Shown: positions 1 through 54,231 of the stretch, piece after piece | Position numbering within the stretch: position 1 is the first letter of the stretch | Layout: each line of letters starts with the position of its first letter | Assembly (NCBI GenBank): GCA_002897915.1 | Contig: BDTS01000023.1 | Location: 1-54,231 of the forward strand | Reading direction: 5' to 3' | Source of the DNA: a bacterium BMS3Bbin09 | GTDB taxonomy: Bacteria; Nitrospirota; Thermodesulfovibrionia; UBA6902 | DNA length: 54,231 nt | The notes under the pieces: generated by a model | The model's input: the letters and a program-made list of their open reading frames with translations, nothing else | Told to the model about the DNA's origin: nothing | Database searches by the model: none | Translations under genes and position numbers: made by a program

Positions 1-1
1 C

Positions 2-979
2 ATAGACGGAATAAGGGTCGATGCCGTGGCATCCATGTTATATCTGGACTATGCAAGGAAAAAAGGGGAATGGATACCGAACAAGTACGGCGGCAATGAG
101 AACCTGGAAGCCGTAAGCTTTTTAAAGAAATTGAATGAGGCGGTTTATGGTGCATATCCCGATGTGCAGACATTCGCGGAAGAATCGACTGCTTGGCCAA
201 TGGTCTCAAGACCCACTGACATGGGCGGCCTCGGTTTCGGTATGAAATGGAACATGGGATGGATGCATGATACATTGAAGTATATGTCAATGGACCCGCT
301 TTTCAGGAAATACCACCATGACACTCTTTCCTTCAGCTTATGGTACGCGTTTACAGAGAATTTCATCCTGCCCCTTTCCCACGATGAAGTAGTGCACGGC
401 AAGGGCGCCCTGATCGGTAAGATGCCCGGTAACGAGTCGCAGAGTACCGCAAATTTAAAATTAATGTTTGGATATATGTATGGCCATCCCGGTAAGAAGC
501 TCCTCTTTATGGGCGATGAGTTTGCTCAGTGGAAGGAGTGGAACCATGATGAGAGCCTTGAATGGCATGTAGCTGATTATAAGTTCCATGCCGGAGTGAA
601 GAACCTGGTCAGGGACCTGAATCACCTTTACAGGAACGAACCTGCGCTGTATGAGCTGGATTTTTCGAGGGAAGGGTTCAGTTGGATAGACTTTCAGGAC
701 TGGGAGCAGAGCATAATAAGTTTTACCAGAAACAGTGAAGCAGGTGAGACAATACTGATAGTCTGTAACTTTACCACTGTCCCGAGATATGACTACAGGG
801 TCGGGGTGCCTCACGGAGGATACTGGAGAGAGATATTGAACAGTGATTCGGAGATCTATGCAGGGAGTGATTGCGGGAATTTCGGGGGAGCGGAAGCGTC
901 TCCGGAACATGCCGGGGGAAGTGATTTTTCCCTCTCTCTTACACTACCCCCTCTGGGCATTTTGTTTTTAAAGAAATAG
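2..979 (+). CDS. glgB: 1,4-alpha-glucan branching enzyme, C-terminal part (5' truncated by window)
   Basis: GH13 motifs [49 protein letters not shown]. Confidence 0.97.
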
Positions 980-992
980 AGCGGTACCAATA

Positions 993-3401
993 ATGGAAAA
1001 ATACATCTGTATTCATGGACACTTTTACCAGCCCCCGAGGGAGAACCCCTGGCTCGAGGAGATCGATATCCAGGACAGCGCATATCCTTACCATGACTGG
1101 AACGAGAAGATAACAGCGGAGTGCTATGCCCCGAACGCCTCCTCCAGGATCCTCGATCCGGAGGGGAAGATTATCGACATAGTTAATACGTATTCCAGGA
1201 TCAGCTTTGATTTCGGCCCAACGCTCCTCTCATGGATGGAGAGGAACAATCCGGAAGTGTACCGATCGATAATCGAGTCCGACCGGTTGAGCGCTGAGAG
1301 GTTTTCAGGACATGGGTCGGCCCTTGCCCATGTGTATAACCATATGATACTGCCCCTTGCCAGCGAGAGGGACAAATATACACAGGTCATGTGGGCGATC
1401 AGGGACTTTGAGAAGAGGTTTGGAAGGTTTCCCGAGGGCATGTGGCTCCCCGAGACCGCGGTTGATACGGATACTCTTGAGGTGCTGGCGGAACAAGGAA
1501 TAAAATTCACTATTCTCTCGCCGAGACAGGCAAAGAGGATCAAAAAATTTGGTAGTCAGGAAGAATGGATAGATGTTAGCAACGAACAGGTGGATCCGAC
1601 AAGGGCATATAAATGCAGTCTTCCTTCAGGAAGATCAATAAGCATTTTCTTTTATGACGGGCCTGTTTCGCAGGAGATCGCTTTCGGCGGACTTCTAAAT
1701 GACGGCGTGAATTTTGCAAGGAGACTCACCTCCTTATTTTATGATAAGAGAGAACATTCGCAGATAGTGCATATAGCGACCGATGGGGAGACTTTCGGCC
1801 ACCATCATCGCTATGGCGACATGGCGCTTTCCTACGCGCTTCATTATATCGAGTCAAAGAATCTTGCCAGGATAACCAATTACGGCGAATATCTTGAAAA
1901 GCATCCGCCTGAATATGAGGCTGAGATTGTCGAGAACTCATCATGGAGCTGTGTCCATGGTGTCGGGAGATGGCGCGATAACTGCGGCTGCCATTCAGGG
2001 ACGCATCCTAAGTGGAACCAGTTGTGGAGAAGGCCATTGAGGGAGGCGCTTGATATGCTGAGAGACAGGCTTGCCTCCATTTACGGCGATGAAGCCTCAA
2101 AATATCTCAGGGACCCCTGGGAAGCGAGGAACGATTATATTGATGTCCTGCTCAACAGGTCGGGAAAAAATACAGAGGCCTTTATTAGTAAACACGCTGC
2201 GCGGGAATTTTCAGGCCCGGATAAAATAAACGTCCTGAAGCTCCTCGAGACCCAGAGGAACGCAATGTTGATGTACACGAGCTGCGGATGGTTCTTTGAC
2301 GAGGTCTCGGGTATCGAGACCGTACAGATAATGCAGTACGCGGCAAAGGCCATTCAGTACGCGGAGGAATCGAGCGACATCTCCCTTGAGGCGGACTTCA
2401 TCGAGCATCTCAAAAAAATACCGAGCAATGTTTATAAGAATGCCCTCGAACCTTATGAAATGTATGTAAAGACCGCCAGGAGCGACCTCTTTCGTGTTGG
2501 TGCGCATTATAGTATATCTTCACTCTTTGAAGGGTATACAGAGGAAACACAAATATACTGCTATACCGCAAAGAAGCTTGGTGTAAAAGTAGCCCATGCT
2601 GAAGCAGAGAAACAGAGGCTGGCTATCGGGAAGGCTATTATTAAATCCAATATAACGTGGGAAGAGAAGACGATCAGTTTCGCTGTTATGCATCTGGGCG
2701 ATCATAATATAAATGCTGGAGTAAAGGAGTTCTGCGGTGATAATGATTTTTTTATAATGCAGGATGAGATAAATGATGCCTTTGAAAAGGGCGACACACC
2801 TGAAGTGCTAAGGCTTATAGATAAGCACTTTGAGAACAATATATTTTCCCTGTGGCACCTCTTCAGGGACAAGCAGCGGAAGGTTCTGGACATGATACTT
2901 GAGTTGACATATAAAGGTGTTGACGCGTCCTACCGCCATATTTATGATGACAACTACGCGATAATGGGTTTTTACCACAACCTGCAGCGGAGGGTCCCGA
3001 GGTCCTTCCGGCTGGCTGCCCGGTACTTATTGAATAACGACCTGAAGAAGGCATTCGAAAAGACCGACCTGGATATAGAGGAGCTAAAAAGACTGATCGA
3101 TGATATAAGGAAGTGGTCCATAAAGGTCGATGCCACGACAGTAGGATATGTCGCGAGCAGATGGATAACGCGTACGATGGAAAGACTTAACGAAGGGCCG
3201 GAAGATATAGTGCTTATTGAAAAGATAAACGACGCGCTTGAGGCCTCGGCCCCGCTTGCCCTGCCGCTGGACCTCTGGAAGGCACAGAACATTTATTTCT
3301 CTATAGGCAGGAAGCTCCATGGTTCTATGAAAGAGAAGGCCGCAACAGAGTGGCTTGAGGTCTTTTTGAGGCTTGGCCATGACCTTCATGTGAAGATATA
3401 G
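993..3401 (+). CDS. GH57 family glycoside hydrolase with C-terminal DUF3536-like region
   Basis: HGHFYQPPRENPW, GMWLPETAVD, ATDGETFGHH, SWSCVHGVGRW, YTSCGWFFD; lies in the glycogen cluster. Confidence 0.9.
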   Translation: MEKYICIHGHFYQPPRENPWLEEIDIQDSAYPYHDWNEKITAECYAPNASSRILDPEGKIIDIVNTYSRISFDFGPTLLSWMERNNPEVYRSIIESDRLSAERFSGHGSALAHVYNHMILPLASERDKYTQVMWAIRDFEKRFGRFPEGMWLPETAVDTDTLEVLAEQGIKFTILSPRQAKRIKKFGSQEEWIDVSNEQVDPTRAYKCSLPSGRSISIFFYDGPVSQEIAFGGLLNDGVNFARRLTSLFYDKREHSQIVHIATDGETFGHHHRYGDMALSYALHYIESKNLARITNYGEYLEKHPPEYEAEIVENSSWSCVHGVGRWRDNCGCHSGTHPKWNQLWRRPLREALDMLRDRLASIYGDEASKYLRDPWEARNDYIDVLLNRSGKNTEAFISKHAAREFSGPDKINVLKLLETQRNAMLMYTSCGWFFDEVSGIETVQIMQYAAKAIQYAEESSDISLEADFIEHLKKIPSNVYKNALEPYEMYVKTARSDLFRVGAHYSISSLFEGYTEETQIYCYTAKKLGVKVAHAEAEKQRLAIGKAIIKSNITWEEKTISFAVMHLGDHNINAGVKEFCGDNDFFIMQDEINDAFEKGDTPEVLRLIDKHFENNIFSLWHLFRDKQRKVLDMILELTYKGVDASYRHIYDDNYAIMGFYHNLQRRVPRSFRLAARYLLNNDLKKAFEKTDLDIEELKRLIDDIRKWSIKVDATTVGYVASRWITRTMERLNEGPEDIVLIEKINDALEASAPLALPLDLWKAQNIYFSIGRKLHGSMKEKAATEWLEVFLRLGHDLHVKI

Positions 3402-3461
3402 CTGAGTTGAATAGTGAAATTATATTTCATCTATTCGTACGAAACTTATGCCCATGGTATA
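3399..3461 (+). repeat. ~60 bp hairpin repeat, family A copy 1
   Basis: TAGCTGAGTTGAATAGTGAAATTATATTTCATCTATTCGTACGAAACTTATGCCCATGGTATA; near-identical copies at 4972 (+) and 17313 (-). Confidence 0.9.
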
Positions 3462-3474
3462 TAGACGGTTGAGA

Positions 3475-4971
3475 ATGGAAAAACGAGGCAGTGGCATACT
3501 CCTTCATATCACATCACTCCCTTCTCCTTACGGTATAGGAGATCTTGGAATGAATGCACATGGTTTTGTAGATTTCCTTGCAAAGGCAGGGCAGAGTTAC
3601 TGGCAGATACTTCCGCTGAACCCTACATCTCCCGCATACGGGAACTCCCCGTACAGCAGCTTCTCCGCTTTTGCCGGCAATTCATTTCTGATAAGTCCGG
3701 AACTTATGGCAAAAGAGGGGCTTCTTAAAAGGTCCGAGATCATGGATCCTCCCGCATTTTCCGCAAAGAGGGTCAATTATAAAAAAGTCATTGTATACAA
3801 GAACGGGCTTTTCGATCTGGCTTTCAAAAGGAACATTGGAAAGCTTTCAGCTGACAAAGAGTTCAGAGGGTTTTGCAGGAAGAACGCTAATTGGCTCGAT
3901 GACTTTGCCCTCTTTATCTCAATAAAGAAGTCTTTGAAAAGTATTGAATGGTCTGACTGGCCGAAGGGGCTCAGGGACAGGGAAAATGAGGCAATGAAAG
4001 AAGCCTCTATGAAATTGAAAGACAATATACTAAAAGAGAAGCTTCTCCAGTACATATTCTTCAGACAGTGGTCTTCCCTCAAAAAACATTGTGATACAAA
4101 AAATATAAAGATCATAGGGGACATTCCCATTTATGTTAATTATGACAGCTCAGATGTATGGGCCAACCCCGAAATATTCAGTCTGGACAGGGACAAGAAG
4201 CCTGCTTTTGTCGGTGGTGTGCCGCCGGATTACTTCAGCTCGACCGGCCAGCTCTGGGGGCACCCGATTTATAAATGGGACGCCCTCAAGAGGTCCGGCT
4301 ACGAATGGTGGCTAAAAAGGATAGAACATAACCTGGAGGAGTTCCATCTCTTCAGGCTCGACCACTTCAGGGGTTTTGTTGGTTACTGGAAGGTCGATGT
4401 CAAAGAAGAGACCGCGATTAATGGAGAATGGGTGGAGGCGCCTGCTGTTGATTTTTTTAATACGGTAATTGAACGGTTCCCGAATATATCTATCATTGCT
4501 GAGGATCTGGGAGTTATTACACATGACGTGAGGGAGGTTATGGAGAGGTTCGGCTTTCCGGGCATGAAGGTGCTTTTATTCGCATTTGGAGAGGATCTTC
4601 AGACAAATCCTTATGCCCCGCACAATCACATAAAGAACTGTCTGGTATACACGGGGACGCATGACAATAACACGATCAGGGGATGGTTCAGAAATGAGAC
4701 GACTGCAGGGGACAAAGAGAGGATATCCGAATATCTGGGGCATAAGATAACCGAAAGAACGGTCCATTGGGAATTCGTAAAGCTCGCGATGATGTCTGTT
4801 GCGGATACTGTCATTATCCCGATGCAGGATATTCTCGGTCTTGGAGAAAAGCAGAGAATGAACCTCCCCGCAAGCGCGAAAGGAAACTGGGAATGGAGGC
4901 TGCTTCAGGAGCAGATATCCCCTGAACTTATCCGTAAGCTTAAGACAGTGACCGAACGTTACGACAGATAA
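3475..4971 (+). CDS. malQ: 4-alpha-glucanotransferase (amylomaltase, GH77)
   Basis: RGSGILLHITSLPS, WQILPLNP, GVPPDYFS..GQLWG, RLDHFRGF, IAEDLG, YTGTHDN. Start placed at the ATG at 3475 because the longer ORF start lies inside the repeat. Confidence 0.96.
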   Translation: MEKRGSGILLHITSLPSPYGIGDLGMNAHGFVDFLAKAGQSYWQILPLNPTSPAYGNSPYSSFSAFAGNSFLISPELMAKEGLLKRSEIMDPPAFSAKRVNYKKVIVYKNGLFDLAFKRNIGKLSADKEFRGFCRKNANWLDDFALFISIKKSLKSIEWSDWPKGLRDRENEAMKEASMKLKDNILKEKLLQYIFFRQWSSLKKHCDTKNIKIIGDIPIYVNYDSSDVWANPEIFSLDRDKKPAFVGGVPPDYFSSTGQLWGHPIYKWDALKRSGYEWWLKRIEHNLEEFHLFRLDHFRGFVGYWKVDVKEETAINGEWVEAPAVDFFNTVIERFPNISIIAEDLGVITHDVREVMERFGFPGMKVLLFAFGEDLQTNPYAPHNHIKNCLVYTGTHDNNTIRGWFRNETTAGDKERISEYLGHKITERTVHWEFVKLAMMSVADTVIIPMQDILGLGEKQRMNLPASAKGNWEWRLLQEQISPELIRKLKTVTERYDR

Positions 4972-5090
4972 AGCTGAGTTGATATAGTGAAATTTATTAT
5001 TTCATCTATATCGTACGAAACTTATCCTGTGGATAAAGCCGAATTAAGCGGTGTGTAATCCGTTTCAATGAGACTTATGCCCGTGGTATA
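4972..5090 (+). repeat. Tandem pair of hairpin repeats: family A copy 2 (4972-~5034) and family B copy 1 (5034-5090)
   Basis: Fills the gap between convergent malQ and LOG genes; matches 3399-3461 (A) and 7276-7336 (B). Confidence 0.9.
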
Positions 5091-5091
5091 A

Positions 5092-6126
5092 CTAAATGTC
5101 ATTGATATGGTCAATAAGGTGTCTCAGTCTTCCGAAGTCCTTCTGGTTGAAGTCTACCACAAGCCTCTTCAGACCGCTGAGTTCCGGTTCGTCTGACTCT
5201 TGAGGCAGCGGGTTCGAAAGGTCGATCTTGCCGTCATACACAAGTATGTCCGCGAAATTTTTGTTCAGCTGCACTAAATCAGCGGGTGAAATAGAGGATT
5301 GAAGGCGGAAGACCAGTTTTCCCCGAACATACCGCATGCTGTGATATCGGCTGTAGAAATGGTTTATTCTTTCGACCGCGGTATCGACCGAATCAACGCA
5401 TTCAAAGAGGTCGAAGTCACCTTCACTTATATAACCTTCCGCCAGCAGTTCTTTCTTCATAAAACGCACCCATCTCTTCCAGTAGGTCCCGCCTGGTTCC
5501 TCTATCAGCAAAAGGGGAAGAGGTGTATGTTTGCCGTTCTGCAGGAGCGTAAGTGTCTCCATCGCCTCATCAAGTGTCCCGAATCCTCCGGGGAAGAGTG
5601 CGATCGCGTCAGCTTCCTTGAGGAATGCCACCTTCCTGTTGAAGAAATATCTGTATGTGATAAGACGGGGGTTTCCCACGAGCACGGGGTTTGGCGCCTG
5701 CTCGAACGGCAGCATTATGTTTACGCCAAAAGAGTGTTCCGGTCCAGCGCCTTCATTGGCCGCCTGCATGATCCCTCCACCAGCACCGGTAATGATCATA
5801 TACCCGGTCTCGACGAGTTTTTTGCCGAATTGCCGAGCCATGTAATAGATCGGTTCTTCGGGCCTGGTCCTGGCTGAACCGAATACAGTGACTTTGCGTG
5901 TAGTCCTGTAAGGGGAGAATATCTTTCCGGTGAAGCGCATCTCCTTCATCGTTGTGTTCATCAGTTTCATATGTGCCCTGTCATTATTTTCCTGGCCGGT
6001 CTTCAGAGCGGCCAGTATCATCTCCCGGACCAGACCCCGCTCTTCGATCCCGTCAACGAGTTCTATTAATTCATCTATTGCTGTGTCAGCGGCTCCGTTG
6101 GTCCTGGTAAAATGAAGTTCCATCAT
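5092..6126 (-). CDS. LOG family (lysine decarboxylase-like) nucleotide monophosphate nucleosidase, long form
   Basis: VTVFGSART, ITGAGGGIMQAANEGA, YFFNRKVAF, PGGFGTLDE. Confidence 0.9.
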   Translation of the reverse strand: MMELHFTRTNGAADTAIDELIELVDGIEERGLVREMILAALKTGQENNDRAHMKLMNTTMKEMRFTGKIFSPYRTTRKVTVFGSARTRPEEPIYYMARQFGKKLVETGYMIITGAGGGIMQAANEGAGPEHSFGVNIMLPFEQAPNPVLVGNPRLITYRYFFNRKVAFLKEADAIALFPGGFGTLDEAMETLTLLQNGKHTPLPLLLIEEPGGTYWKRWVRFMKKELLAEGYISEGDFDLFECVDSVDTAVERINHFYSRYHSMRYVRGKLVFRLQSSISPADLVQLNKNFADILVYDGKIDLSNPLPQESDEPELSGLKRLVVDFNQKDFGRLRHLIDHINDI

Positions 6127-6330
6127 GAGAGTATCTCCTTTAAGTGTGATGAGGTCATTGAATAGTTAGTATGTATTATATTATTAGACCATGAGACCCG
6201 GATAATGCGAATTATGGCTGGCTTTATATTAACAGTTCTTTGAGGCAGGATGGAATATGACTGTTTATAAATACATGCATATACGGATATCATGCAGGAG
6301 ACAGGTAAGTTTATAAGAAGAAAAAGGTCT

Positions 6331-6389
6331 TATACCCAAAGAGCATAAGTCTCATTGAAGCGGATTACACACCGCTTAATTCGGCTTTA
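6331..6389 (-). repeat. ~60 bp hairpin repeat, family B copy 2
   Basis: Reverse complement reads TAAAGCCGAATTAAGCGGTGTGTAATCCGCTTCAATGAGACTTATGCTCTTTGGGTATA. Confidence 0.9.
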
Positions 6390-6420
6390 GATATTTGAGA
6401 TCGGGAAGGATGAATTGGTG

Positions 6421-6828
6421 TTATTTTACGCGTCTGCCATATTTGACATTAATCTTGTATATAATGCTTGCATGATCCCTGGCGGTATTGTCGATTTTGC
6501 CTTTGCAGGCCATCTCGCCTCTTACAACTTTCTTTTTTTGCTTGATAGTCTTCGCAATTATCCTGGAAAGATCAAAGCCCCCCTCCTCACAGGTCTTTAT
6601 CATGCATTCCATAAGGAAATATGCATAGCTTGAAGGGAAGACATTTACAGTACGCTCCATAAGGAGCGGATTTTCCGAATTGTGATAGTATGTCATCTGG
6701 AGAACGATACCGGAGACACTGGGATACTTATCGGAAAGGAGGCCCGCCTTCAGTCTAGCCTGTTTTTTAAGCTCCATCTTCTTTATATAGTCTTGTCTTT
6801 GTGCCATGGTCTCCTTAGTAATGTTCAT
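6421..6828 (-). CDS. Hypothetical basic protein with possible Cys/His metal site
   Basis: 135 aa ORF; ECMIKTC..GGFDL...MAC...DHAS; an alternative start at MAQRQ has an AAGGAG RBS. Confidence 0.7.
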   Translation of the reverse strand: MNITKETMAQRQDYIKKMELKKQARLKAGLLSDKYPSVSGIVLQMTYYHNSENPLLMERTVNVFPSSYAYFLMECMIKTCEEGGFDLSRIIAKTIKQKKKVVRGEMACKGKIDNTARDHASIIYKINVKYGRRVK

Positions 6829-7195
6829 TCCCTTTCTTTTTAAAAGGGTCTGGGATATTAGCCTGTTCGCGTCAATTTGATAAGTGGTATTTGCCTGGAT
6901 ATGCTGAGAATAATTTGACAGTCACAGAGAGATATCGCCTTCAACGCTTCTACAGTTTCCTGTATTATGTATATGAAGTTTAAAGGATGAATATTCATAA
7001 TAAATGCAAAATCCTGGCAGAATGAGGCCATAAAACAACAAATATTCTGAAAAGCTTCCTTAAAAGAGTGCCATAATATGTAACTGTTGTCAAGTGGAAG
7101 GCATTTCTACCGCGTATCGTACTTTCTCAAGACACAGATAATCCCTTAATGATAAAGGGTTTTTCCTTTATATGCAGAAAAAAATATGTTCCTCC

Positions 7196-7225
7196 TTGAC
7201 ACGTGTATAACTAAAAATTTATTAT
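7196..7225 (+). promoter_or_regulatory. Probable sigma-70 promoter of the tRNA-Val/tRNA-Asp pair
   Basis: TTGACA-N18-TATTAT with an AT-rich upstream tract. Confidence 0.55.
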
Positions 7226-7275
7226 AGTCGTTCAGGTTGCTGTTATATCTTGTTTAACATGCAGCCCGGGTTAGT

Positions 7276-7336
7276 TAAAGCCGAATTAAGCGGTGCGTAG
7301 CATCCGCTTCAATGAGACTTATGCCCTTTGGGTATA
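7276..7336 (+). repeat. ~60 bp hairpin repeat, family B copy 3
   Basis: TAAAGCCGAATTAAGCGGTGCGTAGCATCCGCTTCAATGAGACTTATGCCCTTTGGGTATA. Confidence 0.9.
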
Positions 7337-7346
7337 AAAAGGATTC

Positions 7347-7422
7347 GGGCGGATAGCTCAGTTGGGAGAGCACAGCCCTTACAAGGCTGGGGTCACAGGT
7401 TCGAGCCCTGTTCCGCCTACCA
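7347..7422 (+). tRNA. tRNA-Val (TAC)
   Basis: Cloverleaf, anticodon loop CTTACAA, GGTTCGAG T-loop, encoded CCA. Confidence 0.97.
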
Positions 7423-7474
7423 TTTTTTCCCCTCAGTAAAATGGTAGTTTGTAACAAATGTTTCTGTAAATTTT

Positions 7475-7552
7475 GGGGTGGTAGTTCAGTTGGTTTAGAA
7501 CGCCGGCCTGTCAAGCCGGAGGTCGCGGGTTCAAGTCCCGTCCATCCCGCCA
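7475..7552 (+). tRNA. tRNA-Asp (GTC)
   Basis: Anticodon arm CCGGC-CTGTCAA-GCCGG, GGTTCAAG T-loop, encoded CCA. Confidence 0.97.
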
Positions 7553-7666
7553 TTTACTTGGCCTTTCTATTAACTTTGTTACATGCTTCGTATTTCTATA
7601 CCGCTTTAATATGTTAATCTACAAGCTGTTTTGTTTTAAAAAATCTATCTATTAAGGAAACTGCCA

Positions 7667-7981
7667 ATGATCGAAAGACGTCCAGCTAAACGATTTGCAA
7701 ATGCGCTTCCGCTTTTTTTCCTGAACTCAGGAAAAGAATACAGTGGAGTGTCTCTCGATTTTTCCGTATCAGGACTTTTTATACTAACGAGGGAGCTTTT
7801 CAGTCCGGGAACCAGCTTGAAGATGCGTCTGGAGGTTTCAGAGAAAGAAACGATCCATCTCAGGGGTGTGGTTGTAAGGACAATTAAAACGGATGATATC
7901 AATGTAAAGAACGGGATGGGTATAAAGCTGGATGAAGTGCCTTATAAATATCATCAATTACTCGAGAGCTTAAAAGAATAA
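7667..7981 (+). CDS. Stand-alone PilZ domain protein (c-di-GMP binding)
   Basis: ERRxxxR and D(F)SxSGLFI motifs; GMGIK near the C-terminus. Confidence 0.85.
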   Translation: MIERRPAKRFANALPLFFLNSGKEYSGVSLDFSVSGLFILTRELFSPGTSLKMRLEVSEKETIHLRGVVVRTIKTDDINVKNGMGIKLDEVPYKYHQLLESLKE

Positions 7982-7992
7982 TCGTTCAGCGG

Positions 7993-8910
7993 TTAAGCGA
8001 ACAGCCCCGTACTTAAATATCTGTCACCCCGATCAGGGAATATAACCACGACCTTTTTCTCTTTTCCAAGCTTCTTTGCTACCTTCAGCGCGGCCCATGC
8101 TGCGGCCCCTGAGGAGATGCCCGCGAGTATCCCTTCTTCCTTTGCAATGCGCTGAGACATGGCTGCCGCATCTTCATTGGTGACCGGTATGACCTCGTTG
8201 AAGATATCAGTATTCAGGACGCCGGGGAAAAATCCCGCCCCGATCCCAGCTATCTTGTGCGGGCCTGGTTCGCCTCCTGAGAGAACGGGTGAGGCAGCGG
8301 GTTCGACAGCTGCTATCCATATGTCTGCATTATTAGACTTAAGGACCTCTCCTGTGCCTGTTATCGTGCCTCCTGTGCCTACACCAGCAACAAAACCGTC
8401 GATCTCTGCTCCGAGTGCTTTCATGATCTCCACGGCGGTCGTCTTTCTGTGTATCTCGGGATTTGCGGGATTCTCGAACTGCATCGGCATGAAATAGTCA
8501 GGATTCTTTTTAAATATCAGTTCAGCCTCTTCAACCGCTCCCATCATACCTTTGGGTCCGGGAGTAAGCACCAGTTCCGCGCCGAATGCCTGGAACATCT
8601 GTCTCCTTTCAAGTGACATGGTCTCTGGCATTGTAAGGATCAGACGGTATTTCCTGACAGCGGAGATGAGTGCGAGCCCGATCCCCGTATTCCCGCTTGT
8701 AGCTTCGATGATCGTTCCCCCTGGCTTAAGCTTTCCTTCACGTTCGGCTGCTTCTATCATCGAGAGGGCGATCCTGTCCTTGACAGAGCCTCCGGGGTTG
8801 GATCCTTCAAGCTTTGCCCATATATCGGCGTCTTCCGGACCTGGGATCCTGTTCAATTTCACAATTGGTGTGTTGCCTATAAGTTTGATAATATTTTCAA
8901 GTGGCTGCAT
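7993..8910 (-). CDS. cysK: Cysteine synthase A (O-acetylserine sulfhydrylase)
   Basis: [11 protein letters not shown] (PLP lysine), [35 protein letters not shown]. Confidence 0.95.
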
Positions 8911-8954
8911 CTGAATACTCCATTAAGATGATCTTATATGTCAGGGTTGTTCCT

Positions 8955-10436
8955 TTAGACCCCGTCGTACTTCTTCATGCGCCAGTATTCGGCGTTTAGT
9001 GTTTCGACGATATAGTCCATTCTTCCTGTCCTGAAGTACTGTCCGATGGCTGTCAGGAATATCTTCGGGTTCCTGAAGAAGATCGTGGAGAGTATCGAGT
9101 AAAAGCTTATGTTGCCTGTACCCCTGAGATAGTTCTTCCTGAAGAAGGCGTTCTGCATCTTTTTCCGGATATCTCTCAGTTCTTCCTTGCCAAAGGTTAT
9201 GGCCATCAGGGGCAGTTCAGGCTGCCTGTGTGCCCATATTTCAGAGAACGGGATATTGGGGTCGAGCCATCCTTCCTGGATTGCCTTTTCGTATATCGCT
9301 GTCCCGGGATATGGTGTAAGGAAATAAAAGGCGGTGTAATCCGCGTCAATATCTTTTGCGACCTGGAAACTCTCGTCTATGTCTGCTTTGGTCTCCTCCG
9401 GGCTACCGATAATGAAAGTTGCGAGCGTTCTGATATCGAGTTCTTTGCAGAGTTTGAAGGATTTTTTGATCTGTGATTTCCTGTCACCGGCTCCACCCTT
9501 GCCCAGCACCTTGAGTATCTTTTCGGAGCCGCTTTCGACACCGAAGTCGAGCTGGACAAGTCCTGACTTCTTCATGAGAGTCATAAGTTCAATGTCTGTC
9601 TGGTCGACCCTTGACTGGCCTGCCCACTTGATGGGGAGGTTCCGTTTTGTCAGTTCCTCACAGTATTCTCTGACCCATTTAGGGCTTAGTGTAAAGGTGT
9701 CGTCACAGTAATAAATGCCTGTTATACCGAAGTTCTTATAAAGATGCTCTATCTCGTCTACAACGTTCTTTACTGAGCGTCTCCTTGTCTTCCTTCCAAA
9801 GATGTTGTGGCTGCCGCAATAGATGCACTGAAAGGGACAGCCCCTGCTGGTAACGATGGTTGTCTGATTGCTGTCCGCGTGTCCCCTGATGATGCCGGGT
9901 GGTTTGAGATATGGTTTCATATCAATAAGGTGTCTTGCCGGGAACGGTATCGTATCCAGATCCTTTATCATCTCGCGTCTTTCGTTTACAATTATCTCCT
10001 CGTCTTTCCGGTACATTACGCCGTTGACATCGGTAAGGTCTTTGCCGCTACCGAGTCTTTCGCAGACCTCGATCATGGTATCTTCACCTTCTCCAACGAC
10101 TATGAAATCGAGATCAAAGGCTTCCAGTGTCTCTTTTGGTTTAACGCTGGTATGTACGCCGCCCGAGCAGTATATCTTGTCAGGCATGGCCTCTTTAAGG
10201 CTCTTGGTGAAATTGAAAGCCCTCTGGTAACCGACAGTCAGGAAGCTTAAAGCTATAAGGTCAGGATTGAATTCCTTAATATCATTTATGATCGTGGACT
10301 GGTATTCCGGATCCGCGTCATATATTTGCACGGTATGCCCCGCCTTTTCGAGAACCGCGGCGATATACATAAGCCCTAACGGAGGAACAACATTATTTCC
10401 GTCTAAAACTTGCGCATTGACTAAGGTGACTCTCAT
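8955..10436 (-). CDS. Cobalamin-binding radical SAM protein (class B methyltransferase-like)
   Basis: PPLGLMYIAA, GGVH, GEGE, TSRGCPFQCIYC (CxxxCxxC), GVESGS, TPYPGT. Confidence 0.92.
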   Translation of the reverse strand: MRVTLVNAQVLDGNNVVPPLGLMYIAAVLEKAGHTVQIYDADPEYQSTIINDIKEFNPDLIALSFLTVGYQRAFNFTKSLKEAMPDKIYCSGGVHTSVKPKETLEAFDLDFIVVGEGEDTMIEVCERLGSGKDLTDVNGVMYRKDEEIIVNERREMIKDLDTIPFPARHLIDMKPYLKPPGIIRGHADSNQTTIVTSRGCPFQCIYCGSHNIFGRKTRRRSVKNVVDEIEHLYKNFGITGIYYCDDTFTLSPKWVREYCEELTKRNLPIKWAGQSRVDQTDIELMTLMKKSGLVQLDFGVESGSEKILKVLGKGGAGDRKSQIKKSFKLCKELDIRTLATFIIGSPEETKADIDESFQVAKDIDADYTAFYFLTPYPGTAIYEKAIQEGWLDPNIPFSEIWAHRQPELPLMAITFGKEELRDIRKKMQNAFFRKNYLRGTGNISFYSILSTIFFRNPKIFLTAIGQYFRTGRMDYIVETLNAEYWRMKKYDGV

Positions 10437-10466
10437 GATCTTATACCTCTTTTCTTATCGGTAGCT

Positions 10467-12881
10467 TTATTTAACACAGGAGCAAGCGCAACTGACCTCA
10501 GCTGGTTTGCTGCCTTTCAATGTTATCGAATAAAACTGAATAAATTCAATTTTTTTGTATAAATAGTTTCTTTTCAATGTTACGTTTGGGAACCCGGCGC
10601 TTTCAGCTGCTTCTTTGAACCTTTTATCGGTCAAAGCTCCTGAAAGGCATGCGTTCCACATCTCTTTATCCCTCTTCAGGTATCCGGGAACGGGTTTGTC
10701 GGAAACAATATCAGAAATAATGAACCGGCCTCCAGGTTTTAATATTCGAAATATTTCGTCCATAACTTTAGTCTTGTCTTCAGTGAGATTGATAACACAG
10801 TTTGATATGACAAGGTCGACCGAATTATCGTCAACAGGAAGCTCCATGATGTTACCAGACCTGAATTCAACATTATGATAACCGAGGGCGTCTCCGACCT
10901 TTTTGGCGCTTTCACTTGCCTTTGCTACCATCTCGTCCGTCAGGTCAATGCCGATCACCCTGCCTTTTTTACCGAGTTTTCTTGCAGCGATAAAACAGTC
11001 TATCCCTCCGCCGGCCCCGAGATCGACTATAGTCTGTCCGGCTTTAATGGAAGCCAGTGCAGCCGGGTTGCCACAGCCGTATGAGACATCAAGTACCTCG
11101 TTGGGTATGTGAGCGAGGTCCTTCGGGTTATAGCCTGTTGGACAGTAGTATTCCGCTACAGGGGCATATGCAGCCTTTGAGAATTTCTTTTTTACCGTTT
11201 TTGTGACATGGCCTTTGATCTCCGGCTTGCATACATCTTCATCATCCTCGACATCGACCGACAGAACGCAGGAGCAGTGGTAGCATCCAACGTCAAAATT
11301 CTTGTCAATAGTCTTTAGCCCGGCGCCGAAATGCCCGGGAAGTTTTGAATCCATGGCGTTATAAATAGTGGGCGCTGAATATTCCCTGGTGTTCTGGGGT
11401 GCTACTGCCTCGGAGGCCAACTCCCATATAACGTCCTCGAACAGGGACTTGTAAGTCGAGCAATAGGGATCTTGAGCGGTGATCGAACCCTTTCCTGTGT
11501 CGACCTTGCTTGCGTAATAACTGTGGGATGTGCATCCGCCGCCGCAAAAATACTCGAGGTAACACTCACTGCATTCGGCCTTGTCCTGAACGCTGTTGTC
11601 ACGGCCTTTTTGCATTACCTTTGAATCGAGCCATATCTCTTTCAGGGATCTTTCCCTGACCGAACCGGCGTTAAAGTGCTTGTCGCCGTTCAAAGAGGCG
11701 CATGGGTAAACATTGCCGTCCGAATTGACGCAGACTTTTTCAAAACAGTTATTGCAGAGGTCGTTCTTTCTGCCCCTCTTGGTCCTGACCCTGACCTTTA
11801 ATGATTCGACGTTATCGAATATTATTTCTTTTTCCTTATATTCATTCTTGAGTTTTTTCATTGCCTTCGCGATATTGTCGGAAGGTACAAAGAGTTCGTT
11901 CATATGATCCACGCTCCGACCCTTTGCATGCATCCAGAGTACATTGTGTTCCTGTATGCCGAGCTTTGAGAGGAAACGTGAGGTCTTTGCTATATCTTTT
12001 TCGTTTAACTTGCTGATGGCTGTGGAGACAATGGGGATGATTCCTATGCTCATGAGCTTTTTGATACCGTCGACCGCCGCGTCAAAGCTGCCTTTTCCGC
12101 GCAGCTTGTCATGGATCTCTGCGTTCTGACCTTCCAGACTGACCTGAATCAAAAGCCTGGGGCTGACCAGCTTTTTTAATTCAGCGATCTTTCTGTTATC
12201 AAAGAGGGTAGCGTTTGTAAGCACAATAACCTCACGCTTCTTTGTTTTAGTAATGTATTTTATAAGGTCGAATATGCCTTCCTTGATAAAGGGCTCGCCG
12301 CCTGTGATATAAAAGCGCTTGACTCCGAGCTTAATAGATTCGTCCACGACCTTTTTGAATTCATCCACGGTCAATTCATTCTTAAGTACCTTCCCCGCAT
12401 CCACAAGGCAGTGTTTGCACCTGAGGTTGCAGGCCAGAGTAAAATAGATCCAGAGTTCTTCCAGTTTTTTCGGGGCGATCACCTTGCTTCTGCCCGGGTA
12501 AACAGGTGTCTCGAATTTATCTGCTGATACGAACTCGAGCATTCTTGTTGCAGTGAGGAATTCAGAGATCTCCTGTTTCGCTTTTTTCTTGTCAGGGAGA
12601 TTGTGTTTTTTGATTATAGCATTTTGAATATCGGACAATGAATTCTTACCGTTACAGAGCTTAAGGACTTCCGCGCCCGTATGGTTCACGCTGACCCAAT
12701 TGGGTGACTTGGGGTCAATAAACAACGATATGCCTTTTTTCTGTTTTTTGATATGGTCAGGAGAGAAGAGGATATCATCAGGGTCAAAAGGTTTAAGCTC
12801 CGGATCAATGATCTTCCATTCTTTCAGTTCATATTGCTTGAGTCTGTCTTCTCTTCCTGTATCGCAACAACTTTTTGCCAT
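10467..12881 (-). CDS. Fusion: PqqD/RRE-like N-domain + radical SAM/SPASM + ArsM-type SAM methyltransferase
   Basis: VNHTGAEVLKLCNG (PqqD-like); CNLRCKHC and TGGEP; GNVYPC...CSECYLEYFCGGGC..DPYC (SPASM); SYGCGNP, DLGAGGGID, ISNCVINL, WNACLSGA (ArsM). Confidence 0.88.
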   Translation of the reverse strand: MAKSCCDTGREDRLKQYELKEWKIIDPELKPFDPDDILFSPDHIKKQKKGISLFIDPKSPNWVSVNHTGAEVLKLCNGKNSLSDIQNAIIKKHNLPDKKKAKQEISEFLTATRMLEFVSADKFETPVYPGRSKVIAPKKLEELWIYFTLACNLRCKHCLVDAGKVLKNELTVDEFKKVVDESIKLGVKRFYITGGEPFIKEGIFDLIKYITKTKKREVIVLTNATLFDNRKIAELKKLVSPRLLIQVSLEGQNAEIHDKLRGKGSFDAAVDGIKKLMSIGIIPIVSTAISKLNEKDIAKTSRFLSKLGIQEHNVLWMHAKGRSVDHMNELFVPSDNIAKAMKKLKNEYKEKEIIFDNVESLKVRVRTKRGRKNDLCNNCFEKVCVNSDGNVYPCASLNGDKHFNAGSVRERSLKEIWLDSKVMQKGRDNSVQDKAECSECYLEYFCGGGCTSHSYYASKVDTGKGSITAQDPYCSTYKSLFEDVIWELASEAVAPQNTREYSAPTIYNAMDSKLPGHFGAGLKTIDKNFDVGCYHCSCVLSVDVEDDEDVCKPEIKGHVTKTVKKKFSKAAYAPVAEYYCPTGYNPKDLAHIPNEVLDVSYGCGNPAALASIKAGQTIVDLGAGGGIDCFIAARKLGKKGRVIGIDLTDEMVAKASESAKKVGDALGYHNVEFRSGNIMELPVDDNSVDLVISNCVINLTEDKTKVMDEIFRILKPGGRFIISDIVSDKPVPGYLKRDKEMWNACLSGALTDKRFKEAAESAGFPNVTLKRNYLYKKIEFIQFYSITLKGSKPAEVSCACSCVK

Positions 12882-13129
12882 TTAATACTCCGATAAATAT
12901 ATTTACTTTTAAAATTATAGAGTTATGTATATATGCCAGGTATAAACTGTGTCTTTCTTTGGAACCTATATAACATAACGACTATTAGCATGGATATTAT
13001 ACCGTTTAATAAATATTTTTAACAATTGTGTGAAGTGGCAAGTAAAATGTCATAATGATCGAGCAACTTAAATGTTGTATATGTGACGTAATTGTTGCTA
13101 TGTGCTGCGCCTGATGGTACTATTATCTC

Positions 13130-14662
13130 ATGTCCAATAACAATAAAACAGACCCGATAGTCCAGAAGAACAGGGAGTTGACCGCAATTCTGGAGGTCAG
13201 CAGGGTGCTTACAACATCCTTTGCCCTTGAGAAGAATCTCCTCTTGGTAATGTCGACCCTCGGGAGCCTGCTCGAGATGCAGAGGGGGTGCGTTTTTCTG
13301 CATGATCCTTTATCAGGGGAGATGCGTATTGTAGCGGCCCACGGGCTCGCAAAACATAATATTGAAAAGGGGAAGTACCGTATCGGTGAAGGGATCGTGG
13401 GCAGGGTCCTTGAGAAAAAGAAACCGATGGTAATACCGAACATCGGGGAGGAACCGCTTTTTTTGAACAAGACAGGTTCAAGGCCCGCAAAGGACGGGAT
13501 ATCCTTCCTCTGTGTTCCCATAATGCTGAAGAACGAAGGGCTGGGGGTGTTGAGTGTGGACAGGATATACTCGGAGGAGCAGGGCAATGTGGAGGACGAC
13601 CTCAGGGTACTGACGATCGTTGCCTCATTGATAGCCCAGTTCATTAAGCTCTGGGAGAGCTACGAAAAGATAGAGAAGGAAAAAGAGAGCCTCAAGAGGG
13701 AGCTGAAGGGCAAATACAGCATCGAGAACATAATAGGCTTGTCAGACAGGATGCAGGAGGTCTTTGAGTCGATCCACCGGGTCGCCCCCTCAAAGGCGAC
13801 CGTACTCCTTCGGGGTGAGAGCGGCACCGGCAAAGAGCTCGTTGCAAAGGCCGTGCATTATATGAGTCCCAGGAGCAAGGGCCCCTTTATTAAATTCAAT
13901 TGCGCGTCCATTCCTGAGGGTCTGCTTGAGTCCGAGCTCTTCGGTCATGAAAAGGGTGCATTCACCGGCGCGATAGCTGCCCGGAAGGGCAAGTTCGAGC
14001 TTGCGGACAAAGGCACGATATTTCTCGACGAGATAGGCGACCTTCCGCTTACCCTGCAACCAAAGATATTGAGGGTCCTTCAGGAGAGAGAATTCGAGCG
14101 TATCGGCAGCGAGAAGACGATGAAGGTCGATGTCAGGATAATAGCCGCGACAAGCAGGAACCTCGAGACACTGGTCTCACAGGGAAAGTTCAGAGAGGAC
14201 CTTTATTTCAGGCTCAATGTCATACCGCTCTTTCTGCCGCCGCTGAGTGAAAGGGAAGAGGACATCCCTGTCCTGATCGATTTCTTCCTGGTTAAGTTCA
14301 ATGAAGAAAATAATCGTTCGGTCTGTCTTGATAAAGGCGCCTTGCAGGTATTTTTAAATTATAACTGGCCCGGAAATGTCAGAGAGCTTGAAAATACCAT
14401 CGAGAGACTTGTTATTATGTCGGGCTCGGAAAGGGTCAAGGCATCGGAACTGCCTGTTAATCTGAGCATCCGGCGGGCAAAGGTATCTATGAAGTCCGAG
14501 TCGTTGACAGCCAATGTCGAGGATATTGAAAAAGAGAATATAATCGGCGCCCTTGAGAAGACCGGCTGGATACAGGCAAAGGCCGCCAGGCTCCTCGGGA
14601 TCACACCACGGCAGATAGGGTATAAGATCAAAAAGTACGGAATAGAAGAAAAGGTTTTGTAG
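13130..14662 (+). CDS. GAF-domain sigma-54-dependent activator (NifA-like architecture)
   Basis: N-terminal GAF (GEGIVG, SFLCVPI), [31 protein letters not shown]-terminal Fis HTH; no nif genes in the window. Confidence 0.92.
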
Positions 14663-14687
14663 GGGCAGGTTTCAAACCTGCCCTTAC
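14659..14687. repeat. GTAG-type REP-like palindrome, copy 1
   Basis: GTAGGGGCAGGTTTCAAACCTGCCCTTAC; overlaps the stop codons of both convergent genes; second copy at 26782. Confidence 0.85.
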
Positions 14688-17302
14688 GTTTTAATTAAAA
14701 AATTATCCTTCACAAACTTTATCTCACCCTCACGGCTTTTTATCTGTCGTTCAAGTCTCGCATCAAGTATCGCAGTCAATATCTCTTTGAAAAGCGGGCC
14801 CGGCGGGTATCCCATTGACTGAAGGTCCTTTCCTGTAAGCTCTGGTTCGATGTTCCTCAGTTTTGTCAGGTAAATTGAGATGGCCTGCTTGCGGTCCTTA
14901 TGTTTGCTCTTTGCCATCATAAATAATACCGTATGAAGGTTAAGCGGAGAGAGCGTGTAATAGATATCCTTCTGGCTTGCGTCCTTAAGCTTGCTGAGCG
15001 CGGTCTTTGAATCTTTGATACCCACAAGCATCTCTTTGCTCACGTTTTTCGGGACCTGAAGTCTCCGCAGGGCCTCGGGCCTTTCCGAAGTGGTAAGTTC
15101 ATCAAGCAGCGCCATAAGAAAGAGATGTGATTTGTGAAGCTCTTCTTCAAAGAAGAGAAGTTTGAACCATGAAAATGTTTCCTGTATGGAAACGAAATTA
15201 TCTTTAAGGGTCTTTGTTATTGCAAGGCCGGGATGTATGAATTTCAGAAGATCCAGTTCAGCGAGCCTTTTGATAGCGTTGACAGGCTCTGTCTCCGTAA
15301 AGAGGAGGTTGAGCTCATCGTACATCCTGGTGCCGGAGAGCTTTTCGAACAACTTCATGCGCACGGCGGTCTTTATTAGCTTCAATGTGTGTTTGCTTAT
15401 CTTAAAGCCGAACCTCTCGGAGAACCTTATCGCCCTGAATGCCCTGGTCGGGTCTTCGATAAAGCTGAGATTGTGGAGTATTCGGATCGTTTTTTCCTTT
15501 ATGTCCCTCTGTCCGCCGTAATAATCAATGAGCTGTCCGAAGTGTTCGGGGTTCAGTTTTATTGCCAGTGTATTAATGGTGAAATCTCTCCGGTAGAGGT
15601 CCTTTTTTATGGATGAGGTTTCGACTGTAGGCAGTGCGGCCGGAGATTCGTAATACTCTGTCCTTGAGGTTGCAACGTCGAGCTTCAGAAACTCGGTTAT
15701 TACGACTGCTGTACCGAACCTTTTGTGGCTCTTGACCTTCAGGTTGAGTTTTTTACCGAGTGCCTGCGCGAACTTTATTCCGTCGCCCTCAATGACAAGG
15801 TCAATATCAAGGTTTGTTTCGCCGCGTATGATGTCCCTGACCGAACCGCCTACAAGATAGGCTGAGTAGCCAAGTTCATCCGCTATCTGCCCGGACAATT
15901 TAAGCAGGTTTAATATCTCGCGCGGGAAGATGGATCTTATCCCGGAGGACATGTTCTTGCCTATTGACGCTTTTTCTGTTATCTTCTCATTTGTACTTAC
16001 TCTGCTTTTTCTGAGCAGACTCTCATAAAGTGACCTTAAGAGGTCAGTCCTTGTTATTGCACCCGTTATTTGGCCGTTCTCGACCACTGGCATGAACCTC
16101 TGGTTCTGCTCTATCATCATTAACTCGACCCTGCTTATCGATGTTAAAGGAGTTACCGAAGGCGTGTCGGTTGTGCAGAATTCTGTGACTTTGCTTTTAC
16201 CGAAGCCGTGGAAAAGGGCCTTTTCAACAGCTTCTCTTGAGAGAAGGCCGTAAAGGGTTTTTTGCTTCAGGACCGGCAGGACATTTACCCCGTATTGTGT
16301 CATTGTCTTTTCAGCTGTCTTTATCGTATGGTTCCAGGGGATGCTTTTAACAGGACTCGTCATTATGTCTTTTGCTGTTTTCGAGGGCCGTATCTTCTTT
16401 TTCAGTGTAACCAGTAGTCTGCTTTCCACCTCTTCAAGCGAGATGTTTTTCATAGCAGCTGACGATGCGTTAGGATGCCCGCCGCCGCCGAGTGGTTTCA
16501 ATATTTCGGATACATCCACCTCGGACGTATGGCTCCTTGCAATTATCTGGACATTTTCTTCCATCATTACAAGCAGGAAGACCACATCTACATCGTCAAT
16601 TTCTCGTATCTTATGCGCCAGAAAAGCGATGTCTCCGATATACTTTTCCCTTGAGGCCATGGCGATCTTTATCCTTATGTCCTGGACCAGGTGGTCCTTT
16701 GCAGAATGGACCAGTTCGTTGAGCAGGTCTATTTCATCGGCACTCAGTTCTTTGGTGATAAAGCTTGAGACTATTTTTAGATTGGCCCCTTTTTTAAGAA
16801 GGTAGGCAGCGGCGATCAGTTCCCTCGTTGTTGTGGAAGGGAAGAGTAGCGAGCCTGTTTCTTCATATATCCCAAGCATTAATATTGTTGCTTCTGCCGG
16901 GGATATGTATATCTTGTCTTTCTGCAGCATCTCAGTAAAAAGTGTGGTTGTCGAGCCAAGCGTCTCAACGACCTCTAATTGTCCCCGAATGTCATTATTG
17001 GAGAACGGGTGGTGATCGTAAATATGGACCGCCACTCCCTTCTTGTCCAGTATCTCCGAGAACTTGCCGATTCTCCCGGGTTTCTTTGTGTCCACCAAAA
17101 TTAGGCGCGTGATCGTCTGGATGTCGATATCCCTGATCTTCCTGATGTCCAGTTCGGGCTGCATAGTGGCAAGGAAGTCACGCACGCTCTTTTCCTGTGA
17201 GCCCGGGAATACGAGGACCGCGTCAGGATAATACTTTTTTGCAGCGACCATTGAGGCGAGGGAGTCGAAATCGGAATTCATATGAGATGTTATCACGTCC
17301 AT
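14684..17302 (-). CDS. DHH/DHHA1-CBS-tRNA nucleotidyltransferase (CCA- or A-adding enzyme)
   Basis: DFDSLAS, YDHH, GGGHP, paired CBS domains, VGGSVRD..DIDLV, DLYRRDFTIN, EDPTRAFRAIRF. Confidence 0.92.
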   Translation of the reverse strand: MDVITSHMNSDFDSLASMVAAKKYYPDAVLVFPGSQEKSVRDFLATMQPELDIRKIRDIDIQTITRLILVDTKKPGRIGKFSEILDKKGVAVHIYDHHPFSNNDIRGQLEVVETLGSTTTLFTEMLQKDKIYISPAEATILMLGIYEETGSLLFPSTTTRELIAAAYLLKKGANLKIVSSFITKELSADEIDLLNELVHSAKDHLVQDIRIKIAMASREKYIGDIAFLAHKIREIDDVDVVFLLVMMEENVQIIARSHTSEVDVSEILKPLGGGGHPNASSAAMKNISLEEVESRLLVTLKKKIRPSKTAKDIMTSPVKSIPWNHTIKTAEKTMTQYGVNVLPVLKQKTLYGLLSREAVEKALFHGFGKSKVTEFCTTDTPSVTPLTSISRVELMMIEQNQRFMPVVENGQITGAITRTDLLRSLYESLLRKSRVSTNEKITEKASIGKNMSSGIRSIFPREILNLLKLSGQIADELGYSAYLVGGSVRDIIRGETNLDIDLVIEGDGIKFAQALGKKLNLKVKSHKRFGTAVVITEFLKLDVATSRTEYYESPAALPTVETSSIKKDLYRRDFTINTLAIKLNPEHFGQLIDYYGGQRDIKEKTIRILHNLSFIEDPTRAFRAIRFSERFGFKISKHTLKLIKTAVRMKLFEKLSGTRMYDELNLLFTETEPVNAIKRLAELDLLKFIHPGLAITKTLKDNFVSIQETFSWFKLLFFEEELHKSHLFLMALLDELTTSERPEALRRLQVPKNVSKEMLVGIKDSKTALSKLKDASQKDIYYTLSPLNLHTVLFMMAKSKHKDRKQAISIYLTKLRNIEPELTGKDLQSMGYPPGPLFKEILTAILDARLERQIKSREGEIKFVKDNFLIKT

Positions 17303-17312
17303 GATAGATAAT

Positions 17313-17376
17313 TATACCATGGGCATAAGTTTCGTATGAATAGATGAAATTAACATTTCACTATTCAACTCAACTA
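17313..17376 (-). repeat. ~60 bp hairpin repeat, family A copy 3
   Basis: Reverse complement TAGTTGAGTTGAATAGTGAAATGTTAATTTCATCTATTCATACGAAACTTATGCCCATGGTATA, 10 bp upstream of the nucleotidyltransferase start. Confidence 0.9.
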
Positions 17377-17445
17377 CATAATCGAGTTAATAGAATAAAA
17401 ACAAAAAAGGGGAGGGGATGTATTGTATGGGCCCGTGCCTCAGGG

Positions 17446-18861
17446 TTAATTATCCAGGAAGAGTTTGATATGCCTGGCCCGATCGGGATGTCTTAATTTT
17501 CTGAGTGCTTTTTTCTCCAGTTGCCTTATGCGTTCTCTTGTGACATTGAATTCTTTTCCGACCTCTTCAAGTGTCTGTGAGACCCCGTTGACGATCCCGA
17601 AACGCCTGATGATGATCTCTGCTTCCTTGTTGTTAAGGGTGCCTATTACATTTCTTATCTGCAGCTTCTGTTCCTTCCGGATAACGGAATCCAGTGGGAG
17701 CTCTGCCGTTGTATCTTCGATAAAATCCTCCAGGCGGCTGCCGTTGTCCGTTCCCACAGGGGTATCGAGTGAGACAGGTTCCTTGCATATTTTCATGATC
17801 GCCTGTATTTTTTCGGGTGAAAGCCTGAGGTTCTTTGATATCTCTTCTGTAAGCGGCTCTCTCCCAAGTTCCTGTACAAGCTGTTTCGAGGCACGTGTGA
17901 ACTTGTTTATGCTTTCTATCATATGGACCGGGAGCCTAATGGTCCTTCCCTGATCCGCAAGCGCCCGCGTTATAGCCTGCCGTATCCACCAGGTCGCGTA
18001 TGTGCTGAATTTGAATCCTTTTTTATAATCGAACTTGTCAACTGCCCTGATCAGGCCGATATTGCCTTCCTGTATGAGGTCGGAGAGGCTGAGCCCCCTT
18101 CCGATATATTTTCTTGATATGCTTATTACGAGTCTGAGGTTAGCATTGATAAGTTTATTTTTCGCCTCCGATATATTTTCTTTACTTTCGAGAATTACCC
18201 TCAATGAACTCTTTACATCATCTTCTCTAAGCCCCAGTGCTGATTCCAGAAACGATATTTCTTTTTTGATCTTTCTGAGTTCATTATTGAGCGACTTTTC
18301 TTCTCCCTTGGCCTTCTTCTTTCGAATCTTCTCCGAGTCAGCAATTAAACGCTTATGCATAGCTGCCAGTTCATTGAATTCCGACACCAGGGCATCTACT
18401 ATTTCTGGTTTCAGATTCAGTTCCGTCAGCTTACGCATGATTTTGTCGTTATGCTTTGTCAGCCGTGCGGCTGGTACGAGATCTTTTTTCGCGACCGCTT
18501 TCTTTTCCACATCCATCATGTCCTTTTCAATAGGACAAATGATAGAGGTAGTGACCTTTCCCTCCTTTAGTTGAGTTGAGGGAAGAAGCACCTTTTTTAT
18601 AACAAAAGGAGTTGAGAAAAGTATTTGGAATATAGTTTTTTTAGCGATCTCGATTTTACGCGAGATACTGATCTCTTCCTCTTTGCTTAGCAGGGGGATG
18701 GACTCCATGTCACGGAGATACATCTTTACAGGGTCGTATGAACTGTAAGCGGTTGAAGCGGATAGTCTTTGAAATTTGCGAACGGCCCCCATTTTTTCTT
18801 CATGGAAGGCGATCTTGTTTCTGCTATTGTCCCTTTTTGCAGAATCAGTATGTTTTTTCAT
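17446..18861 (-). CDS. RpoD/SigA-like sigma-70 factor (regions 1.2-4; no clear region 1.1)
   Basis: [52 protein letters not shown] at 18861 has a GAGGT RBS; the longer ORF call overlaps tRNA-Asn. Confidence 0.9.
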
Positions 18862-18996
18862 GACCTCTACCTTATTTTGAGCGTAAATTATTATAGCATT
18901 TTTTCTCAAAATGCAAATGAGTAATATACATATAGTTAATAGTAATATGGCGTTATCAAAAAGTCGGGATTTTCGATGGGCCGGGGAAAGAAAAAC

Positions 18997-19019
18997 AGAG
19001 AAAGGCGGGGCCTTTCTCT
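18997..19019 (-). terminator. Probable intrinsic terminator of tRNA-Asn
   Basis: AGAGAAAGGC/GCCTTTCTCT stem followed by T-rich sequence on the minus strand. Confidence 0.55.
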
Positions 19020-19034
19020 GTTCATTATGATCGC

Positions 19035-19110
19035 TGGCTCCCGGGGAGGGATTCGAACCCCCGACAAGATGATTAACAGTCATCCGCTCTGCCAGCTGAG
19101 CTACCCGGGA
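19035..19110 (-). tRNA. tRNA-Asn (GTT)
   Basis: Reverse complement TCCCGGGTAGCTCAG...GATGA-CTGTTAA-TCATC...GGTTCGAATCC...CCA. Confidence 0.97.
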
Positions 19111-19245
19111 AGGGTTTCCAGTAATAACGACTAACTATTATAAGGATAACAGGTAACAAATTCAATAGCACCATAAAGGCATTTCTGCTCGTTATGCCTT
19201 ATGTATATAACATCTTGGATTTAAAGCGAAACCAAGGAAGGGAAT

Positions 19246-19278
19246 AAAAAAGGAAGACTGACGGGCAGTCTTCCTTTT
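19246..19278 (-). terminator. Intrinsic terminator after porB
   Basis: AAAAAAGGAAGACTG-ACGGG-CAGTCTTCCTTTT perfect stem with A/T tails. Confidence 0.8.
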
Positions 19279-19305
19279 AAGGGATTGTTTATTGTTTCCG
19301 GCCAG

Positions 19306-20253
19306 TTAGCCTTCTTCTCCAGCAGCGGCTTCTTTCTGGAGGCGCTCCCATTGTGCGTCAACATGTGCCTGGGCCTGTTCGAGCATCCACTCGTTGCCTT
19401 TGGCGAACATATGCCTGAATCGGCCCTGTGGTTTCAGGAAGTCCACAAGTGGTTTCTTCTCTTTTGGCATCTTGGTGATCTTTGTAACGCCGTTCTCAAT
19501 TTCGAACAGAGGCCAGTAACATGTCTCAACAGCCAGTTTTGAAAGGGCTATTGCATCATCGGTCTTTGTACGCCATCCTCGATTGCACGGTGCGATAACA
19601 TTCATGAATTTGGGGCCTTTGATCTCGAACGCTTTCTGGACCTTCTTCATCAGGTCCGTATAGTTTGACGGAGATGCCTGGGCAACGTAAGGTATGCCGT
19701 GGGCAGCCATGATTCTTGTAAGGTCTTTCCTCTGCTGGAGCTTGCCGGGGATCACTTCTCCTGCAGGACATGTTGTTGTATTGGCTCCGAAAGGAGTCGC
19801 GCTTGAGCGCTGGATGCCGGTGTTCATGTATGCGCCGTTGTCATAACAGATATACATCATGTCATGACCGCGCTCCATCGCACCAGAAAGGGCCTGAAAA
19901 CCGATATCGTACGTTCCGCCGTCACCGCCAAAGGCAAGGAACTTAACATTCTTGTCCTCAAGCTTGCCCTGTTTAACCAGAGACTTGTACATTGCCTCGA
20001 TCCCTGATGCAGTTGCAGCGGCGTTTTCAAATGCACTGTGCATCCATGGGATCTTCCAGGCAGTGAATTGCTGAATGCAAGAGGAAACCTCAAGGCAACC
20101 TGTTGCATTAGATGCGATAATGGGATAGTCGGTTGCCATCAGGACCTGTTTCACAACAATAGGCGCTCCGCAGCCTGCACACATCCTGTGGCCGTGTGCG
20201 AACCTGTCCTCTCCCTTTGCAAGTTCTCTTAATCTGAGTGATTTAGTAGTCAT
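19306..20253 (-). CDS. porB: Pyruvate:ferredoxin oxidoreductase beta subunit
   Basis: GHRMCAGCG, NATGCLEV, GGDGGTYDIG, YDNGAYMNTGIQRS. Confidence 0.95.
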   Translation of the reverse strand: MTTKSLRLRELAKGEDRFAHGHRMCAGCGAPIVVKQVLMATDYPIIASNATGCLEVSSCIQQFTAWKIPWMHSAFENAAATASGIEAMYKSLVKQGKLEDKNVKFLAFGGDGGTYDIGFQALSGAMERGHDMMYICYDNGAYMNTGIQRSSATPFGANTTTCPAGEVIPGKLQQRKDLTRIMAAHGIPYVAQASPSNYTDLMKKVQKAFEIKGPKFMNVIAPCNRGWRTKTDDAIALSKLAVETCYWPLFEIENGVTKITKMPKEKKPLVDFLKPQGRFRHMFAKGNEWMLEQAQAHVDAQWERLQKEAAAGEEG

Positions 20254-20271
20254 TTTTTATCTCCTTATAGC

Positions 20272-20300
20272 CCTGCCTGCCCTGCCTACCGGCAGGCAGG
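20272..20300. repeat. 20 bp palindrome CCTGCCTACCGGCAGGCAGG (20281-20300) with a partial arm before it
   Basis: Lies in the porA-porB spacer; sibling copy at 36305-36324. Confidence 0.8.
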
Positions 20301-20308
20301 TGTCAGCT

Positions 20309-21487
20309 TTATTCTCTAACTCCAATGTATTCTTTTATGGCTTCGACTTTTCCGGTTTCAGCTACCTTGATCAGTTCATCAATTACATATTCCGCCTGAT
20401 CAGGAAGGTAATCTCTTCCGCCAAGGCCGAAGATCTTGTTAAGCATTGCCGGCTTGCTGTTCATTGACATAACAGCACCGGTGAGCTCAGAAAATAACGG
20501 GCCGTAACCTCCATATGAGTCAGCCCTGTCAAGGACAGTTATTGCCTTAACATGCTGTAGAGCTTTAGCTACTTTTTCAAAAGGGAAAGGCCTGAACATC
20601 CTGGGTTTGAGTAATCCGACTTTTACGCCTTTATCCCTGTATTGGTCGATTATGTCTTTGGTGGTGCCTGCCGCGGAACTCATGACAACAATCGCTATTT
20701 CAGCGTCATCAAGCCTGTATTCTTCAAAGAGACCGTATTTTCTGCCAGTTATTTTTTCGAATTCAGCCGCTACTTCAAGCACAACAGCCGGGACCTTCGT
20801 CATTACCTCATGCTGTGCTCTCTTGTACTCGTGGTAGAGGTCGGTAAGGATCAATGGGCCGTAGCTCTTCGGGTTGTCAAGGTCGAGCAAAGGATTGACC
20901 GCCTCGAACTTTCCTACGAAGTTTTTTACATCCGCGTCATCAATATATTCAACTCTCTCGATAGAGTGGCTGACGATAAAACCGTCCATGCAGACCATTG
21001 CCGGCACCCTGATCTCAAGGTGCTCCGCGATCCTGAAGGCCATTATGAGATTGTCATATGCTTCCTGTGCGTTCTCGGAATACATCTGTATCCAGCCTGT
21101 ATCCCTGGCGCCCATGCCGTCTGAATGGTCACCATGGATGTTAAGGGGAGCTGAAAGCGCCCTGTTTACCAGAGGCATAATTATGGGGAGTCTTGTTCCT
21201 GCTGCTATGTAAAGCATTTCCCACATGAGTGCGAGACCCTGTGACGATGTTGCCGTGGCAACCCTTCCGCCTGCGGCAGCAGCGCCTATGCATGCGCTCA
21301 TTGCACTGTGTTCGCTCTCTACGAGTACAAGTTCCGTATCAACCTTACCATCATTAACAAAGCCTGCAAACCTCTGCATGAGGTCAGTAGCTGGTGTAAT
21401 TGGATATGCTGCGCATACATCAGGGTTGATCTGCCTGAGGGCCTCTGCGCAGGCTTCGTTTCCTGTAACTGCAACTATCTTACCCAT
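20309..21487 (-). CDS. porA: Pyruvate:ferredoxin oxidoreductase alpha subunit
   Basis: AYPITPAT, ESEHSA, ATSSQG, FRPFP, GLGGRD. Confidence 0.95.
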   Translation of the reverse strand: MGKIVAVTGNEACAEALRQINPDVCAAYPITPATDLMQRFAGFVNDGKVDTELVLVESEHSAMSACIGAAAAGGRVATATSSQGLALMWEMLYIAAGTRLPIIMPLVNRALSAPLNIHGDHSDGMGARDTGWIQMYSENAQEAYDNLIMAFRIAEHLEIRVPAMVCMDGFIVSHSIERVEYIDDADVKNFVGKFEAVNPLLDLDNPKSYGPLILTDLYHEYKRAQHEVMTKVPAVVLEVAAEFEKITGRKYGLFEEYRLDDAEIAIVVMSSAAGTTKDIIDQYRDKGVKVGLLKPRMFRPFPFEKVAKALQHVKAITVLDRADSYGGYGPLFSELTGAVMSMNSKPAMLNKIFGLGGRDYLPDQAEYVIDELIKVAETGKVEAIKEYIGVRE

Positions 21488-21784
21488 TTATTTGCCCTCC
21501 TCTTCCATAACAATTGCTTTGTTGCCCTTTTTACCGGGGCACTCGAGGGCACAGATCCCACAGCCCTTGCAGTAATCAAAATCAAAATCTTCTCTTTTAC
21601 CTTCCGCGTTTACCTTGACTGACATGTCCGGGCAGTATATCCAGCAGAACATACACTGAATGCAGTTCTCTTCTATCCATCTCGGTCTCATTGACCGCCA
21701 TCCGCCTGTCTTGAACTTGACTGAACTTCCAGCTTCAAGGACAACGGAACCCTGGGGAAGTTCTTCCCAAAATTTCTTGCTCAT
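21488..21784 (-). CDS. porD: Pyruvate:ferredoxin oxidoreductase delta subunit
   Basis: KTGGWRS and two CxxCxxCxxxCP motifs. Confidence 0.95.
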   Translation of the reverse strand: MSKKFWEELPQGSVVLEAGSSVKFKTGGWRSMRPRWIEENCIQCMFCWIYCPDMSVKVNAEGKREDFDFDYCKGCGICALECPGKKGNKAIVMEEEGK

Positions 21785-22356
21785 CCTTCCTTTACCTCCT
21801 CATATCCGCGTCTTGTGGCTTCAAGATTGCCGTCTATGATCTTCTGGGCAAATTTTTTGCCAAAGCTCTTTTTAACATTTTCCAGCATTACATCCATCTC
21901 GACAACTCCGGTAGCCTTTGTGAGAGCGCCCAGCATTGAAGAATTCGGGAGCGGCCTTCCGAAAGACTCAACAGCGATCTTTGTAGCATCTACTGTGAAT
22001 ACCTTCTGGCTCTCTTTTGCCTGGAGTTTTTCTCTAACCTCTTTAGGGGCCTTTGATGTGTTTACAAGGTAGATCGCGTCGTCCGGTGCTCCTTCGGAAA
22101 CATTTACAGCATCCATCAGTGTTGCATCCGCGATACTGATGACCTTTGGGTGAAGGACCGGACCGTACATCCTTATCACACTATCACTTATCCTGTTAAA
22201 CGCCCTGATAGGGGCACCCGCTCTTTCGGGACCATACTCAGGGAATGCCTGGACATAACCTCCGCCGCTCAGACAAGCGTCTGCAAGGACCTTGGCTGCG
22301 GTAACTGTACCCTGACCGCCGCGGCCGTGCCAGCGAATTTCAATTGCTTTTGCCAT
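21781..22356 (-). CDS. porC: Pyruvate:ferredoxin oxidoreductase gamma subunit
   Basis: HGRGGQG, FPEYGPERAGAP. Confidence 0.95.
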   Translation of the reverse strand: MAKAIEIRWHGRGGQGTVTAAKVLADACLSGGGYVQAFPEYGPERAGAPIRAFNRISDSVIRMYGPVLHPKVISIADATLMDAVNVSEGAPDDAIYLVNTSKAPKEVREKLQAKESQKVFTVDATKIAVESFGRPLPNSSMLGALTKATGVVEMDVMLENVKKSFGKKFAQKIIDGNLEATRRGYEEVKEG

Positions 22357-22568
22357 GTTGTTTTCCTCCGGGATACTTCGATATTTATACTATTAAATGA
22401 TACAGATATGGAGGTATACTATATCGTAAACAATTAATATTTTCAAGGGGTATTGCACTAAGAGTTCCTTGCAACTTATTGCCGGATAATGTTAAAAACT
22501 TTCATGACCATAAAGATTGTGGTTGATATTGAGACAAATATATAAGGCTAAATCAAGAATTAAGAATC

Positions 22569-23984
22569 ATGGCAAAAGAAGTCATATTAGAAAATAGTCA
22601 GGGTATGAAAGGATTTTCAGTGCTCGTTATCGAGGACAATACCCTTTCGTTAAAAGAGACTGTGACTGCCCTTGAGAAGGCTGGCGCGGAGGTCTTCAAT
22701 GTCCCGGACTCTGCCCATGCAGCGGGACTGCTGCTTCACGAGCGTATTGATGTGATAATCGGAACTCTCGACCTTGTCGACGAACAGTGTATCGAGGTTA
22801 TAAAGAACTATAAGGCTCGCATGCCAAAAGCCCTTTTTTATGTGCTTACCGGGCAGGAATATGATTCGGTCGAGATATCGCAGGAATCGGTAAGGCTTGT
22901 CATAGACGATTATATAAAGAAGCCGCTTGATGTTGACCGTTTTGCGGGCATGATCGCGGCCAGCATAGGCAGGCCGGACGGGGACAAGTCACTCGCGGTT
23001 GCAGACCCCCTGGTCAGGAAGGTAAAACCATATTTTCTGTTCCGTTCCCCTGTCATGCGCCGGACACTTGCGGATCTTCCCCAGATATCGATGTCTGACC
23101 AGACAGTATTGATAACAGGGGATACAGGCACAGGCAAGGAGATAATTGCCCGTGCCATCCATGTGCTGAGTAGCCGCGCCTCGGGCCCTTTTGTGCCGAT
23201 CAACTGCGGGGCCATCCCGGAGAGCCTTATCGAAGGGGAGCTCTTCGGCCATGAAAAGGGCGCGTTCACCGGGGCCGTAAAGACCAGGAGGGGGAAATTT
23301 GAGACTGCGCATAATGGTACGCTCTTTCTGGACGAGATCGGGGATATGCCGCTTAATCTCCAGGTGCGTCTGCTCCGCGTGCTTGAGGAAGGGCAGATAC
23401 ACCGCATAGGCAGTGAGGCCCCCGTTTCCATCAATGTGCGTGTTATAGGGGCCTCCAACATTGACCTTAAAAAGGCCGTTGACGACGGGCTTTTCCGTGA
23501 TGACCTCTATTACCGTATCAACGTGCTCCGCCTTGAGCTGCCGCCGCTGAACAAACGGATCGAAGATATCTCGCTACTCGCGGTCCACTTCCTGGAAAGG
23601 GCGTTTGCCGAGATGGGGCGCTTAAAGCCTTATCCAAGCCTATCGTCAGAGACAATCTATATCCTTGAACAATGCCCGTGGAAAGGGAATGTCCGTGAAC
23701 TCAGGAATGTCATGACGCGGGTCGCTACACTGCTTCCCGGGGACACGAACCAGATATTCCCTTTTCATATACTGCCCCATCTTGACAGGACGGACAAGGT
23801 TCCTGTAAATTCTTCCAATAAGAAGGAAGCAGAGGGCGTTTTTATCTGGTCAGGGACAAACCTTAAAGAGGTTGAAGAGATGCTTATCAATAAGACACTG
23901 AAAACAACCGGCGGGAACAGGACGCAGGCAGCCAAACTGCTCGGTATCAGCCTCCGTACACTTCGGAGGAAGCTGAATAAATGA
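22569..23984 (+). CDS. Sigma-54-dependent activator with atypical receiver domain
   Basis: REC-like N-terminus, GDTGTGKE, GAFTGA, WKGNVREL, Fis HTH. Confidence 0.9.
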   Translation: MAKEVILENSQGMKGFSVLVIEDNTLSLKETVTALEKAGAEVFNVPDSAHAAGLLLHERIDVIIGTLDLVDEQCIEVIKNYKARMPKALFYVLTGQEYDSVEISQESVRLVIDDYIKKPLDVDRFAGMIAASIGRPDGDKSLAVADPLVRKVKPYFLFRSPVMRRTLADLPQISMSDQTVLITGDTGTGKEIIARAIHVLSSRASGPFVPINCGAIPESLIEGELFGHEKGAFTGAVKTRRGKFETAHNGTLFLDEIGDMPLNLQVRLLRVLEEGQIHRIGSEAPVSINVRVIGASNIDLKKAVDDGLFRDDLYYRINVLRLELPPLNKRIEDISLLAVHFLERAFAEMGRLKPYPSLSSETIYILEQCPWKGNVRELRNVMTRVATLLPGDTNQIFPFHILPHLDRTDKVPVNSSNKKEAEGVFIWSGTNLKEVEEMLINKTLKTTGGNRTQAAKLLGISLRTLRRKLNK

Positions 23985-24793
23985 ATTTCATAAAATCTAT
24001 CACTTTTATTAAAAAGAGATACCTAATACTGTGTATCCTGTCCCTGCCGCTGGCAATGCCGCTGCTCACAGGCGAATTCGACCTTACAGGCATGGTACAT
24101 AATTTCAATAAAAAAGGTCCTTTACTGAGAAGCGAGGTTCCTGATTTTAGCGGTATAAGTGATATGGAAGAGAAGAAAAGGAGCTTTTTTGAGTTTATCC
24201 GCCCTGAGATAGAGGCAGAGAATGCGAGAGTTCTTGTAAATCGGGAAAGGCTTCTGGACCTTTATAAGCAATACCGGAATAAGATCATATTCTCCATGGA
24301 AGATAAGGCATGGCTCGAAAAACTAAAGGTCAAATACAGGGTTAATGATAATTATGATGATCCGGAAATTGCATGGATAAAGCTGATAAGGCGGGTTGAT
24401 ATACTGCCTGTGGAGCTGGCGCTGGCCCAGGCTGCCAAGGAGTCGGGGTGGGGTACCTCCCGTTTCGCAAGGGCTGGCAATAATATTTTTGGCCAGTGGT
24501 GTTTTAAAGAGGGCTGCGGTATTGTGCCCGTCAATCGTGAAGAGGGGGCGAAACATGAGGTTCGGACGTTTAAATCCGTCAATGCGTCCGTGCGCAGCTA
24601 TATCCATAACCTTAATACTCATAGTGCATATAAGGAGTTCAGGAGTCTGCGTTTCGAGCAGCGCCGGGTTGGTAAAAAACTGGATGGATATTCTCTTGTA
24701 TCCGGGTTGCCGAGTTATTCCGAGCGGGGAGAGGCATATCTTGATGAGATACGCGATATGATGCTGGCCAATATGCATATCATGGGTTCATAA
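23981..24793 (+). CDS. Bax-like glucosaminidase-domain protein (GH73-like)
   Basis: LALAQAAKESGWGTSRFA..GNNIFGQWC, YIHNLNTH, YSERG. Confidence 0.88.
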   Translation: MNFIKSITFIKKRYLILCILSLPLAMPLLTGEFDLTGMVHNFNKKGPLLRSEVPDFSGISDMEEKKRSFFEFIRPEIEAENARVLVNRERLLDLYKQYRNKIIFSMEDKAWLEKLKVKYRVNDNYDDPEIAWIKLIRRVDILPVELALAQAAKESGWGTSRFARAGNNIFGQWCFKEGCGIVPVNREEGAKHEVRTFKSVNASVRSYIHNLNTHSAYKEFRSLRFEQRRVGKKLDGYSLVSGLPSYSERGEAYLDEIRDMMLANMHIMGS

Positions 24794-25851
24794 TGAAGAC
24801 ATCAAACAGGATAATACTCTTACTTTCATATTTAATACTAATGACGCTCTGTTTCAGCACTGTCGCGCTTTCGGCTGAGCATGCAGTGGTACTGCAGTAC
24901 CATCATTTTGGAGACAATATGCCTCCATCGACAAGCATAACGCTTGAGCAGTTTGACCAGCAACTCAAATATCTTTCGGAAAATGAATATAATGTATGGC
25001 CCCTCGAAAAGATAGTTGCTTACTTGAGGGAGAAGAAGGAACTCCCTGACAGATGTGTTGCCATAACAATTGACGATGCGTATGTTTCCGTATATGAAGA
25101 GGCCTTTCCCCGGCTTAAGAAGCTTGGCTATCCGTTTACGGTCTTTGTGCCGACGGAAGGAGTTGAGAAGGGGATAAAGAGCTATCTCACGTGGGAGCAG
25201 ATGAGAGAGATGCAGGGGGCCGGAGCTGTATTTGCCAGCCACAGCCACAGCCACGACTATCTCATCAGAAGGCAGCCAGGAGAAACTGAAGATGCATGGA
25301 TAGACAGGGTAATAAATGATATAGATAAATCCCTGAACATTCTTAAAGAAAAGCTCGGTTCTGCGTCTAAATTGTTTGCATACCCTTACGGGGAGTACAA
25401 TATCTCTCTGAAACAGATAATACGAAGTCTGGGCCTGACAGGCTTCGGTCAGCAATCAGGCGGTATATGGTATGGGAGCGACTTTGCGGCACTGCCCAGG
25501 TTTCCCATGGCTGCGAACTTCGCGGAAATGGACCAATTTATCACAAAGGTACGAAGCATGCCCCTTCCAGTAATATCCGTGGAACCTGGTGAACCGGTCC
25601 TGCCTCACGATGTATTAAAACCTGTCCTGAGGCTGACACTTGCACCCGGTGATTATCTGCCCGATTCCCTGACCTGTTATTCCGGGGAGCAGGGCAGGAT
25701 CAATGTCCGCTGGCTCGACCGGGATAAAGGCATTGTGGAGATCGTCCCGAATCAAGAGCTCTCCAAAGGCCGAAGCCGCTACAACTGTACGGCGCGTCAC
25801 AAAAAAGAGGACCGCTACTTCTGGTATAGCCATCTTTGGATAAGGGAATAG
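24793..25851 (+). CDS. Secreted polysaccharide deacetylase (CE4)
   Basis: Signal peptide, LQYHH, ITIDDAY, SHSHSH, FAYPYGEY. Confidence 0.9.
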   Translation: MKTSNRIILLLSYLILMTLCFSTVALSAEHAVVLQYHHFGDNMPPSTSITLEQFDQQLKYLSENEYNVWPLEKIVAYLREKKELPDRCVAITIDDAYVSVYEEAFPRLKKLGYPFTVFVPTEGVEKGIKSYLTWEQMREMQGAGAVFASHSHSHDYLIRRQPGETEDAWIDRVINDIDKSLNILKEKLGSASKLFAYPYGEYNISLKQIIRSLGLTGFGQQSGGIWYGSDFAALPRFPMAANFAEMDQFITKVRSMPLPVISVEPGEPVLPHDVLKPVLRLTLAPGDYLPDSLTCYSGEQGRINVRWLDRDKGIVEIVPNQELSKGRSRYNCTARHKKEDRYFWYSHLWIRE

Positions 25852-25909
25852 GTCATATAAGACCTATTAGTCCTATTGGTATAAGTCCTATAAGTCTTAT
25901 TCGACCTAT
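25848..25909. repeat. Degenerate 9 bp tandem repeat tract (TAAGTCCTA-like) with inverted ends
   Basis: ATAGGTC ... TAAGACCTA TTAGTCCTA ... TAAGTCCTA TAAGTCTTA TTCGACCTAT. Confidence 0.6.
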
Positions 25910-26017
25910 CTATACTTGTTTTGTTTTATCCAAAACAAGTATGATTAGAATTCATATATAATTCACATCTTAGTGATAATGTAAATTAAATAAATGGAAT
26001 TTTAAAGGAGCGATAAT

Positions 26018-26767
26018 ATGAAAAATATCTTAAGGATGTTCGCATTGATCGGGATTTTGGTTCTTACGGGCGGCATGAGCATTTCTTACGCACAGCCTCC
26101 GATGACGGAGGTTCCGCATAGTGATACGTCTTCCAACCCAGGGGTCAATTCACTTAAGGGCAAGGTCGTTGAAACAATGAACAGCGGCGGCTATACCTAC
26201 ATAAATATCGAGCAGGACGGCAAGGCAACCTGGGCTGCTGTGCCAGCAATGCAGGTTACGGTCGGGCAGGATGTTTCTGTTATGCCAGGGTTTGTAATGA
26301 ATAATTTCAAGAGCAGTTCGCTTGACCGCACCTTCGAGAGCATTGTCTTTTCCTCGGGAATCGCGGGAGATGAAGCTAAGACCTCCGATGCCATGCTTTC
26401 AGGCGGTGGACATGCCGGGGCAACTCCCGCTGAAAAGGTAGAAAATATAAAGGTAGATAAGGCTGAGGGTCCGGACGCATACACAGTTGCCGAGCTTCAT
26501 GCAAAACGGGGCGACCTCGATACAAAGAATGTTGTTCTCAGGGGACAGGTCGTCAAGGTTGGCAAGGCAATAATGGGTAAGAATTGGATACATATACAGG
26601 ACGGAAGCGGAAGTGTTTCAGACGGGACCAACGATATTATCGTAACATCTCAGGACGTTCCTGAAGTTGGGACGGTTGCAATTGCAAAAGGGACCCTGCA
26701 TAAAGATAAGGACTTCGGGATGGGTTACTTTTATACCGTGATCATAGAAGATGGAAGCATAAAATAA
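26018..26767 (+). CDS. Exported OB-fold (NrfJ-like) protein
   Basis: Signal peptide; GKVVETMNSGGYTY...WAAVP; GQVVK..IMGKNWIHIQDG; KDFGMGYFY. Confidence 0.7.
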   Translation: MKNILRMFALIGILVLTGGMSISYAQPPMTEVPHSDTSSNPGVNSLKGKVVETMNSGGYTYINIEQDGKATWAAVPAMQVTVGQDVSVMPGFVMNNFKSSSLDRTFESIVFSSGIAGDEAKTSDAMLSGGGHAGATPAEKVENIKVDKAEGPDAYTVAELHAKRGDLDTKNVVLRGQVVKVGKAIMGKNWIHIQDGSGSVSDGTNDIIVTSQDVPEVGTVAIAKGTLHKDKDFGMGYFYTVIIEDGSIK

Positions 26768-26781
26768 TCGCGAAAGTTATT

Positions 26782-26809
26782 GTAGGGGCAGGTTTAAAAC
26801 CTGCCCTTA
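26782..26809. repeat. GTAG-type REP-like palindrome, copy 2
   Basis: GTAGGGGCAGGTTTAAAACCTGCCCTTA; contains the DUF167 stop codon. Confidence 0.85.
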
Positions 26810-27094
26810 TTTTTTTGTTTTCCAGTCATCAACATTTCTCACGCCATTTAATTTTACGATCTTGTTTTTTGAGGATTGCCCGGAAACGATCTCTACATCC
26901 TTTTTGGCGATCCTGAATCCCTTTGCGAGTACTTCGATGAGTTCTTTATTGGCTTTCCCTTCGATTGGAGGGGAGGTGAGCTTGACCTTTAGCGCGTTGC
27001 CGTACGGACCGACGATCTCCGCGCGGGATGAGCGCGGCTCAACTTTAATATTAAGCGTGAGAAAAGTGTCTGTCTTTGGCTTCCCCATTTTCAC
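26807..27094 (-). CDS. DUF167/YggU family protein
   Basis: KVEPRSSR, LKVKLTSPPIEGKANKELI, GQSSKNK. Confidence 0.9.
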   Translation of the reverse strand: MKMGKPKTDTFLTLNIKVEPRSSRAEIVGPYGNALKVKLTSPPIEGKANKELIEVLAKGFRIAKKDVEIVSGQSSKNKIVKLNGVRNVDDWKTKK

Positions 27095-27101
27095 CTTTCG
27101 A

Positions 27102-27181
27102 GCCCCGGTAGTCTATTATTTGCGAAGCAAATTATTGGGGCGAAGCCCCCGTGTAGCGTTTTCGAAGAAAACTACGGGGGC
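27102..27181. repeat. Two tandem imperfect hairpins with GAA triloops
   Basis: GCCCC..ATTTGC-GAA-GCAAAT..GGGGC and GCCCCCGT..GTTTTC-GAA-GAAAAC-TACGGGGGC. Confidence 0.65.
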
Positions 27182-27190
27182 CCACTTCTG

Positions 27191-28087
27191 TCATGCAAAC
27201 ACAATCCCCATCTTAATTATATTGAGAGGCGGCAGATAACTGCCGATAGCGAGCAGGTCGCCGTCAGGTGTCGTTATCCGTATGCCGGTTTTATTTTCGT
27301 ATTCCTCTGAAAGCTCGGAATCCTTCAGCGTTATGGGGTTCCCGTGAATGACTGCCTTGATCTGATCTGCCTTAATTATGAACTCGGGCATCCAGTAAAG
27401 CGCCTCGTTCAGAGTATATATGCCTTTGTTCAATTGCGCCCTTTCGGCGGCTGACATCAGCTCATCGGGGCTCAGGCTCTCATTCAGACTGAATGATCCT
27501 ATGGAAGTGCGTTCAAGTTCAGAGAGGTGTGCCTCGGTGCCGAGCTTTTGGCCTATGTCATAAGAGAGAGTTCTTATGTATGTGCCTTTTGAACAGCGTA
27601 CCTTGAACTCAACATAAGGGATGTTTATTCTTAGGAGTTCAATGCTGTAGATAGTGATCTCCCTCGGCTTACGTTCGATCTCAATGCCCTGTCTCGCGTA
27701 CTTGTAAAGGGCCTTCCCCTTGTGCTTGAGGGCCGAGAACATGGGCGGCTGCTGCAATATCCTGCCCTCAAACGCTTTAAGGGCTTCCCTGATCGCGTTT
27801 TCGTCAAAATCGATCTTATCACTGGATGCGGTCTCTATTCCACGTGCATCCTGCGTGTCTGTCGATTCTCCGAGTTTCAGAACAGCGCGGTATTCCTTGT
27901 CAAGGTCCGTGAAATATGAGGCGAGACGGGTAGCCTTGTTAATACAGACGAGCAGGAGTCCGGTTGCCATCGGGTCGAGCGTGCCAGTATGCCCGGCTTT
28001 TTTTACATTAAGTATTCTTTTGACTTTTGTGACAGCGTCCTGGGATGTGATGTCCCGGGGTTTGTTGAGGCTTATAATAATGTCCAT
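27191..28087 (-). CDS. truB: tRNA pseudouridine(55) synthase
   Basis: KAGHTGTLDPMATG, PPMFSALK, CSKGTYIRTL. Confidence 0.97.
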   Translation of the reverse strand: MDIIISLNKPRDITSQDAVTKVKRILNVKKAGHTGTLDPMATGLLLVCINKATRLASYFTDLDKEYRAVLKLGESTDTQDARGIETASSDKIDFDENAIREALKAFEGRILQQPPMFSALKHKGKALYKYARQGIEIERKPREITIYSIELLRINIPYVEFKVRCSKGTYIRTLSYDIGQKLGTEAHLSELERTSIGSFSLNESLSPDELMSAAERAQLNKGIYTLNEALYWMPEFIIKADQIKAVIHGNPITLKDSELSEEYENKTGIRITTPDGDLLAIGSYLPPLNIIKMGIVFA

Positions 28088-28094
28088 CTTTATG

Positions 28095-29072
28095 CTATTT
28101 TTTCATTTCTTTCTTTATCGCTTTTAATATTTTATCCTGTACTTCTTTTAACGAGCCAGTTACCCTGCATCCTGCGGCAGGGGCGTGTCCGCCTCCATCA
28201 AAGCTTTTTGCGATCTTCTGGACATTTATCTTGCCTTTTGAACGTAGACTGACCTTATATGCATTGGTGCCGTTGTACCTGAAGAAGACAGCGACCTCGA
28301 CTCCTTTGACCTTCCTTGGGAAATCTACAAAGTCTTCACAGTTACCAGGTGTCGCACCGGTTTTTTTGAACATCGAGTCTGTCGTAGAGATCCATGCTAC
28401 ACTATTCTTTCTCTCGAGTGTCGCGAGACTTAGGCCCAGCAGCTTCATTGACCTGTAGGGTTTGTTTTCGTATATCTCTTTGGATATGCTCCAGGGTTTT
28501 GCGCCCGCCTCAACAAGGTGAGAGGCGATCCTTAAAGCCTCGGGAGATGAATTGGAATATCTGAACCCTCCGGTATCCACGATTATGGCCGCGTACAGGT
28601 TGGCTGCTATATTTTTTTCTATATCGATCTTCAGTGCCTTTAAAAGTTTGTAGACTATCATTCCGGTAGCTGCTGAGCCGGTATCGATTATACATTCAGC
28701 CAGGGACCTGTGAAATCCTGACCTTGCGGTGCTTGCGGGCAGAACATGATGGTCAAGGACAATAATATTTTTTGCGCTTATGGACTCGAACCCTGTCCTG
28801 TCCAGCGTGTTGCAGTCCAGAATAAAAAGGAGGTCGCACTCCTTTTTTGGTGGTGAGTGTTTCACTGTCTTTGCTGACGGAAGAAACTCCAGGGATTCAG
28901 GCAAAGGATCCTTTGTGAGGACGGTCACATCTTTTTTCCCTATTTTTTTCAGTCCGAGCGCCAGTCCCAGACATGAGCCTACGGAATCGCCGTCAGGGTT
29001 GATATGGCCTGTAATAACGAATGAGTTGCTTTGTTTTATTAGCCGGATAAGTTTAGAAGAGATCTTCATCAT
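28095..29072 (-). CDS. nrnA: DHH family nanoRNase/pAp phosphatase
   Basis: HINPDGDSVGS, LDHH, DTGGFRYS, SLRS, GGGH; usual position between rbfA and truB. Confidence 0.88.
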   Translation of the reverse strand: MMKISSKLIRLIKQSNSFVITGHINPDGDSVGSCLGLALGLKKIGKKDVTVLTKDPLPESLEFLPSAKTVKHSPPKKECDLLFILDCNTLDRTGFESISAKNIIVLDHHVLPASTARSGFHRSLAECIIDTGSAATGMIVYKLLKALKIDIEKNIAANLYAAIIVDTGGFRYSNSSPEALRIASHLVEAGAKPWSISKEIYENKPYRSMKLLGLSLATLERKNSVAWISTTDSMFKKTGATPGNCEDFVDFPRKVKGVEVAVFFRYNGTNAYKVSLRSKGKINVQKIAKSFDGGGHAPAAGCRVTGSLKEVQDKILKAIKKEMKK

Positions 29073-29430
29073 CGCCTTGAATTGCCTTTCCGGATTTGAT
29101 ATCATCAAACAGCTTGTCTATCTTCATGCCGTACTTGATCGCTTCGTCGATCTTGAACCTGAGTGATGGTACGAACCTCATTGTTAATCTCTTTGCCAGT
29201 TCGCCCTTTATGAACGGCCCAAGCGCGTTTAGCTTGCTTACCGTCCTGTCACCTTCTTCGGTCTTCAGGACACTAACATATATTGTCGCACTCCTGAGGT
29301 CGTCACTAACATTTGCACCTGTAACAGTTATAAAGCCGAGGGACTTGTGCTTTACCTTGTTCATTATAATATCGGCGACTTCTTCCTTTATCAGGTCACC
29401 GACCCTTACTGAACGTTTATATGGTTGCAT
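29053..29430 (-). CDS. rbfA: Ribosome-binding factor A
   Basis: KRSVRVGDLIKEE, VSDDLRSA, MRFVPSLRFKID. Confidence 0.95.
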   Translation of the reverse strand: MQPYKRSVRVGDLIKEEVADIIMNKVKHKSLGFITVTGANVSDDLRSATIYVSVLKTEEGDRTVSKLNALGPFIKGELAKRLTMRFVPSLRFKIDEAIKYGMKIDKLFDDIKSGKAIQGDDEDLF

Positions 29431-29464
29431 AATTAGCTCCGGTAATTAAGTTGTTAGCTGATAA

Positions 29465-29572
29465 CTATAAGTTAATAGCTTTTTTATCATAGCATTTCCA
29501 TATCGGAAATTTGGATTTCAGAGAAGTTGCTTCGGGTATATGCAGATCAAGTGTAAGGAGACCGGCTATCAT
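29465..29572 (-). pseudogene. DUF503 (YlxP) remnant with internal deletion
   Basis: Translates MIAGLLTLDLHIPEATSLKSK (typical DUF503 N-terminus), then joins out of frame to a C-terminal-like ISDMEML*; sits in the expected infB-rbfA slot. Confidence 0.7.
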
Positions 29573-29587
29573 GTCATTATAAAAGTT

Positions 29588-31912
29588 TTATTCCAGCTTT
29601 CCGGCTATTTCTTCCTTGATGTAGTTCTCGATTATGTCACCCTGCTTCAGGTCATTGAAATTTTCTATCATGATACCGCATTCAAAACCTGTCAGGACTT
29701 CCTTGGCATCGTCCTTGAACCGCTTCAGAGATGATATCTTGCTTTCATATATTACGACACTGTCCCTTATGACCCTTGCACCGAAGCTGGATCTTGAGAT
29801 CTTGCCTTCGATAACGTGGCAGCCCGCGATCGTTCCGACCCTGGATACGTTGAATAAGTCCCTTACCTCTGCTTTGCCGATGATCTTTTCTGTGATGGTG
29901 GGTTCGAGTAGACCTTCAAGGGCCTTCTTAATGTCTTCGATGGCTTCGTATATAATATTGTAGAGCCTTACATCCACGACCTCTTTTTCTATAAGCGGGG
30001 CCGCATTCGCGTCAGGGCGGACGCTGAAACCAATTATAATTGCGTTGGATGCGGCGGCGAGCATTACGTCTGACTCATTGATACCGCCTGCTGCCGTATG
30101 GATCACATTCACCTTGACCTCAGGGTGTTTGATCTTTAAGAGAGCGTCCTTGACTGCCTCGACAGATCCCTGGACATCCGCCTTGATGATGATATTGAGG
30201 TCCTTTATCTCGCCTTCCTTTACCCTTTCGAAAAGGTCGTCAAGGGTCAGTTTCTTTCTCTGGGCCATTGCCGCGTTCTTCTGTTTGTGCAGCCTGTTAA
30301 CGGCTATCTGTCTGGCTTTTTTCTCATCTGCCATGACTGTGAAGATATCACCTGCCTGAGGGACTTCCGGAAAGCCTATGACCTCGACCGGGGTCGAAGG
30401 TCCGGCATCTTTTATCTTTTTGCCCTGGTCGTCGACGAGCGCCCTTACCCTGCCGGCTATTGTACCTACAAGGAACGAGTCTCCGGCTTTCAGTGTGCCT
30501 GAGTTAACAAGCACGGTCCCGACCGGTCCCCTGCCTTTGTCGAGCTTGGCCTCTACGATCGTTCCCTTTGCGGGCCTGTCGTAGTCTGCTTTCAGTTCCA
30601 TCATATCAGCCTGGAGCAGGATCATCTCAAGCAGTTGTTCGATACCGATTTTTTCCTTGGCAGAGACTTCTACGAATATGTTGTTGCCGCCCCAGTCTTC
30701 GGGTATGACTTCATACTGTGCAAGTTCGTTTTGTACCTTTTGGGCGTCGGCGTCTTCCTTGTCTATTTTGTTCACCGCGACAACAATCGGAACGTTCGCG
30801 GCCTTTGCGTGGTCGATTGCTTCGATTGTCTGTGGCATAACGCTGTCGTCAGCCGCCACAACGAGTACTACTATATCTGTCACCTTTGCGCCCCTGGCCC
30901 TCATCATTGTAAATGCAGCGTGGCCCGGGGTATCGAGAAAGGTGATCTCTCTGTCCTTGAGTTTTACTTTATATGCGCCGATGTGCTGGGTTATTCCCCC
31001 GGCCTCGCTATCGGTCACTCTCGTCTTTCTTATTGCGTCGAGCAGGGTTGTCTTGCCGTGGTCAACATGGCCCATGATAGTGACGATCGGGGAACGGGGC
31101 TTGAGTTTTGATTCGTCGACTTCCTGTTCCTCAAGGATCGCTTCATCATCCTCCACTGCAGTTGGTTCGAGTTTCAGGCCGTATAACTCCGCGACGATCT
31201 GAGCGGAGTCACTGTCCAGGGGCTGATTGATCGTGGTCATATAGCCGAGTTCCATGAATTTTTTGATCACGTCATTCAGTTTTTGCCCGATAAGTTCGGA
31301 AAATTCCTTAACTGTTGTGCCTTCCATGAACTTCAGGACACGCTTTCTTGGTGCTGTATTTGAGGAAGCTGCTGTATCTTCTGTAGTATTAACCGGGTGT
31401 TTTCTATCCTGTTTTTTATTGCGTCCCCTGAAATCATGGCCCTTTTTTGATGTATCGACTCGCCTGATGGAGTCAAAGGCTCTCTGCATTCCGGGTTTGC
31501 TCTTGAATTTTGCTATTTTCTCGGAATCAGCTTCTTTTACGGGTTGTTCTGCTGGAATAGATTTCTCTTTTGCCTTGGGTGTTGGTTCGGATTTTATTGT
31601 GGTTTTTACGGGTTTTTTCTTGACCGGTTTTTCTTTTTCTGCAGGGGCTTTTTTGGGTGCTGCTTTTTTCTTTACCTCTTTTTTGGGCTTGGCGGTTGCC
31701 GGTTTTTTCTTTGTTTTTGGAGTTTCTTTAGTTGGGGTGGTTTTTTTGGCAGCTACCTTTACATTTTTCCCGAATATATATTCAAGCTTTTTTAGCCCCT
31801 CATCATCCACCTTGGACATGTGGGACTTTACTGTGATCCCGAGGCCCGCAAGCTTTGCAATAATCTCCTTAGTGCTTACATTGATCATCTTTGATAGTTC
31901 GTGTATTCTCAT
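29588..31912 (-). CDS. infB: Translation initiation factor IF-2
   Basis: [47 protein letters not shown]. Confidence 0.98.
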
Positions 31913-32138
31913 TCTTAGGTTCTATTTCCCCGCAACTTAAATTGTTATCGTTTGTAACCCGCTATTACTAGAATATAAAAGCAGAAATTAAGAGAAAAAA
32001 TTCATTCCTGGGTCAGGGTTGTAAGTTAATTTGGATTAATGTTATCATATCTTCTGTTTTTAAAGCAATCACGGGCGGTTGGATGAAGATAACAACGCCT
32101 TAGAGTATAATGAGGTTCAGTTAAGGAGGAAGTGATAG

Positions 32139-32327
32139 ATGGCAGTATGTTCAGTTTGTGGAAAAAAGCGTATGACAGGCAACAATGTCAGCCATGCTAA
32201 TAACAGATCAAAACGTGTGTTTATGCCGAATTTGCAGAAGGTCAGGGTCGCTACCGACCAGGGTTCCAAGAAGCTGCATGTTTGCACTAGATGTCTTCGT
32301 TCCGGTAAAGTAAAGAAAGCAGTCTAA
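32139..32327 (+). CDS. rpmB: 50S ribosomal protein L28 (Zn-binding type)
   Basis: [23 protein letters not shown]...VCTRCLRS. Confidence 0.97.
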
Positions 32328-32409
32328 AACGGCAATTATCCCCATAGATTTTTTCAAAATCTGGACATGGGGACTTCGCCAATGATCAGTTGTCAGTTAA
32401 AATTGTTCA

Positions 32410-32859
32410 TTGACTATTGATATTCTTATGCAGTCTTTTCAGAGTCTCCTCAAAAAGTTCAACAAGGACTTCAAGCTTGAAGACGGGGTTGTTATTACGG
32501 CTATAAGGGACAAATGGACGGACCTTGTCGGTGAGACCATAGCGGTTCATACCTTTCCTGACATGATCAAGGGCAAAGAGCTGACCCTTATCGTAGATTC
32601 CCCTCAATGGAGGCACCACCTCGATTTTCTCAAGAAGGATATTTGCGAAAAGATCGAACGTTACGGCATTCATGAGGTGAAGTTCAGGATAGGGAAGATA
32701 CCCGAGAGCAGGGGAAAGCTCTCAAAGACGGTCGAAGCCAAACTTACTGAAGACGATCTTCGCTATATCGAGAATACAATCAAGAATGTTAAGGACGAGG
32801 AGCTTAAGGCGACCTTCAGGAAGCTCATCGCGCACGGTTTAACGAAGAGGAAGAAATAG
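32410..32859 (+). CDS. DUF721/DciA family protein
   Basis: W.DLVGE.IA.HT.P...L.LIVDSPQW..HL. Confidence 0.8.
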   Translation: MTIDILMQSFQSLLKKFNKDFKLEDGVVITAIRDKWTDLVGETIAVHTFPDMIKGKELTLIVDSPQWRHHLDFLKKDICEKIERYGIHEVKFRIGKIPESRGKLSKTVEAKLTEDDLRYIENTIKNVKDEELKATFRKLIAHGLTKRKK

Positions 32860-33048
32860 TTTCATCCGTTTGGACTTATTTGTTGGAAATAACCTTGATC
32901 TTATTGTAAATTACCTCTCCTGTCCATACTTCATTAAATTCTACCATTTTATTTATCCCGACATCCCAATAGTCAGCTTTTGATAATGACTCCTCAAGAT
33001 AGCTGCTATTATTGTATGTCTCTTGACAACCTGAGGCCTTATAAGTGT

Positions 33049-33575
33049 TCAGAGCGCTTTATAATACGAGCCTTCGCCGCAGGACCTGCAGACAAGCGTG
33101 CCGCCTATGTTCATCTCTCTCATATCCTGAACGTATTCTCCGCACTTTTCGCAGGTGATCCTCTGCAGGGGCCTGCCCGGCATGTCCTGTTTCGGGATAT
33201 CGACCTTTACTTCTTTCCATTCGAAGAGGTCATCGTCCGGCATTATTTTGTATGCCTCAAGCTGGGCCTTATATTTGTCTTCGATCTCCGGGAAATAGTT
33301 CTTGGCCTTGTCCCTGGCCGCTTCTATTGCCAGTATTCGAACAGCCTTATCGGTCTCAAGGTTCACATAGGTAGCGGCCATCTTCCCGAGGTCAACGAAC
33401 TTCAGCGACCTCTTCCCCAGACTGCAGCCTGTGACCGATTGGATCGCGTCAGTGGCACACCGGTCTATTTCTACATAAACAATGAGTTTTTTCCTGTCCG
33501 CGCCTTTCGGATCCTTTATACCTATCAGGTTGAGTCCGTGCATGCTCATCCTTACTCCCAGGACTTGCCCCGGGC
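33049..33575 (-). pseudogene. 5'-truncated second copy of the fmdE-family gene
   Basis: About 96% identical by eye to 36651-37177 but lacks the start and the HGHLC motif. Confidence 0.85.
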
Positions 33576-33970
33576 GGCAGTGGGCAGAGGTCTGTTTCGT
33601 ACCGAACAAGATCCGCAGCAGCGCCTGGCTGAGCAAAAGAGGTAATGCAGTGACATTATTTAAGGGAATATGAAAATAGCGGGACAGGTGTCCGTTGAAT
33701 CGGTAATTCCAGGTAGATTCATCGGGCAACTTTCGGAATTCTGATCCGTTCCTGGACGATTTTTGGAAAATGACGTATGAGACCCCCTGAAAAAACCTGC
33801 AACCCGGCTTCTTCATATGTTGATGGTGGATTTGGGAACATAATGTTACATTGTAAAATACTTAAGAATCCTTTAGCAAATCGACCCACTTTTAAATTTT
33901 CCAATAGAACATGGTAAAATAAAATATATAGGTAATTATTCTTAAGTTTTATCAATTTGAAAGTAGGTTC

Positions 33971-34777
33971 ATGAAAAGATTAAACCTTATGATAAGACTC
34001 ATATTAATAGCTGCTTTTATATTTTTAGCAGGTCGGGCAGATGCAGAGACTTTTGCAATGGATGCTCATATGGGCTATGGGAGCTTTGAATATGAGGAAC
34101 AGGATTCAGATACCGAAGCGGAATCAACAAGTGATATTTTTGTTTTTGGAGTGTCCGGAGAGTATTCCTTAACTAAAGATTTCTACCTTGGCTTAAACGC
34201 CGACTGGGGTTTTTCAGGGAAAGACGCAGAGGAATGGAAGATTAGCGGTGTCAAAGTTCAGACCAATGACATGAAGGTCCGGGTGCAGTATTATGACCTC
34301 AGGTTTGGCTATAAAAATAACATGGAGAGACTCTTATGGAAGATTTATATCTCAGGCGGATGGGATGGACAACATATTGAAAAAGATGCTTTTGTTGTCG
34401 GTGGTGTTCCCATATCATTTTCCATAAATGAGCAAGACCTGAGTTTATGGCGTGTAGGATTAGGGACATCTGCACAGTACAAGGCAGGGCCGTGGTCAAT
34501 TGACGGACATTTCTCTTATGCAGGATATTTTGAGGGTAAGGGAGAAAGCAGTGTTTTGCCCGGCATTGACTTTGATGCAGAAGGCAATCGCTGGGATTTT
34601 AATTGCGGAGTTTCATATGAAATTGCCAAAAATATTTCAATCAGGCTGGGAGTGCTTTATTCGTTAATTGATTTAAGTAAAAGCGATATAGTAACAGGCC
34701 CTGGCTGGGCTACTGTATTCCCTAAGATCAAGACCAGAACAACAGCCGGTACATTTGGAGTCAACTATCAGTTTTAA
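33971..34777 (+). CDS. Outer-membrane beta-barrel protein
   Basis: Signal peptide ending ADA, amphipathic strands, C-terminal GVNYQF (BAM signature). Confidence 0.75.
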   Translation: MKRLNLMIRLILIAAFIFLAGRADAETFAMDAHMGYGSFEYEEQDSDTEAESTSDIFVFGVSGEYSLTKDFYLGLNADWGFSGKDAEEWKISGVKVQTNDMKVRVQYYDLRFGYKNNMERLLWKIYISGGWDGQHIEKDAFVVGGVPISFSINEQDLSLWRVGLGTSAQYKAGPWSIDGHFSYAGYFEGKGESSVLPGIDFDAEGNRWDFNCGVSYEIAKNISIRLGVLYSLIDLSKSDIVTGPGWATVFPKIKTRTTAGTFGVNYQF

Positions 34778-34842
34778 AATACGGGATAGCGCATGTTCCC
34801 AAATTTAAAGATTCCAGGTAATTTAAAAGGAGGCTGTAAGAA

Positions 34843-35745
34843 ATGAAAACAAAAAATTTATCTTTATTTTTAATTTTAATACTTGTTTTTATTTCTCTTT
34901 TTATTTTTCTTATTAGTTGTGGAGGGAACAAAGATTCAACTACTACAGCACCTCCGCCTGGGAGCTGGGGCACAGCAGGGCTCATTGAGGGGGGTACGGG
35001 GAATGCATATGTCCCCCATGTTTCTATGGATGCAAGCGGCAATGCCATTGCAGTGTGGTATCAGGATGACGGAATCAACATCAACATTTATGCAAACCGT
35101 TATGTAGCAGGGGCAGGCTGGGGCACAGCAGGGCTCATTGAGGGGGGTGCAGGGAATGCTTTTGTCCCCCGTGTTTCTATGGATGGAAGTGGCAGTAATG
35201 CCATTGCAGTATGGTATCAGCATGACGGAACCCGCTACAACATCTGGGCAAACCGTTATGTAGCAGGGGCAGGATGGGGTACAGCAGAGCTCATTGAAAC
35301 GGATGATATAAGAGATGCCCGGAATCCTCAGATCTCTGTAGATGGAAGTGGCAATGCCGTTGCAGTATGGTTTCAGAATGACGGAACCCGCTGGAACATC
35401 TGGGCAAACCGTTATGTAGCAGGGGTTGGCTGGGGCACAGCAGGGCTCATTGAGACGGATGATACAGGGAGTGCAAATAGTCCCCAGGTCTCTGTTGCTG
35501 CTGACGGCAATGCCATTGCAGTGTGGTATCAGGATGACGGAACCCGTGACAACATCCGGGCAAACCGTTATGTGGCAGGAATTGGCTGGGGTACAGCAGA
35601 GCTCATTGAAACGGATAATACAGGAGATGCCCGGAATCCTCAGATCTCTGTAGATGGAAGTGGCAATGCCATTGCAGTGTGGTATCAGAATGATGGAACC
35701 CGCTGGAACATCTTGGCAAACCGGTTTAACAGGATTTTATTATGA
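34843..35745 (+). CDS. Lipoprotein built from about five ~51 aa tandem repeats (probable beta-propeller)
   Basis: Lipobox LISC; repeated WGTA(G/E)LIE...P(Q/H/R)(V/I)S.D..GNAIAVWYQ.DG...NI.ANRY with matching ~150 bp DNA repeats. Confidence 0.85.
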   Translation: MKTKNLSLFLILILVFISLFIFLISCGGNKDSTTTAPPPGSWGTAGLIEGGTGNAYVPHVSMDASGNAIAVWYQDDGININIYANRYVAGAGWGTAGLIEGGAGNAFVPRVSMDGSGSNAIAVWYQHDGTRYNIWANRYVAGAGWGTAELIETDDIRDARNPQISVDGSGNAVAVWFQNDGTRWNIWANRYVAGVGWGTAGLIETDDTGSANSPQVSVAADGNAIAVWYQDDGTRDNIRANRYVAGIGWGTAELIETDNTGDARNPQISVDGSGNAIAVWYQNDGTRWNILANRFNRILL

Positions 35746-35914
35746 AGATTCAGACTCAGATACTTATGGAAATGCATTAGTTCCACAAGATGCCTGCTCA
35801 CAACCTGTTGATTATGTTTCGAATTATGATGATTGTAATGATGCAAATCCAAATGTAAATCCAGATGCAACTGAGGTTTTATTTAATTGCAGAGGGGAAG
35901 GTATGTCCAAATAG
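35730..35914 (+). pseudogene. Fragment with MopE-like/putative metal-binding repeat
   Basis: YYEDSDSDTYGN...ACSQP..YV.N..DCND.NPNVNPDATEV; no start of its own, out of frame with the upstream gene. Confidence 0.65.
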
Positions 35915-36061
35915 GGTGTATTAATGAAAAATATAAATTTAATCCTTTATGTTTTTTTACGAAAATTATTTTAATCAACTACTCTTGCAATTATGGAGTA
36001 CAAATCATTTTTCAATAAAAAAGGACTGAAATAATTATTTTACTTTAAGAACAACACCCTC

Positions 36062-36181
36062 AAGTAGACTGCCGGAAGCTATAAATATGATTGGAATGTC
36101 AGCAGCCTGGCGAGTGGTGGCTATTTTTACCGATTGCAGGCCGGTAAATTTTACAAAGGGAAAAAGCTCATAACGATGAGA
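36062..36181 (+). pseudogene. Fragment resembling a T9SS (Por) C-terminal sorting domain
   Basis: K*TAGSYKYDWNVSSLASGGYFYRLQAGKFYKGKKLITMR with an in-frame TAG; resembles the LASGxYFYRLQAG..KK CTD consensus. Confidence 0.6.
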
Positions 36182-36183
36182 GC

Positions 36184-36390
36184 GGGACAGTCATCTACCG
36201 GTCAAAAATGACCTATGGGAAAAACAAAAAGAAATTTAATGCATATACGGCAGAGGAATTTATAGCAGCCATAACGCAGCACATACCGGAGAAATCGTTT
36301 CAGACCTGTCTGCCGGCAGGCAGGTGGTCAGATATTACGGTTTCTACTCGAACAAGTCACGGGGACTGCGTGAAGATAGGTTATCGTTAA
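36184..36390 (+). mobile_element. IS91-family transposase C-terminal relic, interrupted by a 20 bp palindrome
   Basis: GTVIYRSKMT...AEEFIAAITQHIPEKSFQ-[20 bp insert]-MVRYYGFYSNKSRG. Confidence 0.75.
36305..36324. repeat. 20 bp palindrome CCTGTCTGCCGGCAGGCAGG
   Basis: Removing exactly these 20 bp restores the transposase reading frame; sibling at 20281. Confidence 0.85.
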
Positions 36391-36428
36391 AGTTCTGATA
36401 AACTTTAACATGGATTATTACTTAGGCT

Positions 36429-36620
36429 TCACTTGTATTTTTCTTCGTTTTCGAAAGTCCCTTCAAAACAGCCTGCGGGGCAGCCTCTGCAGGTGGCCGC
36501 AAGTTTTTTGTCTGCTTTATTTTTGCTGGACTGGCAGCAAAATCTGATATGTTCTTTGTCCTGCCCGGTCGCCCTGTCCAGCCAGTTAAACTTTTTTCCG
36601 CATTCGGGACATTCTTTCAT
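36429..36620 (-). CDS. Small Cys-rich protein (possible Zn/Fe-S binder)
   Basis: GAGGA RBS; CPECGK, CC, CRGCPAGC; directly downstream of fmdE. Confidence 0.6.
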   Translation of the reverse strand: MKECPECGKKFNWLDRATGQDKEHIRFCCQSSKNKADKKLAATCRGCPAGCFEGTFENEEKYK

Positions 36621-36650
36621 CTTTCCTCACGCAATGTGCCACTTCTGCTG

Positions 36651-37253
36651 TCATAGCGGTTTATAATACGGTCCTTCGCCGCAGGACCTGCAGACAAGCC
36701 TGCCGCCCATGTTCATCTCTCTCATATCCTGAACATATTCTCCGCACTTTTCGCAGGTGATCCGCTGCAGGGGCCTGCCCGGCATGTCCTGTTTCGGGAT
36801 ATCGACCTTTACTTCTTTCCATTTGAAGAGGTCCTTGTCCGGCATTATCTTATAGGCCTCAAGCTGGGCCTTATATTTGTCTTCGATCTCCGGGAAATAG
36901 TTCTTGGCCTTGTCCCTGGCCGCTTCTATTGCCAGTATTCGAACAGCCTTATCGGTCTCAAGGTTCACATAGGTAGCGGCCATCTTCCCGAGGTCAACGA
37001 ACTTCAGCGACCTCTTCCCCAGACTGCAGCCTGTGACCGATTGGATCGCGTCAGTGGCACACCGGTCTATTTCTACATAAACAATGAGTTTTTTCCTGTC
37101 CGCGCCTTTCGGATCCTTTATACCTATCAGGTTGAGCCCGAGCATGCTCATCCTTACGCCGAGGACCTGCCCCGGGCAGAGGTGGCCGTGCGTCTTGACG
37201 GAGATGTCGAGGAGTTGTTGGAATTCAGGATCGATCTTCATTTCTGCTGTCAT
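36651..37253 (-). CDS. FmdE/FwdE family protein with C-terminal C4 zinc finger
   Basis: HGHLCPGQVLGVRM, VEIDRCATDAIQ..TGCSLGK, CEKCGE..CRSC; ATG at 37253 with GGAGG RBS. Confidence 0.9.
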   Translation of the reverse strand: MTAEMKIDPEFQQLLDISVKTHGHLCPGQVLGVRMSMLGLNLIGIKDPKGADRKKLIVYVEIDRCATDAIQSVTGCSLGKRSLKFVDLGKMAATYVNLETDKAVRILAIEAARDKAKNYFPEIEDKYKAQLEAYKIMPDKDLFKWKEVKVDIPKQDMPGRPLQRITCEKCGEYVQDMREMNMGGRLVCRSCGEGPYYKPL

Positions 37254-37510
37254 CTGCGCCTCCTTAATAATCCAATCTACAATCTTTACCCTGATCCTGT
37301 CAATAAAACAGGCTTCTTCTGAATATGATTTAAACATATCCTCATGATTTTATTACAGATTAATTTTATTTATTAAAGATATAATGATATGGGGATTATT
37401 ATTAAAGATTTAAAATTCAATGGTAGGGGTTTCCCTAATGGATTTTAGGATGTGTTAAATGCTTTTCAATATTAAATATAAAAGGACATTTAACCAAAAA
37501 GGAGGTAACC

Positions 37511-38383
37511 ATGAGTAAGAAGAACTCTTTATCCCGTCGTGATCTACTCAAGACGGGCAGTGCTGTAGCTGTTGCAACTGCTGCGACCGGTCTTTTGCCT
37601 GATACAGAGGCAGAGGCTGCAAAAAGGAAAAGGAAAGCGAAAAAACTCCCGCGCTGGGCAATGGTCGTTGACCTCAGGAGATGTATCGGCTGCAGGGGGT
37701 GCTGTATTGCGGACAAGGGAGAATATAATACTGCCCTTGGAAGGTTTAACACTGTTGTTAAAAACGTTGAGTTTGGTGAATACCCCGAGACAGAGAAGCA
37801 CTTCCTGCCGCGACTCTGTAATCACTGCGCCGGAGATGAGAGCAAGGAATGGCAAGTGCCGCCATGTGTAGAAATATGTCCTGAGTCAAAGAGCGGTGAA
37901 AGGCTGAAGATGGGGAAAGAAAAATACAGGACCGGGGCTACTTATAAACGTCCTGACGGCTTGATCCTGTTAGACCCGAAACTCTGTATCGGCTGCTACA
38001 AGTGTGTTGACGCATGCCCGTATGGAGTGAGATCCCCTGACCCTAATGTTAAGCTGACCAGGCCTGACAGAGAAAAGGACTTCGGGGTTGGCAAATGCAC
38101 CTTTTGCCGGCATCGTATTGATGAGGGGATCACGACTTCCTGTACGAATACCTGTCAGGGCAGGGCAAGGAACTTCGGAGATCTGAATGACAAAAGAAGT
38201 ACGGTAGCAAAACTTGCTAAAGAACATAAATTACTGGAAAACAAGGACAAGTCAACCTTGCTGCCGAATGAAAAGACAAATCCTCATGTATTTTATATTG
38301 ATCCTGACGGGATACTGGAGAAGTACAATAAGAAGCTTTCCAAAGAAACAAAATTTGCAGAGTTTAAATCAGGATTTGAATAG
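37511..38383 (+). CDS. Tat-exported 4Fe-4S subunit (TtrB/NrfC/DmsB family)
   Basis: SRRDLLK Tat motif; CIGCRGC, LCNHC, PPCVEICP, CIGCYKCVDACPY, KCTFC, CTNTC, FGDLND. Confidence 0.92.
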   Translation: MSKKNSLSRRDLLKTGSAVAVATAATGLLPDTEAEAAKRKRKAKKLPRWAMVVDLRRCIGCRGCCIADKGEYNTALGRFNTVVKNVEFGEYPETEKHFLPRLCNHCAGDESKEWQVPPCVEICPESKSGERLKMGKEKYRTGATYKRPDGLILLDPKLCIGCYKCVDACPYGVRSPDPNVKLTRPDREKDFGVGKCTFCRHRIDEGITTSCTNTCQGRARNFGDLNDKRSTVAKLAKEHKLLENKDKSTLLPNEKTNPHVFYIDPDGILEKYNKKLSKETKFAEFKSGFE

Positions 38384-38457
38384 AAAGTTAATCATTAATT
38401 AGTGAAATGTGAAATTTAAATTTAATGAATAACTAGATAAAATAAGGAGAAAATATA

Positions 38458-40968
38458 ATGGCAAATCTATCACGCCGAAACTTTATGAAGCTGGGCATCG
38501 CAAGTGGCGCCTTCCTTGCTGCCGGAGAACTCATGTCCCCGTCTCTTGCAGGTGCAGTTAAGGTGAAAATGGGCGGCAAGGATTTTAACTACCTGACAAA
38601 TGCCGAGAGAAAAGGCATTCCTACAGCCTGCTGGTCATGTGTAACAAGATGTGCTGCCATGGGCTTTGTAGAAGACGGCAGGCTGGTCAAGATGGAATCC
38701 AATCCCAAGTCTATAAGGACCCTGGGTAAAATGTGCGCAAAGGGACAGTCAGCTCCCAATGAGGTTTACTTCCCTGACAGGATACTTTATCCAATGAAAA
38801 GGGCAGGTGCACGCGGAGAAGGAAAGTGGAAGAGGATAACCTGGGATGCAGCGCTTACAGAGATCGCAGGAAAGCTGAAAAAACTCCGTGATGACGGACA
38901 TCCCGAAAAATTCATGTTCCATTACGGCAGGATGAAGGGAAGCTCCAGCAAACTGATCAAGAGCGTGTTTCTGGGAACTTACGGGACAAAAACAATTTCA
39001 GGACATACATCGATCTGCGAAGGCGGCAAATGGGTGGCCCAGGAGCTGACCTGGGGCAAGCACTATGACAACTGGGACTTTGACCAGACAAAATTCGTAC
39101 TGAATTTTGGCAGTAACATTCAGGAGGCGCATACCAACCATGTCCCGACATCACAGAGGCTCATAAGGGCAAAGGTAGAAAGGGGAGTAAAGTCGGTAAC
39201 TTTTGATGTTAGATTATCCAATACAGCCGCAAAATCCGATGAATGGATCCCGATCAAACCGGGAACTGACGGCGCTGTCGCCCTTGCCATGTGTAACGTG
39301 GTAATGCAGAATAATCTTTATGATAAGGATTTTTTCAAATTCATCCGAGCAACAGAGAATGTCAATGCATCAGTTGATGAAAAGATAGCAGTTCTCAAGG
39401 CCCACCTTAAGCAATACACACCTGCATGGGCTGAAAAGATCAGCGGGGTCAGCGCCTCAAAGATCGAATCCATTGCAAAGACATTTGCAAATACGAAACC
39501 AGCAGTAGTAATAAGTTACAGGGGTGCGGTTGCCCATTACAATGGCAACGATACAGAGAGGGCAGTCCAGATGCTTGCCGCAATAACAGGCAACATTGAC
39601 AATCCCGGCGGAAGATGCAGGGGAATAGGTCCCAAATGGAAATACCCAAAGGGACCAAAGGACAAACCCAAGGCAAAGAAGCTGAAACTGGCCCACGGCT
39701 TTCCCGGAACAGTAGCATACCCGAATCATGGAGTATGTCAGCAGGTACTGCCGATGATCAAAGACGGCAAGGCAGGAAGACCTGAGGTATACATGTGGTA
39801 CTGCCACAACCCTGTCTATGTTAATGGTGACAACCAGGGAAACATAGACGTCTTGAAAGACGAAAAGATGCTGCCCTTTACCGTGACGTCAAATATAGTC
39901 TATGACGAAGCGAGCAAACTTGCAGACATGATACTGCCTGATGCGACATATCTGGAAAGATGGGACTGGGAAGACATGGTCTGTCCAACCCAGGTTCCGG
40001 AGCATTACATACGCCAGGCCCTGGTAAAGCCGCTTGGAGAGGCAAGGGACCTCGGAGATGTAGTGATAGAGCTTGCAGAGAAGATGGGAATGCCGCTGGG
40101 AGTCGGTGCCTCAAAAGAGGAGTTTGTAAAAACATCACATGAGATGACAGCCAAGGCAGTTAAGGGCTTCCCCGGCTTTGACTACATGAAGAAAAAAGGC
40201 GTATGGCATGACAAGGACGCCAAGCCTAAATATTACCAGCACAAAAAGGAGATCAAGGACCTGGGAGGCGCCATCCTTGATGAAGCAACCGGCGTATACT
40301 GGGACCCGAAGAAGGCCCACGCCAAGCAGCCTGAAAAGGGATATGCCGCGACCAAACATGCATACAAAGGCTATGTAGGGCAGAAGATGGGAGACAAAGT
40401 CTACAAGGGTTTCCCGCCCGACAAGGTCAACAAGACGGGATACCTGGAGCTTTACTCCGGACTATTGAAAATGAAAGGCCATCCGGCTCTTCCAACATAC
40501 GTACCAATACCAACGCATGAAAAGATGAAGTCCAATGAGCTGGTTCTCACTACATACAAGGTTGCGATACATATACATTCAAGGAGCACTCACAGAAAAT
40601 GGCTGAGTGAGGTGTACCATGATAACCCGGGATGGATCAATACAAAGACAGCCGCGGGACTTGGTATCAAGACCGGTGACAAGATCAAGGTCAAATCCAG
40701 TATCGGTGAGATCGTGACCACGGCGAATGTTAATGGGAAAATAGTCCCCGGTGTCATAGCCATTTCAATGCATGTAGGACGTGAGGAATCAGGCAGATAT
40801 GGTTCCGGTAAGAAATCACCCTTTGCACATGATGATGATCCGGATCTCAAGAACAAGTTCTGGGACACCTATGGCACGCATCCTAACTGGATAATTCCAA
40901 ATGCAAATGACCCGATAAACGGACAGCAGGCATGGATGGATACGGTGGTTACGGTTACAAAGGCGTAG
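38458..40968 (+). CDS. Tat-exported molybdopterin oxidoreductase catalytic subunit (Psr/Ttr/Arr-related, DMSO reductase family)
   Basis: SRRNFMK; CWSCVTRC...MCAKG 4Fe-4S site; DRILYPMKR; GHTSICE (probable Cys Mo ligand); ADMILPDATYLERW. Confidence 0.92.
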   Translation: MANLSRRNFMKLGIASGAFLAAGELMSPSLAGAVKVKMGGKDFNYLTNAERKGIPTACWSCVTRCAAMGFVEDGRLVKMESNPKSIRTLGKMCAKGQSAPNEVYFPDRILYPMKRAGARGEGKWKRITWDAALTEIAGKLKKLRDDGHPEKFMFHYGRMKGSSSKLIKSVFLGTYGTKTISGHTSICEGGKWVAQELTWGKHYDNWDFDQTKFVLNFGSNIQEAHTNHVPTSQRLIRAKVERGVKSVTFDVRLSNTAAKSDEWIPIKPGTDGAVALAMCNVVMQNNLYDKDFFKFIRATENVNASVDEKIAVLKAHLKQYTPAWAEKISGVSASKIESIAKTFANTKPAVVISYRGAVAHYNGNDTERAVQMLAAITGNIDNPGGRCRGIGPKWKYPKGPKDKPKAKKLKLAHGFPGTVAYPNHGVCQQVLPMIKDGKAGRPEVYMWYCHNPVYVNGDNQGNIDVLKDEKMLPFTVTSNIVYDEASKLADMILPDATYLERWDWEDMVCPTQVPEHYIRQALVKPLGEARDLGDVVIELAEKMGMPLGVGASKEEFVKTSHEMTAKAVKGFPGFDYMKKKGVWHDKDAKPKYYQHKKEIKDLGGAILDEATGVYWDPKKAHAKQPEKGYAATKHAYKGYVGQKMGDKVYKGFPPDKVNKTGYLELYSGLLKMKGHPALPTYVPIPTHEKMKSNELVLTTYKVAIHIHSRSTHRKWLSEVYHDNPGWINTKTAAGLGIKTGDKIKVKSSIGEIVTTANVNGKIVPGVIAISMHVGREESGRYGSGKKSPFAHDDDPDLKNKFWDTYGTHPNWIIPNANDPINGQQAWMDTVVTVTKA

Positions 40969-40994
40969 ATGATCGATAGGGATAAGTAACAAAT

Positions 40995-41030
40995 GGGATA
41001 TCCCCTCTCTTAATTGGGAGGGGATATCTT
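40995..41030 (+). terminator. Stem-loop (terminator or mRNA stabiliser) between the Mo subunit and chaperone genes
   Basis: GGGATATCCCCTC...GAGGGGATATCTT followed by ATTT. Confidence 0.65.
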
Positions 41031-41067
41031 ATTTCAGATTAATAATTAAATACAAGGAAGAAACCGA

Positions 41068-41733
41068 GTGACAAATGAAATGATCGAAACAGCGACACGA
41101 CGGAGTAATATATACGGGCTGCTTACACTGATTTTCCGTACTGAAATTACCAAACAAGTACTGCAGCAGATCAAGGAACCGGAATTTCTTTCTGCTCTAT
41201 CCAACATGGGGGCCAGACTGGATGACGATTTTTTACAAAAAAATGAAGATGAATTAATTGAGGATCTTGCTGTTGAATATTCAGGATTATTTATTGGTCC
41301 TGATAAACATATTTCTCCCCATGAGTCCATTCATCATGATACAGGTGATGGGGACTGGGGCCAGCTGTGGGGCAGGTCAACCGTTGAGATCAAAAAGTTT
41401 ATTGAGGCAGCAGGGCTTGAATTCAGGCCTGAGTATGCTGGAATGCCCGACCATATCAGTGTTGAGTTTGAATTTATGCGGCAAGCCGCGAAACGTGAGG
41501 CACAGGCCAGGGAAGAAGATGACAGTGATGGAACGCTTTATTGCCTGAAGATGGAGAAAATGTTCATCGAGGAACATCTTATGAAATGGGTTCCTGTTTT
41601 TTGCGACAAGGTTATCGAATCAGCAGGACACTCTTTTTACCGTGAGATTGCGAAGGTGACAAAAAGGTTTATGGAATTCGAAAGTGAAGGGATAGACAGG
41701 TATCTGTCAGAGGCGCAGAAAGAAGCATCGTAA
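41068..41733 (+). CDS. TorD/DmsD family molybdoenzyme maturation chaperone
   Basis: EYSGLFIGP..SPHES, PDHISVEFEFM, FIEEHL..WVP.FC. Confidence 0.92.
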   Translation: MTNEMIETATRRSNIYGLLTLIFRTEITKQVLQQIKEPEFLSALSNMGARLDDDFLQKNEDELIEDLAVEYSGLFIGPDKHISPHESIHHDTGDGDWGQLWGRSTVEIKKFIEAAGLEFRPEYAGMPDHISVEFEFMRQAAKREAQAREEDDSDGTLYCLKMEKMFIEEHLMKWVPVFCDKVIESAGHSFYREIAKVTKRFMEFESEGIDRYLSEAQKEAS

Positions 41734-41894
41734 CCAACGAAATAATATCTCCTTACTAATCCAATCTTCAATCTTTGCTCTGATTCTGTCAATAAAACTG
41801 TGTATTGCCGCATGATATCGTTTGATTTTATCAGAGGTATTTTGGCATCCTATGTGTATTAAGCTAAAGGGATTTATACCAGTGATAAAAACAA

Positions 41895-42911
41895 ATGAAT
41901 AAGCATACTTTCCGGCCATCCGAACTACTGTCCATAGCCTTGATCCTTGCCTTTCTTGTCGGCGGCATGTTGCTGATCCATCTTATTATGCCGGGTTCTT
42001 TTGATAATGAATGGAGAGAAGTTTATATCCCTGAAGGCTCGAGTTATACGGAAGGGCTCGGACTCCTTGAGAAGGGCAGTATAATAGAAGGCAGGATAAC
42101 CCTCCTTTTCCTTGGCAAAATAACCGGGAGCGATAAACATCTGAAGCCCGGCTACTACAAACTCAGCGCCTCAATGAGTCCTCTTGAGATATTCGATACA
42201 CTTATCGAGGGCAGGACCATTCAGTTTACCGTTATGATACCTGAAGGCTCAATGCTCAGTGATATCAAAAAGAAATTAATGGATATTGGTCTTATGGACG
42301 AGGGATCGTGGCGGCTCGTTAATGACAGCGGCTTTATTGCGGACCTTGGGATCGATGCTCGTAGCCTTGAAGGCTATCTCTATCCTGATACCTATAAATT
42401 TCCGAAAGGGACCGCTCCGGATATTGTCTTGAGGCGCATGGTCAAGAGACTGGATGAGGTCTTTGACGGGTCATTGCAAAAAAGGGCGGGTGAACTCGGC
42501 ATGACGAGGAACGACGTTCTTACTCTTGCGTCCATTATCGAAAGGGAGGCTGTCTTTGACATAGAGAGGCCGATCATTTCAGCGGTTTACCACAACCGTC
42601 TCAAAAAGAAGATGAGGCTCCAGGCTGACCCAACGGTCCTTTACGGCCTCGGAAAAAGTGAAAAGCGGATCAGGTACAGAGACTTAAAGAGAGTGACCCC
42701 GTATAATACATATGTGATCAGGGGGCTTCCACGCGGGCCGATCGCGTCTCCGGGGATCAGATCGATCATGGCCGCCCTCTATCCCGATGATGTAGATTAT
42801 CTTTACTTTGTCTCGAAGAATGACGGTACGCACCAATTCTCGAGGACGAACAAAGAACACGCAAGGGCAGTGGCCCTTTATCAATTGAACAACAAGGGAA
42901 AGAAAGAATAA
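41895..42911 (+). CDS. mltG: Endolytic transglycosylase MltG
   Basis: LEGYLYPDTY, LASIIEREA, NRL...MRLQADPT, TPYNTY..GLP.GPIASPG. Confidence 0.95.
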   Translation: MNKHTFRPSELLSIALILAFLVGGMLLIHLIMPGSFDNEWREVYIPEGSSYTEGLGLLEKGSIIEGRITLLFLGKITGSDKHLKPGYYKLSASMSPLEIFDTLIEGRTIQFTVMIPEGSMLSDIKKKLMDIGLMDEGSWRLVNDSGFIADLGIDARSLEGYLYPDTYKFPKGTAPDIVLRRMVKRLDEVFDGSLQKRAGELGMTRNDVLTLASIIEREAVFDIERPIISAVYHNRLKKKMRLQADPTVLYGLGKSEKRIRYRDLKRVTPYNTYVIRGLPRGPIASPGIRSIMAALYPDDVDYLYFVSKNDGTHQFSRTNKEHARAVALYQLNNKGKKE

Positions 42912-43966
42912 TGGCAAGGAAACGACGGACCAGAAAGATAATGCTTGGCGGACTTCAAATAGGGGGAGGGGCATCTGTTGTCGTGCAGTCGATGGCAAAG
43001 ACCGACACCTGTGATGTTGCTTCTACAGTAGCGCAGATCAAGAGGCTCCAGGCCGCGGGTTGTGAGGCTGTCCGTGTCGCGGTGCTCAACTCCGAGGCAG
43101 CGGATGCTGTAAAGAAAATAAAGAGCAGGATAAAGATACCGCTGATCGCGGACATACACTTTGACCATAAGCTCGCGCTTACAGTTATGGAGAACGGGGT
43201 TGACGGACTGCGTATAAACCCCGGAAACATTGGCAGCAAGCAGAAGATAAAGGAAGTCGTAAGCGCTGCGAAAGACAAAGGCACTCCTATAAGGATAGGC
43301 GTTAACGCCGGTTCACTCGAAAAGGACATCCTTAGAAAATACAAACATCCTACTGCGCGGGCGCTTGTCGAGAGCGCTGGAAGGCACATAAAGATACTTG
43401 AGGACCTGAAGTTCAGGGCGATCAAGGTCTCTTTGAAGGCATCGGATGTGATGAAGACTGTTGAGGCGTACAGGCTATTTGCAGAGAAGTTTAGCTATCC
43501 CACGCACATAGGCATATCAGAGGCTGGCCCGGCATTTTCAGGGACAGTAAAGAGCGCGGTCGGTCTGGGCATGCTGCTTTCGGAAGGTATCGGCGACACG
43601 ATGAGGGTCTCTCTGACTGCCGATCCTGTCGAAGAAGTGAAGGTTGCCTACGAGATATTGAAGTCGCTCCATTTAAAAGAGGCCGGCCCCGAGTTGATAT
43701 CCTGCCCTACATGCGGGCGCTGTCAGATAGATATAAGGGGGATCGTTGATAAGGTCGAGGCGAAACTTGCCAAAGAGAAAAAGCAGATCACAGTCGCTGT
43801 CATGGGCTGCATTGTGAACGGCCCGGGTGAGGCGAGGGAAGCGGACATCGGTATCGCAGGCGGCAAGGGCATGGGTATTCTCTTTAAGCGCGGCAAAAAG
43901 GTAAAGACCCTCAAGGAGAGCGAGCTCTTCAGCACGCTCATGAAAGAAATAAAATTAATGCGGTGA
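42911..43966 (+). CDS. ispG: (E)-4-hydroxy-3-methylbut-2-enyl diphosphate synthase
   Basis: VQSM, ADIHF, RINPGN, IRIGVNAGSL, SCPTCGRC, MGCIVNGPGE. Confidence 0.97.
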   Translation: MARKRRTRKIMLGGLQIGGGASVVVQSMAKTDTCDVASTVAQIKRLQAAGCEAVRVAVLNSEAADAVKKIKSRIKIPLIADIHFDHKLALTVMENGVDGLRINPGNIGSKQKIKEVVSAAKDKGTPIRIGVNAGSLEKDILRKYKHPTARALVESAGRHIKILEDLKFRAIKVSLKASDVMKTVEAYRLFAEKFSYPTHIGISEAGPAFSGTVKSAVGLGMLLSEGIGDTMRVSLTADPVEEVKVAYEILKSLHLKEAGPELISCPTCGRCQIDIRGIVDKVEAKLAKEKKQITVAVMGCIVNGPGEAREADIGIAGGKGMGILFKRGKKVKTLKESELFSTLMKEIKLMR

Positions 43967-44416
43967 GGTTACACTGGATTTATCAAATTGCGGAGGGTTG
44001 CTCTTCCTTTTTTCATTGTCCTCGATAAAATTGTTAAGGCTTTTTATTTCACTACTTCCTGGTTTGTAAAACTTTTCCCCGAGTTCTTTTGCCCTTGCAA
44101 TGATCGGTTCCGCCTTGGCATAATCTCCTCTCAGGCTGTATGTGAATGCGAGGTTCAGCATCGGATTTATCATGTATCCCTTATCAGGATGTGACTTTTC
44201 CAGCTTTTCTGCCGCAAGCATGCAGGTCTTCTCTACTTTTGCTATATTTCCATTTATAAGGGAATTTCTGGCTGCCAGGTTGCAGTCCATTAAGAGTTCT
44301 TGTTCATGGGCTGTTGCCGGCTTTTCTGCCGGCGCATCTACTGCAAAGGCATTAGAACAAATCAGTGTTGCGGCCAATAACACGATCATATACATATATT
44401 TCATAACATCCTCCAT
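43955..44416 (-). CDS. Secreted TPR-like protein
   Basis: Signal peptide; NLAFTYSLRGDYAKAEPII TPR-like helix pair. Confidence 0.7.
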   Translation of the reverse strand: MEDVMKYMYMIVLLAATLICSNAFAVDAPAEKPATAHEQELLMDCNLAARNSLINGNIAKVEKTCMLAAEKLEKSHPDKGYMINPMLNLAFTYSLRGDYAKAEPIIARAKELGEKFYKPGSSEIKSLNNFIEDNEKRKSNPPQFDKSSVTSPH

Positions 44417-44562
44417 TAAATATTTAAAATTGAGAAAATTAATAATAACAGTCCGGCTGATAGAATGACAATAAGGGGGGAGCGGGCACTACCAAATTCT
44501 TGCTTAAATAATTTCTAAAAGTTATATTAATCATTATTTTATAAATATGGAGGTAAGCAGTA

Positions 44563-45009
44563 ATGAGCTTGATGGAAACAATTGCGAATGATCTGACCAG
44601 CGCGCTTAAGGCGGGTCAAAAAGAAAAGTTACTGATCATGCGTATGGTCAAGTCCGCGATAAAAAACGGTGAGATCGAAAAGGGAGAACCGCTGAGTGAT
44701 GACGAGGTTTTAGCTGTTCTCAGGACATTCGCTAAGAGGGCAAAAGATTCGATCGAGCAGTTCTCGAAGGCCGACAGGGAAGATCTTGCCGCAAAAGAAA
44801 AGGACGAACTGGCAATTATTGAAGAATACCTTCCAAAACAGCTCGGGGAAGATGACCTGAGAATAATGATCAAGGATATAATCCAGGAGCAGGGCGCTGT
44901 TGGAATGAAGGATATGGGTAAAGTAATGAAGGGCCTTATGGTCAGATCCAAAGGGCAGGTTGACGGTAAGGCTGCCAATAACATAGTTAAAGAAATGCTG
45001 GAGGTATAA
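44563..45009 (+). CDS. GatB/YqeY domain protein
   Basis: RMVKSAIKN.EI, EYLPKQL, DMGKVM. Confidence 0.93.
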   Translation: MSLMETIANDLTSALKAGQKEKLLIMRMVKSAIKNGEIEKGEPLSDDEVLAVLRTFAKRAKDSIEQFSKADREDLAAKEKDELAIIEEYLPKQLGEDDLRIMIKDIIQEQGAVGMKDMGKVMKGLMVRSKGQVDGKAANNIVKEMLEV

Positions 45010-45971
45010 TGAAACTAAAAAAACTTTATGAAAGTGCAGTTGCTAATGGTATAGAGGCTGATCCTCGCGGTAAGAAGGCGGTTGTGAAGGCGCTCGGAAA
45101 GAAGAAAAAGGCGTATGAGGCCATGAAGAAAGATGAAAAAGAGTTTTTTGATATTGAGAGCCTTGCCAATCCTTATGCTGACACAAGGATACTGCATGGT
45201 ACAGGGGATGAGGAGATAAAGACCGTACTTATCGGGGTTGATATGGAGGCGCCTGAGCTTCTTCTGGCCGACAGGCTGACATCAAAGGGACAAAAGATCG
45301 ATCTGGTCATTGCCCACCATCCCGAGGGCAAGGCATATGCCAACTTTTACGAGGTAATGAATATGCAGGCAGATATACTGAATAAGTTCGGGGTCCCGAT
45401 CAATATTGCAGAGGGCCTGCTTGAGGGCAGGATGAAAGAGGTTGGAAGAAGATTGATGCCGGTGAATCATACAAGGGCGTCTGACACTGCCAGACTGCTC
45501 GACATACCGTTCATGTGCATGCACACACCTGCGGACAACATGGTAGTTAACTATCTGCAGGCGCTGCTTGATAAAAAATCCCCTGATACACTCGGTGAGA
45601 TAATTGATATCCTGCTCGAGATACCTGAGTATCGTGAGGCCGCAAAGAACAATTCCGGCCCTAATATACTCCTTGGTTCAAAGGAGAGGAGCACAGGGAA
45701 GATATTTGTGGATATGACAGGCGGCACAGAGGGCGCGAAGGATATCTTTGAGAGCCTCGCGAACGCTGGTGTGGGCACGATAATATGTATGCATTTAAGT
45801 GATGAGCATATGAAAAAGGCGGAGAAGCAGCACATCAATGTGATAATCGCCGGACATATCTCAAGTGACAATGTCGGGATAAACCTTATGCTCGATAAGA
45901 TACAGAAGAACGGGAAGCTCAATATCATTCCCTGTTCCGGATTCAGAAGGTTCGAGAGAAAAAATAAATAG
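45009..45971 (+). CDS. NIF3/NGG1-interacting factor-like protein
   Basis: AHHPEG, HTPADN, DMTGGTEG, GHISSDNVG. Confidence 0.8.
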   Translation: MKLKKLYESAVANGIEADPRGKKAVVKALGKKKKAYEAMKKDEKEFFDIESLANPYADTRILHGTGDEEIKTVLIGVDMEAPELLLADRLTSKGQKIDLVIAHHPEGKAYANFYEVMNMQADILNKFGVPINIAEGLLEGRMKEVGRRLMPVNHTRASDTARLLDIPFMCMHTPADNMVVNYLQALLDKKSPDTLGEIIDILLEIPEYREAAKNNSGPNILLGSKERSTGKIFVDMTGGTEGAKDIFESLANAGVGTIICMHLSDEHMKKAEKQHINVIIAGHISSDNVGINLMLDKIQKNGKLNIIPCSGFRRFERKNK

Positions 45972-45979
45972 TGTAAACT

Positions 45980-47683
45980 ATGCCTTCCTATGACGACACT
46001 CTTGAAGAGATAAAGAACAGCATAGATATTGTCGAGCTGATATCCGAATATGTTCACCTGAAAAAGGCCGGACAGAACTGGAAGGGCCTCTGTCCTTTTC
46101 ATACTGAAAAGACCCCCTCATTTACGGTCAGTCCCGCCAAGCAGATATTCCACTGTTTCGGGTGCGGGGCAGGCGGCGACATCTTTACATTCCTTACGCG
46201 CTACGAGACCCTTACGTTCCCTGAAGCTTTAAACATGCTTGCAAAGAAGGCCGGGGTAACGCTCAAGGTATCGCCAAAGTCGGCTGTAAGGGCCGGGGAA
46301 AAAGAGGTCCTGATAAATATGCACAAGGATGCGGCTGATTTTTTCAGCCAAAATCTTCCGAAGAACCCGAAGGCAGCCGCTTATCTCAGGGACCGTGGAA
46401 TAGACAAAGAGAATCTGGATGCCTTTGGACTGGGCTTTGCCCCCAAATCATGGAACGCCCTGCTGAACTACCTTAAGCGTAAGGGATATAAGCCTGAAAA
46501 TATAAAAAAAGCCGGCCTTGCCGTACAGGGAGACAAGGGGCACTATGATACGTTCAGGGAGAGAATAATGTTCCCTATTCATGATCTCCGAGGAGATGTG
46601 ATCGCATTCGGCGGGAGGTCCATAGACGGTTCCGAACCAAAATATCTGAATTCCCCGGAGACCCCTATTTTCAACAAGCGCAGGGTGCTTTACGGACTTA
46701 ACCGTGCCAAGGATTCCATAAAGAAGAATGGGAGCGCACTCTTTATGGAGGGGTATCTTGATGTGATTACCGCTCACATGTTCGGTTTTTCGAACGCGGT
46801 CGCCGCACTCGGGACCGCCATTACTCCGGACCACGGTAAATTGATAAAGAGATTTGTAGAAGATGTGGTCATTGTCTTTGACAGTGACCCGGCGGGCATC
46901 AAGGCGTCCAGGTCCGCGGCCGCTATCCTTCTGGAGAGCGGTCTTGAAGTGAAAATACTCTCTGTCCCTGACAATGAGGATCCTGACAGCTTCCTGAGAA
47001 AAAAGGGGAAAGAGGCATTTAAAGCGCTCCTTAAGTACCCTTCGCATGTCATCGATTTTTTTGTGAAGCACGGCGGCAAGAAACATATAGTCGCCGATGA
47101 GGTATTTGAGGTTGTGGCCAAAATGCCCAATGAGATCCTGCAGGAAGAATATATAACCAGGCTGGCCGACATAATCGATGTTGACGAACACAGGGTGAGG
47201 GAGAGGTTCAGGAAAAAACGGACCCAGCTTAAGTCAGGGCATATGGGGCAGCAGCCTCAAACAAAAACCCGTTCAGGACAGAGGCCCCAGAACGAGATAT
47301 ATCTGATCCAGCTCCTTCTTCAAATGCCAGAGAGGGTCAAGGAGATATCCGGAACGCTAAGTGGCGATGATTTTAAGGATGGAACGTTGAGGTCAATATA
47401 CAGGAAGATAATAGAGGGGCCCACGGACCTCAATGACCTGATCATGAAGTGTGAGGGAGAGGAGAAGGACGTGCTTTCCGGTATATCCCTTTCCCCTGAG
47501 CTGGAAGACCCCGAAAAGGTGCTTTCAGACTGCATCAGGTGGATGAATGAGAGCAAACGGGGGATGTTGAAGCGGGAGCTTCAGGTAAAAATAAAAGAAG
47601 CTGAGGCCAAAAAGGATCTTGTATTGCTTAAACAGCTGCAGACTGATTTTCAGAAACTTCTCAGGACTGGCAAGCAGCAGTAG
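45980..47683 (+). CDS. dnaG: DNA primase
   Basis: CPFH.EKTPSF, HCFGCG, PKYLNSPET, EGYLD, DSDPAG, DPD. Confidence 0.97.
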   Translation: MPSYDDTLEEIKNSIDIVELISEYVHLKKAGQNWKGLCPFHTEKTPSFTVSPAKQIFHCFGCGAGGDIFTFLTRYETLTFPEALNMLAKKAGVTLKVSPKSAVRAGEKEVLINMHKDAADFFSQNLPKNPKAAAYLRDRGIDKENLDAFGLGFAPKSWNALLNYLKRKGYKPENIKKAGLAVQGDKGHYDTFRERIMFPIHDLRGDVIAFGGRSIDGSEPKYLNSPETPIFNKRRVLYGLNRAKDSIKKNGSALFMEGYLDVITAHMFGFSNAVAALGTAITPDHGKLIKRFVEDVVIVFDSDPAGIKASRSAAAILLESGLEVKILSVPDNEDPDSFLRKKGKEAFKALLKYPSHVIDFFVKHGGKKHIVADEVFEVVAKMPNEILQEEYITRLADIIDVDEHRVRERFRKKRTQLKSGHMGQQPQTKTRSGQRPQNEIYLIQLLLQMPERVKEISGTLSGDDFKDGTLRSIYRKIIEGPTDLNDLIMKCEGEEKDVLSGISLSPELEDPEKVLSDCIRWMNESKRGMLKRELQVKIKEAEAKKDLVLLKQLQTDFQKLLRTGKQQ

Positions 47684-47749
47684 TGAGTTGTTTGATTTAA
47701 CCGGTCTTTTTGGGATAGAATCATAATGAAAATTAGAATTATTAATAAC

Positions 47750-47856
47750 CCCCTGCAGATTTGCGATGGGTGATAAGCTTCCCCCGCAGATTTGCCGTCC
47801 CCTATAGTTTGATTCTCAAACTACGTAAGGGACTTTGCAAATCTAAAACGCAGGGG
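47750..47856. repeat. Long nested imperfect inverted repeat with duplicated left arm
   Basis: CCCC(T/C)GC-AGATTTGC..GTCCC..TAGTTTGA-TTC-TCAAACTA..GGGAC..GCAAATCT..GCAGGGG. Confidence 0.7.
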
Positions 47857-47891
47857 CTGCGCAACTAAAGTTGCTTGGGAGAATTAACTTA

Positions 47892-48692
47892 ATGAAACAT
47901 GAAAAGATATTTCGTTATACGAAAAATTGCCTTTTGCTGGGCCTCGCCCTGTTCCTTTTTACAGGGTGTTCGTTTTTTAGGGAAGCGATAAAAGAAAAGC
48001 CTTTTAATGCGGAGGAATCTTTCCAAGAGGCTAACAAACTGATGAAGGACGGGTTCAACAAAAAGGCGAGAGAGATATTCGAAACCGTTCTTGCTCAGGA
48101 TGCTTCTCGGAAATACAGTACATTGGCCAAGGTGCGCATAGGGGACACATATTTTGAAGATGAATTATATGATGAGGCGATCGTAGAGTATGAGGGTTTT
48201 CTGGACATCCATCCATATCATAAATACGCACCTTACGCTCAGTATAAAATTGCCATGTCCTATTTCAATAGGATAAAGACGGTTGATGTCAGTTATTCAT
48301 GGGCCAGAAAGGCATTGGATGAATTTAAAAAACTGCGGGAAGATTATCCCAGAAATCCATATATGGACGCTATAGACAGCAGAATAAGGACATGTAAGCG
48401 TTATCTTGCGGAGTATGAGTTTTATGTTGGCAATTTCTATTTTAAAAAGAAAGCATATCAGGCTGCGGCGCAGCGGTTTGACGGTATGCTTCTAAAATAT
48501 CCCAATTCAAGAATAGAGTCTGAAGCGCTCTATTACCTCGGGCTTTCTTATAAAAATATAGGAGATAAAGAAAAGGCAATAGTTACCCTGAGCGCGCTTA
48601 TAGATAAATTTCCGGCAACAAGATTATCTGCGGAAGCAAAAGGCATAATCGACTCATTCAATAACATGCCAGATACAATTGAAAAGAAGTGA
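47892..48692 (+). CDS. bamD: Outer membrane assembly lipoprotein BamD
   Basis: Lipobox FTGC; TPR helices; LAEYEFYVGNFY..K..YQAAAQRF. Confidence 0.85.
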   Translation: MKHEKIFRYTKNCLLLGLALFLFTGCSFFREAIKEKPFNAEESFQEANKLMKDGFNKKAREIFETVLAQDASRKYSTLAKVRIGDTYFEDELYDEAIVEYEGFLDIHPYHKYAPYAQYKIAMSYFNRIKTVDVSYSWARKALDEFKKLREDYPRNPYMDAIDSRIRTCKRYLAEYEFYVGNFYFKKKAYQAAAQRFDGMLLKYPNSRIESEALYYLGLSYKNIGDKEKAIVTLSALIDKFPATRLSAEAKGIIDSFNNMPDTIEKK

Positions 48693-49315
48693 GATATTAT
48701 CCTGCCTTTCTTGATCTGAGTGACAGAAAAGCCGTTGTAGTGGGCGGCGGTAAGGTTGCCGAGAGAAAAGTGCGTTCACTCGTAAAGGCTGGAGCTCTGG
48801 TGGAGGTTGTGAGTCCCGATCTCACAACGGGCCTGAAAACACTTTGTGATCAGGGAAAGATCAGGCATAAAAAAAGGAAGTATAGAAGCGGCGATCTCAG
48901 GGGTGCGTTTATTGTGATCGCGGCCACCTCATCTGCTGATGTTAATGCAAAGGTCGCGCGGGATGCAAAAAATCTCGTGAACATAATCGATATGCCCGCT
49001 GACGGTAACTTTATAGTCCCTTCTCTTGTCAGGCGCGGCAATCTCACGATCGCCATATCCACGGAAGGCGTGAGCCCGGCAATTTCAAAGGCTGTCAGAA
49101 AAGAGATCGAACAGAAATATGACGCGGAGTTTGCGCGTTATCTACGGTTTGTGGAGAGTCTGCGGAAAAAAGCGATAAAGGAAATAAAGGACGCCAAAAA
49201 GAGGGAAAGGTTTCTTAAATCCCTTGCTTCCACTGAAATCCTGGCCACGCTCAGGAATAGAGGTTTTGGCGCGGCCTCAGGAGAAGTTCTGAAGGCCCTT
49301 GATAAGATCAAATAA
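48689..49315 (+). CDS. Precorrin-2 dehydrogenase/sirohydrochlorin ferrochelatase (CysG N-domain/SirC)
   Basis: YYPAFLDL, VVGGGKVAERK, FIVPSLVRRG.LTIAIST.G.SPA. Confidence 0.92.
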   Translation: MRYYPAFLDLSDRKAVVVGGGKVAERKVRSLVKAGALVEVVSPDLTTGLKTLCDQGKIRHKKRKYRSGDLRGAFIVIAATSSADVNAKVARDAKNLVNIIDMPADGNFIVPSLVRRGNLTIAISTEGVSPAISKAVRKEIEQKYDAEFARYLRFVESLRKKAIKEIKDAKKRERFLKSLASTEILATLRNRGFGAASGEVLKALDKIK

Positions 49316-49342
49316 GACGTAGAATCCAGTGCCGAAAAGCGT

Positions 49343-49510
49343 TACGGTTTTCCTTGTTCATCAATAGTTATTATTATTTTCCGGGCAACATGATTGTCAC
49401 TGACTATATTCTGGAATTTCTCACCGATTAGATAGCCAAGGGCTTTTTCAATTCCGAACAATTTAACAATTTGCCCGCCCTCAGCAATAATTTGCAAAAA
49501 TTTATCATAG
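49343..49510 (-). pseudogene. Possible gene remnant at the left edge of the defence-like island
   Basis: Startless reading frame ...LFGIEKALGYLIGEKFQN...* that looks protein-like. Confidence 0.3.
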
Positions 49511-49607
49511 ATCCGGGAAAATGCACAGAGTATAGAGTGTAAGTGTTATAATTTTACGGGAACTCTTTTGAGGTGGGAGTTATTGGGATATCCCCCTTTA
49601 TTTTTTA

Positions 49608-52478
49608 ATGAATATAACTGAATACCATGCAAAATATTACGCTTATGAATTAACTAAACGCTACTCTTCCGACAATCTGGAAAAGCTGATAACTCCTTTA
49701 ATGGATGCTCAAGTTGATTTAAATCCTCACCAGGTTGAAGCTGCTCTTTTTGCCTTTAAATCACCGCTATCCAAGGGAGCTCTTCTTGCCGATGAAGTTG
49801 GTCTTGGTAAGACAATTGAGGCAGGGATTCTAATATCACAGAAATGGGCTGAACGTAAAAGAAAAATCCTCATTATTCTTCCATCTAATCTCAGAAACCA
49901 ATGGAATCAGGAGCTGTATGACAAGTTCTTTCTGACTTCAACTATTCTTGAATCAAAGTCATTTAATGCTCATCTCAAGATAAGTAACGAAAATCCATTT
50001 GACAGAGATGAGATTGTACTTTGCTCGTATTATTTTGCAAGAAACAAAGCAGAATATATTAGAAATGTAAGATGGGACTTAGTAGTTATTGATGAGGCTC
50101 ATAGACTGAGAAACGTCTATAAGCCCTCAAATAAGATCGCTAAGGCTATACAGGAGGCAATTTCGTCATATCCCAAGGTGCTTCTTACCGCAACGCCTCT
50201 ACAAAATACATTGCTGGAACTTTATGGTTTGATCAGTTTTATTGATGATTTTACATTTGGAGATATCAAAAGCTATAAGGCACAATTCTCTAAACTAACT
50301 AACGAAGATAACTTTGACGACCTTAAAGCCCGGCTTGCTCCGGTATGTAAAAGAACCCTCAGAAGGCAGGTGCTTGAATATATACGCTACACAAACAGAA
50401 TACCGATAACTCAGGAGTTTATTCCTACTGAAGAGGAGCAAGAACTTTATGATGTTGTTTCTGGTTATTTACGACGGCAAAACTTATATGCTTTGCCGGC
50501 AAGCCAACGGCATCTCATAACTCTTATTCTTCGTAAACTTTTATCATCATCCACATTCGCTATAGCAGGGACTTTAACCTCTCTTCTTTACAGGTTAAAT
50601 GCAAAGCTGAAACGGGTTAAAGTTAAGCCCGAAATGGACGATGACCTCGGGCAGGATTTTGAATCCTATGAAGAGCTTAAAGATGAATGGCAGGAGAATG
50701 GTGACACACCGAGTGACGAAAATATAGTAACTGAAGAGGAACTTGAAGCTATAGGAGAAGAAATTAATGACTTGCAAAGGTTTAGGGATTTAGCCGAATC
50801 AATAACACATAACGCCAAAGGGAAAGAACTGCTGATTGCTCTGAAAACAGGTTTTAGCAAGGCAAAAGAATTAGGTGCAAATGAAAAAGCAGTTATTTTT
50901 ACTGAATCCCGAAGAACTCAGGAATACCTGCTTTCAGTGCTTTCAAATACAGAGTATAAGGGCCGCATTGTTCTTTTTAACGGATCAAATAACGATGAAA
51001 TATCCAAAGCTATATATAAAGAATGGTTTGATTTTCATAATGGAACAGATAAAGTAACAGGCTCAAAAACAGCAGATATACGATCTGCTATTGTAGATTG
51101 CTTTAAAAACAGGGCCACGATCATGATAGCAACAGAAGCTGCAGCCGAGGGGATCAATCTTCAGTTCTGCTCATTGGTTATTAACTATGACCTTCCGTGG
51201 AATCCTCAAAGGATCGAGCAGAGAATAGGCAGGTGTCATAGGTATGGTCAGAAATATGATGTTGTTGTGGTGAACTTCCTGAACAAAAAGAATGCCGCTG
51301 ATGTCAGGGTGCATGAACTCCTTTCTGAGAAGTTCAAGTTGTTCAGCGGTGTTTTTGGTGCGAGCGATGAGATTTTGGGAAGCATTGAATCAGGTGTAGA
51401 TTTTGAGAAGAGAATTGCCCGGATATATCAGGAATGCAGAACAGAGGAAGAAATACAGGCTTCTTTTGATGCCCTTCAAAAGGACATGGAGATGGAAATT
51501 GATGAGAAAATGAAGTTGACAAGGAAGAACCTCCTTGAAAACTTTGATGAAGAAGTTCACGAAAAATTAAAAGTGAATCTGGCTGAAAGCAAAGAATACT
51601 TGTCAAAGCATGAAAACTGGCTATGGCAAATAACAAGGTATTATCTTGAACCTTATGCTGACTTTATAACAGGCGATCATTCCTTTACTTTGAGACAAAA
51701 CCCTTTTCCTGAAGAGAAAATACATAAAGGTCCTTATAAGGTAGGGAAGAATATTGAGGATGCAAATATATATAGAATAGGACATCCTCTGGCACAGAGA
51801 ATAATTAATTCATGCAAATCAAGCGATCTGTTATTGCAGCAACTCACATTCAATTATTCAGACACAGCAAAGAAAATATCTATCTTAGATCCACTGATAG
51901 GTAAATCAGGATGGTTGTCTTTAGTAACTCTGACAATTGATTCCTTTGAGACAGAAGATTATATATTGTTTTGCGGGATTACAGATAACGGTAAAGAATT
52001 AGACATAGAGCAGGTCCAAAGACTTTTTTCTTTATCAGCCTCTGTTACCCCTTTCATTGATAAAATGCCTGATAATGTCTCTGATAATATTAACAAAATG
52101 ATTCACAGACAGGAGATGGATATATTACAATCAAATGCAGAGCACAATGGCAGTTTCTTTGATGCTGAATTGGAAAAGCTGGATAAGTGGGCTGAAGACA
52201 TCAAGAACAGCATTGAAATTGAATTGAAACAGCTTGATAAGGACATCAAAGCCCGTAAAACAGAAGCGAAGAAGATACTTAAACTTGATGAGAAAGTAAA
52301 GGCACAAAAAGAGATAAAGGACATGGAGAAGAAGCGGAATACCCTGAGGCAGAACCTTTATCAGGCGCAGGATGAGGTAGATGATAAGAAGGAACGGCTC
52401 ATTGAGGAAATTGAGTCAAGATTGAAACAGAAAATAGAGAAGGCAGAACTTTTTACTATTATATGGAGTGTTATATAA
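49608..52478 (+). CDS. SNF2-family helicase/ATPase with C-terminal coiled coil (restriction-modification associated type)
   Basis: LNPHQ, LADEVGLGKT, DEAH, LTATPLQN, TEAAAEGINLQ, YDLPWNP.RIEQRIGRCHR; more AT-rich than the flanking core genes. Confidence 0.92.
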   Translation: MNITEYHAKYYAYELTKRYSSDNLEKLITPLMDAQVDLNPHQVEAALFAFKSPLSKGALLADEVGLGKTIEAGILISQKWAERKRKILIILPSNLRNQWNQELYDKFFLTSTILESKSFNAHLKISNENPFDRDEIVLCSYYFARNKAEYIRNVRWDLVVIDEAHRLRNVYKPSNKIAKAIQEAISSYPKVLLTATPLQNTLLELYGLISFIDDFTFGDIKSYKAQFSKLTNEDNFDDLKARLAPVCKRTLRRQVLEYIRYTNRIPITQEFIPTEEEQELYDVVSGYLRRQNLYALPASQRHLITLILRKLLSSSTFAIAGTLTSLLYRLNAKLKRVKVKPEMDDDLGQDFESYEELKDEWQENGDTPSDENIVTEEELEAIGEEINDLQRFRDLAESITHNAKGKELLIALKTGFSKAKELGANEKAVIFTESRRTQEYLLSVLSNTEYKGRIVLFNGSNNDEISKAIYKEWFDFHNGTDKVTGSKTADIRSAIVDCFKNRATIMIATEAAAEGINLQFCSLVINYDLPWNPQRIEQRIGRCHRYGQKYDVVVVNFLNKKNAADVRVHELLSEKFKLFSGVFGASDEILGSIESGVDFEKRIARIYQECRTEEEIQASFDALQKDMEMEIDEKMKLTRKNLLENFDEEVHEKLKVNLAESKEYLSKHENWLWQITRYYLEPYADFITGDHSFTLRQNPFPEEKIHKGPYKVGKNIEDANIYRIGHPLAQRIINSCKSSDLLLQQLTFNYSDTAKKISILDPLIGKSGWLSLVTLTIDSFETEDYILFCGITDNGKELDIEQVQRLFSLSASVTPFIDKMPDNVSDNINKMIHRQEMDILQSNAEHNGSFFDAELEKLDKWAEDIKNSIEIELKQLDKDIKARKTEAKKILKLDEKVKAQKEIKDMEKKRNTLRQNLYQAQDEVDDKKERLIEEIESRLKQKIEKAELFTIIWSVI

Positions 52479-52481
52479 AGG

Positions 52482-52946
52482 ATGACTGAATCAGAGAGAA
52501 TTAAAATGCTCATAAAAGAAGGCGAAGGCTTAACGGTCGAGTTCAAGGAGAGATACACTCCCAGGATTGATCGTGACATTGTGTCGTTTGCCAATTCAAA
52601 AGGCGGGCGGTTGCTGCTCGGTGTTGATGATAGAGGAAAAGAACCTGTCTTTGAGATGGATTTATTTTTCAGGGCCATTTTTTATCGTGATCCAAAGTAT
52701 TCTCTTAAAACATACAAGGGCAGAGGAAAAGGGACGGAAGAAACTACCCAGAAAACTACCCGGAAAACTACCCGGAAAATAATAGATGCCATTACCAAAA
52801 AAGCAGATATTACTCAAAAAGAACTTGCTGCTTTTATTGGAATAACTGAAGACGGAGTAAAATACCATATAACAAGGCTTAAGAGAAAAGGAATCCTTAA
52901 ACGAATAGGCCCGGACAAAGGCGGGCATTGGGAGATAGTTGGATGA
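52482..52946 (+). pseudogene. AlbA_2(Schlafen)-HTH protein with apparent large in-frame internal deletion
   Basis: EGEGLTVEFKE..IVSFANSKGG.LLLGVDD joined directly to a C-terminal wHTH (ITQKELA...KRIGPDKGGHW); the middle domains are absent. Confidence 0.65.
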
Positions 52947-53029
52947 GGGTGTCAACTCGGCGATTCTGTTTTGCCTTGTCATTTCGACAACAGGAGAAAT
53001 CTTGAATCTTTATTTGCTTGTTCAACACT

Positions 53030-53131
53030 ATGAAGAAAAAACAGAAATTAGAACTCACATGGATAGGAAAAGACGAGCAGTCGAAGCTTGAGTCGAGGAT
53101 GTTGATCGAAGACCCGGAGCAGCGTAGCTGA
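53030..53131 (+). pseudogene. N-terminal stub of a type III R-M Mod methyltransferase
   Basis: MKKKQKLELTWIGKDEQSKLESRMLIEDPEQRS*; KLELTWIGK is the characteristic start of Mod proteins in SNF2-associated loci. Confidence 0.65.
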
Positions 53132-53143
53132 CATAACTGAAAT

Positions 53144-54231
53144 ATGAAATTTATTGAATCCGAGACATTGGAATTAAAAAAATCCACCGCTGAGATTAAA
53201 GAGGCGATCATATCTATAGCGGCAATCCTCAATAAACATCAACACGGCGAATTATTTTTTGGGATTAAAAACAACGGCGCTGTTGCAGGCCAGAACGTAT
53301 CAGACAAAACAATACGTGATGTATCAAAATCTATTGCAGACCATATTGAACCCAAAATCTATCCTCACATAAACCGTATCGAGATAGACGGCAAAATATG
53401 CATTAGAGTCCGGTTTAAGGGTAACGATATTCCCTATTTTGCATATGGCAGGGCACATATAAGAGTGGCGGATGAAGACCGGCAATTAAGCGCTAAGGAA
53501 CTCGAAGGGCTGATTCTCGGAAAGAATAAAGATAAATTAAGATGGGATACCGAAATCTGCAAAGAAGCAGAGATCACAGACATAAGCGCAGTAAAGGTTA
53601 AATCTTTTCTGAAAGGCTTGGGGCTGAAATATGACACTGTACGCAATGCGCTTGAGAAATTAAAGCTCACGCATGAAGGTAAGCTCCTCAATACGGCCGT
53701 AATCCTGTTCGCCAAAAAACCGCAGGCTTTTTTCCCGAATGCCCGTCTAAGATGCGCTGTTTTCGGCACAACAGACACAACGTTTACCATTGATATGCAG
53801 GATATTGAAGGAGATATCTTCTACCTGATCCAAAAAGCTGAAGGATATATCCTGAAAAATATACATATCGGTATGAAGCTTGAGGGGTTAAAAAGGATAG
53901 ATGTGCCTGAAATTGACAAGGAGGCATTCAGGGAAGCAATAATCAATGCCTTCTGCCACAGGGATTACCGGGAGTTTGATTCCGTTAATATTGCTGTCTT
54001 TAAAGACAGAGTTGAAATAAGGAGTCCGGGACTGCTTTATGGCGGCCTGACCATAGAGGCCATCAGGACAAAGATGGTTTCGGAGAGAAGAAATGAGCTA
54101 ATTGCAGAGATGCTTCATCGTGTTCATTTCATAGAGAAATGGGGACGGGGAATCAGGCTGATTCTCTCCAAAGAACCGGATGCCAAGTTCAGTGAAGTAG
54201 GAACCAAGTTTATCACCATATTTAAGCGGAA
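53144..54231 (+). CDS. AlbA_2 + HATPase_c_4 (RecG-like C-terminal) putative DNA-binding protein, 3' truncated by window
   Basis: MKFIESETLELKKST..ILNKHQHGELFFGI; REAIINAFCHRDY; DRVEIRSPG; RNELIAE; IEKWGRGI. Not in the ORF track because it runs off the end. Confidence 0.88.
   Translation, partial: MKFIESETLELKKSTAEIKEAIISIAAILNKHQHGELFFGIKNNGAVAGQNVSDKTIRDVSKSIADHIEPKIYPHINRIEIDGKICIRVRFKGNDIPYFAYGRAHIRVADEDRQLSAKELEGLILGKNKDKLRWDTEICKEAEITDISAVKVKSFLKGLGLKYDTVRNALEKLKLTHEGKLLNTAVILFAKKPQAFFPNARLRCAVFGTTDTTFTIDMQDIEGDIFYLIQKAEGYILKNIHIGMKLEGLKRIDVPEIDKEAFREAIINAFCHRDYREFDSVNIAVFKDRVEIRSPGLLYGGLTIEAIRTKMVSERRNELIAEMLHRVHFIEKWGRGIRLILSKEPDAKFSEVGTKFITIFKR

Follow-up and report, generated by a model that had tools for sequence, protein, structure and literature searches.

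Four genes occupy positions 7993-14662 of the window, by which we mean the whole 54,231-nucleotide stretch of DNA analysed. Three of them lie on the reverse strand: a gene coding for an 804-residue fusion protein (10467-12881), a gene coding for a 493-residue B12-binding (class B type) radical SAM enzyme (8955-10436), and cysK, coding for cysteine synthase A (7993-8910; TIGR01139, 448.9 bits). The fusion and B12 genes are separated by 30 bp (10437-10466), and the B12 gene and cysK by 44 bp (8911-8954). The fourth gene, on the forward strand (13130-14662), codes for a NifA-family GAF/sigma-54 AAA+/HTH activator (domain matches GAF, Sigma54_activat and HTH_8) and diverges from the fusion gene across a 248 bp spacer. 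The ORF coordinates agree with an earlier sequence-only reading of this DNA as to the positions of the four genes, the 30 and 44 bp gaps and the divergent activator, and Pfam and NCBIfam profile scores bear out the identities that it gave to all four. That reading was also right in finding no nif or ars genes in the window (42 ORFs scanned) and no precursor peptide, in that no conserved small ORF was found in the spacers of the window or of five aligned loci, which are either poorly conserved (42% mean column identity) or too short. A candidate sigma-70-like promoter (TTGTTA, 18 nt, TATAAT; 12996-13025, reverse strand), which is a consensus match only (10/12 matches in a consensus scan), is located about 115 nt upstream of the fusion start, and among six aligned loci no part of the spacer is better conserved than its TATAAT block.

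The fusion protein consists, in order, of a PqqD-like domain, a radical SAM core, a SPASM domain and an ArsM-type methyltransferase, and the coordinates that follow are all on the reverse strand. Its N-terminal tail carries a vicinal cysteine pair at residues 5-6 (12864-12869), of which C6 is invariant and C5 at least 90% conserved among 14 close homologues; this conservation of the pair does not extend to 33 distant fusions of 28-44% identity. The PqqD-like (RRE-type) domain (residues 55-111; 12549-12719) matches Pfam PF05402 with 28 bits against a cut-off of 23.4. It is followed by the radical SAM core (residues 145-304; 11970-12449; Pfam PF04055, 90.6 bits), whose CX3CX2C cysteines, C151, C155 and C158, are invariant in all 33 distant fusions, and by the SPASM domain (residues 376-441; 11559-11756; Pfam PF13186, 39.8 bits), whose full set of cysteines is invariant in the 14 close homologues and not conserved in the 33 distant fusions. 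The best solved relatives of this N-terminal half are CteB (5wgg, 56 bits, residues 82-459) and SkfB (6efn, 52 bits), and its best NCBIfam matches include the StsB and WgkB maturases. None of the curated maturase cut-offs is reached (StsB 156.3 vs 625 bits, WgkB 141.8 vs 650, MftC 133.2 vs 265). Against the ArsS model TIGR04167 the fusion scores 76.9 bits (cut-off 300), over positions 3-148 only, and a Pfam search found no DUF3641 in it.

At the junction of the two halves is the motif H-C-S-C-V-L-S (residues 535-541; 11259-11279), a proposed metalloid-binding tail of the radical SAM module, in which C538 is invariant and H535 at least 90% conserved among the 33 distant fusions. Stand-alone radical SAM/SPASM relatives are 43% identical to the fusion over residues 42-542, with about 28 residues of the PqqD-like stretch missing, and in eight stand-alone relatives H-C-x-C-V-L-S forms the C-terminus or lies within about 12 residues of it. 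The methyltransferase domain (residues 546-797; 10491-11246; Methyltransf_31, 119.5 bits) is followed by a cysteine-rich C-terminal tail, and among solved structures it best matches the arsenite methyltransferases 5evj (122.7 bits) and 4kw7/4fr0 (109.9 bits). It has the SAM loop D-L-G-A-G-G-G, a feature of the class I SAM-methyltransferase fold, which is invariant in the 14 close homologues. Equally invariant there are C580, C603, C695 and C745, which align with cysteine-containing stretches of 4kw7 and which we take to be the equivalents of the As(III) site of Cyanidioschyzon ArsM (Cys72, Cys174, Cys224 and one upstream cysteine); C603, C695 and C745 are at least 90% conserved in the 33 distant fusions. 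The best NCBIfam match of the fusion is the arsenite methyltransferase NF008823, at 252.4 or 255.2 bits and so under the cut-off of 263, with only profile positions 39-235 of 272 covered. In a sample of 301 genomes of the phylum, the nearest relatives of the domain are ArsM genes of 48-54% identity, at least 18 of which lie, by coordinates, within about 2 kb of ArsS.

The product of the B12 gene combines an N-terminal B12-binding domain (PF02310, 80.1 bits) with a radical SAM core (PF04055, 74.7 bits) that contains the CX3CX2C motif as CPFQCIYC. Its best family matches are BchE (217.5 bits, cut-off 481) and HpnJ (189.6 bits, cut-off 578), and there are further matches to the RiPP methylases ApyD (170.7 bits) and TIGR03975 (95 bits), to a lipid-biosynthesis B12 radical SAM family (161.8 bits) and to AprD4 among solved relatives (100.3 bits). 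It lies below the cut-off of every curated or characterised subfamily, including ArsL (55.5 vs 450 bits), and has no cysteine tail. The enzyme forms an orthologue group of its own that is met only with the fusion: a fusion of at least 63% identity is present in seven of the 301 genomes, B12 orthologues of at least 71% identity occur in those same seven and no others, and the two genes are adjacent in 15 of 16 related loci with downstream DNA. Full-length fusion homologues at 64-93% identity number more than 120. Apart from these orthologues, just four homologues of the B12 enzyme reach E <= 1e-80 in the phylum sample, with 38-39% identity, and the three examined are clustered with genes for GT9/GT2 glycosyltransferases, PMT_2 membrane glycosyltransferases and a methyltransferase, as well as with additional radical SAM genes. 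Functionally, the unit consists of two genes, those of the fusion (core part 1) and of the B12-binding radical SAM enzyme (core part 2), and this cassette is restricted to one order-level clade of Thermodesulfovibrionia. The close cassette sits among housekeeping genes, with no ars, TIGR04282/3, PHO4 or oxidoreductase gene beside it in any of 16 close loci. A literature search found no experiment or paper on the fusion/B12 cassette.

The sequence-only reading had gone further and joined all four genes in one sigma-54-controlled system, in which beta-replacement by CysK yields a methylated organoarsenic (or Se/S) amino acid. Its pairing of the fusion with the B12 enzyme holds, and its inclusion of cysK and the activator does not. 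Because cysK is on the same strand as the B12 gene, begins only 44 bp after it, carries a GGAG ribosome-binding site of its own and is preceded by no terminator-like hairpin in that gap, read-through from the cassette is possible in this genome. However, cysK is adjacent to the cassette in 0 of 12 related loci and is the sole copy above the TIGR01139 equivalog cut-off (448.9 vs 350.95 bits) in the genome, findings that the reading had itself named as speaking against membership. Within the order, 21 of 21 genomes have the gene, and it is on a different contig from the cassette in all six cassette-bearing relatives. The activator, which exceeds the TIGR01817 nifA cut-off (582.9 vs 528.85 bits), is indeed adjacent and divergent in 6 of 14 related loci, but its full-length orthologues are present in 102 of the 301 genomes, as against seven for the cassette, and extend to families that lack the cassette; in four cassette-bearing relatives the orthologue is on another contig. 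Upstream of the fusion, a -24/-12 match of at least 8/10 was found neither in the window nor, on the fusion's strand, in six other activator-adjacent loci, and a search of the 92% complete genome for nitrogenase gave a best NifH-family match of 32.8 bits over 43 of 271 positions. We judge both cysK and the activator to be ordinary neighbours, the one no member of the cassette and the other not dedicated to it. The gene-neighbourhood data largely refute the four-gene model, which we consider very improbable, and nothing favours an organoarsenic amino acid made via CysK.

More distant relatives of the fusion occupy other gene contexts. In two genomes (G001 and G011), stand-alone relatives overlap a DUF2064/CofC-like gene of the TIGR04282 type and a glycerophosphodiester phosphodiesterase gene; in G001 a patatin-like gene also adjoins, and the ArsM gene is two genes away from a TIGR04283 match, with a VTT-domain gene between. 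Flanking one fusion of 38% identity (L074) are genes for a TIGR04282 protein (188.5 bits, cut-off 134), an NF004991 FAD oxidoreductase and a PHO4 permease, and the oxidoreductase, the permease or both recur at L050 and L089. The same accessory genes are found in canonical ArsM-ArsS clusters (L078-L081 and L090). TIGR04282-type genes adjoin relatives at L074, L170 and L171, and no close locus is so linked. At the level of genomes, TIGR04283 is present in 13 of 13 with a distant or split form of the fusion and ArsS in only one of these, compared with 190 of 301 overall, the 13 representing only about six families and the genomes counted being related to each other. Twenty genomes have TIGR04283 without ArsS, and 13 of them have the fusion-type radical SAM. 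Canonical ArsS is, however, present in five of the seven genomes with a close cassette, so in the window's clade the cassette does not simply take the place of ArsS, what the distant relatives suggest applies to it only partly, and its product probably differs from that of ArsS. In a tree of the radical SAM module (46 rows chosen from 150 listed plus two loci), the window's clade falls together with the stand-alone forms that bear the tail and with the intermediate fusions (support 96/94). The sister group is composed of the 12 tail-less rows of that half and one tail-less fusion (P0124), whereas a further two rows without the tail are placed among the distant fusions.

Arsenic handling by the genome to which the window belongs was counted in favour of that element: acr3-arsD-arsA/arsC is present outside the window, and a TIGR04282/TIGR04283 pair is on another contig than the cassette. 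A stand-alone ArsM-like gene also occurs outside the window. ArsS was not found in this genome; its absence may be an assembly gap, since the genome is 92% complete and the contig with the pair ends right at the TIGR04282/3 gene.

From the domain make-up, the conserved cysteines, the strict gene pairing and the contexts and distribution of the relatives we infer the substrate, every chemical step and the product of the cassette. The explanation that we prefer, whose prospects of being right or wrong we hold to be evenly balanced, is that the cassette encodes an undescribed pathway to an organoarsenical, or to an organic compound of a closely related metalloid. Trivalent arsenic would be held by the N-terminal vicinal cysteine pair, the H-C-x-C-V-L-S junction and the ArsM cysteines; the ArsM-type domain would methylate it with SAM, the radical SAM/SPASM module would form a carbon-arsenic bond by radical chemistry, and the B12-type partner would then methylate or rearrange the carbon part, giving a product unlike the ordinary arsenosugar precursor. 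What is kept here of the earlier proposal of a metalloid product is arsenic, the reading best backed by the comparative evidence, and what is given up is the CysK-made amino acid. Several observations were counted against arsenic: the lack of ars or accessory genes at all 16 close loci, the retention of ArsS in five of seven genomes, the intact PqqD-like domain and full SPASM cysteine set of the window's clade, the methyltransferase domain falling just under the ArsM cut-off (252.4 vs 263), and a B12 enzyme that matches no characterised subfamily (best BchE, 217.5 vs 481).

With its PqqD-like domain intact and its SPASM cysteines complete, the fusion has the hallmarks of peptide maturases, and it is conceivable, if unlikely, that the cassette modifies a peptide or protein: the PqqD-like domain would dock a substrate encoded elsewhere, the SPASM module would install a thioether or C-C cross-link, the B12 enzyme would C-methylate, and the ArsM-like domain would methylate a thiol or other nucleophile of the same substrate. 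The above-threshold PqqD match, the thioether maturases CteB and SkfB as best solved relatives, the StsB and WgkB matches and the RiPP methylase matches of the B12 enzyme all fit this, and the housekeeping surroundings and 63-93% identity are as expected of a core-protein modifier; co-existence with ArsS in five of seven genomes also agrees with it. Yet no conserved small ORF lies beside the cassette, all maturase models score far below their cut-offs, and the PqqD-like stretch is shortened in the nearest stand-alone relatives, whose operons hold TIGR04282-type and phosphodiesterase genes rather than peptides. Moreover, peptide methylation would not need the ArsM cysteines of metalloid-binding type and the cysteine tail, which are conserved family-wide.

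It also seems to us that there is only a small chance that the cassette acts in making or modifying a small molecule free of arsenic (a membrane lipid, a glycolipid, a cofactor, or a compound of S, Se, Sb or Te), with the ArsM-type domain recruited for some other soft nucleophile. The glycosyltransferase clusters around the 38-39%-identical homologues of the B12 enzyme (three examined of four), its matches to HpnJ and the lipid-biosynthesis family, and the lack of any ars gene linked to the close cassette point in this direction. ArsM-type domains are carried, moreover, by selenoprotein families whose substrate is not established, going by NCBIfam names and the review PMC13188914. Against it stand the relatives' links to arsenosugar-type genes and the complementary distribution of the distant and split forms with ArsS, and nothing positive favours any particular alternative substrate.

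Returning to organoarsenical synthesis, we tentatively put forward a wider proposal, namely that radical SAM/SPASM modules with the H-C-x-C-V-L-S tail might represent a third, independent radical SAM route to carbon-arsenic bonds after ArsS and ArsL, which might replace ArsS in several lineages and, with the ArsM fusion and the B12 partner, might make a new organoarsenical in this Thermodesulfovibrionia clade. If so, this would be a new organoarsenical of anaerobic, sulfidic habitats, conceivably an arseno-sugar or lipid that has been C-methylated or rearranged or, alternatively, a peptide to which arsenic is joined with the help of the intact PqqD-like domain.

The cassette has features in common with several known systems. 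The B12 partner resembles class B enzymes (BchE, HpnJ, PhpK-type P-methyltransferases and AprD4) in its B12-binding domain and radical SAM core, but differs from the named families in falling below every curated cut-off and forming an orthologue group of its own. The N-terminal half of the fusion has the PqqD-like domain, CX3CX2C core and full SPASM domain of CteB, SkfB, AlbA and StsB. In contrast to these RRE maturases, the fusion has an ArsM-type domain and a conserved cysteine tail, its relatives are in non-peptide gene contexts, a precursor peptide was not found at the loci compared, and the maturase models are far from their cut-offs.

ArsS forms a C-As bond by 5'-deoxyadenosyl transfer and ArsL by aminocarboxypropyl transfer. 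Like ArsS (TIGR04167) and ArsM of the arsenosugar pathway, which has TIGR04282 and TIGR04283 as accessory families, the cassette couples a radical SAM enzyme with an ArsM-type methyltransferase; the nearest relatives of its methyltransferase domain are ArsS-linked ArsM genes, the accessory genes of ArsS clusters (TIGR04282-type, PHO4 permease, FAD oxidoreductase) are shared by the fusion's relatives, and in 12 of the 13 genomes with a distant or split form ArsS was not found. Unlike in ArsS, the radical SAM module belongs to the SPASM type, carries a PqqD-like domain and lacks DUF3641, it is fused to the methyltransferase, the window's clade has an additional partner in the B12-binding radical SAM enzyme, and the close cassette usually co-exists with a genuine ArsS (five of seven genomes). 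From the arsinothricin pathway of ArsL (NF040542, the tail-motif radical SAM family) and ArsM the cassette differs in tail motif and fold class, the fusion being of the SPASM type and the only ArsL-like fold class in the window being the tail-less B12 enzyme (55.5 vs 450 bits), and in having no linked ArsQ-type permease. There too, however, a radical SAM enzyme with a short cysteine-rich tail works with ArsM, and the H-C-x-C-V-L-S tail on the radical SAM module of the fusion family is equally conserved. According to a preprint (bioRxiv 10.1101/2024.02.01.577332), ArsL binds arsenite through its C-terminal cysteine tail, which it requires to form the C-As bond.

Comparison of the loci related to this gene cluster indicates that its conserved unit comprises two genes, not the four put forward in the sequence-only reading. 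The arrangement described there is borne out by the ORF list: cysK (7993-8910; TIGR01139, 448.9 bits against a cut-off of 351), a B12-binding radical SAM gene (8955-10436) and the gene for the 804-residue fusion (10467-12881) lie on the reverse strand with gaps of 30 and 44 bp, and a GAF/sigma-54 activator (13130-14662, forward strand), which passes the NifA model (582.9 vs 528.85), diverges from them across a spacer of 248 bp. Pfam and NCBIfam place a PqqD-like domain at fusion residues 55-111, the radical SAM core at 145-304, a SPASM domain at 376-441 and an ArsM-type methyltransferase at about 546-797, the match to NF008823 (252.4 bits) being below its NCBIfam cut-off of 263. The same libraries find B12-binding and Radical_SAM domains in the second gene, which is under the cut-off of every curated NCBIfam subfamily (the top match is BchE, 217.5 vs 481). 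As also noted from the sequence, nif and ars genes are absent among the 42 window ORFs scanned.

The window is core chromosome, carrying rpoD, dnaG, infB, truB, ispG and pyruvate:ferredoxin oxidoreductase genes. Several other regions deserve mention. At 14684-17302 is an 872-aa A-adding tRNA nucleotidyltransferase with N-terminal DHH/DHHA1 and CBS domains (NF041569, 908 bits, under the cut-off of 1440); a second, shorter CCA-type enzyme is encoded on contig C98 of the same genome. Another sigma-54 activator, belonging to the response-regulator class (22569-23984), adjoins peptidoglycan hydrolase and deacetylase genes. The segment 36651-41733 encodes an FmdE-like protein, a 4Fe-4S subunit, an 836-aa molybdopterin oxidoreductase (best match PhsA, 340 vs 694 bits; ArrA, 170.6 vs 1600) and a NarJ-type chaperone. 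The low-GC end (49608-54229, 38-40% GC) encodes two Schlafen/AlbA_2-domain proteins and an SNF2-family helicase, and is a possible mobile or defence island.

Full-length homologues of the fusion number more than 120 (64-93% identity), and those that are named come nearly all from Nitrospirae/Thermodesulfovibrionia metagenome-assembled genomes, under generic names only. Eleven related loci came from reference genomes (L008 and L011 being the halves of one gene, split between two contigs of a single genome), six from genomes that share the window's family or order and one from a metagenome (L073), together 17 independent loci when L008/L011 is counted once. The B12 radical SAM gene lies directly after the fusion in 15 of the 16 loci having downstream DNA, the sole exception being L003, in which the fusion stops at residue 655 and ribosomal-protein genes come next. 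This break (L003:7908-10220) sits in a genome deposited as a complete chromosome, and is probably an assembly join or a rearrangement. Within the 301-genome phylum sample seven genomes have the fusion at 63% identity or more, and the same seven, and no others, have B12 orthologues at 71% identity or more; homologues of the B12 enzyme at 38-39% identity are found in four further genomes.

Neither of the flanking genes shares this pattern. The proposed association of cysK with the pair is not seen in any of the 12 related loci with 1.2 kb or more of DNA past the B12 gene, and several of these continue instead with a PilZ gene or with a convergent M50 peptidase/DUF2062/AIR-synthase-related/Lon set. 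A PilZ gene also comes after cysK in the window, as if cysK had been inserted next to the cassette in this lineage. It is present in all 21 genomes of the order, on a separate contig from the cassette in all six cassette-bearing relatives, and the window's genome (92% complete) has only one copy over the cut-off, a sole housekeeping copy with its own promoter being among the things that the sequence-only reading had named as telling against its own proposal. The activator, likewise proposed to belong with the fusion, is divergent from it in only 6 of the 14 loci in which 1.2 kb or more precede the fusion; it is on a different contig from the cassette in four cassette-bearing relatives, and has full-length orthologues (50-84% identity) in 102 of the 301 genomes, including whole families without the cassette. 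It is not regarded as a true NifA, as nifH was not found in the window's genome.

The upstream DNA was scanned for sigma-54 promoters (TGGCAC-N5-TTGC, at least 8/10 matches with GG) over 600 nt (371 in L056) in front of the fusion, in the window as well as in 16 loci. No -24/-12 element at 8/10 or better is present upstream of the window's fusion, nor on the fusion's strand in the six activator-adjacent loci, and a sigma-54 promoter for the fusion is rejected on this ground. Conservation in the spacer is highest at a sigma-70-like TATAAT box, preceded at a distance of 18 nt by the hexamer TTGTTA. No riboswitch was found in the leader of roughly 115 nt by a whole-window Rfam scan at gathering thresholds, which returned only three tRNAs. 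We regard both cysK and the activator as ordinary neighbours.

The fusion belongs to a wider family. Searched against 1.84 billion cluster representatives, it has 1,701 matches at E <= 1e-30, and at least 33 of the best 150 of these match both modules in a single stretch (28-45% identity). Among 18 two-module fusions scanned with Pfam, nine have an extra C-terminal DUF5714 domain, one has a family-2 glycosyltransferase attached and two have the reversed order, with the methyltransferase first; in L054 such an extra C-terminal region matches the model of the metal-binding double selenoprotein MbdU. Aligning 33 distant fusions shows the CX3CX2C cysteines to be invariant and the ArsM cysteines C603, C695 and C745 to be conserved at 90% or more. 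The SPASM cysteines are kept only in the window's clade and its nearest relatives, and a vicinal Cys pair at residues 5-6 is an additional feature of that clade. Between the modules lies the motif H-C-S-C-V-L-S (residues 535-541), with C538 unchanged throughout and H535 conserved at 90% or more.

Stand-alone radical SAM/SPASM proteins are encoded by G011, G001 and G020, three genomes from a different family in the phylum; that of G011 (L170) is 43% identical to fusion residues 42-542, and in all three H-C-x-C-V-L-S is the exact C-terminal end. In five further stand-alone representatives the motif is the C-terminal end or lies within about 12 residues of it, and Cys-rich C-terminal tails also terminate many fusions. 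Read from these alignments, the junction motif is the C-terminal tail of stand-alone radical SAM relatives. In a maximum-likelihood tree built from the radical SAM module (46 rows chosen from 150 listed, plus two loci; midpoint root for drawing only), the window's clade falls with the intermediate fusions and the stand-alone proteins that bear the tail (support 96/94); the sister group consists of twelve tail-less radical SAM/SPASM rows and one tail-less fusion, and two other tail-less rows are placed among distant fusions.

In G011 and G001 the stand-alone tail-bearing genes overlap with a TIGR04282-type (DUF2064/CofC-like) gene and with one for a glycerophosphodiester phosphodiesterase, a patatin-like phospholipase gene also adjoining in G001, whose separate ArsM gene is grouped with a family-2 glycosyltransferase (the TIGR04283 match) and a VTT-domain membrane protein. 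Distant fusions are accompanied by a TIGR04282 gene (188.5 bits vs a cut-off of 134), an NF004991 FAD oxidoreductase (769 bits) and a PHO4 permease in L074; by a MerA-like gene, a PHO4-like permease and an NF004991-family oxidoreductase in L050; by an NF004991-family oxidoreductase and DUF3179 in L089; and by a patatin-like gene in L075. Around five others (L048, L049, L051, L052 and L053) there are no arsenic-related genes. Canonical ArsM-ArsS clusters in the same scan (L078-L081 and L090) contain PHO4, DUF2064, DUF3179, redoxin and ArsR-type genes. One genome, G231, has three distant-type fusions (37% identity) in differing contexts (L050, L052 and contig C47).

Of the 301 genomes, 202 have a strong TIGR04283 match, 190 have ArsS and 182 have both. 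Distant or split forms of the fusion-type radical SAM occur in 13 genomes of about six families; all 13 have TIGR04283 and one has ArsS, and fusion-type radical SAM is present in 13 of the 20 genomes that are TIGR04283-positive and ArsS-negative. This complementary distribution argues that the tail-bearing module can stand in for ArsS. Such a replacement is rejected for the window's own clade, since five of its seven genomes carry ArsS too.

No ArsS was found in the window's genome, where nothing scores above the fusion (76.9 bits) against the ArsS model, though little weight attaches to this absence, as the 5-kb contig carrying TIGR04282 and TIGR04283 stops at the TIGR04282 gene; an ArsS gene could lie in the gap beyond. 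On that contig (L168, C112:58-3629) the TIGR04282 and TIGR04283 'arsenosugar glycosyltransferase' pair is divergent from a 236-aa gene of unknown function and an NF004991-like FAD oxidoreductase gene (450 bits, under the cut-off). Elsewhere in this genome, an arsenic resistance cluster at a contig end (L071, C51:1-3838) has acr3 (374.8 bits), arsD, a HesB/IscA-like gene and a 777-aa ORF in which ArsA is joined to a C-terminal arsenate-reductase domain, and a second, stand-alone ArsM-like gene (L072, C98:652-1713; 353 aa; NF008823, 193 bits, under the cut-off) adjoins MiaB and MtaB genes. A single in-frame TGA occurs in many ArsS genes of this phylum, consistent with TIGR04167 having a known selenoprotein form.

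Taken as a whole, the family most plausibly consists of arsenic (metalloid) enzymes joining methylation to radical C-As chemistry. The metalloid product suggested from the sequence alone remains the favoured reading, without the CysK beta-replacement step that had been attached to it. We read the window's clade as a variant pathway with a product differing from that of the arsenosugar route, not a duplicate of that route, because it keeps the PqqD-like domain and the SPASM clusters, has gained a dedicated B12 partner and co-exists with ArsS. A role for the cassette as a peptide maturase would fit the intact PqqD-like domain of this clade and the lack of any arsenic gene adjoining the close cassette, and we consider it unlikely. 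The earlier failure to see a precursor peptide in the window holds, with no conserved candidate ORF in the divergent spacer: the only fusion-strand ORF of at least 20 aa wholly inside it (22 aa, Cys-free, over the promoter region) is unconserved and was rejected. Downstream ORFs of 85, 92 and 135 aa have no family match, and that of 92 aa overlaps tRNA genes.

We give a similarly low probability to action of the cassette on a small molecule without arsenic. In the sample, the three of the B12 enzyme's four nearest homologues (38-39% identity) whose loci were examined lie in glycosyltransferase or membrane-glycosyltransferase clusters, a weak hint that its substrate may be a sugar or lipid; a protein atlas search returned generic B12/radical SAM clusters only, and a search of solved structures gave AprD4, TokK, TsrM and OxsB at low scores that assign no function. 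The original four-gene model, with its cysK and activator, now seems very improbable.

To our knowledge, ArsS and ArsL are the only radical SAM enzymes that form C-As bonds, and both were discovered in aerobes or phototrophs. If the arsenic reading is correct, a widespread fused enzyme of anaerobic, sulfate-reducer-type bacteria would extend radical C-As chemistry, could account for unidentified organoarsenic species of groundwater, sediments and paddy soils, and would offer enzymologists a self-contained two-protein system for reconstitution. Because the fusion family also carries the ArsM signature, arsM-based surveys of simple arsenic methylation may count fusion genes. The narrower practical message is that the cluster is one of two genes, not four. 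No description of a radical SAM/SPASM-ArsM fusion is present in the full-text literature searched (subscription-only papers lay outside its scope), and a 2026 review of prokaryotic selenoproteins, in its available sections, lists ArsM-domain fusions with other partners, the radical SAM/SPASM one not among them (PMC13188914). A precedent for a Cys tail on a radical SAM enzyme, like the H-C-x-C-V-L-S tail of the fusion family, is ArsL, whose C-terminal Cys tail binds arsenite and is needed for C-As bond formation, its removal leaving SAM cleavage intact (bioRxiv 10.1101/2024.02.01.577332).

Follow-up and report, generated by a model that had tools for sequence, protein, structure and literature searches.

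The fusion gene and its locus

We analysed a window of 54,231 nucleotides (contig BDTS01000023.1 of the bacterium BMS3Bbin09). An open reading frame of 804 residues had been predicted in it from the DNA letters, and its coordinates proved exact (Table 1). The plus strand across this interval is riddled with stop codons, and the coding strand is the minus strand. A domain search with hidden Markov models showed that the predicted four-domain architecture is real, with a PqqD-like domain, a radical SAM domain with CxxxCxxC, a seven-cysteine SPASM domain and a methyltransferase in that order. Methyltransf_31 matched residues 613-762 (119.5 bits), and the SPASM cysteines are C376/C379/C384, C394, C437, C440, C446, C450 and C474. 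All motifs quoted in the original prediction were found in the translation, namely MAKSCC (C5, C6), CNLRCKHC, GCYHCSC (C533/536/538), YYCP (C580), SYGCGNP (C603), SNCVINL (C695), WNACLSG (C745) and SCACSCVK (C798/800/802). The best 120 of 545 homologues of the fusion are 64-100% identical to it, measure 707-822 residues and have a common domain set; because they are so similar in length, identity and domains, the fusion is no chance reading frame.

Table 1. Features of the fusion gene and its neighbourhood (window coordinates)
Feature	Position	Strand	Details
Fusion gene (P0001)	10467..12881	minus	804 aa; RRE-like + radical SAM + SPASM + predicted ArsM-type methyltransferase
PqqD/RRE-like domain	12549..12719	minus	residues 55-111; PqqD (PF05402) 28.0 bits, cutoff 23.4
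Radical SAM core	11970..12449	minus	residues 145-304; Radical_SAM 90.6 bits; C151/C155/C158 (CNLRCKHC), GGEP motif
SPASM domain	11460..11756	minus	residues 376-474; Pfam SPASM match 376-441, 39.8 bits
Predicted ArsM-type methyltransferase domain	10491..11216	minus	residues 556-797; C580, C603, C629, C695, C745; SAM motif DLGAGGG
Linker Cys/His motif GCYHCSC...C551	11229..11285	minus	residues 533-551
N-terminal MAKxCC motif	12852..12881	minus	residues 1-10; Cys pair C5, C6
C-terminal Cys tail SCACSCVK	10470..10490	minus	residues 798-804
B12-binding radical SAM partner	8955..10436	minus	493 aa; 30 bp downstream of fusion
GAF / sigma-54 AAA+ / HTH_8 activator	13130..14662	plus	divergent; scores NifA-like; linkage to cassette frequent, not constant
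Sigma-70-like promoter TTGTTA-18 nt-TATAAT	12996..13025	minus	upstream of fusion; 10/12 positions
cysK (cysteine synthase A)	7993..8910	minus	downstream; 448.9 bits, cutoff 350.95

The B12-binding radical SAM gene forms a tight pair with the fusion, sharing both adjacency and phyletic pattern with it. Its best matches, all below cutoff, were BchE, HpnJ and a lipid-biosynthesis B12-radical SAM enzyme; against the ArsL family NF040542 it scored 55.5 bits (cutoff 450), and the protein ends in WRMKKYDGV, with no Cys tail. Paralogs of this enzyme adjoin an aminotransferase, glycosyltransferases and other radical SAM genes. cysK stands next to the cassette here and in 0/11 related loci, and is probably not part of the module. 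Beside the cassette no arsenic genes were found in this clade, and the pair is not accompanied by conserved biosynthetic genes; an Acr3 pump, a canonical ArsM and a TIGR04282/TIGR04283 pair lie on other contigs of the genome. A search of 9 loci for conserved small reading frames (12-90 aa) outside the two genes returned none. The seemingly conserved ones all fell within the two genes, read in a different frame or from the opposite strand, and the upstream regions did not align as coding.

The sigma-70-like element is conserved in the window and in four other loci (L002, L003, L005 and L010). No conserved -24/-12 element of a sigma-54 promoter was found in 12 aligned upstream regions, and the window contains 39 copies of TGGCAC-N5-TTGC when up to 2 mismatches are allowed, with 40.9 expected. 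Rfam revealed no riboswitch in the leader of about 130 nt, its matches in the window being three tRNAs only. A nif link of the NifA-like activator was rejected, there being no nifH in the genome. A molybdenum enzyme at 38458-40968 was likewise rejected as the arsenate respiratory reductase ArrA, its score of 170.6 bits lying far below the 1600 that the ArrA model asks for.

The two halves and the cysteine clusters

The closest solved structures to the methyltransferase domain were CrArsM (5evj, E=1.6e-34) and CmArsM (4fr0, E=1.2e-30). The cysteines of its YGCG, SNCV and C-L-x-GA motifs (C603, C695 and C745) align exactly with both structures, at positions that we take to be C72, C174 and C224 of CmArsM. 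Conservation was assessed in 34 distant fusions at 28-75% identity, in an own-clade set (n=25) and in a second distant set (n=15). The results showed that each of the three cysteines is kept in 33/34 distant fusions and in 25/25 of the own clade, and that D620, G622, G624 and G626 of the SAM motif are invariant in the 34 fusions. C580 lies 4-5 residues away from the aligned cysteine of CmArsM and CrArsM, and is kept in 25/25 own-clade members but in just 13/34 distant fusions. The claim that the domain keeps ArsM-type cysteines stood for three of the four, with C580 of YYCP a less certain candidate for the first catalytic one. An excerpt of PMC8552651 describes the first cysteine of BgArsM as poorly aligned too. 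The invariant linker residue C538 may stand in for the first catalytic cysteine of ArsM.

On the arsenite methyltransferase model NF008823, the fusion scored 252.4 bits (255.2 in a second run) and did not reach the cutoff of 263. An ArsS-linked ArsM in locus L019 scored lower still, at 236.5 bits, so this cutoff leaves out likely true members too. In the methyltransferase tree, the fusion fell in a clade with an SH-aLRT of 93 that also contains the canonical ArsM of this genome and each of the three ArsS-linked ArsMs. The domain was thus nested among ArsS-linked and canonical ArsMs and not outside them, in line with the original prediction. Judged by its sequence, the methyltransferase domain is of the ArsM type. 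It resembles ArsM/AS3MT enzymes (CmArsM 4fr0/4fsd, CrArsM 5evj) in its SAM-binding fold, DLGxGxG motif, three cysteine positions and Cys-rich C-terminal tail; it differs in sitting behind 545 residues of a radical SAM enzyme and in its displaced first cysteine. The C-terminal domain of long ArsMs is missing, the alignment ending at chain residue 281/383. We found no selenocysteine variants of the fusion, the in-frame TGAs of two candidates (G103 and G131) being natural stop codons.

In the radical SAM half, C151/C155/C158 are present in 34/34 distant fusions, and G194, G195, E196 and P197 (GGEP) are invariant across them. Its top relatives were the sactipeptide/ranthipeptide-type maturases StsB, CteB, SkfB and AlbA, although no named maturase family reached its cutoff (top StsB, 156.3 bits against 625). 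On the ArsS model TIGR04167 the radical SAM half scored 76.9 bits, where 300 are required, and the match covered just model positions 3-148; DUF3641 had no match. NF040542 did not appear among the best 25 of the 124 families with E<=0.01; a match of the fusion to ArsL, if there is one, is weak. A profile of the N-terminal domain matched TbiB1 (E=6.4e-4), TfuB1 (E=0.022) and PqqD (E=1); the domain is retained family-wide, and its P60 and W62 are nearly invariant. The SPASM domain aligned Cys-for-Cys with that of CteB (5wgg) over the full seven-Cys motif. Its cysteines are kept in 25/25 of the own clade, but in 5-8/15 of one distant set and 6-10/34 of the wider fusion set. The fusion shares a predicted PqqD-like RRE, CxxxCxxC and a seven-Cys SPASM with RRE-bearing SPASM maturases (CteB 5wgg, SkfB 6efn, AlbA, StsB), whereas it adds an ArsM-type domain, has no precursor peptide gene that we could find here, and belongs to a family in most of which the SPASM cysteines are dispensable.

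Extra cysteine clusters had been predicted at both termini and in the linker. All are present, but only the linker one, through C538, is conserved; those at the termini are clade-specific or dispensable. C538 is kept in 34/34 distant fusions and H535 in at least 90%. Split proteins consisting of the radical SAM half terminate directly after [FY]HC[AS]CVL[ST], and the linker motif is thus really the C-terminal tail of that half. This tail recalls the As(III)-binding tail of ArsL. C5 (24/25) and C6 (25/25) are kept in the own clade, also with DNA-level conservation, and in 0/15 distant fusions, which makes them clade-specific. A C-terminal Cys tail occurs in 20/25 close relatives and is missing in 5/25; similar tails in the genome's own canonical ArsM and in ArsS-ArsM fusions mark it as an ordinary ArsM trait.

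Spread of the fusion and comparison with known systems

The fusion was present in 48/49 genomes of its own family, as a single-copy gene with 62-82% identity, and together with the B12-radical SAM gene it is near-core in one order of Thermodesulfovibrionia. It is not unique but a large multi-phylum family found in hundreds of uncultured bacteria, with clades in Acidobacteriota, Thermodesulfobacteriota and Elusimicrobiota among others. Further, independent fusions exist: three proteins (P0134, P0138 and P0140) carry the same two domains in reverse order, and two others (P0150 and P0163) join a radical SAM half of the fusion type to TusA carrier domains. The original prediction described the radical SAM and ArsM partners of known systems as separate proteins. 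This does not always hold, because true one-chain ArsS-ArsM proteins (662-667 aa), functionally unstudied, exist within the class Thermodesulfovibrionia; their order of radical SAM, ArsM and Cys tail is that of the fusion.

One distant fusion locus (L013) has as its flanking genes a glycosyltransferase of the 'arsenosugar biosynthesis' family TIGR04282 (188.5 bits, with a cutoff of 134), an FAD oxidoreductase resembling MerA, and a permease of the PHO4 type, and the fusion of another (L037) adjoins a member of the same oxidoreductase family. The neighbour of a DUF5714-type relative (G106) is an ABC transporter, and nothing there points to arsenic. ArsS co-occurs with the fusion in 26/48 genomes, and 10/48 lack both ArsS and TIGR04283; the fusion is present irrespective of either. 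We therefore rejected the fusion as a replacement of ArsS in this clade: both are present in those 26 genomes, and no arsenic genes lie beside the fusion. Among 77 metagenome loci, we found no split version consisting of a fusion-type radical SAM half and a peptide. The methyltransferase-adjacent radical SAM genes in these loci mostly scored 40-57 bits on the profile of the radical SAM half, and the three checked by Pfam carry DUF3641, as in ArsS. One locus (L069) contains a 294-aa radical SAM reading frame with 140 bits on this profile. No publication on the fusion was found in the literature searched, whose coverage mostly leaves out subscription journals.

In the literature covered here, including an excerpt of bioRxiv 10.1101/2024.02.01.577332, just two radical SAM routes to C-As bonds are described, namely ArsS, with a 5'-deoxyadenosyl radical, and ArsL, with a 3-amino-3-carboxypropyl radical; in the same excerpt, the C-terminal Cys tail of ArsL binds As(III) and is required for C-As bond formation. 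Like ArsS (TIGR04167, radical SAM with DUF3641) and ArsM in the arsenosugar system, the fusion combines a radical SAM enzyme with an ArsM-type part that has cysteines of the As(III)-binding type, and the accessory family TIGR04282 of that system also stands beside one distant fusion. In contrast, the radical SAM half of the fusion is of the SPASM/RRE type without DUF3641, and the fusion has a fixed B12-radical SAM partner of a kind absent from the ArsS system. The arsinothricin system (ArsL, NF040542, and ArsM) resembles the fusion in having a Cys-rich C-terminal tail on the radical SAM part followed by an ArsM-type part, and CxxxCxxC lies near residue 194-201 in both ArsL and the neighbouring B12-radical SAM enzyme. 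The tails themselves differ (RCCLKC in ArsL, [FY]HCxCVL in the fusion), and no ArsQ/ArsN-type genes are present here.

Proposed function and rival explanations

We tentatively favour a reading in which the fusion is a two-active-site enzyme acting on a thiol-bound trivalent metalloid, likeliest As(III), and may yield, together with the B12-radical SAM enzyme, an unidentified small organo-arsenical and not a modified peptide. By homology, As(III) would be held by C603, C695 and C745, with C580 helping, and be methylated from SAM. The H535/C538 tail between the domains would then hand the arsenical on to the radical SAM site, by analogy with the RCCLKC tail of ArsL. There, as in ArsS, the radical SAM domain would cleave a second SAM, and a carbon radical would form a new C-As bond. 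Finally, the B12-radical SAM enzyme might add an alkyl or methyl group or rearrange the product. The coupling of metalloid methylation to radical chemistry in one chain, which the original prediction proposed, is plausible, given that fusions exist in either domain order and that ArsS, the known partner, also occurs joined to ArsM. The suggestion of a peptide substrate made in that prediction was weakened, since no conserved small reading frame occurs in the 9 loci and the distant fusions lose SPASM cysteines while keeping those of ArsM. The arsenosugar-type genes beside distant fusions favour an organo-metalloid role, as do the reverse-order fusions and the ArsS-ArsM single chains. Counted against the two-active-site reading were the near-core presence of the module regardless of arsenic genes, the lack of such genes beside the cassette in this clade, the ABC transporter context of G106, the retention of the RRE-like domain and full SPASM, the score below the NF008823 cutoff and the misaligned first cysteine.

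The same two halves could instead form a RiPP-like peptide or protein maturase, whose RRE would bind either a peptide or protein with cysteines whose gene lies elsewhere or the Cys-bearing N-terminus of the enzyme itself, for cross-linking by the radical SAM domain and methylation by the methyltransferase. The matches to the leader-binding RREs TbiB1 and TfuB1, the sactipeptide/ranthipeptide-type relatives, the seven-Cys SPASM of the own clade and the strictly kept MAKxCC directly ahead of the RRE all point this way. We nevertheless consider a maturase rather unlikely, given the absence of a conserved small reading frame in 9 loci and of a split radical SAM half with a peptide in the 77 metagenome loci, the scores far under the cutoffs of all peptide-maturase models, and the ArsM triad, which distant fusions keep while mostly losing the SPASM cysteines and which a peptide methyltransferase would not need. 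The preferred mechanism might also act on another element, such as antimony, selenium, tellurium or the persulfide/thio-species common in sulfidic habitats. The TusA sulfur/selenium carriers joined to fusion-type radical SAM halves would suit this, as would the near-core module whatever the arsenic gene content and the narrowly missed NF008823; several ArsM-like families in NCBIfam are selenoproteins of unknown substrate, according to an excerpt of PMC13188914. The nearest relatives by tree and context are arsenic-linked, however, and no selenocysteine variant was found, which leaves another element unlikely.

The near-universal, single-copy and well-conserved pair would also be expected of a housekeeping system modifying a cofactor or lipid, in which the ArsM-like cysteines ligate a metal centre or have a redox role and the product contains no metalloid. 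The sub-cutoff matches of the B12-radical SAM enzyme to BchE, HpnJ and a lipid-biosynthesis enzyme, and the gene neighbours of its paralogs, agree with this; being near-core and independent of ArsS and TIGR04283, the module looks more like a housekeeping system than like part of a niche arsenic pathway. Yet the pair has no conserved biosynthetic neighbours, the pattern of the cysteine triad is that of ArsM, and the context of distant fusions is of the arsenosugar type; a product without metalloid is improbable in our view. It is improbable, too, that the lineage as a whole requires an organo-arsenic (or organo-antimony/selenium) metabolite made by a third C-metalloid route. There, a SPASM radical SAM enzyme would work on a metalloid tethered to cysteine arms of its own, at the N-terminus (CC), in the linker (HCxC) and in the C-terminal tail; its RRE would be repurposed to dock one of these arms and not a leader, and the B12-radical SAM enzyme would alkylate the bound intermediate.

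If the organo-arsenical reading is right, a third, unrelated radical SAM lineage fused to ArsM would widen known biological arsenic chemistry, and the fusion could be where the unidentified organo-arsenicals of anoxic groundwater and sediments come from. Because the pair is almost core in this clade, its product may matter to the cell beyond being a by-product of detoxification. An excerpt of bioRxiv 10.1101/2024.10.03.616553 describes surveys that count arsM genes by HMMs, and such surveys may tally the fusion as ordinary arsenic methylation.

Domain composition of the fusion protein

We analyzed the reading frame and domains of P0001, the 804-residue fusion protein of the window. The original prediction had placed this open reading frame at 10467-12881; the coordinates matched exactly, but the strand had to be set to minus, where the translation is free of stops, while the plus strand is interrupted by many. 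All motifs quoted in that prediction were found in the translation, and Pfam matched each of the four proposed domains, confirming a fusion of PqqD-like, radical SAM, SPASM and methyltransferase domains. The top NCBIfam model was the arsenite methyltransferase subfamily NF008823 (residues 575-776; 252.4 bits, below the cutoff of 263). Peptide and heme-type SPASM families gave the best scores for the radical SAM half (StsB, 156 bits; NirJ2, 149 bits), all of them far below their cutoffs. Among solved structures, a profile built from the first 135 residues of 12 sequences matched leader-binding RRE proteins best (TbiB1 5v1u, E=6.4e-4; TfuB1 6jx3, E=0.022; PqqD 5sxy, E=1), indicating that the N-domain is RRE-like by sequence, as had been proposed. 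The SPASM cysteines fit the usual seven-Cys pattern, and C376, C394, C437, C440, C446 and C450 aligned Cys-for-Cys with CteB (5wgg).

The closest solved structures to the methyltransferase half were the ArsMs of Chlamydomonas (5evj, E=1.6e-34) and Cyanidioschyzon (4fr0/4kw7, about 1e-30). In structure-sequence alignments, the ArsM cysteines of YGCG, SNCV and C-L-x-GA corresponded exactly to C603, C695 and C745, while the first ArsM cysteine lay 4-5 residues from C580 within a gapped stretch. PMC8552651 describes four conserved cysteines in most ArsMs, the first of which aligns poorly in BgArsM. We then inferred a phylogeny for 71 methyltransferase domains by a quick method with SH-aLRT support only, leaving out P0126 (degenerate domain, 46 bits); its root is unsure because the outgroup branch is very long. 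The fusion domains did not form one clade (at least 10 changes needed, 6 forced by well-supported branches) and were interleaved with standalone ArsM-like proteins. The three ArsS-linked ArsMs all fell into one clade (support 93) with P0001 and the canonical ArsM of its genome. The aligned cysteines and this placement among ArsMs upheld the assignment to the ArsM type.

Positions of the features discussed (window positions unless another locus, contig or residue range is named)
Feature	Position	Strand	Remarks
Fusion ORF, P0001	10467-12881	minus	stop-free translation, 804 residues
PqqD	P0001 residues 55-111		Pfam, 28.0 bits (cutoff 23.4)
Radical_SAM	P0001 residues 145-304		Pfam, 90.6 bits
SPASM	P0001 residues 376-441		Pfam, 39.8 bits
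Methyltransf_31	P0001 residues 613-762		Pfam, 119.5 bits
B12-binding radical SAM gene	8955-10436	same as fusion	30 bp downstream, then cysK
Sigma-70-like element	13025-12996		TTGTTA-18-TATAAT, conserved
DHH/DHHA1 protein	14684-17302	minus	872 aa
Molybdopterin oxidoreductase cluster	33049-41733
Two FmdE-domain genes	33049-33816, 36651-37337	both minus
Repeat-containing ORF	34843-35745	plus	300 aa
4Fe-4S subunit	37511-38383		Mo cluster
Catalytic Mo subunit	38458-40968		836 aa; top match PhsA, 340 bits, below cutoff; ArrA 170.6 vs cutoff 1600
TorD-like chaperone	41068-41733		Mo cluster
Canonical full-length ArsM, own genome	C98:652-1713		353 aa; DACCCS, YGCG, SNCV, ECLGG; outside any ars operon
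Acr3, own genome	contig C51
TIGR04282/TIGR04283 "arsenosugar" transferase pair, own genome	C112:58-3629		5-kb contig; divergent from 236-aa membrane protein and 482-aa MerA-like FAD oxidoreductase
ArsS-ArsM single chain	L109:2209-4197	plus	genome G098
ArsS-ArsM single chain	L110:923-2917	minus	genome G020
ArsS-ArsM single chain	L111:1756-3759	plus	genome G125
Cut fusion homolog	L003:7908-10220		CP070788.1 (genome G089)
Region of B12-partner paralog	L103:7362-11877		genome G049

Family members, cysteines and other fusions

P0001 belongs to a large family that is still uncharacterised, and its membership is genuine. The best 120 of its 545 homologs were 64-100% identical and 707-822 aa long, and the named entries among them came from Nitrospirae or Thermodesulfovibrionia. 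Searching 1.84 billion representatives exhaustively added dozens more fusions at 28-45% identity, matching residues ~40-795 in a single stretch, with Elusimicrobiota, Armatimonadota and Deltaproteobacteria among their source labels. Nitrospirota, Acidobacteriota and Thermodesulfobacteriota were the commonest phyla in Atlas clusters, and long forms carried DUF5714 at the C-terminus. No paper on a radical SAM/SPASM-ArsM fusion was found in the literature searched, which covered few subscription journals.

In an alignment of 34 fusions, the CxxxCxxC (C151, C155, C158) and GGEP motifs were invariant. Cysteine was kept in 34/34 at C538 of the linker, in 33/34 at each of the ArsM-type C603, C695 and C745, in 29/34 at C629, in 13/34 at C580 (YYCP), in 6-10/34 at the SPASM positions and in 2/34 at the N-terminal CC. 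Within the own clade of 25 sequences, C6 and the 23 cysteines from C76 to C745 were kept in 25/25 and C5 in 24/25, and C-terminal cysteines were absent altogether in 5. Radical-SAM-only relatives (481-522 aa) terminate directly after [FY]HC[AS]CVL[ST], some with a short Cys tail; the "linker" cluster is therefore the tail in which the radical SAM half ends. A Cys-rich C-terminus is an ordinary ArsM trait: the own genome's canonical ArsM ends in GGACC, and ArsS-ArsM fusions end in GGACC, GCSCC or GSSCC.

Other domain arrangements were also found. P0134, P0138 and P0140 carry the reversed order, methyltransferase before radical SAM/SPASM, and P0142 and P0162 join the radical SAM half to a different methyltransferase. 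About 17 ArsS matches in Thermodesulfovibrionia lay in ORFs of roughly 606-700 aa; the three examined, one from an own-family genome, were genuine single chains of ArsS and full ArsM (662-667 aa), an architecture with no description in the literature searched. Fusion in both orders, together with ArsM fused to its known partner ArsS, argues that the radical SAM and methyltransferase chemistries act on one substrate.

Gene neighborhood and distribution

Of 11 related genome loci, nine have sequence downstream of the fusion, and in eight of these the B12-binding radical SAM gene comes next. The exception was L003, in which the fusion homolog matches residues 1-655 only and ribosomal protein genes follow; no B12 partner was found in that genome, and an assembly join or a real disruption is possible. 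The GAF/sigma-54-type activator gene, divergent from the fusion in the window, lay 5' of it in 7 of the 10 loci with upstream sequence; L012 and L101 added one locus without it and one with it. None of the 11 loci had cysK next to the cassette, and the remaining flanking genes are housekeeping-like and vary between loci. No conserved sigma-54 promoter was found 5' of the fusion and no riboswitch at the locus; a conserved sigma-70-like element was present. The B12 enzyme has CxxxCxxC at 200/204/207, carries no Cys tail and fell short of the cutoff for each named family (BchE 217.5, HpnJ 189.6, P-methyltransferase family 168.1, ArsL 55.5). A paralog of it on the G049 chromosome (65% identity) is flanked by a class-III aminotransferase on one side and a further radical SAM gene on the other.

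We surveyed 201 genomes of the class, the window's own included (fusion, E<=1e-60; B12 partner, E<=1e-100). The own family had the fusion in 48/49 genomes and the partner in 46/49; each gene occurred in 4/5 genomes of sister family f2 and 6/7 of f5. The other 139 genomes yielded 1 fusion (DUF5714 form, 32% identity) and 5 partners (37-39% identity). The partner started ~35-65 bp past the fusion on the same strand in the rows compared (e.g. G041, G105, G079, G103, G008, G049, G131), with a gap of 100-200 bp in a few others, and both genes were absent together from G077, G021, G027, G047 and G123. The pair is thus a near-core module of one order.

Arsenic context and candidate functions

Our preferred reading, held tentatively at a little short of even chance, is that P0001 is an organo-metalloid, probably organo-arsenic, synthase. 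ArsM-type methylation would be coupled to radical C-As bond formation in one enzyme, the Cys/His tail would shuttle bound metalloid, and the B12-radical SAM enzyme would act together with the fusion. According to bioRxiv 10.1101/2024.02.01.577332, the C-terminal RCCLKC of ArsL binds As(III), its truncation stops C-As bond formation but not the cleavage of SAM, and ArsS draws on the 5'-deoxyadenosyl side of SAM. Counted for an arsenic role were classical ArsM and ArsS cassettes in metagenome loci L018-L020 (ArsR in L020; DUF2064 in L019, where ArsM scored 236.5 on NF008823, ArsS 416.4 and TIGR04282 190.7) and the neighbors of two fusions. The distant fusion of L013 is flanked by a TIGR04282 "arsenosugar biosynthesis glycosyltransferase" (188.5 bits, cutoff 134), a MerA-like FAD oxidoreductase (NF004991, 769 bits) and a PHO4 permease, and that of L037 adjoins an oxidoreductase of the same family (734.8 bits); the own-genome counterpart on C112 is 35-37% identical to both. 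Against an arsenic role, or neutral to it, were the neighbors of the distant fusion in L014 (a patatin-like gene and genes without family match), an ABC transporter beside the G106 fusion, and the location of the arsenic-related genes, which in the window's 1.85-Mb, 92%-complete genome lie on contigs other than the fusion's.

A peptide or protein maturase, the function toward which the RRE-like domain and the peptide-type SPASM matches might be read, is unlikely; in 9 loci, no conserved small ORF was found beyond the two genes. Action on another element is quite unlikely. In P0150 and P0163 the RRE/radical SAM/SPASM half retains its HCxC tail, but one or two TusA sulfur-carrier domains take the place of the methyltransferase, a hint that this half acts on a heteroatom bound to a carrier. 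A role in housekeeping, for a cofactor or lipid, is improbable.

Replacement of ArsS by the fusion was ruled out in the own family: ArsS, present in 27/49 genomes (TIGR04283 in 31/49), accompanies the fusion in 26 of 48 fusion-bearing genomes, and 10 have neither marker, indicating that in this family the module does not depend on the ArsS system. The window's own 92%-complete genome yielded no ArsS. A weaker signal points the opposite way: TIGR04283 without ArsS was commoner in the own family (12/31) than outside the order (7/63; Fisher p=0.003, a value to be discounted for the non-independence of related genomes and the incompleteness of MAGs).

Elsewhere in the window, the catalytic subunit of the molybdopterin oxidoreductase cluster was rejected as ArrA on its score. 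The 300-aa ORF within that region has no Pfam or NCBIfam match and contains near-identical 15-mers (TGGCAATGCC[A/G]TTGC) at 35037, 35349, 35505 and 35661; their spacing in multiples of 156 bp suggests a 52-residue tandem-repeat protein. In the 872-aa protein, DHH/DHHA1 is joined to two CBS domains and to a head domain of the poly(A)-polymerase/CCA-adding type.
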